DNA from: Paramecium tetraurelia
Taxonomy: Eukaryota
Direction of reading: 5' to 3'
Assembly: GCA_000165425.1 (NCBI GenBank)
Contig: CT868141.1
Location: 434,001 to 498,000 of the forward strand
DNA: 64,000 nucleotides
The notes below the pieces were generated by a model, which saw only the letters and a list, made by a program, of their open reading frames with translations, was not told the origin of the DNA and did not search any database. Both the position numbers and the translations under genes were made by a program. Within the stretch, counting starts at the first letter, position 1; every line of letters begins with the position of its first letter. Of this stretch, positions 1 to 64,000 are shown piece by piece.

Positions 1-359
1 TCAGACAATTTTATAAACGCACTTTTATGAGGTTAAACCTTGATGAGGCTTCCAAACTTATTGATTCTATTGCAATTGATCGGAATGCTTAATCCATTAG
101 AAAAGCCCATGGCATCAAAGATCCAGTCTGGCACTACACAAGTACCTTCATCTGCTGTGAATTCCAAAACTCCAACATAAATAGACTTCTTTTCTTCAAG
201 AACAGACTATAATTTAAAGGTCATGGTTCCACAATAAACATTGCAGATCTCTAATAATATTGATGGAGGAAGAAGGATTCTATTCCCGTGATTAATAATT
301 TTTTTATTTTGAGATGATGCCGAATAAACTTCTAAGGTTCCACATTAGCATTTATTCAT
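1..359 (-). CDS. UFD1: UFD1-like ubiquitin fusion degradation protein, N-terminal part (runs off window edge)
   Basis: ATG at 359. Ciliate-code translation MNKCQCGTLEVYSASSQNKKIINHGNRILLPPSILL...TFKL...YVGVLEFTADEGTCVVPDWIF...IKVQPHKSAFIKLS matches the UFD1 motifs G.KIILPPS, GVLEFTAEEG and KLQP. Confidence 0.8.
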
Positions 360-408
360 TTTATTATATTTAATTTATATAAAACAAAATTGACTAATAA
401 TCGAAATC

Positions 409-3400
409 ATGTAAATTTGGTTGTTTGGTCTCTTATAAATTATACCTTTTGCATATTCTTAATGCACTTCAAGACAGTATGATGATGGAGTAGGTGGATG
501 TTTGGATTGTTAAATACAATGCGCAACTTGTACAACAGGTACTTCTTGCGATACTTGTACATCGGAGTATTATCAATCTGGAAGTGATTGTTTAAATTGT
601 GATCCTACTTGTAAAGAATGCTCTGGAACTTCAAATTATTGTACTAATTGTGATACATCCCAAAATTTATATTTGGATCAGGGAACAAATACATGCATCG
701 CATGTGATTCGCCTAAGTTCAAAGATGGAATAAATTGCGTGGATACATGTCCTGTTTATATCAATTTGACAGATTCCACATGTGTTGCTGCATGTGATTC
801 GAATTGTTTGACATGTGCAATTTACAGCAACTCTTGTACGACTTGCGATAGCAGCAATTATTTGGAATTAATTTCAAATCAATGTGTGACTGCTTGCGAT
901 GTTAACTGCGAAACATGTTTGACAACTTCAACAAATTGTCAAACATGTAATTCAGGCATGTACTTAGACAACATAACCAACGCGTCAGGAACTTGTAAAC
1001 AATGTAATTCTCCTTGTTCAGTTTGTTAATCTCCTTCAGACGTAGAAATTTGCACTGATTGTTAAAGCAATTTTTATCTTGATGGAGCATCGACCTGTTA
1101 AATGTGTGATTCGACTTGTTATGAATGTACAGGTTCATTAGCAACAGAATGTTCATAATGTGTGTTAGGAAAATATTTGCAAACAAGTGGAACTGATAAA
1201 ACTTGTGAAACTTGTATATCCCCTTGCGATAATTGCTCATCCGATACAATTTGTGATAGTTGTGTTTCTGAGTATTATTTGAATGGAACCACTTGTGATC
1301 CTTGTACAAGTCCTTGTTTTACTTGTGAAACAACTGATACACATTGCTTAACATGTTTACCAGGTGACAATAGAGTAATAGTTAACAATTAATGCATTTG
1401 TGATCAAAACTATTTTGATTAAAATAACGGGGATTATTTATGTCCCCCTTGTGATCCTAACTGCAAAACTTGTGTAGATTCAGCCACTAAATGCACTAGT
1501 TGCTATGACAAATTCTATTTAGATTCAAATGTATGTCAGCCCTGTCATTGGAATTGTGTAACCTGTGTTACAACAGCAACTAATTGTTTAACATGTGACG
1601 AAGTTGTGAATTTGAGGATATTCTATAATAACTAATGTTTGTGCATTAATGGCTAATACTATTCAGATTCATAATAAATATGTGCTCAGTGTGTTGATCC
1701 ATGTCAGAATTGCTTAAGTGGATAAGACTCAAATGGGGTTGATTATAATGGAACACAATGCACCTCCTGCTAAGCCATATACAATAGAAATCTAAGTGGA
1801 ACTATTTGTGTTTGTAAGTCTGGATATTTCGATGCTGGTTTCTTGGCTTGTCAACCATGTGCATCATATTGCGTATCATGTCTAACAAGTGAAACGGATT
1901 GTGATGTTTGTAAACCCAACACTTTTAGAGATACTACTAAGAAATGTCAGTGTCTCGATGGATATTTTGGAACATCCACAGTATGTCAGCCATGTACATC
2001 ACCATGTTTGAATTGTGAAATCTCAAATACTCATTGTCTATCATGTATCACCGGAGTGAATAGAGTGTTGAGTTCCAATGCTTGTATTTGTGCACCTGGG
2101 TATTACGAAACGACAACATCTCCAAAGGTTTGTCAACCATGCACTCCTCCTTGTGCCACTTGCAAATATTTCCCTGATAAATGTTTCAGTTGTATTGCTA
2201 AATATTACTAACCATCTGGTCAGTTAACATGTTTACCTTGTGATGTGCCTTGTGAGGAATGTGCCCCTAATGATGGTACAAAGTGCAAGACCTGCTTAGC
2301 CGTTTAAAATAGAGAAGTGTTAAATCAAGTATGTGTTTGCTAAATCGATTATTACCAACTTGATAATGTTAGTCCCTGTATCAAATGCATAGCTCCTTGT
2401 TATGAGTGCGAAGACAATGGAGATGGAACACAATGTGCTTCGTGTAAAGCAGGAGATAACAGAACTGTCGATACCAATAAATAATGCATATGTACTAGCA
2501 ATTACTATTCATAATTATCTTCATTCATATGTCTGGCTTGCATCAGTCCTTGCTTGGAATGTTTAGATGATGCACTTGCTCTAACAGCAGATGGAACCTA
2601 ATGTGTTACTTGTTAACCTGGACTGAATAGAATCATAGATAACATCAACAATAAATGCAATTGCCTCGATGGGTACTATGAGACAACTGGAGTTCTGACT
2701 TGTACTTAATGTTCTTCTCCATGTTACGATTGTGCTGACAATGGAACAGGTGCAGAATGTACAACTTGTCCTCCTGGAACATTCAGAATTGTTGATTTAT
2801 AAGCCTGCATCTGTTAAGATGGATATTATTAAGTAGGCACCAATCCTATTTGTAGTCCATGCAATTACACCTGTCAAAAATGCTATAATTTGGCATCTGA
2901 ATGCCATCTTTGTGATCCTCTCAAACATCGTACAGCTGTTGGCAACACCTGTATATGTCAAGATAACTATTATGATAACATGACAGATGATCAAGATTGC
3001 AAACCTTGTACAAGTCCCTGTGAGTAATGCCATATGAATACTAATGGAACAAAATGCAAAACATGTTTAGCTGGTCTTAACAGGCATTACTCCAATTATC
3101 AATGCATTTGTGATGATGGATACTTTGAATTGAATGCTACGTGTGTTAAATGTCATTCCACATGTATGACATGTAGTAATTCATATTCCTGTTTATCATG
3201 CAATACAACCTAATATGATTAAGTCACATTTAGAAATGGCTTGGCTTGTGTATGTAAATAAGGATTTGAAATGAATTCATCTGGACTATGTATACAATAA
3301 TGTCCTATTGATTGTTTAACTTGCAATGTTAATACCTGTTTAACTTGTAGTAGTAATAGAGTCTTATCAAATGGAAGGTGTGTTTGTGCTCTACCTGATA

Positions 3401-6400
3401 ATACAAGATTTTGCAGGGCTTCTTGCTCAGATATTAACTTTGGAAAATTGGCTGCATCTTTAACATCTCCAAGTTCTAATATTCTACTCTCAAAGCTAAA
3501 TTCAAACTCATTATCTCCTTCCACTATAGTTATGGATACGATTAATGATTCCTCTATTTCCTGTTCCCTTATAAGTTCGCTATAATAGGGTGTTATTTCA
3601 ACTGATAAAAATAACTATAATTCTCTATTCTTCAAACCTTAAGAAATTCAAATTGACCAAAGTCCTTTTGGCAATCAAGCCTCGTATTTTCATTTTGTTA
3701 AAGATAATATTCGATACTTACTCTTTTAAAAGGATGCATCTACCTTAAATTTAAGAATGCAATACTAATTTGCTACAGTGGCAAATAATGAAAATATTCA
3801 AAGCAATGTTGTACCTAAATCATCTCTCAATTAATAAATTGTGACAATCAATATTGATAATACATATACTGTTGTATTAGTGTTCACTTATGATATTAAT
3901 GATCCTCCAACCATCACTAGTTAGATTATGAATGAGTGCTACTAATTGAGTATTCAATTCAGTTCATCTTAACCAGTTATTTTATTAACAGAATTCTATG
4001 TAAGCAGTGCAACCTTTAGTGCTGCTACAAATGCATAATTAATAGCTGTAGCAAATTATATAGGCCAATTATATTGGTAGGGTATAGCATTCGAATGCAC
4101 ACCTCATCCTAAGAATACCAAATAAATGTTTTGGGAAAATCATCAATTTTTACTTGAAGTTATACCAACTAATTTATTGCCATTAAAAGTAACAGATGGA
4201 TCCAATTATATTTCAACAGCATTGTCTTCAAGTAAATTTAGTGGAAATAGTGCATTGATTTAATTAAATAATGTAGATGTTAATTATTAGACTACATCTA
4301 TACAATATGATAGTAGTGGATTCTCATATTTCACTGTCTAATTTCCAGAAATATTAGTCTTTGGTTTGCACATGCTATCATAATTCATATTCAATCAATT
4401 TACAATATAACATTTTATTACTAGTGGATATTAAATTAGCACATAACAACTTACATATACTAGCAATAATTACCAATTTGTAGGATATATGGTTGATATA
4501 TATGGTACAACATCTGTTAAGACTTTGATATTCGGTTACAACTAAGGACACACATTTAATGTAGTTTAAAATGCAAATAATATATTGATAACGGTGAGTG
4601 GAGCTAATGTCAAATAGATTAATTTTGCTGTTATGGCTTTTGATGATACATTAATAAATAATTCTTATCAAACCATTTTTGAATAATACATAAAATTGTT
4701 AATAAAATCAATTGAATTATCGACTAGAACACCCTTAAGATTTGTCAATCAATATTGGAAATTGAGTTCTATATCAATAACTGGGACATTTGAGGCCTTA
4801 ACTGAATAAATAGGAGGATACTTTATAAGTAAAGGAACAAATGCAATAAATACTAAATTTCCCTTTGATATTTCTCATAAGATAAGCACAGATCTTAAAT
4901 AAAATATTATCTATACTAATGGGTATTTAGTAAATGGAGACTCTGTTTTTGGTAAATTAACTAAGTACTTTACATAAGCTAATAATAAGTTTGTATTAGG
5001 GGCATAATTAAATAATATTCAGTATATTTCAATTTCAATGGCTTCAACAGATACATTTGTATCATGTTCATAATCGGAAACTTTGTATAAAGACATTTAT
5101 GCTTACATAAGTTTGTGTAAGAGGACTGAAACTTAAGTTTATTAAATATTTATCATCAATTTGAATGAATATGATGGGTCTATTGTATTATCATAAAGCA
5201 GTACTGAAGTAAAGATAAGCAATATTCAAAAAATCACATAAATATATTACTTAATGGTAGTATCTAAAAGTTCAAATAATTTAAATACTTAGGCTATTAT
5301 TTAGGATATTTATTAAGGAATCTTAAAGTCTTCTGGATATTTTGGATTTGATTTTCAGTGTTTGACCTACAACAACGATCTTTAATGTGAAACTTATAGA
5401 ACTGGATATAAGACATCAATGAGCAATGAATTTGATACAGCATAGAATTTGGTTACTGATGTTTAAAATATGAATGGCAAGAAGTGTAATTATTTTAATT
5501 TCGACAATGCTGCTACTATTCTCAAAAATAATAAAAATACTGTAAACACCCTGGTAACTACTCAAATGTTAAATTACATATAGCCAACAGTGAAGGATTA
5601 CTTTTTTTAATATGATGCTTTGGAGATTGGGAGATTGACATCATCAGCTAAGCCAAATGAATATCTGTTTGCCCCTAAGGCTGGATAACTTGAAGTATAG
5701 ATGATCACACCTACATTTTTTGGTGCTCAATCACAAATTTACTAATATATTAAGAATATGTTGTCAGTCACTTTAATTGAAACGAATATTGATCAGATTA
5801 TTATTGATAATAAGCTTGCCAATAATAATCGAGGTTAAATGAAGTCTATTTCCTACTATTTCAGTAACTACGGCGTAGTATACAATTCAATTTGTGTTAC
5901 CACTTTTGACACTTAAATCTTTCCAAATACTTTCGAATGTTTCTTAAGACCTTTGAATTCAGATTTTGATACAATTGATATGCAGTTGACTTCTCCTCTC
6001 CAAAGTCTAAAATACAAGATAAATCAGAAAAATAACATTATGTTAGTATATATACTTTTAGCCGATTTTGGACAGACCCCCACTGCAGAGACTAAGATTT
6101 AATCAATTAGTCAATAGATATACGAATAAGTTTTGAATTCAGTTTAGAATGATCAATGTAAATGTTGGGGGAGATACAGATAAAAAGAGAATAATTGTAG
6201 ATGTTAAGATGGATATTATCCACCAGCAGATACAGCATTTGGATTACTTGATTGCCAGCCTTGTGATTATAAGTGTCTGACTTGTCAGTTTTCTAAAACA
6301 TAATGTATAAGTTGTCCACTGAATTCAAATAGAGTTTTAGACCTGACTTTATTTACATGTCAATGCAAAACAGGTTATTTGGAATTAGGTGTTATTTTAT

Positions 6401-9400
6401 GTAGTCCATGCAACTATACTTGTGGAAAATGCAATGCATTACCTGAAAAATGTACTGAATGCGATATTCTGCAACATAGAACTTGGGATAGTACCAACTT
6501 TTTATGTCCTTGTAATGATGGATATTATGATGATGGAGTCAATTCTCTTTGTGCAAATTGTGATCATAGTTGTAGTAAATGTTCATAAGCAGGTAAGGTA
6601 TGTTAAGCCTGTGTATTATCTGTTTTTAGAACTCAATAACCAGATAATACATGTCCATGTGATCCTGGATATTATGATGATGGTGTTAATGCTTTATGTT
6701 AGCCATGTGATTATACTTGTTCTACATGTGTAGATACAGCAACTAAATGCACTGGATGTAAGATCAACTCACATAGATCTTTATCTAATAATGAATGCAT
6801 TTGTGATACTCATTATTTTCATGTTAATCTAACTTGGGATTGTTAACAATGTTCAATTTATTGTAATGATTGCACTGGGACAGCCAGAAATCAGTGTACT
6901 AATTGCTAAGCAATTTAGAATAGATAGTTAGTAGATACAAGTTGTGAATGCAAAATTGGATTCTTTAAGGACGCTTTAGATTCATCTACTTGTCCTCCTT
7001 GTGACTATTCATGTAGGAGTTGCAGTGTGATGAGCAATTAGTGTTTGAGTTGTGATTTGACTGCTAATAGAATATTTGATTCATTTAATAAGATTTGTAA
7101 TTGCAAGGAAGGTTACTTCGATGATGGTGTAAGTGGAGCGTGCTAGTCATGTTCATACAGATGTAAGACTTGTGTCAATAATGCTAACTAATGTTTGAGT
7201 TGTCCCTTAAATACAAATAGAAAATTTGATGCTGTTACTAACACATGTAAATGTTAGCCATCTTTCTCTGACACTGGCGTGGCTGTGTGTATGAAATGCC
7301 ATGCGAGTTGTTAGGAATGCTAAACTACAACAACCACTTGTATATCATGCAACATCAACAAAACTTTCAGAATAGACAACAGTGTCTTAAATAATACTTG
7401 TCCTTGTCAATCTGGTTATTTTGATGATGGAATGAATATGGTTTGCAAATCCTGTCATCCTTAATGTAACACTTGTTCTAGTTTCTCTGTCTGCACTTCA
7501 TGTAATACTCTCTATGGAAGAATCGATAAAAGCAATATCAATAATACATGTCCTTGTAATGATGGGTTCTTTGATGATAACATCAATAAACAATGTTAGG
7601 TTTGCAATTATAGTTGTTAAACGTGCATTGAAAAGAATACAAAATGTGTTTCATGTAATACCACTGGAACTTAGAGATCAAAGTAGCAGGATTCTTGTCC
7701 TTGCAATGTTGGGTACTTTGATGATGGATCTGTGACTTGTCAACCTTGTAATTTTAAATGTCTTACTTGCAAATAGAACAGTGTTTCATGTACTTCATGT
7801 CCACCAAGTAGACAAGGCTCAGATTGCTCATGTAAGATTGGCTATATAGAAACTGGAGTCAAAGATTGTCTTGCTTGTCAATTTAAATGTGGACTATGCA
7901 CTTTGGCTGATTTAAATACTTGTTTATCTTGCAACTTGAATAGAATCAATCCTCCCTCTTGTGATTGTGACACTAGTTATTATGAGTTAGATAACAAATG
8001 TTTGCCTTGTCCAAATTAGTGTCTCTCTTGTGATGTCACTACCACTTGTTTCACATGTAAAGGTGACAGACTCAATAATCCTATTTGCAATTGTCCAGAT
8101 GGCTATTATGAAGATGGAGTATCCTTAAATTGCTCACCCTGTTATGGATTCTGTGCCACTTGTAACATTGATAAATGCATGACTTGTTAAGGGAATAGAA
8201 TCTTAAAACCAAAATAATGTGATTGTCCTGAGAACTCTATCAGCCATCTTGACACTCCCTTTTGTTCCAATTGTCAAGTAGCTGTCATCTAAGCCTAATT
8301 CACTAGTGATTTAAGCATCATTTACATTACTTTTCCATTCAATGTACAATTTCCATCAGTCAAGAAGTTCTCTTCTTCTTAAGCTTGTTAATTGACATTC
8401 TCCACTAGTACTTATTAAGCTCTAGGATATTCACCATTATGTTCAATTACTCAAGGTAACACACTACAAATTGAATTATCCGAGGGGAGTAGTATAACTA
8501 TTGATTTCTAAATTGAATTCAAGGATGATTTTATCACTAAAACAGGATGTAGTGACGCATTAAGCAAATTTATTTTGTCTAGCTTCTCATACAATTCAGT
8601 CTAACTGAATCCTCAATTTGAACTCTCCTCATATAGTGATCAAATCACCATCTGCTAAGATATTCAAATCAATATTCTCAATAAGTAAGTGGATGGAAAG
8701 AGAGACTTCACAGAAGTTGTTTGGACAATTGTTAATATGAATCCATCAATATAATCAGTGGCTTAATATCTATCTTAACTATTAGCAGAAGCTAATTCTA
8801 AAAATTATCAATAGATTAATATTGCTGCTCTTTCACTTAGCGAATATGGAACTTACGTGATTTAACTAAAGGCAAAAAATTTCAGAGGATAAACTTTTAC
8901 TGCTCAAACAACTATATAAACTGCATCATATGAATCACCAATTATTAAATTAGATTCTAATTAATAGTTTATCTTCGGAAGATGGGAAGACTTATCATTT
9001 ACAATCTAGCTCAAACATTTATCATGCTACTCAGATAAAGTAATTGAAGTCTTTGATGCTTTAAGAGTTAATTGGACTGAAGTAGCCAAGACACCTAACG
9101 ATACAGTTAGTATTCTCAAGGAATCAGTCATCTCAGAAACAGATGGAATGACATTTTTAAACACTTTGTTGATTCCAGCCTATACAGCCGTAATTGGATC
9201 CACCTACACCTTAAGTGTGACAGTATCATTGACTAATAAACCAATCAAGACATCACTACAATTTACAATAACAATAATTAGCAGTCCTATGCAAGCCTAT
9301 ATTCAAGGTGGAACCAGAACGTAATCATTCAATGATTATGCAGTTCTGAATGGATTCTGCAGAGATCCTGATCTTGATTTTCCATGGAATAAAGATCCAG

Positions 9401-12400
9401 ATATTACTTTTAATTGGAAATGTATTAATCTAGCCACTGGTGCAAGTTGCACAGATTCAAATAAAGAACTCTTAGAATTAAATGTAACTGATGCTACCCA
9501 GACCTTTAAACCTAGAGTGTTAGATCCTTATTAACCACTTTAATTTGTTATGAAAAATACTAAGCATTCAACCATATTGATTACTTAAATTATCCTATTG
9601 GTTATTGAAAATGATTTGCCTAATATTTAAGTAAGTTACCCATCGGGATATGATAGTAGGTAAATATTGTTGCATGAAGAACTCAATTTTACATTAGATA
9701 CAACCGTTGATCCTGATTCATTAAAGTACTTTTGCTAAATTGTATATAATTACAATATTGTGGCATCATTTACATTTAAGTTCTTGTAAGTCAAGTTTCG
9801 TATTTGGGATTATTGGGAGGATACTGATCAATCAATTAATGCAATTTAAATTAAAATGGCTGCCAAGGATGTCTATCATTTCATGCCTTCAAGTACTTCA
9901 GTTAACTTATAATTGAATATACCACCTGAAAATTGTAGATTTTCTGTGACTCCATCCACTGGAACATCCATTACTGATCTATTTGTTCTATCAGTTACTA
10001 ATTGCTTTGACTTTTAGCTTCCTTTATAATATCAATTTCATATTTATTCTAGTTAGAAAACATTAGATAATGATAATTTAATAGGGGAAACAATAAATAA
10101 AAAGTCAATAACAGATAAATAATCAAGTTCTTAATTGTAATTAGTATTGCCAACACCTATAGATCTGGATAATAGTATTGCTTATGAATTAGTGCTTGTA
10201 GCAAGTATTTATGATAATAATAATGGAATGAAAAACCTAACCAAAACGGTTAAAGTTAATAGTATTTATCAAAAAATAGAAACTTCAGATTTCTAATCAA
10301 TTTTATTATAAATTAGAAGAGCACTTAAATTAAGTGACACAATTGATGAGTCAGCTCTTCCCTCATTATTTATAGGCAGTCAAGAATTATCAACTTTATA
10401 TAGTTAATTATAGCCAGAGAAAAAGGCATAAATGAAAAACATTCTTAAAGAAATTTATTCTATTTTACAATAATTTTAAGGCAAAATGACAAGCAAAGTT
10501 TTAGAAGAATCACTTTTATCATCAATCGCAGCCATTGGTAGAACTGGTATCAATTATGAAATGGATGGAGCTAATGTTGTCGATTTCTATACAATAAAGT
10601 AATAAATTAAAAAAACTGTCAAATAGTTAAATAGATAAATAAATGATTTAGATTATTATTTAAAATAAAAATAGAAATCAGGAGGATCAACATCAAAATT
10701 TGAAGATGCAATCAAAGCTTTAGATAATACACTTCTTAATAGTGGTTTTGTTACTGATACATTATTTAATGCGATCAAATCTAACTCATTTTAAGGAGCA
10801 GATGTCACGGATGCAGATGTTAATTTGCTAAAAGAATAAATTTAATAAATAAATAAATTAGTGGCAGTAGCAACTTTAAAGAGAAGTTTAGCTAATGAAA
10901 AACCTAGACAATATGCAGGTTAATAGATGGGTATGTAAGCCTATAAATCAACACCCGCTTAAATTGTTTCAGTTTTAGGTAATAAGATTACCCCCCTCTT
11001 TTTTGGAACAGAAACTTATGCAGATGAGGATATCTAAGGGTCTGGAAGCAATGATAATTTGAATTTGGAAGAGGAAGTAGATGAAATAAATTATGATGAA
11101 TATCTTTCTATGTTAAATGGAACCAACAGTACAAATAGCACTAATAGTACAAATAGCACAAATAGTACGAATAGTACAAATTCAGGAAATAAGAGAAGAC
11201 TCCTTTAATTTGTTGAATGGATTTAAAATAAAAATAATCTTCATTATTTAAGAAACTTATAATAAATAAATCCTACTACTGTAAAATAATATGAAGTTAG
11301 TATGTCTAATTATGCTACAAGTCCAAATTTGAATGATCCTAAATTTAAATCATAACTTAATGTTAATCAAACTAATGAAGTTACCAATTCATCAAATATT
11401 ACTCATGATTAATCAATAGTTAGTAACTTTGGTACAATTTAACCAAATATCACAATGACAGAAGATGGTAGTAGTACAGAAATAAAGAGCCTTGATGGTC
11501 AAACCATTAAATTATCATTTTCTGCTCCATAAAATGATAGTGCCAATTCAACTATGGAATGCTATTCTGAGGCAAAAGATACATGGGAAACTGGTACATG
11601 TAAAATAAAGAAAGATGTGGATTCTAAAGGTAATATTGCTTACGTTTGTGATTGTGTGGTAGTTAATCCCACTACAGTCATCACAAAATTGGATAGTTTT
11701 ATTTCAAACAAATTAAGTGCAGTGTTTAATGCTGACTCTTTGAACATCTTTTTATAAATTTAATTTTGGAAATATGCCATTTTCTACATTGCTATTGGAT
11801 TTACAGGTGCTTATGTTGCACTCATGGTTTTAGGATTAAGGAAGGATAATTAAGATTTTATAGAAGAAATCACCAAAGAATTGTAATTTACTGATGAAAA
11901 CATTCCAGACAACATTAAGAAGTTGAAGTAACAAATCAATAATCTAATTATTGAAGAGTAAAGCAACGAAAACTCAATTGATGCAGAAGAGGAGAATAAG
12001 ACAGTATTGAAGAAAGAAGATATGAATAAATTAGCTTTATTTACTTTAAAAGGATAAAGTGATTTGGAATTCAAAAAAGATGAAGAAGGTAATTTAATTA
12101 TTCCTGAAGAGAGAGATAGCAATATATTAAATTAGAGAGACATTCAAAGTTTATAAGTAGAACGAAATAAAGCTAAAATCAATTTTAAATAAGTTCAAGA
12201 TTAGTTATAATAACATTAACTTTATAATCCCTCAACGAATAAGCAATAAGGAAGAGCAACAGAGTTATCAAAGGTAATTAAAAATGTTTATACAATTCAC
12301 GATTTGAAATTTCAATATGGTTAAGAAATCAAACTAAAGCCTTTAACATTAAAAGTTCTTTGGGAAGGAATATTAGTAACTATTATATTTTTTAACAATA

Positions 12401-12978
12401 GACCCTTCATAGAGTATTATCAATATTAATGTTATATGATGATGTTATTAGTAGACCAGCTAGATTTGCTTTGATTTATGCCAAAACTATTTTAGTATTA
12501 GCATTATCAGCATTATTTTCTGGTAACATGGGACCTGTTTACGGTACTTTAATATCAGTTGGAATTGGTTAAGTCATCAATGTGATTCTATCCATCATTA
12601 CAGTTACAATGAAAGCATCTCCAATCCTCAAATTTTTAGGAATTTTATTAACGATTGCAATATCTGCTGTGTGCTGGTTCATTGTATTGATGCTTTCTGC
12701 CAGCATGGAAGAAACCTAAGTATTTTGATATAATATTATTATAGGCTAACATATGGGCAGTTTAATTTGCATCAACCTAAGTTATAGACCTAATCATTGT
12801 AGAGTTCCTTATTATATCGATTAAACTTTCCATATACCCTTGGGCAATCAAAGCATTACATGATCCTGACGCGAATGCTTCTAAAATTCTTGCTAATTTA
12901 CTGTTTATTGCAGTTGCTTAACCATAAATTTCAAAGTTCTTTGAGGTGGAGGATAAGAAAGACAACTTTGAAGCTTGA
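409..12978 (+). CDS. Giant cysteine-rich polycystin-1/REJ-like multi-pass surface protein, copy A (~4172 aa)
   Basis: ATG409 opens MQIWLFGLLQIIPFAYSQC (signal peptide). One frame continues (TAA/TAG=Q) to introns 12376-12401 (26 nt) and 12720-12744 (25 nt), with TGA at 12976-12978; the spliced length of 12519 nt is divisible by 3. CxxC repeats ~460-3430 and ~6150-8280. REJ-like motifs AYIQGG...RDPD...FNWKC (~9295-9423) and NIPP...VTPSTG...PLQYQF (~9916-10040). GPS-like C..W....C...CDC (~11560-11680). TM helices from 11764 on. Confidence 0.85.
11116..11208 (+). repeat. Coding 9-bp microsatellite NGT(NST)6 followed by KRRLLQ in copy A
   Basis: aat gga acc aac agt aca aat agc act aat agt aca aat agc aca aat agt acg aat agt aca aat tca gga aat aag aga aga ctc ctt taa. 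Confidence 0.95.
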
Positions 12979-13101
12979 ACTTATAATCATCAAATTATTA
13001 TTATTATTAAAATTCTATTTGATATTATTTATTTAATCGAAATTAGTTGAGATGAAAAACAACCACTAGATATACTTAATATTGATATGATGAAAACAAA
13101 C

Positions 13102-13995
13102 TCAATATTGCTTAGATAACAATTGTTACTAAAGAGCATAGTGTTTTATATTTAATTGATTATCCCTTTCTTATAATTTATTTTAATAATGACCTTTAAG
13201 ATCATCAGGCACAATGTCATCGATACCTTTGCGATTCTCTCCTTTTAATTTACAATTCAAATTCTATACCTGTGAGTAAATTATAACCACAGTTGGCTCT
13301 ATTATCTAAATTTTAGGCTCTAGCTAATTATCTCACTTAAGTCATTTCGTCTTGTCTTTTTAGTGCTTGACCTTGCTCGTTTTAAGCATACTCTAATGTC
13401 AAAGGGTTGTACGCCAATCCGTTTAAATTTCTTTTGCCTTGTGTAAATTACTCTTAATGGTATTGTCTTTTCATTTCATCCTGCTATGATGATGATTAAT
13501 ACTTTTTATTGATAGTGTTCATTCCTCTACCATATCATGCCTTCTCTCTCTAAATTGGCTAGTCTCCTTTATTCATATTATAACTGTTTTTATTTATTTT
13601 AATATTCCCTTTGCTATTTATCTTGAACAGCAAAATCCTTTAAGAACCTCTCTTAGTCTACCAGATGAATATTAAATATACCCTGTTAAAATAAAGTAGT
13701 ATTCGGTGCTGGACTATGTAAAAGAGTTTTCATATCTTCCCTTTAAGGAGTGTCAAATTCTTCAAAAATTAGATAAGTGCTTACGTCTTGATTGCATTAC
13801 GGTTTATTACGAATTGACTTCTTTTAAATAGTCCTAAAATTTAAAATTACACAATACTCTCTCTGCCCTAGTTCTTGGCTATTGATTGTAATAAGGTTGC
13901 TGATTCTAAGGTTTGAAGATTCCAGCCCCATAACTCATTGAAGAAGGTTAGTAAACATCTTTAGGGTTGTAATCCTATTATTGAGAGAAGAGCAT
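13102..13995 (-). CDS. Hypothetical protein with YNPLT/YNLLTG motifs (possible ciliary/cortical microtubule-associated protein)
   Basis: ATG13995 (MLFSQQQDYNPKDVYQP), several 20-28 nt GT-AG introns, C-terminus AYNPLTLEYAQNEQGQALKRQDEMTQVRQLARAQNLDNRANCGYNLLTGE...SKQY, TGA at 13102-13104. Internal exon boundaries are not fully resolved. Confidence 0.6.
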
Positions 13996-14024
13996 ATTAA
14001 TATTTATAATATTTATATAAGTAT

Positions 14025-15458
14025 TCATTTTTTTTTTAGCCACCGATAAAGCATCTATATTGCATAACATAACCAAAAAATTCCAAGTAGAATTAAACAA
14101 ATGGTTACAAAAACAAAGCTCAATGGTGATAATAATATGCAAGCAATCGATAATAAACTAATATAGGCTGTTTTCTTGCAACAATGATAATCCTAAAATT
14201 TATTTTAATGGACACAATCCATATAAATAATAGCAGGCAGTGTAAATGATAGAACGATGAATCCAATTATAAACCCAATCAAAAAGATTGGAGGTCCAAA
14301 TATTAGAACAAATAAAAATCTAAAAAATCTAACTATTTTTGGATATTTATAAGGGTCTCTATGAGAATATCTCAATCCAGGACAGCCAAATAAGTTGTAA
14401 TATTTATAGTGTTTATCTGTGATTTTCTATTAGCATAGCCAACAAAATTAATTTTTGCAATATTGACAAATCATTTGATTACATCCATCATTTTTTTGAA
14501 TAAGCGAACCACAATTATTGCATTTTTTAATTTTAAACTTCTTAAGAGATTTAATAATGTCTTAATCTAATTGATCTTTGCAAGGTTGGTTACTATGAAC
14601 TTTCATATTGCAATTATTGCAAATAAGCTGTCCACATGAACATTTGAGAGTTTTCTTTTTACTTTTTCTCACTATTTCTTCACAACCAGGTCTAGGACAC
14701 CAAATAAAATTTTAGTCCAATTAGATCTTTCTGATTTTTCTAAATCGCTTCAATTTATTGAAATTGTCTTGATCTAGTAAGGATTCCAAAATATCATCAT
14801 TGAATTTAAACTCGCAATGAATTTATGGACAATAAATTTCTTCGACCAATCCATTATTAATCTTATCGATGATATAATTTTGCAGGCAATCTCTAATATT
14901 ATTTTTAAGAAGTACTAACAAAATTGATGATAACATTCTAATTTAATATTTTAGATCTTCAATTCATTTAAGCATATATTGCAAGTTAGACCTAATAAAT
15001 TTTCTTATTATTCCCTTTATTTTTAATCATTTAAATAACTAAAAAAATTGGGACTTACTTTTCCTATCAATTATTTGATTTAGTCAAAATAATGTCCTTA
15101 TTATTATTTCGATGTTGCCTTTGGAAACGTCTATCTTACAAATTAAATACTGTACTTCCATTAAAAGAATAGTCTAAATGACTCTATGTAAAACTACATT
15201 TTCATCATTTTGCCTAATGCATTCCTCTGCCATATTTTCCAGGACATATATAGCCTTATTCTAGTCCAATCCTAGTTCATTTATGCGAGTGAGGATGTAT
15301 TTTTCTTTTAATTTCTTTTCGCCATCCTCTAATTAAATGGGAAGAGAATTTCTTCTAGTTGCTTGAGTTTGATTTTATCCCAACTTATCTAATTAATCAT
15401 AGTAATCTGAATGGGACTTAGTCTCCGGATACTCTTAATTAAAATTGGAATATGACAT
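14025..15458 (-). CDS. RBR (RING-IBR-RING) E3 ubiquitin ligase with C-terminal TM segments
   Basis: RING1 CNIC...ECYHQF..DCL...CPQIHC; IBR WCPRPGC...CSCGQLICNNC...H...C; RING2 KKCNNC...IQKNDGCNQMICQYCKINFCWLC; hydrophobic tail ending WLKKK-TGA at 14025-14027. Confidence 0.88.
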
Positions 15459-15539
15459 CAATACTATAAAAATTATTTAAATAAAATTTTACATTCACAA
15501 AGGATAGCTTTACTTATGTCATTCCATTTAATCAAAAAT

Positions 15540-17190
15540 TACAATTGAAGCCTCATTATGAAATTAGATAAATGTAAATTATTGATTTTTGTGATTCAAA
15601 AAAGATATAACCCATACTTTTAAGAAGGTTAAAGGTATTTATCAAAAATTATAATAGATTCAATTCCTGATAATTTGAGATGTATAAGCATTAAATAAAT
15701 TTAATTTCTGAAAGATCAATCAATAATAAGTTTATTTTAGCTTTTTCTGTTTTTTTAAAATTGGAAAAGATTAGTTATACTCTTATTTTACACCTACTTT
15801 TTAAAAGTTCTTCGCCTAAAAAATTAAAAATGAATTGTATTAATAACCAACTGAAAAATACTCTTGCTGCCTTTATTTATGGTCAGATTCCTTATTTAGA
15901 AACATCTAAAGGCAGATGTTGATCCTTAACTTTCACAAGAATTAAAATTATTAAAATTCTATAAATTCTTTAAATTGTATGATTCCAATAGTTCCATTAA
16001 TAAAATCGGTTGTTTAAGAATCGTAGCAGTTATTTACTGCTAAAGATGAATTCGAAAAGAAACAAAATGAATTAATGTAATTAATAATAGATATAACTCA
16101 ATCCTTGGATTAAGTGGAATACTTCGATAACATTCAAGAAGAATTATACACTTACGATGAAAAGCAATTTATAAAGTAGTGCAAAGATCTTTTGCACCAA
16201 AGTGAGCAGTTAGTCCAATAATTACCATCCAATTTAACTAAGTAAAATATTTGATTTTATATAACTTAAAGAATAAATGGCTATCTATATAGTAAAACTA
16301 ATAACTATAAAGAGTTACTACAACATTTATAAGAACTAAATAAAATAAGTTCTTAAATTCGTTCATTAGAATTATAATCCTATGAAGTCTTAAAAACTGT
16401 GGTAGTTTTTTAACCAAAGATCTAATGTAAATAATGATTCTAAACTATAAGCCATGCATGAAGTGTAGATATTTCTTAAACTTAAAGCTCCTAAAGAAAT
16501 ATAAGACATATTTAATTAATACCCTAGACATTTAAAAAGTGAATATGCTTTCAAATTCCAGATTGATGACTCTTTACTCTCTAAAAATGTTTTCAATTTT
16601 TCAAGAAAGGAGTTTATGAAACTCCAATAAATAAAAAAAGATGCTCAAATTTATACTATCTCAAAAAAATAACATTGTTCATTAGAAATACGAAATATTT
16701 AATAAAATTAATATATACAATAAAAATCATAGATTTTGAAATCACAATTTACTTCTCTTCATTAGGAATAACATTAAGAACAAGAGAATAAAGCGCAGTT
16801 GTTTAGATTATATTTAGTAGTTAATGGATAAAATGGAATATCTATTATAAGAGATAAAGATTAACGAATATATGTGGGGTGTGGTTAAGACTTTTGTTTA
16901 TAAGAAAAAGATAAAATTATTATTCTATAAAACTCTAATTAAGAGACTTTAATATCATATAATATTAAAAGGTTAATTATTAAATAATTATGAATCCTAA
17001 TAGTGATTATAATTGTTAAGAATTAACATATTTTATAGGATCTCGTTTATAATTAATTTATTTACATTTCTTATTAAATAATCATAAAAATCCAATTATT
17101 TTATTTAAATATATTTATTATAAGAGGTTTGGAAATCAAATCAACAGATTTTCTTTACGAAAATATCTACTCTAAATTTCAAAATCTTGA
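15540..17190 (+). pseudogene. Possible degenerate gene: coding-like fragments in shifting frames
   Basis: The stretch ESQQLFTAKDEFEKKQNELMQLIIDITQSLDQVEYFDNIQEELYTYDEKQF (~16018-16240) and an intron-like gtaaaat...ttaaag look coding. The flanks carry in-frame TGAs and frame changes, and no clean model could be built. Confidence 0.3.
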
Positions 17191-17216
17191 TTAATAAAAA
17201 ATTAAAATATAAATTA

Positions 17217-17943
17217 TCAAAAAATGCTCTGAAAACTCGGCCCTTATGTATTATTATATAATGGTTTGTTATTTGGTTAAAGTTATTACAGTTAATTTTA
17301 TTTCTCTTAACATTATTGCTAGAAGTCTTAATGATTATTTGTAATATCATTGAATATTGGTTATTATTAGAACATAAACTAATTATTGGATTAGAGTGGG
17401 TTAACATAGAGTTGTACCATTTATCCTTCCCAGTCAATATTAGTTCTTGTAATCCTTGGAGTTTAAACATTAATTTATCTATAAACTTTATCAATTATAA
17501 CACAAGATGGATCATTCTCAATCAAATCAGGGTCCAAATACGAATTATAAACATAATACCCAACCTATGATGAAATTAAACTTAGAATAATTACTCTGAA
17601 GAATTCATGGTTTCTATATCTTACACTTAATATTATTGCTGTCGCGCCAAATAAATCTTCTTTGCTTGGAATTAACTCTAATTTTGGACCTGCAGTCATT
17701 AATGTAAACTACATGGTCCCTTGTTAAAGAGGAGGCATTGAAAATTGCTCCAACACTTGATCATGCTTATCATTATTAGGAGACCCAATGTAAATAAGTC
17801 TAATATGTTGTCTTATTGTACTTCCAATCAATTTCTTAATCTAATTGCCTAAGCACTTCAAAAGTGATTTGCATTTAGATTGGAGTATTGAACAGTGCAG
17901 TGCTTTGGTCGAAAACAATATTTGTAATATTTATAAGTGCCAT
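17217..17943 (-). CDS. ASF1: Histone H3/H4 chaperone ASF1
   Basis: MALINITNIVFD...ITFEVL...IDWKLIYIGSP..DKHDQVLE...LFGATAIILSVRYRNHEFFRVGYYVYN.Y.DPDLIENDP...PRITRTNIDWE, two tiny introns, Q/N-rich tail, TGA at 17217-17219. Confidence 0.92.
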
Positions 17944-17979
17944 AAAATTTAAATAATAATAAACCCTCGAAATTTAATA

Positions 17980-18815
17980 TCAAATTTTAATCAACGTATT
18001 TATATAAGCATATCTGGAAAACACAACAAATAGCTTTCTATACCACACAAATTGTGAATGGTGGATTTGCATTGACTTCCATGCCTTAAGCATATTTAGA
18101 TTCACCATTAGATTATCATTTAGGATGGAAGAGACAAAGAAATCTAAAAATGAACTATACTTTCTAAATATATTAGTGGTCTCTAAGACAAACACCTTCA
18201 GGTCTTCTGTTCTTTTCATTGTAGATATTGCATTATAACAGGCAATATGATTTAAATGGCCTGAAATACCATGTTTATCAAATGTAATAATCCCCTTTAT
18301 ATTATTCTCATATATGTATCTATATACTATTAACTAATTCATTTTACTTCTAGACAATTTTTTAAATTTTTTCTATAGGCCACGTAGCTGTCATTGAATC
18401 TTATAAATCTTCATCATTTATAATGGTTAACTTAATAAGTTAAATTATCATATACTTTCTTTATCTTCAAGTATTGACAACACTTTTCTAATTCTGATTC
18501 TCTAATCTTTCCGATCTTATTAGCATTTCCATTTGATAAACACATTAAATGAATCTCGTAATTGTTATCTTGCAAATAGCTAATAGTTGGTAAAAAAAAC
18601 ATTGCTTCATCATCAGGATGAGCTGTGACTAATAAAACAGATTTATTTTCCTTTTCTAATATATCAATTATTACTTCTTTCTAATCCTATTGTTTCTTTG
18701 ATTTGAAATACAATAAGACAAAAATGGTGATAAAGTTTGAAATTATTAAGCCATATTTTAAAATAAAAAGCAAGTCATCATCTATTATCTCTTCAATAAT
18801 ATCAAGAAGTCCCAT
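17980..18815 (-). CDS. PIGL: GlcNAc-PI de-N-acetylase (GPI anchor synthesis, PIG-L/GPI12)
   Basis: N-terminal TM segment, then VLLVTAHPDDEAMFFLPTI, LMCLSNGN...GKIRESEL, ITFDKHGISGHLNH and HHSQFVWYRKLFVVFSRYAYINTL, all PIG-L family motifs. Confidence 0.92.
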
Positions 18816-19373
18816 AATTAATGTTTAAAAATTAAAATTTTAATTATATCACCAAAAATACTAGAGAAATAGTTTTTAAGATTATTAGAAATTATGTTAA
18901 AGATGAAACTCTATTCAAATTATTGTTAAGAATTTAAAAATTTCATTTTCAATTTCATTGGACTTTCTTGTGTTATTTTTATTTCAATAATAATTTTATT
19001 ACAAAGATTTAATTCTATAAATATACTCTAATCTTTGAACTCTAATAGCCTTTCGCCACCATTTATAATATCAAATGTATATTTTTTAAATTTCATATGT
19101 ATATCTTAAATTAATATATAGTGATATTTTGATAAAAGTAACTCTTTCCAATAGATTAATAATTTAGATTTTATCTTCTGAAGACTTCTTTATCCATAAT
19201 AAGAATAAATTTTAAGAGATATTTATTTATCTTTAGATATTGCATTCAACAAATTATAAGCGTTAATAAAACTTTAAATAAAAAGAGATAACTTGATTTA
19301 TACTATATTTATGTTAATTTGTTCTTCCTAATTATGAAGAAAATAAAAATCATAATAATAATTATTATAATAT

Positions 19374-21898
19374 TCAAATGTTTAATTTTCTGTAATGTTT
19401 TTATTATTGAATTTCGTGATCTATAGCTACTTTCATTAGATCATTCTTTCTTTTATTGATTTAAGCTTGATAGGTATCAAACTCACTCATCAAATCTTTC
19501 AATTCAAATTACTTAGTTTATTCTTTGTAATCTCTATTTTAATCTTCAAAATGTTTCTATAATAATTCTTTCTCATCTAGTGCTTTTTGTAACTAATAAC
19601 TTAGGTTGACTTTTTCGTCAAATAGTTTTTCTATTTAATCATGCCTTTATTCTATTTCTAAATCTTTTAATTTGACTTCATTCTCCAACATTTCATTTCT
19701 TAATTTAGATTGATTTAATTCAAATTCCTTTTAAATATATTAAATAGATTACCATTTTCTTGATTTATTAATTATGATCAAACTCAACCTATGCCATAGC
19801 ATCACTATGTTGATCTTTCAGTTCATCTATTTAAATTTTTAATTATTAGATTTCTTCTAAATACTTATGCGTGTCTTCTTAGATCTTCTCTTCTTATTAT
19901 CTAACATCTATATCATAATATTCATTATATTAAGGGATGGTTACTTATTTTTTTTAAGGAATTTTTTCTTTCTCCTCTTATTCTAATGGAGTTACTGATT
20001 AATCACTTATTACACTTTTTTCATTAAAATTAGGCTGAAACTTTTCAGCATTTTTTAAGTCTTCGTCTTCTTAGACTTCAGTTTAAGTTGCCTTTTCTAC
20101 TTTTTCTACCCCTTAGAATTCATCCTCTTGATAATCAGGACCCACATATTGTTTTCCTTTAGATTTATCAGATCTATCATCATCTGCTATTTCAGCATTG
20201 ATAAGATCTTATTAATCTTACTGATTTTCTTTGTCTTTTTGATCTTGTTTTTGTTATTAGTCCTCTCCTTTCTCATTAGCTTTAACATAAACTCTTTTAG
20301 GCATATAGCTGTTAAACTTATCCATATGAATATCCTTTATATCAGAGGGTAGAACCTTAATATTATTGTGATAGTAATTGTAGAGGAAGTTGTAATCATT
20401 TTACAACAATGGATCAGTGATAAAGTAACTATAAATATCAATAGATACATCATTGTCGAAACTTGTGATGTATGTTTCTAATATATTTTTTAGTTTTTGG
20501 GACATCTCCTAAAATTGAGGTAAATTGCTATATGATCTATTAGTGTTGTTAAAAAAAAGATCTTTAAATAGATTTGCTATAGTAATAAAATGATCCATAT
20601 TGTAATCTTGATTTATAAATTATTCCTTAAGGTTGGGATTCAATAAAAATTTGGAAATAAATAAGTTCTTTACAGGGAAGGTAGCTTAGAGGTTGTCTGT
20701 AAAATGAGGAGCATCCTGTATGGTCTAATTGAATTAGGCAAGGAGGTTGAGGAGATCTGGAGGTAAGGTGGCAAAGAAGGAAATAAATTGAGTTTCTACT
20801 ATTGGTTAAACAGTAGCAAAAAACTTAGGAGGAGCCATTTTATGGTTTGGCAGTAGTAAGTCATCAAGTAGTTGTTAAAATTCAAAGTAAACAGGAGAGT
20901 ATAACAATTGCATATAATTTAGTAGAAATTAAAAGTAAGGATCACTATCATCCTAGTCTTTGAAGAGCATATCCCTTTTAGTTTAGGAATTAATGTATTA
21001 TTTAAATATATTGTGTATCATATCTTCCCCTTAGAATTTTAATTAAGAAAACTAAGATCTCTTGTAATTAGTCCTTTTCTTTGAATAGGCTGCAAAATAT
21101 ATTCTACCTAATGTAAAATGCACTTCTTTCACATTTATAGTGTCATTCTTGACGAATAACAGTTTCTTGATAATCAATAATTTATTGCTAAATATTAACT
21201 TATTGACTTCTTCAATCTCATCTCTCTCAGCCATACTTTATCTTTCTATAATATATTTACTAATTCTTCCTTTGTTGGCAATATAATCATCCAACACTTG
21301 GTCACTAACTTATTCTTTTTCTAAAATGTATTCCAAAGTGTTAACAAAATGACTAAGTTGTAATTTATTTTAGTCTGCATCGTTATAATTCATCATAATG
21401 TCTAAGGATTCAAAGAATTCAAAACTAGTCGCCATTCTTTCCAAGGCCTTAACAAATACTTTAACATCTAAAGGAACGTAATTTCCAATGCTTTCCATTA
21501 TTTTACCAGATTGCAAAGCCAACTGTGATTATTAACTTGTTTAATATAAACTTTGATGTATTTTTGCCCTATCTGAAGACTTATTTTTTGAATATAAATT
21601 AAATATTAATCCGTCTATTAAGAGTATGATTAAATCTATATATTGAGTGGCTGGTTGATCAGATCCTTCATCAGCTATTCTGACTACTTAAATCATAATG
21701 GCTGAAATAACTGCATCATAATATTCTTTTCCTTTTACTTCGATGGATTATTTCCAAGTACTCTAAAAAACTTCATTTATTTATTAATTTACATCCTATT
21801 TCATATGCTCCTTATCCAAATAAGAAATTGAAGGCTTGCCTAATATTGTTTTCGATTTTATCAGATGAGAATTGATCTTTTTTTTTTTCAAAATTCAT
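19374..21898 (-). CDS. Hypothetical protein (~800 aa) with coiled-coil C-terminus
   Basis: Long TGA-free ciliate-code frame with small introns near 19730-19755 and 19925-19945, ending RKLNI-TGA at 19374-19376. The start is either ATG21804, or ATG21898 if the 11-T run at 21878-21888 has one extra base. Confidence 0.6.
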
Positions 21899-22446
21899 AA
21901 TAATGTATTAACAATTATTTAATAATTTATATTACAAAAAAGCATAATAATTCTTATTCAATTAAGCTTCTTTGCACTAATGGTTTTCATTATAATTCCA
22001 ATATTATAGATCATTCCTATAATTAACATATATTATTGTTGTGATTTTAGTTTTAATCAAATGGTAAGTACTATTTAAATATAAATTACTTTAATTTTAT
22101 AATTTGAAAATTTATTCAATTTCATTATTAGCAGGGCATATATGCTCTTATTCTTAGAAATTATCAACTTAAATTTAAAATTTAAAAAATAAAACATATA
22201 ATTCATCAAAAAAGGATGAAACTTATCTTGTAGAGTTTATTTATGTTTTTTAATATAAAATATGTGATTATAATTCTTATAACTAGTTTTATGTTTTAGT
22301 TTTCTATCAATATCTATTTTTATCATTATTGTTTTAATAAGCTAAATACTATATAAATATTTAGGTAAGGATAATAGAATTAGGCATTTCTGATTATGCA
22401 AATCTTTATTATTTTTAGTTGAGAATAAATTTTTATATATAAATAA

Positions 22447-23295
22447 ATGGATTAATAACAATTTGACTCTGAACTGCAGACATACTTTCTACACATTAAA
22501 CATGAAATCAAATAGGAACACATAGAATATTTGAAAAAGCACCCAGAGTTAAATTAGATATTAAATGATTTCACAAGTTAGATTATTTTGGAGAAAGTAA
22601 CTTTTCAATAATATTTCAGCCTGATAATGTTTATCAATATGCTAAAGAATACTTCAGTTTCTTTAATCAAGAAAAAGATCTTAAGACTTGCAAGCCTTTA
22701 GTTATTTCAGGGGCCAGTGGAGTTGGAAAAGTAATTTTAAGTTATTAATTGTTCCTAATAGGGAACTTTATTATAGATGCTTTTTAAACAATATCCACAA
22801 TAATTTGTATTTAGTGTGAGCTACACAACAAGAGCACCAAGGCCTGGTGAAGTTCATGGATAACACTATTATTTTGTTAGCAAAGAGGAGTTCTAGAAAG
22901 AAATTGAAAAGAAGGCATTTTTAGAATATAGTGAAGTGCACGGAAATTATTATGGGACTCATTTGGCTCAAGTGCAAAAAGTGATGAAGTAAGGATAAGT
23001 CTGTGTGATTGAAATAGATGTTTAAGGTGCTGAAAAAATTAGCAAATCTATGCCAAATCAGTGTAATTATATTTTCATTAATGCACCATCTGTTGAGGAA
23101 TTGAGAAAGAGACTAACTGGAAGAGGAACAGAGACAGAGGAAGTCATTGAGAAAAGAATGAAAAATGCACAAAAAGAGATAGAGAAAGCACATTAATTAG
23201 GATTCTATAATGAACTATTAAACGATGATCTGCAAAAAACCTTTAAGAAACTTATTGATCTTCTCAAAACCTTTTATGTTGATCTAAAATTATGA
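22447..23295 (+). CDS. Guanylate kinase with N-terminal RIIa/Dpy-30-like dimerization-docking domain
   Basis: EYLKKHPELNQILNDFTSQIILEKPDNVYQYAKEYF (RIIa-like), then [50 protein letters not shown] and RLTGRGTE. Introns at 22597-22619 and 22731-22761. Confidence 0.9.
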
Positions 23296-23345
23296 AATGA
23301 ATTATAGAATGTTCAAATTATACAAAAACAAAATGTTTAGAATAC

Positions 23346-23660
23346 TCATCTATCATTCTTCCACTTATGACCACATTTTATGCATTCAAATGATATGGTA
23401 CTCTATTCGTCTGCTCCTCTAGTTTAGAATTCCCAAAAGAAGGCTTTGAGACATCCACATTTGTCGCATTATTCATCAGTAATTTATTTATTTTATTATG
23501 GATATGTGATAGGAGCAGGCTCTTTGGATTAAAATGTTTTTGTTAATCTCATTTCCTTTAATGGGTGATAATAAACGCATCCAGGGCATTTTAATCGATA
23601 TCCTGTACTAGATTCATTCTCTAAAGATAAAAAATTTGAGCATATCGGACAAAAATTCAT
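23346..23660 (-). CDS. RPC11: RNA polymerase III subunit C11 (TFIIS-like zinc ribbons), 104 aa
   Basis: MNFCPICSNFL...LKCPGC...CDKCGCLKAFFWEFQTRGADEQSTISFECIKCGHKWKNDR; single 315-nt exon. Confidence 0.82.
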
Positions 23661-23772
23661 TTAGAAAAATAATTAATAATATAATTATATTAAACATTTC
23701 GACAAATCAATTATTTCATAAAGAAAGAAATACTAAATTGATATCAAATTAACAATCAAATAATAATTAAAT

Positions 23773-24384
23773 TCAAAATTACACTCCTCCTCTTTTCTCA
23801 AAAGTCATAATCATATTCATTTTCTATCTGCCAACCATTCAAATTTTTAAAAGTCTCTCCAATAATTGTATTATGTCTCATTTATTAAATTCTAGTTTTT
23901 TCTATATTAATTTTAATTGGTTTCGATAGCCAATCACACTTCTCTCTAATTACATTTATAAACTACCCAAAATTCTTTTTTAGCTAGTTTCTGTGAAATT
24001 GAAATTAGTACTTTTTTTTCTAGTTATCAAAGAATCTAGACACCTATCAGGTTGATTTTATATTGTAGAAACTCTGTGCCTTCTTATTATGTTTCTATTA
24101 TTTACGAAAATTTAGTTCAGCTACTTCGTTGAAATGCTTGATGCTTTAAATTATAATTTATTATTCTCCGGTTTTAGTTTAACGTTCTTTACAGAAGTAT
24201 GAAATAGATTTTATGAATTTAAAATGGTAGGTGGTATGTGAGATGAATTTGATTTAGTAATTTTTGTTTCAAAGAGTTGTGGTTAATGGATTTAATGTTT
24301 TGTTTTTCTTCTCATTTAATGCAAGTAATTTATCTGGAAGTAATAAATCAAATCATCTGATGACACATTTCTTTAATCACCCAT
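23773..24384 (-). CDS. Hypothetical protein (~195 aa)
   Basis: ATG24384 (MGDQRNVSSDDLIYYFQ), one 24-nt GT-AG intron near 24019-24042, ends FEKRGGVQF-TGA. Confidence 0.6.
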
Positions 24385-25100
24385 ATTTATAAATAATAAT
24401 TAATAAATTAAATCTTTTCTCCATTTGTTAGAATATTTCATTTAGCATATTTTATTATTGAATCAACAGATATAGTAATTATGTACTCTGAAAACTCCAA
24501 GTTTCTTCACCCTTAGAGTTGGATTATTTAAGTGGTTATTATATATTGTTAAAATACTTTAGATTAAGTTAAAAATTGGAATTGCTAATAAAAGAAAAAA
24601 GTGGTTTTGCAAGGCTTGTTTCTCCATAAATCTAATCATTACCAACTTAATATCCCGTAGATTAGCTTGTAAAAGGTTATATATTTCTTAATTATTCTAT
24701 CGTCAATAACTTATCCTTATAAAATTATTTTATTGTCTGATTCATGCTTTTGAAATTAACCAATAGCTTTGCTGAACTTATTCGTTTTTATGTTTTTTTA
24801 ACATTACTCTCTCACTAGGAACTGAGATGAATATTATCCAAATTTTAAATATTAACTTATTTCTGGGGCTCTGTTTAGGTATTTTACTTATTTTCTATTT
24901 TAACTAATATAACAAGATTATGAAACAATATTTTAATTAATAGGAATAAACCATTTTACACTTAAGATAGATACATTAAATATTAATTTTAAATCAACTT
25001 AATATAATGTGAAATAATTATGTCTAAGAAAAGACCCGAAAAGATAAGGATTTAGTAAAATAATTTAAATTTGAATAATTAAAATAGAATTGATATAATT

Positions 25101-28100
25101 TCAAGCTTCTAGATTACTTTCAGGTTTATCTTCCACCTCAAAGAACTTTTAAATCTAAGGTTGTGCCACTATTATAAAAACTAAATTTGCTAGGATTTTA
25201 GAGGCACTTTCATCTGGATTGTTTAATGCTTTGATTGCCCAAGGATATATGGAAAGTTTAATTGTTATAATAAGGAATTCTGCAATGATTAGATCAATAA
25301 CTTATGTTGATGCGAATTAAATTGCCCATATATTTGCCTATAATTATATTTATATCAAAATACCTAGATCTCTTCCATGCTGGCAGAAAGCATCAATACG
25401 ATGAACCAGCAAACAGCAGAGATTGCAATCGTTATTAAAATTCCTAAAAATTTGAGGATTGGAGATGCTTTCATTGTAACTGTAATGATGGATAGAATCA
25501 CATTGATGACTTATCCAATTCCAACTGATATCATAGTAGCGTAAACAGGTCCCATGTTACCAGAAAATAATGCTGATAATGCTAACACTAAAATAGTTTT
25601 GGCATAAATCAAAGCAAATCTAGCTGGTCTACTAATAACATCATCATATAACATCAATATTGATAATACTCTATGAAGGGTCTATTGTTAATAAATATAA
25701 TAGTTACTAATATTCCTTCCCAAAGAACTTTTAATGTTAAAGGCTTTAGTTTGATTTCTTAACCGTGTTGATATTTTAAATCATGAATTGTATAAACATT
25801 TTTTATTACATTTGATAATTCTTTTGCTTGTATTTAATGTTTATTTGTTGAGGGATTATAAAGTTAATGTTGCTGTAACTAATCTTGTACTTACTTAAAA
25901 TTGATTTTAGCCCTATTTCGTTCTACTTATAATCGATAAATGTCATTCTGATTCAATCCTGCATGTTCTTCGTCAGAACCACCAATTAGTTTCCCTTCTT
26001 CATCTTATTTAAAATCTGCATTATCTGGAGCTTTTAAAGATAGCAAAGCTAATCTAGCAAATTCACCAGATTGAATAACTGGTTATCCTTCTTCTTCCTG
26101 TTCCACTGAATCTTCCATGCTTTTCTCTTCTATAACTATGTCATGAATCTCTTTCTTTAAATTTTGCAAATTAGGATTTAGATTGGTGTTTACATTTAAT
26201 TCTTTGGTGATTTCTTCTATAAAATCTTAATTATCCTTCCTTAATCCTATGACCATGAGTGCAACATAAGCACCTGTAAATCCAATAGCAATGTAGAAAA
26301 TGGCATATTTCCAAAATTAAATTTATAAAAAGATGTTCAAAGAATCAGCATTAAATACTGAGTCTAACTTGTTTGAAATAAAACTATCTAATTTTGTGAT
26401 GACTGTTGTTGGATTAACGACAACACAATCACAAACGTATGCAATATTACCTTTAGAATCCACATCTTTCTTTATTTTACATGTACCAGTATCCCATGTA
26501 TCTTTCAATTCAGATACACATTCCATAGTTGAATTGGCACTATCATTTTATGGAGCAGAAAATGATAATTTAATGGATTGGCCTTCAAGACTTTTTATTT
26601 CTGTGCTATTACCGTTCTCTGTCATTGTGATATTCGGTTAAATAGTACCAAAATTGCTAATGATGGATTAATCATGAGTAATATTTGATGAATTGGTAAC
26701 TTCATTAGTTTGATTAACATTAAGTTATGATTTAAATTTAGGATCATTCAAATTTGGACTTGTAGCATAATTAGACATACTGACTTCATATTATTTTACA
26801 GTAGTAGGATCTATTTATTATAAGTTTCTTAAATAATGAAGATTATTTTTATTTTAAATCCATTCAACAAATTAAAGGAGTCTTCTCTTATTTCCTGAAT
26901 TTGTACTATTTGTGCTATTCGTACTATTAGTGCTATTTGTACTGTTGGTTCCATTTAACATAGAAAGATATTCATCATAATTTATTTCATCTGCTTCCTC
27001 TTCTAAATTCAAGTTATCATCGCTCCCAGATCCTTATAAATCAGTACTTGATGTATCAGAGCTGCTTCCAAAAAACCTAGGTGTTATTGATCCACTTAAT
27101 ATTTTTGTAATTTAAGCAGGTGTTGATTTATAGGCCTACATACCCATTTATTAACCTGCATACTATCTAGGCTTTTCATTGGCTAAACTTCTCTTTAAAG
27201 TGGCTATTGCTACTAATTTATTTATTTATTGAATTTATTCTTTTAATGAGTTAACATCTGATTCTGTAATATCTGCTCCTTAAAATGAATTAGCTTTTAT
27301 AGCATTAAATAATGTATCAGTCACAAAACCACTATTAAGAAGTGTATTATCTAAAGCTTTGATTGCATCTTCAAATTTTGATGTTGATCCTCCTGATTTC
27401 TATTTTTATTGTAGAAAATAATCCAAATCATTTATTTATCTATTTAACTATTTAAAAGTTTTCTTCAGTTATTGCTTAATTGTGTAGAAGTCAACAACAC
27501 TCGCTCCTTCCATTTCATAAGTGATACCAGTTCTACCAATAGCTGCTATTGATGATAAAAGTGATTCTTCCAATACTTTACTAGTCATTTTACCTTAAAA
27601 TGATGATAGAATAGAATAAATATCTTTAAGAATACTCTTCATTTGTGCCTATTTTTCTGGTTACAATTAATTATAGAGAGTTGATAATTCTTAGCTACCA
27701 ATGAATAATGAAGGAAGAGTTGACTCATCTATAGTTTCACTTAATTTAAGTGCTCTTCTGATTTACAATAAAACAGATTGGAAATCTGAAGTTTCTACTT
27801 TTTGATAAATACTATTAACTTTAACAGTTTTGGTTAGGTTTTTCATTCCATTATTATTATCATAAATACTAGCTACAAGCACTAATTCATAAGCAATACT
27901 ATTATCTAGATTTATAGGTGTTGGCAATACTAATTACAATTAAGAACTTGATTATTTATCTGTTATTGACTTTTTATTTATTGTTTCTCCTATTAAATTA
28001 TCATTATCTAATGTTTTCTAACTAGAATAAATATGAAATTGATATTATAAAGGAAGCTAGGGATCATAGCAATTTACGACTGATAGAACAAATAAGTCAG

Positions 28101-31100
28101 TAATAGATGTTCCTGATGATGGGGTAATTATAAATTTACAATCATTGGGTGGTATGTTTAATAATAAATTAACAGAGGATGTGGATGGCATATAATGATA
28201 AATATCTTTGGCAGCCATTTTAATTTGGATTCCATTAATTGATGTATCAGTATCTTCCCAATAATCCCAAATACGAAACTTGACTTATAAGAATTTAAAC
28301 GTAAAGGATGCCACAATATTGTAATTATAAACAATTTAGCAAAAGTACTTTAATGAATCAGGATCAACTGAAGTGGCTAATGTAAAATTGAGTTCTTCAT
28401 GCAATAATATTTACCTACCATCATATCCTGATGGGTAACTTACTTAAATATTAGGCAAATCATTTTCAATAACTAATAGGATAATTTAAGTAATCAATAT
28501 AGTTGAATATTTAGTATTTCTCATAACAAATTAAAGTGGTTAATAAGGATCTAACACTCTAGGTTTAAATGTCTGGGTAGCATCAGTTACGTTTAACTCT
28601 AAAGCCTCTTTATTTGAATCTGTGCAACTTTCGCTAGTAGCTAGATTGATACATCTCCAATTAAATGTAATATCTGGATCTTTGTTCCATGGATATTCAA
28701 GATCAGGATCTCTACAGAATCCATTCAGGACTGCATAATCATTAAAAGATTAAGTTCTTGTTCCACCTTAAATATAAGCCTGCATAGGACTACTAATTAT
28801 TTTTATTGTAAATTATATTGATGTCTTAATTGGTTTATTAGTTAATGATGCTGTAACTTAAAGTGTGTAAGTGGAATTAACAGCTGCTGTATAAGCTGGT
28901 ATTCTCAAAGTGTTCAAAAATGTCATACCATCCGTTTCAGAGATGAAAGAATCCTTGAGTACACTTGGAGTATCTTTTGGAGTCTTAGCAATTTCTGTCC
29001 AATTAACTCTGATTGCATCAAAAATTTCAACAACAGAGCTGGTATAGCATGATAAATGTTTAAGGGTTACAGTGAATGATAAGTCTTCCCATCTACCGAA
29101 TGTATATTATTAATCTGGATCAATTTTAATGATGGGGGACTCATATGATTCAGTTTGGATTGTTGTTTGTGCAGTATAAACTTAATCTCTAAAATTTTTT
29201 GCTTTTAGCTAAATTACATATGTGCCATATTCACTTAAAGAAAGAAATTAGATTGTAATGGATTATAAATTATTGGCATTAGCATCTGCAAAAAGACTAG
29301 TTAAATACTGAGAGACCGATGAGGTTTATGGATACATTTTTACAATGCTCCAAGTTATCTCAGTTAAATTTCTTTTTCCATCAACAAATTTATTGATTAT
29401 ATTTATTGGAATATCTTAACAAAGTGTAAGTGGATCACTATATGTTGTTAATTCGAATAAAGGCTCCATTTTCACAGGATTGTAAGAGAAATTAATCAAA
29501 ACAAATGTCGATATCGCAGCGCTGCATCCAGTTTTTAACAAAATATCAGTGTTAAATTATATTACTGTAGTTATGGTTATGCTACTTTGCTCAGATAATT
29601 CTACAATCAAGATTTTTTCTTATATTACTGAACATAAGGGAGCACTTCCGAGTGTTTAAAATGTACTTGGGTTAAATATTTAGGAGCAAGCTTAATAGGG
29701 TGTTACTTTCTTGGTTGATACAAATTGTACATTGAATGGAAAGTAAAAATAAATTATACTTAAGTCACTGCTGAATTAAGCAGAGATTACAGCAACATTG
29801 CAATCTGAACAATATGGTGTTTCTATATGAGAAATTGAATTTGGAGGACATGTGCATTATAAGGGTTCTAAAATTCTATTTCCTTTGCAAGTGAGACAAT
29901 TGTCTTTGTTGCAAGTAGAACAATTTCCGAAACAGACTTAACAATTGATGGAGACTTCGTCTTCATAATACCCATCAGGACAATAGCACACTGGATTATT
30001 AAGTCGATCTCCCTTGCAATTTTAACAAGTAGCTGTAGTATCACAAGCTTAGCATTTATTAGGACAAGCTAAGCATTCATTATTCAATTCGTAAAACCCA
30101 TTATCACAATCACAAATTGGTAAATTGATTCTATTTAAATTGCAGGCTAAACAAGTATTCAAATCACTGAGAGTACAAAGTCCACATTTAAAGTAACAAG
30201 CTGTGCATTATTTAACTCCACTTTCAATATATCCAATTTTACAATCACAACTTGTACCCTATCTACTCGTAGGACATGAAGTACAGTAAGTGCTCTATTA
30301 TTAACAGGTTTAGCATTTATAATTACAAACATCACAAATCAAATTGCCATTATCGTAATATCCTGCACCGCAAGGACATGAGTCTGTTGCCTTCACTCTC
30401 TAGGTTCCACTAGTATTGCACTTAACACATTTTGTGTTTTTCTCCATGCAAGTCAAACAGGAGTAGTGGCAATTCTGACATTATTTATTAAGATTGTCAT
30501 CATAGAATCCATCATTGCATGGACAAGTATTATCTATACTACTTTTATCCACTCTTCCATATGTGATATTACATGAAGTGCATACTTGGAATTGAGAGCA
30601 AGTGTTACATTAAGGATGGCACAATTTACACACAGTATTCATTCCGTCATCATAATAGCCATCTTAACAAGGACAAGTGTTATTGATGCCGCTCTTGTCT
30701 ATTCTAAATGTTTTATTTGTGTTGCATTGAAGACAAAATGTTGGTAGAGTTTAACACTCCTAGCAACTAGCACTGCATTTCATACAAGCAGCAAAACCAA
30801 TATCAGAATATGATGACTAACACTTACATGTGTTCTTTACAGAGTCGTATTTTCTATTCGTATTTAATGGGCAACTCAAACATTTATCTTAATTAGTTAC
30901 ACAAGTTCTGCATCTATATGAACATGGTTAACATTATGCATTTGTACCATCATCAAAATAACCATCCTTGCAATAACATCGTTTATTAAATGAATCAAAT
31001 AATCTATTAAATGTTGGTTCACAAGATTAACACTAATTGCTCATCACCTTACAAGTTTTGCACGGATAATCGCATTATGGACAGATGACGGAATCTAAAG

Positions 31101-34100
31101 TATCCTTAAAATATCCAGCCATACACTGACAACTTGTAACTATCAATTCTCTAAACTAAAGCGCTTAGCAATCAGAACACTCTGTCCTCGTTGGCCCTGT
31201 GCAATTATTGCAATAAATTGAACATTGTTAACAATCCCAAGTTAGATGTATATGATAGTAATGAGTATCACAAATGCATTCATTATTAGATAAAGATCTA
31301 TGTGAGTTGATCTTACATCCAGTGCATTTAGTTGCTGTATCTACACATGTTGAACAAGTATAATCACATGGCTAACATAAAGCATTAACACCATCATCAT
31401 AATATCCAGGATCACATGGACATGTATTATCTGGTTATTGAGTTCTAAAAACAGATAATACGCAGGTTTAACATACTTTACCTGCTAATGAACATTTACT
31501 ACAACTATGATCACAATTTGCACAAATTTAACTGACTCCATCATCATAATATCCATCATTACAAAGACATAAAAAGTTGGTACTATCCCAAGTCCTATGA
31601 TATAGAGGGTCGCACTCACTACATTTAGTAGGGATTGTAATGCATTTTCCACAAGAATAGTGACATGGACTACAGATAATAACACCTAATTCTAAAAAAC
31701 CTGGTTTACATTCACAAGTAAACAAATTTAGATCTAATTTTCTGTTTGAATTCAGTGGACAACTTATACATTATGTTTTAGAAAACTAGCATGTTTGACA
31801 CTTATAATCACAGGGTTAGCAATCAAGTAACCCAAATGCTGTATCTGCTGGTGGATAATATCCATCTTAACATCTACAATTATTCTCTTTTTATCTGTAT
31901 CTCCCCCAACATTTACATTGATCATTCTAAACTGAATTCAAAACTTATTCATATATTGCTAGACTTATTGATTAAACAACATCACTTGGCTATGGGATAG
32001 CTCCAAAATCTGCAAAAAGTAAATAAATTAAGAATATGTTATCCTATTGTTATATTTTATAAGTTAAATCTTTAAGAGGAGGTGTGACAATTGTGTTGAT
32101 TGTATCAAATTATGGATTTAATGGTCGAATAAAGCATTCGTAGGTATTTGGAAATAATTAAGAATCATATGTTGTGTAGCATATTGATTAAAATACAATT
32201 CCATACTCACTAAAATATGATGTAGAAAGATCTAATTTTCCTTTATTGCTTGGAATAAGTTTGTTATAAATAATAATTTCATCGATTTTAGTTTCGATAA
32301 GTGTCACTGATACTGCATTAATTGTAAACTAATAAATTTGGGATTATGCTCCAAAATATTTTGGAGTAATTTTTTAAATTTCACTTACACCTGCTTAAGG
32401 TACATCAATGTAAGTGCTTGGTTGTGAAGAGGAAGTTAATTTACCTAATATTAACGCATCATATTGATAGTTATTATCTGCTACCAGTGCCTAGTAGTTA
32501 TTTTAAACCAAAGCATTTAGCAAAGCATCTAAGGGAACCTAATAGTTTTTAAGAACAGTAACAGCATTATCAAAATTAAAATAACTGCATTTCTTACCAT
32601 TCATATTTTCAACATCAGTAACTAAGTGTTATAATGGATCAAATTCATTGTTCATAGATGTCTAATACCCATTTCTAAATATATCACATTATAAATCATT
32701 ATTATAAGTTTAACACTGAAAATCAAATCCAAAATATCCAGTGGACTTTAAGACTCCTTGATAAATATCCTAAATAATAGCATAAGTATTTAAATTATTT
32801 GAACTTTTAGATAATACCATTAAGTAATATATTTATTTGATTTTTTGAATATTGCTTATCTTTACTTCAGTACTACTTTATGATAATACAATAGAACCAT
32901 CATATTCATTCAAATTGATGATAAATATTTAATAAACTTAAGTTTCAGTCCTCTTACACAAACTTATGTAAGCATAGATGTCTTTATACAAAGTTTCTGA
33001 TTATGAACATGATACAAATGTATCTGTTGAAGCCATTGAAATTGAAATATACAGAATATTATTTAATTATGCCCCTAAAACAAACTTATTATTAGCTTAT
33101 GTAAAGTACTTAGTTAATTTACCAAAGGCAGAATCTCCATTTACTAAATATCCATTAGTATAGATAATATTTTATTTAAGATCTGTGCTTATCTTATGAG
33201 AAATATCAAAGGGAAATTTAGTATTTATTGCATTTGTTCCTTTACTTATAAAGTATCCTCCTATTTATTCAGTTAATGCTTCAAATGTCCCAGGTATTGA
33301 TAAAGGATTCTAAACCCAATATTGATTGACATATCTTAATGGTGTTCTAGTCGATAATTCAATTGATTTTATTAACAATTTTATGTATTATTCAAAAATG
33401 GTTTGATAAGAATTATTTATTAATGTATCATCAAAAGCCATAACAGCAAAATTAATCTATTTGACATTAGCTCCACTCACCGTTATCAAAACATTATTTG
33501 CATTTTAAACTACATTAAATGTGTGTCCTTAGTTGTAACCGAATATCAAAGTCTTAACAGATGTTGTACCATATATATCAACCATATATCCTACAAATTG
33601 GTAATTATTGCTAGTATATGTAAGTTGTTATGTGCTAATTTAATATCCACTAGTAATAAAATGTTATATTGTAAATTGATTGAATATGAATTATGATAGC
33701 ATGTGCAAACCAAAGACTAATATTTCTGGAAATTAGACAGTGAAATATGAGAATCCACTACTATCATATTGTATAGATGTAGTCTAATAATTAACATCTA
33801 CATTATTTAATTAAATCAATGCACTATTTCCACTGAATTTACTTGAAGACAATGCTGTTGAAATATAATTGGATCCATCTGTTACTTTTAATGGCAATAA
33901 ATTAGTTGGTATAACTTCAAGTAAAAATTGATGATTTTCCCAAAACATTTATTTGGTATTCTTAGGGTGAGGTGTGCATTCGAATGCTATGCCCTACCAA
34001 TATAATTGGCCTATATAATTTGCTACAGCTATTAATTATGCATTTGTAGCAGCACTAAAGGTTGCACTGTTTTCATAAAATTCTGTTAATAAAATAACTG

Positions 34101-37100
34101 GTTAAGATGAACTGAATTGAATATTTAATTAATAAACATTGCTTATGATGGAACTTGTAATAGTTGGAGGATTGTTGATGTTGTAAGTGAACACCAATAC
34201 AACTGTATATAAATAATCAATATTGAATGTCACAATTTATTAATTGAGAGATGATTTGGGTACAACATTGCTTTGAATATTTTCACTATCTGCAACTACA
34301 GTAAATTTGTATTCCATTCTTAAGTTTAAGACAGTAGCATCTTTTTAGAAGAGTAAATATCGAACATTGTCCTTGAGAAAATGAAAATAGGAAGCTTAAT
34401 TGCCAAAAGGACTTTGATCAATTTGAATCTCTTATTATTTAAGCAGTAGAGAATTATGGTTATTTTTATCAGTTGAAATAATACCTTATTCAAGCTAACT
34501 TTGAAGAGAACATGAAATAGAAGAGTCAATAAGAGCGTCCATTTCTATATCAGTAGGAGATAATGAATTAGCATTCAGATAATCAATTAAATTGTTCGAA
34601 CTTGGAGAAGGTAAAGATGTAGCTAGTTTTCCAAAGTTAATCTCTGAGCAAGAAGCTCTGCAAAATCTGGTGTTATCAGGTAAAGTACAAACACACCTTC
34701 CATTTAATAAGACTCTGTTACTATTACAAGTTAAACAGGTATTAACATTGCAAGTTAAACAATCCATAGGGCAGGATTATATACATTGTCCTGTTTAATT
34801 CATTTCAAATCCTTATTTACATACACAAGCCAAGCCATTTTTGGATGGAAGTTAGTCATATTTAGTAAGGTCGCATGTTTGACATGTAGATTATGATGTA
34901 CAAGTTAAACAAGTGACGTGACAAAGACTGCATATACCATTGTTTTCAAAGTATCCATCATCGCAAATGCATTAAAAATTAGAAAAATGTCTATTCATTC
35001 CAGTCAAGCATGTTTTGCATTTAGTTCCATCTGCGAAAGTGTAACATTATTCACAGGGGCTTGTACAAGGTTTGCAATCTGAATCATTCATCAAATTATC
35101 ATAATAATTATCTTAACATATGCAAGTCGAACCAGAAAGTAAACGATGTTTTAAAGGATCACACTAATGGCATTCTGTGGGTAAATTCTAACATTTTTAA
35201 CAAGTGTAATAACATTAGCTACAAGTAACACTTGCGCCGACCTAATAGTATCCGTCACCACATACGCAGACTTATGCGACAGCAACACGGTTTGAACCAG
35301 CAACACAAGATGTACATTCATTTCCAGTTCCATTATCTATGCATTCTAAGCAAGGAGATATACACAAACTACACAATACTACTCCAGTAGTTTCGTAATA
35401 TCCACTATCACAAGGACATTTATTGTTAACAAGATCAATTACTCTGTGTTATCCCGTTTAGCAAGTAAGACATTGAGTACCATCAGGTGGTGGTGATGCT
35501 TAAGAAACGATGCAAGATAAGCATGGAGCTATACATGGTGCACAGACTGGAGATGAGCTTTATGAAAAATGATTGGGGTTACAAACGCATTACTTACTTG
35601 CATTTAACGTTCTATTATCCCCTGCTCTGCATTCAGTACATTGAGTGCCATCTCCATTATTTTCACAATTATAGCATGTACTTTCACAAGCGATGCATGG
35701 AGTCACATTATCCATTTAATAGTAAGATGGTTTACAAACGCAGACTTAATTTTTGACTTGTCGATTTTAATTTGGAAGACAAGTTGTACAATTTTCACCA
35801 TCATTGGGATTACAATATTCACAAGGTACAACACAAGATAAACATTATAATTCACCGAGTGGCTGATAATATCCAGCAACACAACTATAACAAAATGTTG
35901 GAAGAGTGACACATGACGCACAAGGACTCTAACAGCTTTAACAAGTTCCATCAGAATCTTCATAAAATCCGTAAGCACAATCACATGTATTACCATTTAA
36001 TACTCTCCCAACTGCACATGCTATGCACCTATCGCTTTACAACTCGCATTGGAAACAAGGAAAGGAGCAAGGTTAACATACAAGATCTGTTCCAAAGTAA
36101 CCATCTTAGCATTAGCATTTTTTGACAGGATCTCTGAATGTGGATGGTTTACATTAATCACAATCCAACTCATCCGTTAAACATGAAACACAATAAGAAG
36201 TACAAGCTTAACATACTAAATACCCGGCATCAAAAAATCCTATTTGACAAGGACAAGTTTTAGTGGTGTTATTAACAGCTCTATTATTATCAGGCAGACA
36301 GGTTACACATTAATTTCCATCATAGTTTACTCCATTACCATCTTTACCACTCAAACAAGTATAGCATGGTGAAACGCAAGCTGTACATATAAGTTAAGCA
36401 TCAGAATAGTACAATCCATCATCACAAATACATTAGTTATTATATAAAGTTCTCAAATAAACATCAAAATCGCATGAAGTACAGTTTGTTGCTGAGGTTT
36501 AACAAGTTTTACATTATATGTCACAAGCATTACAAGTAGTGCCATCCAGATAAAATCCATTTTCACAACTTGTACATTAAGTAGGTACATCAACACATGT
36601 CTTACAATTAGCATCACAAATTAGGCACACACTGTCACCATTATTTTGATCATAATAATGAGGTAGACAAACACAAACATCACTAACGACACCTCTAAAA
36701 TCACTTAAAAAGCAATCTACACAGGTTGACGTTGTTGTGGCACAGTTAAAACAAGGTGGAGTGCAGGGTAAACAAATAGTTCCACTTAGAAAATATTATG
36801 GAATGCAAGATAAGCAGACTGAATCTGAAGAACATTCAAAACAGGGCTATGTGCATGAATGACAAGTTTTATCAGTTCCAGATACAACTAAAAAATCTCC
36901 TGGAGCACATTCAGAACATTAAACATCTGCAGTTCCTGTACATTTGTAGCAAGTAGGATGACAGGCTTAACATGTTGAAGTATTATCCAGATAATAATGA
37001 TATTAACAATCAACACATACTTCTACTTGTGATGGAGATTAGCAAACGGCACATGGAGGATGACATACTAAACAAACACCAGAAGTTGTGACTGTGATAT

Positions 37101-40100
37101 TATCTAAATACAATCCTGAACTGCATGTCAAGCAATTTGTAGTTGTGTCTTTGCATGTTGCACAATTGACGTTGCATGCTGACTCGCAAACGTGATTTGA
37201 AAGGTTAACATACATCAAATCAAAGCAAGTAGTGCAATGTGATGGATCTATCACACAACTTTAACAATTATCTGTGCATATTAAATCGCAAACAAATGTA
37301 GTTTCATTTAATTTATAACCATCATAGCAAGATTAACAATTTGTTGTTGAAATTGTGCATGTTAAACAATTCGTATCACAATCAGTTTGACACACATTTG
37401 TGGTTTTATTGAGATAAATTCCATCAAAACAAGAGGTACAAAGTGTTGGCTAGCTGAAGCAAGTTGCACAATTTGAATCACAAACAACAGTGCATTTATT
37501 TGTACTTGTATCTAATTAAAATCCTGAAAAACATGTTAAACAATGGGTTGTGGTAATATCACAAGTTGCACAATTTGAATTACATGTATTTACACATGTA
37601 TTATTAGTTTCATTTAAGTAAGTTCCTGCTGGGCAACTTAAACAATTAGTTGTTGTTATCAAACAAGTAGCACAATTTATATCACAAGAAGGTTGGCATA
37701 TAAAGCTTGATTTATTAAAATACATCCCTGCATTACAAGTCTTGCATTTTATTGTAGTTACTTAACATGTCAAACAATTTGCATCGCAAGTGTTTTAGCA
37801 AATATTATTTGATAAATTTAAGTAATAGTTGGTGTTACAAGTTAAACATCTAGTAGTTGTAGTTTAACATGTCAAACAATTTGAGTCACAAGTGGATTAG
37901 CAAAGATTTGTAGTCTCATTTAAATACATGCCTGCATTACAAGTCAAGCAGTGCGTAGTTGTTGAGAGACAAGTTGCACAAATAGCATCACATGTTGATG
38001 AGCATGTATGTGCTGATGAATTCATATACATTCCAATATTACAAGTTAAACAATAATTTGCATAAGTTTAGCATGTAGCACAATTAGCATCACAAGTATT
38101 CTAGCAGGTATTATTTGATAAATTCAACAAATTAGCTGGGAAACAAGTTAAACAATGATTGGTAGTTGTTTAACATGTGTCGCAATTTGGATCACAAGAA
38201 GATTAGCATTGATTATTAGATGGATTCAAATATTCTCCAGGGTTACAAGAGAGGCAATGAGTTGTAGTGGTTTAACAGGTCAAGCAAGTTGGGTCGCAAC
38301 TTGCCGAGCATGTATTATTTGATAATAATAAATATTTTCCAGCTTAACAAGTTAGACAATAAGTAGTAGTGCCTTAACAAGTATCACAAGTAGCATCGCA
38401 AGTGGATTGGCATACTTTTGTAGTTGAATTCAAATATTATCCAACAACGCAGGATACGCAATTGATTGTTGTGCCTGAACAAGTAGCACAATTAGCATCA
38501 CAAGTTGAATCACAATAATTTGTTAATGAATTAAAATATTTCCCAGAAGCACAAGTTAAACAATAATTTGTTAAATTTTGGCATGTCGCACAATTTGCAT
38601 CGCAATTGGCATCACAATATTAAGTTGAAGGATTTTCATATAAACCAGGATTACATGTTAAGCAATGAGTAGTTGTTGTTTAGCAAGTAGCACAATTTGT
38701 ATCGCAAGTAGATTAACATTAATGGCTTGATGGGTTTAAATACATTCCTGAATCGCATGTCAAACAATGAATTGTCGTATCTTGACAAGTAGCACAATTT
38801 GGGTCGCAAGTAGATTAACATTGATTATTCGATACATTTAAATACATCAAGTCATAACAAGTAAGACAATTAACAGCAGTTGTTTCGCAGGTTTTACAAT
38901 TTGAATCACATATGATATAACAAACTGTACCAGAACCTCTTAATTCCCAGCCACTCTGACATGAGAGGCACTCAGTTGTTAAAGTCTAACAAGTAGCACA
39001 ATTTGAATCACAAGTAGATTGGCATTAATTATTTGATACATTTAAATATTATCCAACATTACACAACAAACAATATGTTGTTGTGCCTTAACAAGTTAAG
39101 CAATTACTATCACAGGTTGATTAGCATAAATTTGTGCTTGGATTTAAGTACATACCTGAATTACAAGTTAAACAATGAGTTGTAGTTGTTTGGCATGTTG
39201 CACAATTAGCATCGCAATTAGACTCACATATATTTGTTGCTTAATCCAAATACATTCCAATTGTACATGTTAAGCAAAATGTTGATAGAGTCTAGCATGT
39301 CGCACAATTTGATTCACAAACAGATTAGCATTGATGATTAGATATATTTAAATAAGATCCTACATCACAAGTTAAACAATAAGTGGGTGAGCTTGAACAG
39401 GTTAAGCAATTTAGATCACAAGAAGAAACACATTAGTTAGTTGATGTATTTATGGTATTCTCCTGAGTTACAAGTTTGACAATGAGTTGTAGTATCAACA
39501 CAAGTGAGGCAATTAATATCACAAGAAGACTAACATTGATGAGTAACTTCATTTAAGTACATTCCAGAGTTACATGTTAAACAATTGGTTTAAGTTGTTT
39601 AACATGTTAAACAATTTGAATCACAAACAAAAATACACTAAAAAGTAGTATTATCCAAAACAAAATTTGAGAAGCATTGTGTGCAATGAGTAGTTGTAAT
39701 TGAACATTATTAGCAATTTGAATCACAGTTTGATGAGCATTAATGAGTGGATTCGTCTAAATAATATCCTGTGTCACATGATAAACAATATGTAGTTGAA
39801 TTTTAACAAGTCAAACAATTAGTATCACAACTCGATTAGCATTGATGGGTTGATAAATTTAAATAATTTCCTGAATCACATGATAAACAATATATTATTG
39901 TAGACTAACAAGTTAAACAATTGCTATCGCAAGTTGATTAACATGAATGAGTTGATTCGTTTAAATAATTACCTGAATCGCAAGACAAGCAGTAGGTTGT
40001 GGTATTTTAGCAAGTTGCGCAATTACTATCACAACTTGATGAGCATTGATGAGTTGATGAATTTAAATAATTACCAGAGTCACAGGATAAACAATAGGTT

Positions 40101-43100
40101 GTTGTATTTTAACAAGTCAAACAATTGCTATCACAACTTGATTAACATTAATTAGTTGATGAATTTAAATAATTTCCAGAATCACATGTTAAACACTGTG
40201 TGGTTGTAGTTTAACAAGTTTAGCAATTACTATCACAAGTAGATTAACATTGGTGAGTTGATAAATTTAAATAATTTCCTGAATCACAAGATAAACAATT
40301 AGTTGGTGTAGTCTAACAAGTCAAGCAATTACTATCACAAATTAACTCACATTAATGAGTTGATGAGTTTAATTAATATCCAGAATCGCAGGATAAACAA
40401 TATGTAGTTGAATTTTAACAAGTCAAACAATTAGTATCACAACTCGATTAGCATTGATGGGTTGATAAATTTAAATAATTTCCTGAATCACATGATAAAC
40501 AATATATTATTGTAGACTAACAAGTTAAACAATTGCTATCGCAAGTTGATTAACATGTATGAGTTGATTCGTTTAAATAATTACCTGAATCGCAAGACAA
40601 GCAGTAGGTTGTTGTATTTTAACAAGTTGCACAATTACTATCACAATTTGATGAGCATTGATTAGTGGATGAATTTAAATAATTACCAGAGTCACAGGAT
40701 AAACAGTATGCAGTTGTATTTTAACAAGTCAGGCAATTGGAATCGCAACTTGATTAACATTGATTCGTTGACGAATTTAAATAATTCCCAGAATCACATG
40801 TTAAACAATATGTTGTTGTAGTTTAACAAGTTGCGCAATTACTATCGCAAGTTGATTAACATTGATGGGTTGATAAATTTAAATAATTCCCAGAATCACA
40901 AGATAAACAATACGTTGTAGTAGTTAAACAAGTTGCGCAATTACTATCGCAACTTGATTGACATTAATTAGTTGATGAATTTAAATAATTTCCAGAATCA
41001 CATGTTAAACATTGTGTGGTTGTAGTTTAACATGTTTAGCAATTACTATCACAAGTAGATTAACATTGGTGAGTTAATATATTTAAATAATTTCCTGAAT
41101 CACAAGATAAACAATTAGTTGGTGTAGTCTAACAAGTCAAGCAATTGCTATCACAAGTAAACACACATAAATGAGTTGTTGAGTTTAATGAATATCCAGA
41201 ATCACAAGATAAGCAATATGTGGTTGAATTTTAACAGGTCAAACAATTAGTATCACAACTCGATTAACATCGATTTATGGATTCATTTAAGTAATTGCCA
41301 GAATCACAAGTTAAACAATTGGTTGTTTTATTTAAACAAGTTGCACAATTACTATCACAACTTGATTAGCATTAATGAGTTGATTCGTTTAAATAATTAC
41401 CTGAATCGCAAGATAAGCAGTAGGTTGTTGTATTTTAGCAAGTTGCGCAATTACTATCACAACTTGATGAGCATTGATTAGTGGATGAATTTAAATAATT
41501 ACCAGAGTCACAAGATAAACAGTATGTAGTTGTATTTTAACAAGTCAGGCAATTGCTATCACAGCTTGATTAGCATTAATGAGTTCCTACATTTAACAAC
41601 TAACCCGTATCACATGATATACAAAATGTTGTCGTCGTTTAACAGGTCAAACAATTGCTATCACAACTTGATGAGCATTAATGAGTTGATGAATTTAAAA
41701 AATTACCAGAGTCACAAGACAAACAATATGTTGTTGTGTTTTAACAAGTCAGGCAATTGCTATCGCAACTGGATTGGCATTAATGATTTGAAGAATTTAA
41801 AATAATTACCAGAATCACAAGATACACAATATGTTGTTGTATTTTGACAAGTCAAACAATTGCTATCACAGCTTGATTCGCATTAATGAGTTGATGAATT
41901 TAAATATTTACCAGAATCACAAGATAAGCAATGAGTTGATGTAGTCTAGCAAGTTAGACAATTACTATCACAAGTTAACTCACATTAATGAGTTGTTGCA
42001 TTCAATGTATTGCCAGAATCACACGATAAACAATATATTGTTGTGTTTTAACAAGTCAAGCAATTACTATCACAACTTGGTTAGCAAAAATGAGTGAATA
42101 AATTCAAATAATTACCTGTATCACAAGTTATGCAATATGTAGTTGTCGTCTAACAAGTGGAGCAATTGCTATCACAGCTTGATTCGCATTAATGAGTTGA
42201 TGAATTTAAATAATTTCCTGAATCACATGTTAAACATTACGTGGTTGTATTTTGACAAGTCAAACAATTACTATCACAATTTGACTAGCACTAATGAGTT
42301 GATGAATTTAAATAATTGCCTGAATCGCAAGTTAAGCAATATGTCGTTGTGGTCTAACAGGTTGCACAATTACTATCACAATTCGATTAGCACTAATAAG
42401 TTGATGAATTTAAATAATTTCCTATATCACAAGTTAAACACTATATGGTGGTGTTTTAACAAGTCAAGCAATTACTATCACAATTTGACTAGCACTAATG
42501 AGTTGATGAATTTAAATAACTACCTGAATTACAAGTCAAGCAATAAGTAGTTGTAGTTTAACAAGTTGCACAATTACTATCACAACTCGATTAACATTAA
42601 TGAGTTAATGAATTCAAATAATTACCTGCATCACACGTTAAGCAATATGTTGTTGTCGTCTAACAAGTTAAACAATTGCTATCGCAGCTTGATTCGCATT
42701 AATGTATTGATGAATTTAAATATTTACCAGAATCACAAGATAAGCAATGAGTTGATGTAGTCTAGCAAGTTAGACAATTACTATCACAAATTAACTCACA
42801 TTAATGAGTTGTTGCATTCAATGCATAGCCAGAATCACACGATAGACAATATTTTGTTGTAGTCTAACAAGTCAAGCAATTGCTATCACAGCTTGATTAG
42901 CATTAATGATTTGACTCATTTAAATATTATCCTGTATCACAAGAAATACAATATATTGTTGTAGTCTAACAAGTCAAGCAATTACTGTCACAACTTGATT
43001 AGCATTAATGAGAGGACGAATTTAAATATTTACCCGAGTCACATGAAGTACATGTTGTTGTTTTTTCAAAACAGGTAGCACAGTTTGAATCGCAATTCAA

Positions 43101-43580
43101 TTAGCAAATATTTAATGATTCATTTAAATACATATTTGATGCACATGATAAGCAATGATTATAATATAATAAACACGTTTAACAGTTTTCGTAACAACTA
43201 TTAACACAAGTGCTATCTACTGAATTTATATATAAAGGGCAAGTATCTACACAATTCTCCTGGTTTTTGAATTTTGGTGGATCACATGATACGCATGTAT
43301 TACTTGTAGTATCCAAATATTTATTTTAGAGTATATTGCATTTCGTGCAATAATTGGAGTTATTTTAGCATTCTAAACAGTTTACATCACAATTCAAGCA
43401 TGTACTGCCAGACAAATACCAACCTTATATGCAATTATCGCAAGTTGTCCCATCAGAACATGTTGCACATTCAGTAAGGCAATTTAAACAGCCTCCTAAT
43501 CCATCATCATATTATTAAGATGTACATTAACTGTATACTTAAGTAATCAGAATTAAAATACTTAAAAACAAAGTATTCAT
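25101..43580 (-). CDS. Giant cysteine-rich polycystin-1/REJ-like surface protein, copy B (~6141 aa if two 1-nt insertions are corrected; otherwise a pseudogene)
   Basis: ATG43580 opens MNTLFLSILILITQVYSQCTSQQYDDGLGGCL. Colinear with copy A, with the same two 3' introns (25682-25707, 25338-25363) and TGA at 25101-25103. The reading frame shifts by +1 at ~41800 and again at ~39454; (18480-52-2)/3 = 6142 codons. Confidence 0.82.
26873..26957 (-). repeat. Coding microsatellite NGT(NST)5 plus KRRLLQ in copy B
   Basis: The reverse complement reads aat gga acc aac agt aca aat agc act aat agt acg aat agc aca aat agt aca aat tca gga aat aag aga aga ctc ctt taa. Confidence 0.93.
37100..43196 (-). repeat. 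Tandem array of ~60 x 102-bp (34-aa) Cys-rich units, consensus CDSNCLTCQNTTTYCLSCDSGNYLNSSTHQCQSS
   Basis: Successive CD codons are 102 bp apart (e.g. 41662 and 41764). The first unit start (~43196) and last unit start (~37176) are about 59 periods apart. Confidence 0.95.
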
Positions 43581-44151
43581 ATTTTATAAATATTTTTAAA
43601 GAGGTTTGCTTAGAAAATTATTTATACATTCAATAAAGATATATTAGATTCTTAAAACTTTATAATTAGAGAATAAGTAGTAAATCTATATTCAAAATAT
43701 TGTATAAAATTCATTAATTAATTAATTTTATGAATCATGTTTTAGAGTTTGATAAATTAATCTTTAAAAACCGCATTTCTTTTTATAATGTTCAAAGGAT
43801 AATTTATTATTCTGTAGAAGTTAGTAAAATCTTATCGAATAGATTTAATGAATTTTCTAAGATTTTAAGACTTTTAAAATTTGCAGATTTATACAATTCA
43901 AAGAAAAATTGTAAGTTATTCATTTTTTGGTAAAAAAAATATGAAATTTCTAAAATGCAAAGCTATAATTTAAAATTAAAATTTTATTTTCCACAGGTTT
44001 AGTTGTCTGAAATTTATATATTTGTCTACAGCCAATAATTTGACTAATAAGTTGAAAGCATAATGGTTTGGAAATTCAAATAAAGATAATAGTTTGTAAA
44101 ACAGCTTTATTGATGCTCTACCACTATGTCATAGAGGTTATTGAAATAATA

Positions 44152-44520
44152 TCACTTTAGATTTCTCAAAGTATAAATTACAGAATCCCCTCTTAAAAAC
44201 ATTTTTGGAATATAGTAAAATATAATTTTATATTGGTTTTAAATCTTTCTTTATTTGTAGCATGGGCTTTTTCCCTTTGTTTCCTTTGATATTTCTATCC
44301 ACATTTCAGTTAGATTCTCAAGAATCTTAATTGTTTATATAAGATAGATATACCATATTCATATGTCTATCGAAAGCTTTAACTCTTCCTAAATGCTTTC
44401 TATTATTTCTTAGCTCTAAAAAAGCTTGAGTATTATGATTCATAGTAATTGTTAATAATCCAAACGGTCCTTTTTCCAGTGTTGCTTCTTCAGCTGTTCG
44501 CTTCTGCGTTTCACCCTTTT
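44152..44520 (-). pseudogene. SMD2: Decayed snRNP core protein Sm D2 copy
   Basis: GPFGLLTITMNHNTQAFLELRNNRKHLGRVKAFDRHMNM(intron)ILENLTEMW...YIPKMFLRGDSVIYTLRNLK-TGA. No ATG at the expected start, the ATNKER segment is out of frame, and the apparent second intron lacks GT/AG ends. Confidence 0.72.
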
Positions 44521-44733
44521 AACAATAATTTGATTATAATAAAATATTTATTCTTATATTTTATTAGATAGATTATCTAATTTACATGTAGCAATGAACA
44601 TTTGAAATATACTTAATAAGCTAAGCACTTGAATACATAAAATTCTTAGATAGTAGAATTTCTTTAATATTAACCATTTTGAATTTTGAGTTCACTTCAA
44701 ATTATTAAATACCCACTAATATATAATAATCTA

Positions 44734-45988
<1,255 letters not shown>

Positions 45989-46325
45989 TTCAATTTTTTA
46001 ATAATTATAAAACTCAAAATAAATAACTCAAAATTTTATTTTTCTCTTTACAATATTAATAAATTTTACTCAAAAGCAATATAATAATACCTTATAACTT
46101 GATATAATTAATTCTAATTTGAATAGATTTGTCATTTCTAACTAATCTAATCTTCTTCTTCAAATATTCTGGACAAAGACTGATCTGTTTTAATAAGAAA
46201 TAAATCCTATTATTATTGATATAATTGTAATATTAACAAACTTCCAATTTTTAAGTCATTTAATTCTTCCTTAATTATTCATTCTTAAGGTAATAATAAG
46301 TATAATGTTATCAATAAATATAATA

Positions 46326-47110
46326 TCATTTTTTGTCCTTTTTCTATCTTTTTATCTGTACTAAAGGTCTTAAACCTTCTTGCCATTATATTGTGGACAT
46401 TTTAGTACCTGGCACAAACATATGTCTTACGTGCTAAATATTTTTCTCATTAAATTTCATTGAATATTAAGGGTAATGAGTATCTGGATCAAAAGCTTTT
46501 ATTTTATATGATTAACAATTACCACTATATGTTAGTTTAGATAATTTATTTCCACTAATGCTAAGAGACTTCCTTTTTTATACTTCTTCCTTATAATTAG
46601 GCAAAAATTCAGGAAAAAAATCTTTCCTTTTGGTTTTCGGCACAGTAGTCCAATTGCGTTCTTTTTCAACAAGACTTTTATCAGTTTTAGCATAGGACCT
46701 AAGACCAGTTTCAAATTCTGCTTGACTTATGTGGGGAGTAGGTCCTATTCTACCCTTCACCAAATGTAAAATCGAAGAAGAATTTCCTGTGTAATTGACA
46801 TCTCTGGAAAGATGTCTTTCTTTTTAAGACTCAATTTTTTGATCTCCTCTTGAAAAAACTTGATTAGGAATCCGAGCTAACTTTGATGTCATTTCTGCCT
46901 ATTGTCAAACAACTAATTTACATTATCCATGTTTCTTAACTGAAGCACAAACTCAATATCTTTTTCTGTGATGTATGGTTCTGCTAAAAAATGGCTATAA
47001 TAATTAACGTTTCTAGGGATTCCATGCTTTTCAGGAGTTTTATGAGTTTAGGATTTTCCTGGTTTTGGAATGGTAGAATGAGAGACGCTCTTTGCTACTT
47101 AGTTTTTCAT
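46326..47110 (-). CDS. Hypothetical basic protein
   Basis: ATG47110; includes the ORF-track peptide VKGRIGPTPHISQAEFETGLRSY and the C-terminus VRHMFVPGTKMSTIQWQEGLRPLVQIKRQKKDKK-TGA. Introns are not fully resolved. Confidence 0.6.
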
Positions 47111-47278
47111 ATTTTTAATAATTATTAATTTAATACTTTTATATTAGAAATATTAAATAAGAAAGAATCTCGAATAATTTTCACTGTTATGAATCAACAA
47201 CTTGAATAATAATACATAAACCTATGTTTTTATATTAATAAATATAATATATAATTGAAAGTTAATACTCTTTATTCA

Positions 47279-48575
47279 ATGGGCTAATGCTGTTTAGGGT
47301 ATTAAGGATAAGAAAGGAAATGCCAAATTATTTTGTAAACTTAGATCCAAAATACAATTATTTCTGAACAAGATCTGAACTACATTAATTAAATTAAACT
47401 TATACAAGGTAATAGATATTAACCTACATTAGCTTGTGTTAGAGGCTATTTAGTAAGAAAAAGATTATAAGGCTTAATCAAAAAATTGAAAGAAAAAAAT
47501 ATTTTAATGAAGGAAAAGAAATACAACTCTAATGAGTTAAGTTTCAATGACTCTACACCATTTTAGGACACTAAACCATCTTAGACTACAAAATTGGAAT
47601 GCTTACAAGCAGAAAAAATAAAACTATTGGACAAAGTACCTGATTATTTAGTTAATAGAGTGAATAAGGTAATATGACACTTTATTTTTAATTTAAAGAT
47701 TCTATAATAATATACATCATTTAATTATGATAATGAAGAAGAGAATAAATTTAATTTTCAGATCCATCAATTGAATGATGGTTGCATTTATTAAGGACAG
47801 TGGAAAAATGGGTACTATAAATAATAATTTTTGTGAGATTGAAACATGGTTGTGGTAGACAATTTTGGCTTAATGGTTCATATTATGAAGGATATTGGGC
47901 TGATAACATGTTCCAAGGAAGAGGTAGGTTAATAAAATTGGATGGTGACATTTATTAAGGAGAATTCAAAAATAATAAGGCTTCAGGAAAAGTTAAAGTA
48001 ATTTAGTATGTAGGGAACTCTTTACAGCATTGAAGGTCTTAAATATGAAGGATAATGGGAAGACAATGTAAAAAATGGTTATGGTACCGAAATATGGTGT
48101 GATGGATCTGTGTATGAGGGTTATTATAAAAATGGTCTCAAAAATGGATAAGGAACATTTAAATGGGCTGATGGATCTGTCTACAATGGTGAATTTGTTA
48201 ATGGAAATATTGAAGGAGAAGGCGAATTCAAATGGGAGGATGGTAGAATTTATAGTGGTTAATGGAAGAACAATTAAATGGATGGTTAAGGAGTAAATTG
48301 TTTTTTTTATTTTAGATTTTCCAATGGCCAGATAATAGAAAATATTTAGGTAGCTATTAGAATGGGGTTAAAGAAGGGTTTGGATCATTCGAATGGCCAG
48401 ATGGCAGAGTAAGTTTCATATTTTATCTAAGATATATAAAGGTCAGTGGTTAAATAACAAACAGCATGGATTTGGAACCTATTTAGGATCGAATGGAATA
48501 GAAAAGGAAGGAGAATGGGCTGAAGGTAAACTAGTGCGTTGGTAAAAGAATAAGAACCGAATTTAAGACTCTTGA
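47279..48575 (+). CDS. IQ-motif plus MORN-repeat protein with MGQCC N-terminus
   Basis: IQACVRGYLVRKR after splicing a 24-nt intron; about nine YxGxWxxxxxxGxGxxxWxDG repeats; several tiny introns; TGA at 48573-48575. Confidence 0.88.
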
Positions 48576-49434
48576 TATATATTTAATACTACTTTCTCAG
48601 TAATCTTCATTATTTAGATTATTTATTTTTTAGACAATTAAATTATTTTCATTTTAAACTTCAAATAGTGTAAAAATACTTATTCCTTGCTTTAAAAAAC
48701 TTGTAAAGAAATAATGAACAGGTCATCTAAGAAAAGTTTATATTACATATGAAAAAATGAAGTTTATTACAAAATCATTTTAAATCAAAGGAGAACACAA
48801 TTTTCCTTTAGAATTTTATGAAATAATTGAGAATTGAATCTATCTTTTATAAAAACTAACATTAAAGTAGCTCTTTATTGAGAGGGATATTAATAGTTAA
48901 ATAAAAATTGTTAAAATGCTAAATTTTAACAATGGTAAGTTCAGTCAGGAAATATCCATTATATTAGTACCACTCAATACGATAGTTTTAATTTCCATAA
49001 TAATTTTTAGCAATACTATTATAAATTAGGATTATAATTCATAATATAAAAACGACAGTTATAACATGATGCTTTTCGATAAATAATATTGTTTAATTTA
49101 CTTGCCTTTTTAAATATTAGATTAAGCAATTTAAAGAAATCATGTTAAATTCAATAATTTTTCTATTAATAATAATTAATGTGCAATTAAGATTTTAATC
49201 CTTTTTCGTTGAGTCTAGATTTCTTTTTTTACTTAAAATCAGGGCAATTTAAAAATTAGGATTAAAAATTTTATAGAATTGAAAGAATTTAGTATTCAAA
49301 TTAAGGATGAATAACAAAGGATAATTTTTACAAGTTGGATTTGATGACTAAAAACTATGAAATTAAATTATCTCACATTTATATGAAAATTAATATTAAA
49401 ATTTTATATCAAATATTCAGGGTGATATAAGTCA

Positions 49435-51005
49435 ATGAGATCAAGACGAAGTTCTAAGTTCCATTCCAATGATATTTCAAAGGATAATATATTGAGTAGT
49501 AGTCGTAAACCATCCCCTCCCAAAATCTACACAAACTCCTCAAATGTCAATTAAATGACATAGGAGAGCAGCTTCTAAAGAAAAGGAAGAAGCACTCCAA
49601 AAGATTGTCTTGGATTAGTAAATCCTTATTAATGTAAGAGAGTTAAAAATCATTAGAAAAGTTATTATTACCTAATAGAGATACATCAAAAATGTCTAAT
49701 AAAAGTGGAAGGAGTAATTTTGAATCAGAGGTATGTGGAAATTATTGATAATTAGTGAAGAGTCCAAATTTGATAATTTAGCCAAAATCAGAGGAGAACA
49801 TGGAAATTGAGTGCTAATCACCGATAAAATAATATAGCGGTTTGAAGCATCCGTTCTTTAGTAACTCTGGAATTTCTAAAAACTAGCCCGCAAGAAGAGT
49901 GATTAAAGATGCTTCCCTTAATAATAGTTAATTGAGATAGAAGGAATCATAAGATATATTGAAAACATCAGAGAAATAAAGAGCAAACAAACTAAGAAAG
50001 GCAAATTATCATCAGTAATAAGATGGTGACTCTTAATGTCAAGTCTATGAGTTTAATCGAGAATTGAAAGCATTAAGAGTAAAGAGAACTGAGTCATTTG
50101 AATGGTTATAAGAGGAATCTTAGGTTTCTGAAGAATCTCAATTTAATTAATTTAACTAGATAAATTTGGGAATATATTACATGGATAATTTACGAAATTA
50201 TTTGAAAGGATTAAACCTAGAAGGATTGTATGCTTAAATGTATATAAATCATTTCGTTCAGCAGTTTCATAGTTTGTAATTAAGTAAATAAATGTAATAG
50301 CCTGATTAGAATAAGTTAGAGGCAAAAATGCTGCAGCTATAAAAAATAAGTAAAATAAATTAATATTATAGAAAATTAAAAAACTCTAGTTTTAGACTTG
50401 GATGAAACACTGATGCATTGTAATGAATAGTAATAAATGAAATTTGATTTTAAAATACCAATCTAAATGCCAAATGGATAAGTTCATGAAGTATGTTTAA
50501 ATATATTAATTAGGCAGGAATAAGCGTTAGACCATATGCATAATAGTTTTTATCAGAATGCTCAAAACATTTTGAAATAATTATATTTACAGCTTCTCAT
50601 TAATTATATGCTGATAAAATAATTGACAAGCTTGATCCATCTCGTAAATGGGTATCTCATCGACTTTATAGAGAGAATTGTATACAAACTTAATAAGGAA
50701 TATATGTTAAGGATTTAAGAATAATAAATAGAGATTTAAAAGACATTGTTTTGATTGATAATGCTGCTTATTCATATGCTTTTTAAATAGAAAATGGTAT
50801 ACCAATTATACCATATATTGATAATGTAAAAGATATTGTAATAATAATTTATATTTTAAAGGAATTGTTAGGTGTTATAGATTACTTAAAGATTTTGTTA
50901 TAAATTAATGATGTTAGAGAGATTAATGTAAAGACTTTTCTCTTAAATAAAATCCAATAATGTGCAAGTTTAGATGCAGCAATAAAACTTCTATTAGTAG
51001 CTTGA
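49435..51005 (+). CDS. NIF/FCP1-SCP (CTDSP-like) HAD phosphatase with long disordered N-terminus
   Basis: KTLVLDLDETLMHC, VRPYA..FL, FEIIIFTASHQLYADKIIDKLDP, HRLYRENC, YVKDLRIINRDL and LIDN...NGIPI motifs. The start codon is uncertain. Confidence 0.87.
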
Positions 51006-51286
51006 TCAAATTTTTGATTTTCATTTTTGTGTATTTAATAAATAATCTTTCCATAATTAGAAAATAGAATTCATAAAATTTATTTTAGATGATTTGAAAT
51101 AAATAACTAATATCAAGTTGAATGTTAGAAAAAATGAACATGAATTCCATATTGAAATTTATATTAAATAAAATATGATTGAAAACAAAATTTATATTAA
51201 TCATCTTAAGAATCAATGAAATAAGCAAGTTGTCATATTTGATTTATTTAAATATACTTATGTTTTATGTATCAATATATGATAAT

Positions 51287-52025
51287 TCAATAATTTCTAC
51301 TTTACCCCACTCTTTGTTAGGATGTACGAACATCTTAATTTTATTTCTCTAATCTCTTTTATTCTTCTTGTAAATCTTATAATTATCTTTATGATTATGT
51401 ATAATCTCTTTCTAATTATTAGAACCTCTTCTACCAAGTTTCTATTTCATTTGAGTAGTGGACTGTTCGTTCTTAGATTTATATTTCAATTGATTCTTAT
51501 TATTAATGAATTTGATTCTCTAATTCAGAAATTTCTCTATCTCTATCCTAAATCATCTGTTGCAATTAAGCTTTCTTTGATTCTAATTCTCTTAATCTAG
51601 TATCATCAATAACCTCAATAGCATCTGGTTCAGTAGGGCCTGGTCCTTTTCTCAATTGAATTTACAATTCCAAAATCTGTCTCTCTAAAGTTGCACACTT
51701 TAATCTCCAAGGTGCCTCGATTTCTATAGGAATAATTTAGATTGTTACCATCCATATTTATGACTTATGTGGGTTTCTCTTAGTAGACAGTAGGCAACAC
51801 ATTAGGTTTGGATTATATGTTTTAGGGTACATAATTGACTTGTGGTGGAAGTGGAAATTATTATTAGAATTGCAATGGCTGTTAAATAATTGGTTAGGTT
51901 GTGGTCTAAATAGGATATCCCTATCTTTAACCAATAACTGGCTAATTAGTATTGGGTAGTATGATATTATATTGATTTTGGTTTGGCTGTTGGAAAAATG
52001 CTGGGTTTCTGTTGTCGTTGATCAT
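51287..52025 (-). CDS. Hypothetical protein with Pro/Gln-rich head and coiled-coil body
   Basis: ATG52025 (MINDNRNPAFFQQPNQ), EIEAPWRLKCATLERQILELQIQL, heptad-rich tail, SRNY-TGA at 51287-51289. Confidence 0.65.
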
Positions 52026-52106
52026 TAGAGAGTATAGGTTTAAAATAAATATTATTGCAAATATATATAAATAAATCTTCTATGAGTATTCTTTTTTTAG
52101 TATATT

Positions 52107-52943
52107 TCATATGTCTGCACAGCAATTGTTACACTAAGCCTTTTTTTGGTTGGATTAATTCTAATCTCCATAATATTCAATAAATTCTTCGGTATTAGGA
52201 TTATTTATCTATTAGTGATGCTACTTGATTACCTTTTATAACTATTTCTTGTATTAACCATTTTGATTTACAATTTTGCTTGTTGACATGGAACAGTTGG
52301 CATTATTGACATGCTTAATCCCATATTATTCATTCACTAAGTTGGGGTCCTCCATGGCCATCTAATAGATTTGATGTGCCAATTCCATGAATGCATTTTC
52401 TACATTAGATCCTTACAAAGCAGAACATTCAGTATATAGACACTCATTTTCTTTGGCATATTGAACTGCTTCATAAGATTCTACTTCTCTTTGATTCTGA
52501 AGGTCTGTCTTGTTGCCAATGAGTAGAAATTTCATCCTGCTATTGCCATTGTCAAGGGCCTCACGATGCCAATTACGGATGTTTTCAAATGTCTCACGTC
52601 TTGTAATGTCAAAAACCATGATAGCTCCCGCTGCTGCTCTGTAATACAAACGTGTCACACTTTTGAAATTCTCTTGTCCAGACTTTTCATTAAGGATCTT
52701 TTTACTGTATCCCACATCTGCAATTTAATGACATGATCATTCACTTAGATATATTTGATATTGAATTCAACTCCAATAGTCATATTATAGTCATCACAAA
52801 ACCTCTTCTCGACAAATTACTTAAGCAACGATGTCTTACCAACAGCTACAAAGATTCAGTGTATCATAAATACCAACATCTCCAATCAAAATAAATTTGA
52901 ATAATAGACTTGCCTCATTCTCATCGATATTATTTTACAACAT
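52107..52943 (-). CDS. Rab GTPase (Rab2/4/14-like, divergent)
   Basis: LFKFILIGDVAVGKT, TIGVEF, KLQMWDTSGQENFKSVTRLYYR, GNKTDL, ECSAL, and C-terminal CNNCCADI; two tiny introns. Confidence 0.92.
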
Positions 52944-53073
52944 TATTTTATTTAAACATTGAATAACTAATATAACTATCTATTTTTAAGACAAATTCAT
53001 ATATCTAAATATAAATGATCAAATATAACTATGGATAACTTATAGATAGTTATATTTATTTGACGAAGTTATT

Positions 53074-54903
53074 TCAAAACCCTTATTAGGCGAATCCTTA
53101 CCCTTAATTTTGAGTTGCAAATCCTGTGTTACCGGGTTGCCAGTTAACCTTATTCTGCTGATTTTACTAAAATTACTGATATTGTAGAAGGTTCTTTTTA
53201 TCTAATTCAATAAATAACTTATTTACATGTCGGTGGTTTAGGAGGTATTTTCATTAATTCCATATACTCAACCAACTGATTAGGTAGTTCAGCCAGGACT
53301 TCTCTTGATAACAGAGTTGAATCATGTTTAAATTGATTGAATGGGACAAATTATACTAAATCTCTTAGAGCCTTTTAACCTTTACTATTAACCATACTAT
53401 TGTCGTCATTGTCGAGTATGGTCATCTTCTTGAAATTTGCATTTCCTATACCCACAATGATAATTGACAATGGTAAATGGGATGATTCTATTACATCATC
53501 TATTGATTCTTTTAAATCATCTGTTTGTCCATCAGTTAGAATCATTAAAATCAAGTAGTTCTCGCTTCCTTTAAGTTTACTTTGTAGTGCCATTTCCATA
53601 GCCTTTGCTATGACAGGATGTATGTATGTTGGCCCATCTAATTGCATCTTTTAAATAGCATTTCTATAACATTAGACGATCCCATCTAATCCGTATACTC
53701 TAAATGAATCATTATACAATTTACTCAGGATCTTCTGGATTATCATTCAAAGGAAAGAGATGTAAGGTTTAGTTTGTATTAATTAAATTGAATGCAGGTT
53801 GACACCCGAAACCATAGATTGGTACTTTCTTGTCATGATCATAATTTATTAAAATTTCAACTACACTGGTAATTGCTTATAAATATTAACTAGAATTTTC
53901 ATCTTATGAAATATAATGCAATGATTTTTTATCCTTAGGATCACCATTTGAAGCAGTAAAATCAATACCAAGGATCAAGTTCAATTATTAACCTCCTTCA
54001 CAATAATCTAAGAAGGTATATTTGCATTTTAGATTGAATTTTTCAAAAGTAATTGTGCCAGCTGGAGAATTATTTTTTTATTTATTTCTGAATTCCTTTT
54101 TTTATAATTTATTCTATGTAAATGAATCTCTAAGTTCTTCAATGCAGAATGTAGTTTCTCCCAAATACAGATGCTTACCTGATGTTCTATGATCCCAAAC
54201 TTCTACTTTAATTGGCATTTAATAATCTCCATTACAAATTTTCTATGATTTGCATTATATAGTTTTCCAATTAGGATTTGAAGAGTCCTTTATAAATTCA
54301 GATTCATAAACCAAAATCGGATTACTATCATCCTTTCTCAATCTATAGAATCGTAAGAATGGACAAGCACCGTGCCAAAACCCAATTCTGGTGTCAGGTA
54401 TATTTTAACCAGAAACAGTGATTTCTAAATCATCATCACAGTGTTTCACTTAATCAGCCTTGACAACAATTTTTCCACTTTTTTTTCCTTATAGACTAAA
54501 CAGATCTGCCATTAGTATTTAATCTCTTGCTCCTGCTATGGCTGCAAGAGAAGTCTCTGCGATTCCGATTATCTATAAGCTTTTATATTTCTCATTACTT
54601 TTGATTCATGTTGATTAACATAGTGATGTACTTCCAATTTAAGATATTGGTGAACTTCAAAATAATAATCTATTATAATTGATGTTGCAAAATTTGGATT
54701 TAAATTGTTCCAAATTAATTCTGTTTATCCTATTTTAGTCCCTAACTTATCAAAGGCAGTTCATTACAATTGTGTTAATTAGTTTTTTAAAATAGAACTA
54801 TGTATGGATCGCTTACACTCATTGTGTCCAAATCATCCAACTAACGACAACTAAAAAATAATTCTAATTTCTGAATTGCGTCAGAAAGTTAATTTTAATC
54901 CAT
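53074..54903 (-). CDS. Copine (C2-C2-vWA)
   Basis: LELFFSCRQLDDLDTMSVSDPY, NNLNPNF, LNLILGIDFTASNGDP..SLHY, YDHDKKVPIYGFG, GPT, ILMILTDG, LPLSIIIVGIGNANF and RDLVQFVPF motifs. Confidence 0.93.
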
Positions 54904-55093
54904 TAGTGTTCCCTTTTAATTTAAAGTAATAATTGAAAATTAAATGATAAATTATATAAATGTATTTTATTTATATTATTTCAACATTTGGTAATTTGAA
55001 AGTATTTTTAATATATATATCAAACAATTAATATAACTAAAAAATCTAAAAGAAGTGTGATTACAATATATTTATAAATGTCATAATATACGT

Positions 55094-56817
55094 TCAAGAT
55101 AACCATTTCTAATACATTTACTTCTCCTTATTTTTATATTAAGAATATAGCTATTTAATTTCCTTCTTAAGTTTAATTAAATCTTCATTCTCTTCTGTAA
55201 TAATTTATAAGGCCTCCTCATACTCATACAAATTCATCAAAGCATAGCAATATCTATAAACAACCTTCTAGTTTTTGCTATCTAATTTATAGAGTTTCTC
55301 ACATACTATTTTCATGTCCTTCCAATCCTTGAGTTTCATCTGACACAATGAAGAATTTAATAACGATGATATTTGAAACTACTTAGATATAATTAAGATA
55401 CTTCTCTCATTTTCTCTTTATCATCCTCTGTGAATGTTCCATAATCAAAATAGGCATTAATGGTTTTGAATACTTTCAAAGCTTTTCTATAATTTTACTG
55501 AGAAATCCACTTCAAACCGATTTGTTTTTTCCTGATAGCTTACTCTATCTTCTCATCGATTGACATGCTGAAGTTATTCTTACCCTCGCTGAATGTATGA
55601 ACATAGATCACATAGATGAGCTCCTTTTCAATCATTCCTTTCATTCCTTCATAATCTAAGCCATGTTTTATAAGATCCTTGGTTTCATAACATCTAATGA
55701 TGCTTAATTCCCTCTTTTTCATTCTCAAAAGAGCTAGCCTCATTAACTTTGATACTTTTAGATCATCAATATACAATGATAGACTACCTTTACTGGGTTC
55801 TTCATCCTCGTCATTATGTTTTTATGCTTCGACTCGATCATAGATGGGATCCTCATCTGTGGATGAATATAAGAGATTTTCCTTCTTTGGATAAGGGTCT
55901 GTTGACATCGAATAAATCCACATATCAAAATCAATTAGTGACACTTTATCAGGTTTTGCAGTATTTCTACTTCTATACATAGTTGTCTTTATTAGAATTC
56001 CATCGCCATATAAATCATCAATCTTGAATAAGGTTTTCACATTTATTTCGACTTTCCAATCTACTTTAGCTTCTTTATCATAATTTAATGACTATAGGAA
56101 TTCCTAATTTTCATTCTACAAATAAGAATCATGTTTTATATGACACAATGAAAGTTCCTTATTTTTCATGGTCTTCAAAATTGAATACACTACTTTGGAT
56201 TTTATTAACTTTATGGGTGATGGACCATCCTAAGAATCAGTAAATAGTAAATTCTCTCCCTAAAAGATCTTTATTTCATAAATAATTTCATCAAGTATTT
56301 CGCAACGATCTCCCCCCTTGCCCAATTGAAGAATGTACTTTAAATAGGTTTAATCTTAATAGAGATCGACTATGATTTACCAATCGATCATTTAAATTAG
56401 AGTGTATACTTTGTTTTCCAAGACTTTCAATTAATTTTCATCATGTTTTAAATGTTCTTGAATGTAAATACTAATCTCTTGTTTTTTCATAGACTACAAT
56501 GCCTTATCAATCCATCTATCATTTTATGGAGATAAAATGTGCTACTCCACTATTTTTGCATTTTCTAGAATTAATTTCTCATCTCCATTATTGTATTCCT
56601 CTTCAGTTATTTCAATCATTGCTATTTTAACTTTATCATAATAAGCTGGTTTTTCATAGCTAATGCCTCTTTATCTGACTTCCTTTTTGACGTGAAGCAA
56701 TTCCTTTTTTACAAGCATTTTTTGTTTATGTAATTTTTCCTTAGGAATGTCCTTTTCACTCAAAATATCTGAAGGCGGATGCTCACTTTGGAGATCTGTG
56801 TCATAAAATTATTGCAT
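55094..56817 (-). CDS. Multi-FKBP-domain plus TPR immunophilin (FKBP62/65-like, divergent)
   Basis: Three repeats of the DLxxD...K....G...P/C...D.V..ALxxMKK.E pattern, then a TPR region (KKQIGLKWISQQNYRKALK, LLNSSLCQMKLKDW, KVVYRYCYA) ending KEKQMYQKWLS-TGA. Confidence 0.75.
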
Positions 56818-57320
56818 TTTTTATATAAAATAAAATAACTAATTACATCACAATTAAGATAATACCATGATTTTAATTATTCATTTTATAAATTTATAAA
56901 CTTCAATTAAGTCTTTTTATAAACTTAATGAATCAGGAGAATTATAATAAGAATGTGAATTATTTTCAAAGACAGAATATTTAAAAATTATTGTGTTGTA
57001 TTTAATTTTTAAATGATTTTTTATAGGGATGCAACCTTGATTATATTAAAATTATATTTTTAATTGATATTATAAGATCAGAAGAGGGTTTGCGTTTATA
57101 AGACTTATTCATTCCATAAAATAAGTAACTAGTAGAGAAGATTCTAAATAAATTAAGGAATATTATTTTTAATGCAAAAATTTATTAATTAGAAAACAAT
57201 TATATAAATAATATTTATGATGAAAATGCACATATTTATGCTTCTTTATGAAGAAATACGTCATCCTTACTCTGATAAGTGCTATCTTGTTAATATATAT
57301 CCTTTTAATATAAATTAAAT

Positions 57321-60303
57321 ATGTAAATTTTAAAGAAATTCGCGGATTCGAAGTCAGCCAAAATTGGAATCGTTGTCGCTTTGGGTTTGAGCGGTGTTGC
57401 TCTTACCTATCATTAATACGATAAGGCCAAGAAATCTCGCATAATCGCGACTTAAAACCCACCTGTCGCTGAAAACGAGTTTGGATAAAATCGATTTTTA
57501 ACTTAAACAGGAGCCATTCAAAGATGGGGTCAAATTGTATAAGATAGTATTTCATATAAAGTGGATTTATTGTTGAAAAAAGGTACCTATCTAATAAAGA
57601 TTACGCATAGGTGAATCATATAGTGGTTTAGTAACATTGGAATTTGATGCAAAACACACCTTGACAGATTTGTATGTTGATTTTAGAGGAAAGAGGGTGG
57701 TTAGTTTGTATGTCAATGAAAATAAGATTAACAATTTGGATTGGAATGGATTATTTATCAAGGTACCAAAAGAATTCTTGAGGACATCTTAAAAGAATAG
57801 AGTTAATATCTAATTTGAGTAGGATTATGCTAAAGATGGATGTGGATTACATGGCTATATTGATAAAGATGGAAAATAATATCTGTATAGTTAATGTGAA
57901 TCTTATTTCACAAACAGATTGTATAAGAATATATTAATAAATTAGTTTCCCATGTATGGATCAACCTGATTTGAAAGCCAAATTGAGATTCACTGCAGTA
58001 TGTCCTAAAGAGTGGGTAGTTATTTCAAATGAAAATGCTGATCAAAATTAATAGTTCAATTTTGCCTAGGCTGCTAATGTCGTTAAAGATTATCTGCCTT
58101 AAGAATTGGTGGAGAGTTAGCTCTAAAATCTCGAGAATTCAGATTCATACAACTTTTGGGTGTTTGGTGGAACAAAAACTTTGCCAACATATTTATTTGC
58201 TTTAGTTGCAGGAGAATATTGGTCAGTCAAATTTTAAGGAGAACAAGATGATATACCATAGACTATATATTGCAGAGAAAGCTTAAAAGAACACATGATA
58301 AACTTAAAAGATTTCATATTTGAAGTAACAAAGAAAAGTATGAAATTCTATGAGAATTTCTTTGGAGTCAAATATTAATTCAATAAATATGATTCTGTCT
58401 TTGTTAATGAGTACAATTGGGGTGCAATGGAAAATCCTGGATGCGTGACATTTAATGATTTTTATGTTTTTAAGGAGAAGAAGCCAGCAACTAGTTATAC
58501 TTCATTTGCTAATACAATTATTCACGAAATGGCTCATCATTGGTTTGGAGATTTTGTAACAATGAAATGGTGGAATGATTTATGGTTAAATGAAAGTTAT
58601 GCTGAATTCATTTCCCACTTTTGTTAGGAAAATATTAAAATTGAAACAATCAAATTATCTAACATTCCTGTTATGTTTAATTAGAGAAAGGGATGGGGAT
58701 ACAGAGAAGATTAAATGCTTACTACACATCCAATTGCTGGTGAAGTTATCAATACCGAAGTAGCAGAGAATATTTTCGATGGAATTACATATTCCAAAGG
58801 AGCCTCAGTTATGAAATAATTAATGTGTATTATGGGAGCAGCTAAATTTGGAGAGGCTTGCGGAAATTATTTTAGAAAATTCGGATGGAAGAATGCTGTT
58901 TTATAAGATTTAATTGATCATTTATAAGAGAAATTTGATAATCCAGAATTTACATTGTCCTATTGGAAATAACAATGGATTGAAACTGCTGGTATGAATG
59001 AAATTGAACCTTAATGGGATTAAACAGATAGATCTCATCAAGCTAAATTAACTGTCTTTTAAAGACCTGCTCTAAGTTAATTCCCTACATTGAGAATTCA
59101 TAAAATTAAAATAGGATTTTTCCATGATAATGGCATCGATTCCATTGACACTATACTCAAAGCAACAGAAGAAAATGTTATCACTTATGATGGTAGTAAG
59201 GGATATAGAGCATTATTGTTGAATTACGAAGATTAATCCTTTGTGAAGGTACTTCTTGACTAAGAGTCCACAAAATATTTCAGTTAAAATTTACAAGCAG
59301 TCTAGGATATCCTAACTAGAACTTTGATTTACAGAGCTCTTTTTGATAGTGTAAGAGATGGTAAAATAAGCTCAGAGGAGTATGTTGATTTCCTTTTGGC
59401 CTAACTACCAAGAGAAAATTCAGATGAAATTTTGAATACTTAATTGTTATACTTATAATCTGCTATTGCATCCATGACACCAAGAAAGTAATAGTTATTA
59501 TAATCACCATAGATTCAAGAAGATTCTTGGTAAAAGAGTATTTACATTCCTCCTAGAACAAATAATCAAAGTTAGTAAAGATCCATAATAAGAAAATAAA
59601 TTGATTTTATTAAGAAACAACATGGCAGCATTTGCATATGATAACACATGTGTCGATGAATTGTTGGCTTGGTTCTAAGGATAAAATCAAGAATTATCCT
59701 CAATTGAATGCACCAAAGATACCAAATGGGCAATTGTTAAATTAGTTTATGCCTCTTAGAAATATGATTCAAATCCTGAATTAAGAAAAGAGATCCTCGA
59801 AAAGATGTTGTAAATTGATACTTCTGATGCTGCTTCAAGAGCTCAATTGAAATGCAAAGCTCTTATTGCAAACGAATAAGAAAGAGCTGCTCTTTGGTAA
59901 AAGTACGTTGATCCCAACGATAAAGAATCAGCCAAAATGATTGCAGAATCAATGGCTGGATTCAATAATGAGAGACGTTACCTGAGTTTGGAACCATATT
60001 AAGACAAATTCTTCGAAGTCATTATTCAAATCTTCCAAACTAAAAGTAACGATTTCAGTAAGACTTTCTATGATTACCTGTTCCCAATCACTGATGATTT
60101 GGCCAGTCTTTGCAATGTATTGTTTGTATTTACAATTTTAGAAAGTCGAGAAGTTGAGAACTACTGTTCCTGAAAATTTGATCACTCTAAAAATGCAAGT
60201 GGATAAATCACTTGATTCACTTAAGAGATAAGTGAAGTAGTTTGAATGTTTCTGTAACCAAGCCAAATTAGCTACATAATAAGTATAAGAAAATGAAGTA
60301 TGA
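57321..60303 (+). CDS. M1-family zinc aminopeptidase N
   Basis: GAMENPG, HEMAHHWFGD...WWNDLWLNESYAE, FDGITYSKGASVMKQL and FPCMDQPDLKA motifs; N-terminal hydrophobic segment; four tiny introns; TGA at 60301-60303. Confidence 0.95.
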
Positions 60304-60338
60304 GATATAACAGATATAATAATATAATAATAATTAAC

Positions 60339-61233
60339 ATGAACACATCGTTCGAATAAATAAACAAATCTCCTTTGAATCACTCTGTTTCCAAATAGCT
60401 TTACTCTTTCCCTAAGGCTAATCGATTCAAAGAATTCAAGGATTCAGCGTAATCTATCCTACCCATCAATCTAGATGTCCTAATATTTACTCACTCCCAA
60501 GCATGATGAGCAAACGTGGAGCAGGAATCGGATACGGATAAAAGTCAGATTTGATCTAAGAAAGCATTACACCAGGCCCAAATAACTATTAAATTAAGAC
60601 TACACTCAACGCAAGCAATGGTTGGACCATGCCTGTAGGCAGAGATGTATTCATATCAAATAAGCATCCCTAAGAAAAGCAATAAATACGATGGTATCTT
60701 TCTTGGTTTAATCCAAAAAACCCCGGGACCAGGATAATATGAGTTCCAAGAATCTAAATCTCCCATTAAATATACAATGAGAATGAGAACTGAGAGTCAA
60801 AAGGACAAAGATAGAAAACCTGGACCGTATCGTTATTATTCTCAATTATTAGTGGACAGTACAATTTGCCTGAGGCTTTAAATGAAAATGGAAAATATAA
60901 AATTAGCAAGTTTAGAGAGTATTTTTTAATTTAAACTCATAGTTCTGGTGCAATCATTCTCTCTCCACCTAAGGCCAAAAGCACTCGTTTCTCTCCTGCT
61001 CATGAACTAACTCCCGGGCCAGGATAATATCAACATACAGGAGACATTGATCCAAAAGGACTTTATTATTGTTCCAAATTTGCAGATACAAAATCGACTG
61101 TTTTCACAAGAGCGAAAAGGGAACTAACCAAAATAAGGGTTGAATCTCCAGGCCCTGGGGCATACAAATTACCAACAGAATTCGGGTACTAACATATATT
61201 AGACGTAGTTATTATGAAAAACCGATTAAATGA
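60339..61233 (+). CDS. PGPGxY (SHIPPO/STPG/ODF3-like) repeat protein
   Basis: PGPNNY, TPGPGQY, KPGPGQY, TPGPGQY and SPGPGAY repeats; several tiny introns; ends EFGYYEKPIK-TGA. Confidence 0.85.
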
Positions 61234-61451
61234 AACCTATAAAATTAGTTAAATTTATTTAATATTTTTCTTAAATATTAATATTAATATTCTGTGAATA
61301 ATTGTTTCCTTATTTTTAGATTTGGTTGAATTTAAAAAAAATTCAATTGTAACCTACATCGGAAGTGAACTTATAAAAACATAAAGGTAATTATCAAATG
61401 AGTAACATAACATTATTATATTAGGATTTATAATAAGTAAAAATATGTTAA

Positions 61452-62993
61452 TCAAAATCTCTTGATTGTTAGATGCTGTTCCTTTGAGTATGTATAATTT
61501 TCAAATCGATTTTAAATGGTCTCCTATCTGAGTAATAATATATTTTTCTGTATCAATTCATCTTACGAATCATGATCAGAGGAAATCTCCCGAATATGGC
61601 CTTCATCTGAAGATTTCATTATTTTGAATGGGGATGTCAACTATTTCTCATGCAACCCTTTCCATGGGAACCCTGAGAACCATGGATGATTTTATATTTC
61701 TTCAGTGCCACCATATCCTAAACGAGCTTAAGGTTTTCTTTGTAACAATTGATTAACAAAGTCAGCTGCCTCCGAGGACCAATCAGGAGGAATGTCTTGT
61801 TTCTTGAGCGATATCTACTTGATAATAATTGCATCTCTAATGTCTTTACGAGTTTTGCCTAAGTATGGTCGTTAACCCATCATAAATTCATAAGCCATGA
61901 CTCCTAATGCAAAATGATCAACTCCAAAACTGTGATTTAATCTAAACATAACTTCTGGAGCTGATTACATAAAAATAACATCAATACCCATGTAACCAGG
62001 AGTACCACTGGTTTCTTAAGAATTTTCTGGTTTAACCATACGAGCAATGCCAAAGTCTGTTAATCTTGGATATCCTTTCTTGTCAAGTACAATATTCTCA
62101 GGTTTGATATCTCTATGAATAATTCCACTTTTATGTAGATACTCCAAAGCTAATAGCATACTTGCAATCAAGAACTCTAAGAATATTAAATATAATTGTT
62201 ATACTAGTATGTTATTCTGAAAACCTACGCATTTTTCCAATATGATATCTGAGATCACCCCCTGTTAACAAATCCAGGACAAGATACAAATTATCTCTAT
62301 CTTAAAAGGAGTAATGAATATTGGCTATAAATGGATGTTTGAGTTGCGAGAGAAGAATACGTTCATTCATAACTGAATTGACAGATTTTTTGGCCAAAAC
62401 CCTTTTAGCTAAATTTAGACTTACTTTGCTTTACTCATCTCTTTGATAGCGAATAGTTTACGTGTTTTGATCATCTCAACTCTCCAAACCTTTCCAAATC
62501 CACCTTTTCCCAGGACATAATGAAATTTAAAATTGCCCCTTCCTAATTCATTATTCGTCGTTGCCACTTTCAAAGTATACTGGTCTTCTATAAGTCGTGA
62601 ATTAGGTCTAGAATAGATGGAGTTTCTAAAGCTGCGTCTTTCTGAGGATTTGGGTGCTTAGAAAAGCTTCGGTTATTAATCTAACTAAAAATGATATGAT
62701 TTTCTAGGAAGTTATCTTAATTGAGGACTAGCACTCTTCTTTTAATTGGAGGGATCTTCTTGTCTTTTTCGATTGTGACTGAAGGAGTTGTCATTTTGAA
62801 AACAAAGGTTTGTCTTCCACATGTTTTGTTAGTCCTTAGGAGATGTTGGAGTTGAAATTGGAATGGGATTATTGAATGAAGGCAATTTGGAGTGGCGGGT
62901 GGTTAGTATTGATTGGTTTTATTTCACACGATAGAAACTAGTATCTAAGGCGTAATTTTGTATAATATTTCTTTGGCCTATTGAATTCTTCAT
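61452..62993 (-). CDS. AGC-family Ser/Thr kinase with long low-complexity N-terminus
   Basis: [51 protein letters not shown] and HPWF motifs; ATG62993; TGA at 61452-61454. Confidence 0.92.
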
Positions 62994-63010
62994 TTTTAAT
63001 AATTTAATAT

Positions 63011-64000
63011 ATGAACAAGAAAGATAAGAAAATCTAGGAGAAGAAAGAAAAGGAAGCCAAGAGACAGTAACTGTTGGCTGCATTGGCTAAATCCTAATTG
63101 ACACAAGAATAGATGAATCAACTCAACAGTATAAAGGATGCCACAAGTAGCAAAAGAGACCGTAAGCATTCTGTGGGAAATCACATGGAGGAAGAAGTCA
63201 TTAATGAAAATAAGGAAGAAGCTCAATAGGATAGCAATAGCAAATAACAAGTGAATATATTTCAGACCACTGTATATGAGAATGAGAATCCAATCCAGAT
63301 TCAACAACATGAGTCTCATTAAAAAATGTCTGAGGCAGAACGCTTAGAAATCATGGCCAAATAACTGTTCCCAGACATTAGTTTAGAGTCATTTGATTAA
63401 AAAAGAATCCCAAAAGGATAGGTTTAAGCATAACCAAGAGAATTGATATCAGAATATGATCCAGAGAAGGATGATATTTACGACATTGATCCATAATCAA
63501 TTACAAATTACGATACCTTGCTTACAGATATAAATTCATTCAAAAATTAATCAATAAATAGAGATGAAAATATTATCAAACAACGAGCCTAATTACCAAT
63601 TTTAATATAAGAGAATGACATCATTGATGCCATTAAAGGCAATCTAATTACATTAATATCGGGAGAAACGGGGTGTGGTAAGAGTACTTAAATTCCTTAA
63701 TTTCTATATGAGGCAGGATTCACAGAATTTGGTGCAATTGCAATCACACAACCAAGAAGATTGGCAGCAATTTCATTGGCATAAAGAGTGAGAGATGAAA
63801 CTGGATTTACTATGGGCAAAGAGATATCTTATTAAGTTAAACATGAATCTAGTGGAATTGATGTTGATCGAATGAAAATGAAAGTAGATTTTATATTTAA
63901 TGTAGTTTATGACTGATGGTATTTTAATAAACGAAATGCAAACAAGTGTGATGGTACCATAGTATTCTGTAATAATTATTGATGAGGCTCATGAAAGAAA
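63011..64000 (+). CDS. DHX37: DEAH-box RNA helicase DHX37/Dhr1-like (5' part, runs off window)
   Basis: INRDENIIKQRAQLPIL, GETGCGKSTQIPQFLYEAG, TQPRRLAAISLAQRV, FMTDGIL and IIIDEAHER, preceded by a basic/acidic N-terminus. Confidence 0.85.

Follow-up and report, generated by a model that had tools for sequence, protein, structure and literature searches.

The 64,000-nucleotide window of Paramecium tetraurelia DNA analyzed here holds two giant paralogous genes, A and B, that lie tail to tail 12 kb apart and are near-identical in some tracts and strongly diverged in the blocks between them. We assign a probability of about 0.9 to the explanation that this patchwork arose from one local inverted duplication followed by recurrent, identity-dependent, non-crossover conversion between the two copies. 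Features are listed in Table 1, with positions counted from the first letter of the window.

Table 1. Genes A and B and the alternating segments between them (T, tract; I, block; segments in A coordinates; site counts are informative amino-acid sites in the four-way comparison of A/B in two species)
Feature	Position	Strand	Remarks
Gene A	409..12978	+	4172 aa; ORF 394-12474 under table 6, spliced CDS
Gene A, N-terminal part			signal peptide, then Cys-rich repeats I, aa ~19-1010
Gene A, middle			~900-aa unique region ~1010-1915, then Cys-rich repeats II ~1915-2625
Gene A, after Cys-rich II			REJ region, helical region, N-S-T linker with KRRLL, GPS-like Cys motif
Gene A, C-terminal part			TM1, cytoplasmic loop, at least 4 further TM segments
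GT-AG intron of A, 26 nt	12376..12401	+	1 difference from B intron 25682-25707; B copy spliced in X20
GT-AG intron of A, 25 nt	12720..12744	+	B copy 25338-25363, 26 nt, spliced in X20; about one substitution and one indel
Spacer, 12.1 kb	12979..25100	.	unrelated genes; A-B similarity ends just past the stop codons
Gene B	25101..43580	-	~6140 aa, provided that both apparent frameshifts, the second of them near 41800, stem from the assembly; stop 25101
Gene B ORFs	41712-43691, 39416-41851, 25654-39810	-	
B-specific array	37305..43160	-	102-bp (34-aa) Cys repeats
I1, Cys-rich I	940..3349	+	orthologue-type 61 vs species-type 7; pS 0.70; AU test
T1, first two thirds of unique region	3406..5380 (B 34668-32694)	+	species-type 54 vs orthologue-type 2; youngest part 4005-4733 (729 bp, pS 0.03) holds the longest perfect run
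I2, last third of unique region	5392..6094	+	orthologue-type 34 vs species-type 1; pS 0.71
T2, start of Cys-rich II	6103..6874 (B 31971-31200)	+	species-type 26 vs 0; 110 and 73 consecutive identical residues in P. sonneborni
I3, rest of Cys-rich II and pre-REJ region	6889..9223	+	orthologue-type 86 vs species-type 4; pS 0.66
T3, REJ and helical region	9343..10912 (B 28731-27162)	+	species-type 26 vs orthologue-type 4; mixed ages, pS 0.32 overall, 0.11 at 10010-10300
I4, 22 aa, between two tracts	10969..11032	+	orthologue-type 8 vs species-type 0; identity 32-36% (paralogues), 73-77% (orthologues)
T4, linker and GPS-like region	11047..11740	+	species-type 14 vs orthologue-type 1; near-identity extends past T4 through TM1 to 11882 (runs 11737-11828, 11831-11882)
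I5, predicted cytoplasmic loop after TM1	11884..12148	+	orthologue-type 17 vs species-type 1; pS 0.69
T5, TM segments and both introns	12169..12751	+	species-type 7 vs orthologue-type 2
I6, 24 aa, C-terminal	12862..12931	+	orthologue-type 5 vs species-type 0; identity 75% (paralogues), 96-100% (orthologues)

The products of both genes are giant Cys-rich/REJ membrane proteins; the standard genetic code gives no long ORFs, whereas table 6 opens both A and B. A Pfam scan of A, covering the part to position 12471, matched REJ (PF02010, E 4.9e-24; 85 bits against a cut-off of 25) and gave no match to a PLAT, channel, or GPS domain. The GPS-like motif, set by eye like the region limits in A, is a Cys/Trp motif before TM1 where pLDDT is below 50 and for which no PDB sequence match was found. 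Five segments of A lie above the hydropathy threshold. The REJ domain is modelled as three beta-sandwiches whose fold matches generic FN3/Ig-like chains at low TM-score, in a REJ-to-TM1 model that is usable for its first ~370 residues only, and the prediction for the unique region has a pLDDT of 32, too low for use. B has the architecture of A plus a long Cys-repeat expansion, and is transcribed and spliced (RNA runs X20 and X24). Paramecium variable surface antigens carry a surface-antigen repeat family and a GPI anchor; we rejected this identity because there was no such Pfam match, only a weak VSP hit below cut-off, and the C-terminus is multi-pass.

There are two close copies in the assembly, with T1 and I2 queries giving two matches each; no third close copy was found there, and the next match to the REJ region is at 30%. 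The family has ~40 members in the genome, of which the others are only ~23-30% identical to A/B. Two other inverted family pairs (C681 and C71) are uniformly 64-67% identical with no patchwork, and we therefore rejected inverted arrangement alone as its cause.

A and B form a single inverted alignment (922-13014 to 37146-25068, 79.7%) with a coordinate sum of 38074 from A2212 to A11091, a stretch containing both places where a sequence-only reading had noted that sum (A4201/B33873 and A6781/B31293). That reading listed seven near-identical tracts alternating with four diverged blocks and took the alternation as a sign of conversion. A codon alignment of A and B under table 6 bears out the alternation: dS is not uniform along the gene, as conversion predicted, and pS is 0.04-0.27 in the listed tracts vs 0.66-0.75 in the blocks. 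Individually, pS is 0.098, 0.271, 0.084, and 0.114 at 3950-5480, 6110-6340, 6480-6870, and 10010-10300; 0.189, 0.036, and 0.097 at 11050-11410, 11740-11880, and 12320-12720; and 0.73, 0.75, 0.66, and 0.70 in the blocks 880-3200 (409-880 is not collinear with B), 5520-6110, 6870-9200, and 11880-12140. Nucleotide identity is 92-99% in the tracts (1-8% of bases differ) and 55-71% in the blocks. Some edges of that list, however, did not hold. The near-identity of the first tract fades at ~5330-5380 (pS 0.46 at 5330-5480), and 6110-6340 is identical only at 6124-6242. The list had also missed intermediate, older tracts with a pS of 0.36-0.45 (3200-3950, 6340-6480, 9200-10010, 10300-11050, 11410-11740, and 12140-12320) and two short diverged blocks, 10969-11032 and 12862-12931. 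The divergence pattern is graded, not two-state.

Silent-site identity is strongly clustered. Among 3017 codons for the same amino acid, 801 of which differ synonymously, the longest synonymously identical run is 160 codons, a length that in 5000 permutations never exceeded 46, and a sum-of-squares clustering statistic reaches 53710, vs a permutation maximum of 17560. Perfect identity extends over at most 342 bp (A4240-4581, equal to B33834-33493). Four-fold sites differ at 91/561 in tracts and 214/367 in blocks; the expected saturation level is 0.64. Raised silent-site GC is common with gene conversion, though not obligatory; we found no GC rise at four-fold sites in the tracts that would point to GC-biased conversion (0.142, 159/1122, vs 0.188, 138/734, in blocks). 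The introns within tracts are near-identical (1 and ~2 differences), which is weak evidence because they are short and constrained.

Comparison at the protein level with P. sonneborni, a distant sister species, gives the patchwork an age. Both A and B have orthologues there (two full-length copies, plus one broken fragment); protein searches, with the best 1972, 8000, and 1808 candidates scored, yielded these two orthologues and a 60-aa fragment but none from further species, and a search of representative proteins gave nine matches, one strong fragment among them. Across the two species, 374 amino-acid sites are informative: 140 group the paralogues within each species (species-type), 220 group the orthologues (orthologue-type), and 14 are of the third type. 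Species- and orthologue-type sites fall into 47 runs; permuted data averaged 172 runs and never gave fewer than 138. At the originally listed tracts, four-way trees have 87 species-type sites vs 1 orthologue-type, and at the listed blocks 14 vs 193; hence the topology flips between segments as had been predicted for trees that include a sister species, and with the pS mosaic this flip upholds conversion as the reading of non-uniform divergence. Those coordinates were chosen blind to P. sonneborni, and yet paralogue identity at them in that species is 973/1103 in tracts vs 1161/1829 in blocks (p 4e-52). AU tests reject the alternative trees in 10 of 11 segments, which were drawn on the same data; in T5, the orthologue tree is not rejected (p 0.077). 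By these sequence comparisons, the duplication is dated before the split from P. sonneborni, and the mosaic is common to both lineages.

That conversion has been recurrent, as the sequence-only reading proposed, follows from the tract ages, which are unequal (chi2 92.6, 9 df, p 5e-16), with the youngest tracts differing between species. T1 at aa 1200-1640 is young in P. tetraurelia, with a paralogue identity of 97%, but has only 81% in P. sonneborni, near the orthologue level; this fits tracts that may stop converting in one of the two lineages. Meanwhile, all six blocks keep their A or B identity in both species and none is swapped, so no crossover has been fixed.

The mosaic, the flip in topology, the unequal ages, and the constant phase of the blocks are observed. 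To account for them, we infer that conversion occurs in the germline by a non-crossover repair route, and that identity dependence sets the boundaries. One local inverted duplication would have produced A and B before the split from P. sonneborni, and germline breaks in one copy would have been repaired repeatedly from the other, 12 kb away, without crossover. A requirement for near-identity would make conversion self-sustaining: similar segments would go on converting, and those drifting past an identity threshold would escape permanently. Escaped blocks would then be inherited by both lineages and the remainder converted independently in each. Purifying selection on the protein probably helps tracts to persist; paralogue-specific selection on blocks may contribute but would not be required. 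The meiotic recombination rate of P. tetraurelia is given as 420 cM/Mb (PMC13085455).

We simulated identity-dependent conversion under neutrality, without crossovers and with constraint calibrated on orthologue identity. Of 788 runs, 49 ended in a mosaic, 42 of them with a cross-species concordance of at least 0.65 (12/16 at the best setting). The model works only in a narrow rate band with an old duplication, and most settings gave none. Under uniform constraint, 1 of 662 runs worked and none of the 662 gave a concordant shared mosaic; concordant boundaries thus appeared to prove selection, a conclusion that the calibrated model (42/788) overturned. Since a shared mosaic arises in neutral runs, the blocks need not be under selection, but the phase of the blocks is left unexplained by a model without crossovers. 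Constraint is also a poor predictor of tracts: converted aa 1200-1640 have orthologue identities of 0.79/0.74, and unconverted aa 2626-2939 have 0.83/0.83. Germline insertions (IESs) may mark tract edges, as loose read ends at first suggested; among the 18 of 96 such ends that were listed, several fall on short Cys-motif matches, and the flanks gave no clear TA signature.

Selection may nevertheless hold the blocks apart, as in the divergence peaks of opsin or TLR pairs, with the same conversion at work; this would add to our explanation rather than replace it, and we put it at somewhat below an even chance. A and B would then be a receptor pair with a common core (REJ, TM segments, and the larger part of the unique region) but with distinct ectodomain parts and cytoplasmic loop, which we suggest tentatively and at slightly less than even odds, and blocks would stay in phase because chimeras are harmful, a suggestion of about the same standing. 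Constant phase in both species, with third-type sites at 14/374, argues for selection, as does the persistence of 22-aa and 24-aa blocks next to tracts or between them, in a pair where near-identity can run on for at least 700 bp. I4 and I6 contain 13 orthologue-type sites between them, with zero singletons, and part of I3, though unconverted, is better conserved between orthologues than T1 is. Excess paralogue divergence ratios are 3.7 in I4 and 13.7 in I6, vs 1.5-2.2 in long blocks, for two short segments picked after the fact; they hint at a paralogue-specific function of I4 and I6. Against selection, the neutral runs also yield a shared mosaic, and the short blocks were chosen because orthologue-type sites are dense in them. 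Crossovers may also simply be rare in ectopic repair.

A developmental rearrangement, in which shared germline segments build both somatic genes or recombination between tracts inverts the spacer in some macronuclear copies, seems highly improbable. There is ciliate precedent in the Tetrahymena mating-type pair, assembled by site-specific recombination (PMC3608545), and the tracts would make suitable recombination substrates. Shared segments, however, should be identical, and the tracts differ, with graded ages. Alternative processing of shared germline segments occurs in Chilodonella; we rejected it here because it needs identical segments and the tracts differ at 1-8% of bases. Short reads on B alone, poorly able to show an A-B joint, had no strand-changing joint. 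We similarly give little credence to the idea that tracts are kept alike as recombination sites, with crossovers in macronuclear development inverting the 12-kb spacer in some copies and joining the 5' part of either gene to the 3' part of its partner; if true, five tracts and six blocks could yield a somatic repertoire of chimeric giant receptors while germline A and B stay in phase.

It is very improbable that the tracts are an assembly artefact in which A and B were collapsed or cross-polished. Reads do reveal one assembly error in B, an extra base at 39454, and contigs built from short reads end at tracts and leave the blocks unphased. Yet reads from two separate studies have about double word depth over the tracts (over 32804-34285, 94-104 in X1 vs 45-51 in single-copy bins, and 171-190 vs 102-113 in X3), and long B-specific read contigs cross the B blocks without mismatches. 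Moreover, the tracts are graded, not identical, with no perfect run beyond the 342 bp; variant letters match A in 38/40 among those listed; 93-96% of A words are present in the 14 top-ranked runs; and a separate assembly, that of P. sonneborni, has the same mosaic.

Just as improbable is a recent duplication whose diverged blocks came in from a third paralogue or through introgression: the family is large and P. sonneborni is described as carrying introgressed DNA (10.64898/2026.02.20.707023), but in all six blocks each gene groups with its orthologue in the other species, and no third close copy was found in the assembly, where other family members are only ~23-30% identical. Purifying selection or codon bias alone is refuted by the 87 species-type sites in tracts, for although the REJ and TM tracts are more conserved (orthologue identity 0.84-0.89), identity reaches four-fold sites and introns, and tract paralogues, with species-specific residues in common, are closer (0.95 and 0.88) than orthologues (0.84 and 0.81).

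Conversion between A and B is a well-known process in an unusually long-lived, clear case. It adds an old member to the TLR1/TLR6 type of segmental concerted evolution; the mechanism is not new. A full-text literature search with few subscription journals and no supplements returned no paper on this pair. Segmental conversion is described for mammalian TLR1/TLR6 and avian TLR1A/B and TLR2A/B, likewise neighbouring receptor paralogues with the same boundaries across species, flipping trees, and identical codons; those pairs have two or three segments, whereas A/B has five tracts and six blocks over 12.5 kb (PMC3125219). BMP8A/B, DDX19A/B, and TUBG1/2 are also two close copies, with segmental conversion for >100 My in several lineages and a cause of persistence given as unclear; unlike those pairs, for which raised GC is support, A/B has no raised GC, and its block synonymous sites are near saturation (PMC2720389). 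Divergence peaks flanked by converting DNA recall red/green opsins and the Teshima-Innan model, but opsin pairs have known selected residues and convert at neutral introns, whereas a neutral model can yield the A/B mosaic (PMC3924837). In Paramecium whole-genome-duplication pairs, intraspecific paralogues can likewise be closer than interspecific ones; those pairs lie on paralogous scaffolds, their longest identical stretches have a median of 106-125 bp, and conversion is said to continue in very few of them (PMC4199370, PMC10195154). A/B, by contrast, is local and inverted, with its 342-bp perfect run and a pS of 0.03 over 729 bp.

Like PKD1-like REJ-module proteins, A has REJ followed by a Cys/Trp motif before TM1, but it has ~5-6 TM segments rather than 11, no Pfam GPS, PLAT, or channel match, and long Cys-repeat stalks with a unique 900-aa region. 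Compared by description, Tetrahymena MTA/MTB and Paramecium mtA are likewise membrane proteins of ciliates that combine Cys-rich repeats with several TM helices (PMC7786109). MTA/MTB is an inverted paralogous pair too, but head to head and functionally distinct, whereas A/B is tail to tail and REJ-bearing; conversion within a palindrome, it is argued there, would have kept MTA and MTB from differentiating (PMC7786109), yet A and B differentiated in blocks despite conversion.

By the current view, conversion between old Paramecium paralogues has largely ceased (PMC4199370); in A/B, it still runs while the other half of the pair is near silent-site saturation. Eleven alternating segments in an almost intron-free gene, 13 sequenced species in the aurelia complex (PMC10195154), and a very high recombination rate (PMC13085455) make a direct test possible of whether long-lived conversion mosaics need selection or whether identity-dependent repair suffices. 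Judging from sequence, the blocks are candidates for any functional difference between A and B, and since tracts match both copies, RNAi constructs, read mapping, and dating for A/B must use the blocks.

Genes A and B are inverted paralogues encoding giant Cys-rich/REJ membrane proteins, and their synonymous sites confirm the alternation of near-identical tracts with diverged blocks that the sequence-only reading had noticed by eye. Synonymous difference (pS) is 0.04–0.27 across its seven tracts and 0.66–0.75 across its four blocks, and four-fold sites differ at 91/561 positions in tracts vs 214/367 in blocks, where divergence is near the saturation level of 0.64. Along the gene, silent identity is clustered far beyond chance, with a longest identical-codon run of 160 against at most 46 in 5,000 permutations. 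The pattern is graded: pS is 0.03 in a very young stretch (4005–4733) and 0.36–0.46 in older tracts that had escaped the eye, and divergence varies significantly among ten tract sub-blocks (chi2 92.6, 9 df). Four-fold-site GC is not elevated in tracts.

Collapsed or chimeric assembly, which the sequence-only reading had itself raised as an alternative source of the tracts, was rejected on short reads. Two DNA runs from different studies, either of which may derive from the assembled strain, gave ~2x word depth on B in tracts and single depth in blocks. Their contigs (0.9–4.9 kb) agree with B's blocks and carry no other letters; such contigs break at tracts, and the phasing of blocks lies beyond them. 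Among variants in B-mapped reads, A's letter appeared in 38 of the 40 rows examined (109 more rows existed). Fourteen top-ranked runs contain 93–96% of sampled words over A 3200–13100. The DNA-run contigs have long loose ends at 26323, 28241, 31557, 32331, and 32820; some may be germline insertions, and others may be short matches from other Cys-rich genes.

P. sonneborni carries orthologues of both A (P0001, CAD8081203) and B (P0002, CAD8081223) on one 630-kb contig. A four-way protein alignment yielded 374 informative sites: 140 species-type (paralogues group within species), 220 orthologue-type (A with A, B with B across species), and 14 of the third type. Species- and orthologue-type sites form 47 runs vs 172 expected (minimum 138 in 10,000 permutations) and resolve into five tracts (T1–T5) and six blocks (I1–I6), segments on which, drawn as they were on the same data, AU tests rejected other trees in 10 of 11 cases, T5 being the exception. 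At the coordinates first named by eye, the topology likewise flips at the protein level, tracts grouping by species (87 species-type vs 1 orthologue-type site) and blocks by orthologue (14 vs 193), the scarcity of orthologue-type sites in tracts being partly by construction and species-type sites being obtainable via conversion in a single lineage. The independent part of this evidence is the identity between the P. sonneborni paralogues at the same positions, 88% in tracts and 63% in blocks, with identical runs of 110, 73, 74, and 113 residues. The youngest tracts differ between species: paralogue identity over aa 1200–1640 is 97% in the window species and 81% in P. sonneborni, and over 6110–6340 it is 95% and 100%, so conversion recurred in both lineages. 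Silent-site clustering and the cross-species test thus support gene conversion, and the unequal tract ages its recurrence, both as originally proposed.

Two other features of the P. sonneborni sequences were observed. The P0002 model begins within the repeat array, and its ~330-aa C-terminal part is duplicated, which reflects either a genuine tandem duplication or an error of annotation or assembly. A broken A-like fragment (P0004) on a separate 110-kb contig is 57% identical to window A vs 50% to P. sonneborni's own A and is possibly an introgressed or decayed copy.

Clade B holds P. sonneborni and clade A P. tetraurelia, and their split is the deepest in the complex according to extracts of PMC10195154; silent divergence at that depth is ~1 in excerpts of one source (10.64898/2026.02.20.707023) and 1.7, taken as ~320 My with a large uncertainty, in those of another (PMC4199370). 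Paralogue divergence in the long blocks is 1.5–2.2x orthologue divergence, which suggests that the duplication predates this split; the time depth would be smaller were the P. sonneborni locus introgressed. Given the tail-to-tail layout, a crossover within any tract would exchange every block downstream of it and flip the spacer. All blocks are in phase, the A copies of the two species grouping together and the B copies likewise; hence, no crossover swap separates the species, and A–B exchange was conversion without crossover, or chimeras were eliminated.

In the genome (72.09 Mb, 697 contigs), T1 and I2 queries matched only A and B, revealing no third donor, and a REJ-region query gave 38 additional matches at 23–30% identity. 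Two inverted REJ-family pairs (C681:135700–157000 and C71:130000–143300) show uniform 64–67% identity and no patchwork; inversion alone is therefore not its cause. Near a contig end (C71:175000–215000, L022–L025), at least three tandem REJ-family copies rise from ~75% identity across their Cys-rich part to 95–99% toward the 3' end, which argues for partial homogenisation elsewhere in the family.

We infer a repair route that would also set the tract boundaries: where A and B are locally similar enough, germline breaks in one would be repaired without crossover, its inverted neighbour serving as template. Conversion would then keep similar parts alike and leave escaped parts to diverge, and the high meiotic rate of P. 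tetraurelia (420 cM/Mb in the extracted text of PMC13085455) would provide the breaks.

We had first read the boundaries shared between species as selection and dropped this reading because a constraint-calibrated neutral model yields a shared mosaic. Under uniform constraint, 1 of 662 neutral runs produced a mosaic, and none reached high concordance. Once constraint was calibrated on orthologue identity and the duplication made older, a mosaic arose in 49 of 788 runs, 42 of them with concordance of at least 0.65 (observed across species, 0.73), and in 12 of 16 runs at the best setting of this crude model, which works only within a narrow rate band. Selection on blocks is thus not needed. There are hints that selection keeps blocks distinct: blocks of 22 aa (10969–11032) and 24 aa (12862–12931) survive beside tracts and show excess paralogue divergence, part of I3 is still unconverted with orthologue conservation above T1's, and phase is retained in all blocks. 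Selection for tract homogeneity is disfavored by T1, which has largely lapsed in P. sonneborni.

As described in the portions available of each paper, TLR1/TLR6 and avian TLR pairs (PMC3125219) and BMP8A/B-type pairs (PMC2720389) show a matching pattern, of which A/B is a further case. Unlike the conversion between Paramecium genome-duplication paralogues in extracts of PMC4199370, that of A/B is local, inverted, and still recent. Extracts of surface-antigen (PMC4235209) and mating-type gene (PMC7786109) papers contain no description of the pair, and we found no publication on it in the full-text literature, subscription journals and supplements being outside coverage.

The window has no long ORFs under the standard code, and table 6 opens two very long ones; introns are GT-AG and 25–26 nt, GC is ~29%, and the closest proteins in a protein search are from Paramecium sonneborni. 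These traits mark it as macronuclear DNA of the Paramecium aurelia group, probably from P. tetraurelia. A and B lie tail to tail across a 12.1-kb spacer, and genome searches show no retained genome-duplication twin of either.

Features of the window
Feature	Position	Strand	Remarks
Gene A	409-12978	+	4172 aa, two introns
ORF	14028-14963	-	resembles an IBR-type E3 ligase by eye
ORF	17220-17990	-	resembles ASF1 by eye
ORF	19720-21894	-	no Pfam match; single genome match; no retained genome-duplication twin
ORF	22423-23292	+	resembles a guanylate-kinase-like protein by eye
Gene B	43580-25101	-	three ORFs in assembly
B array	37305-43160		~57 Cys-rich 102-bp units, absent from A
ORF	55336-56847	-	no Pfam match; single genome match; no retained genome-duplication twin
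M1 aminopeptidase	57782-59641	+	PF01433, E 3e-52

The two proteins share one layout: a signal peptide, Cys-rich repeats, a ~900-aa unique region, and further Cys-rich repeats, followed by a REJ domain (PF02010, E 4.9e-24), a helical region, a KRRLL-containing linker, a GPS-like Cys motif (identified by eye), and several TM segments, an architecture that would suit a surface adhesion or sensing receptor. The array adds ~5.9 kb to B alone, and exact repeats within it, as long as 166 bp and offset by 2–14 units, point to internal exchange. The frameshift at 39454 in B is an assembly error (one base omitted in DNA runs X1 and X3 and RNA run X20), and a second apparent +1 frameshift lies within a T run at ~41800. 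Transcription of B is evident from X20, where both introns are spliced, and from RNA run X24, with 172 B reads, almost all in the same orientation. Ahead of KRRLL, a 9-bp N-S-T repeat (A 11128–11181, B 26899–26943) is one unit longer in A. Residues ~1465–1640 of A (window ~4800–5320) weakly resemble repeated segments of large metagenomic proteins (P0007, P0008, and P0010; E 3e-6 to 6e-5), and the cluster of P0010 includes a bacterial S8 peptidase.
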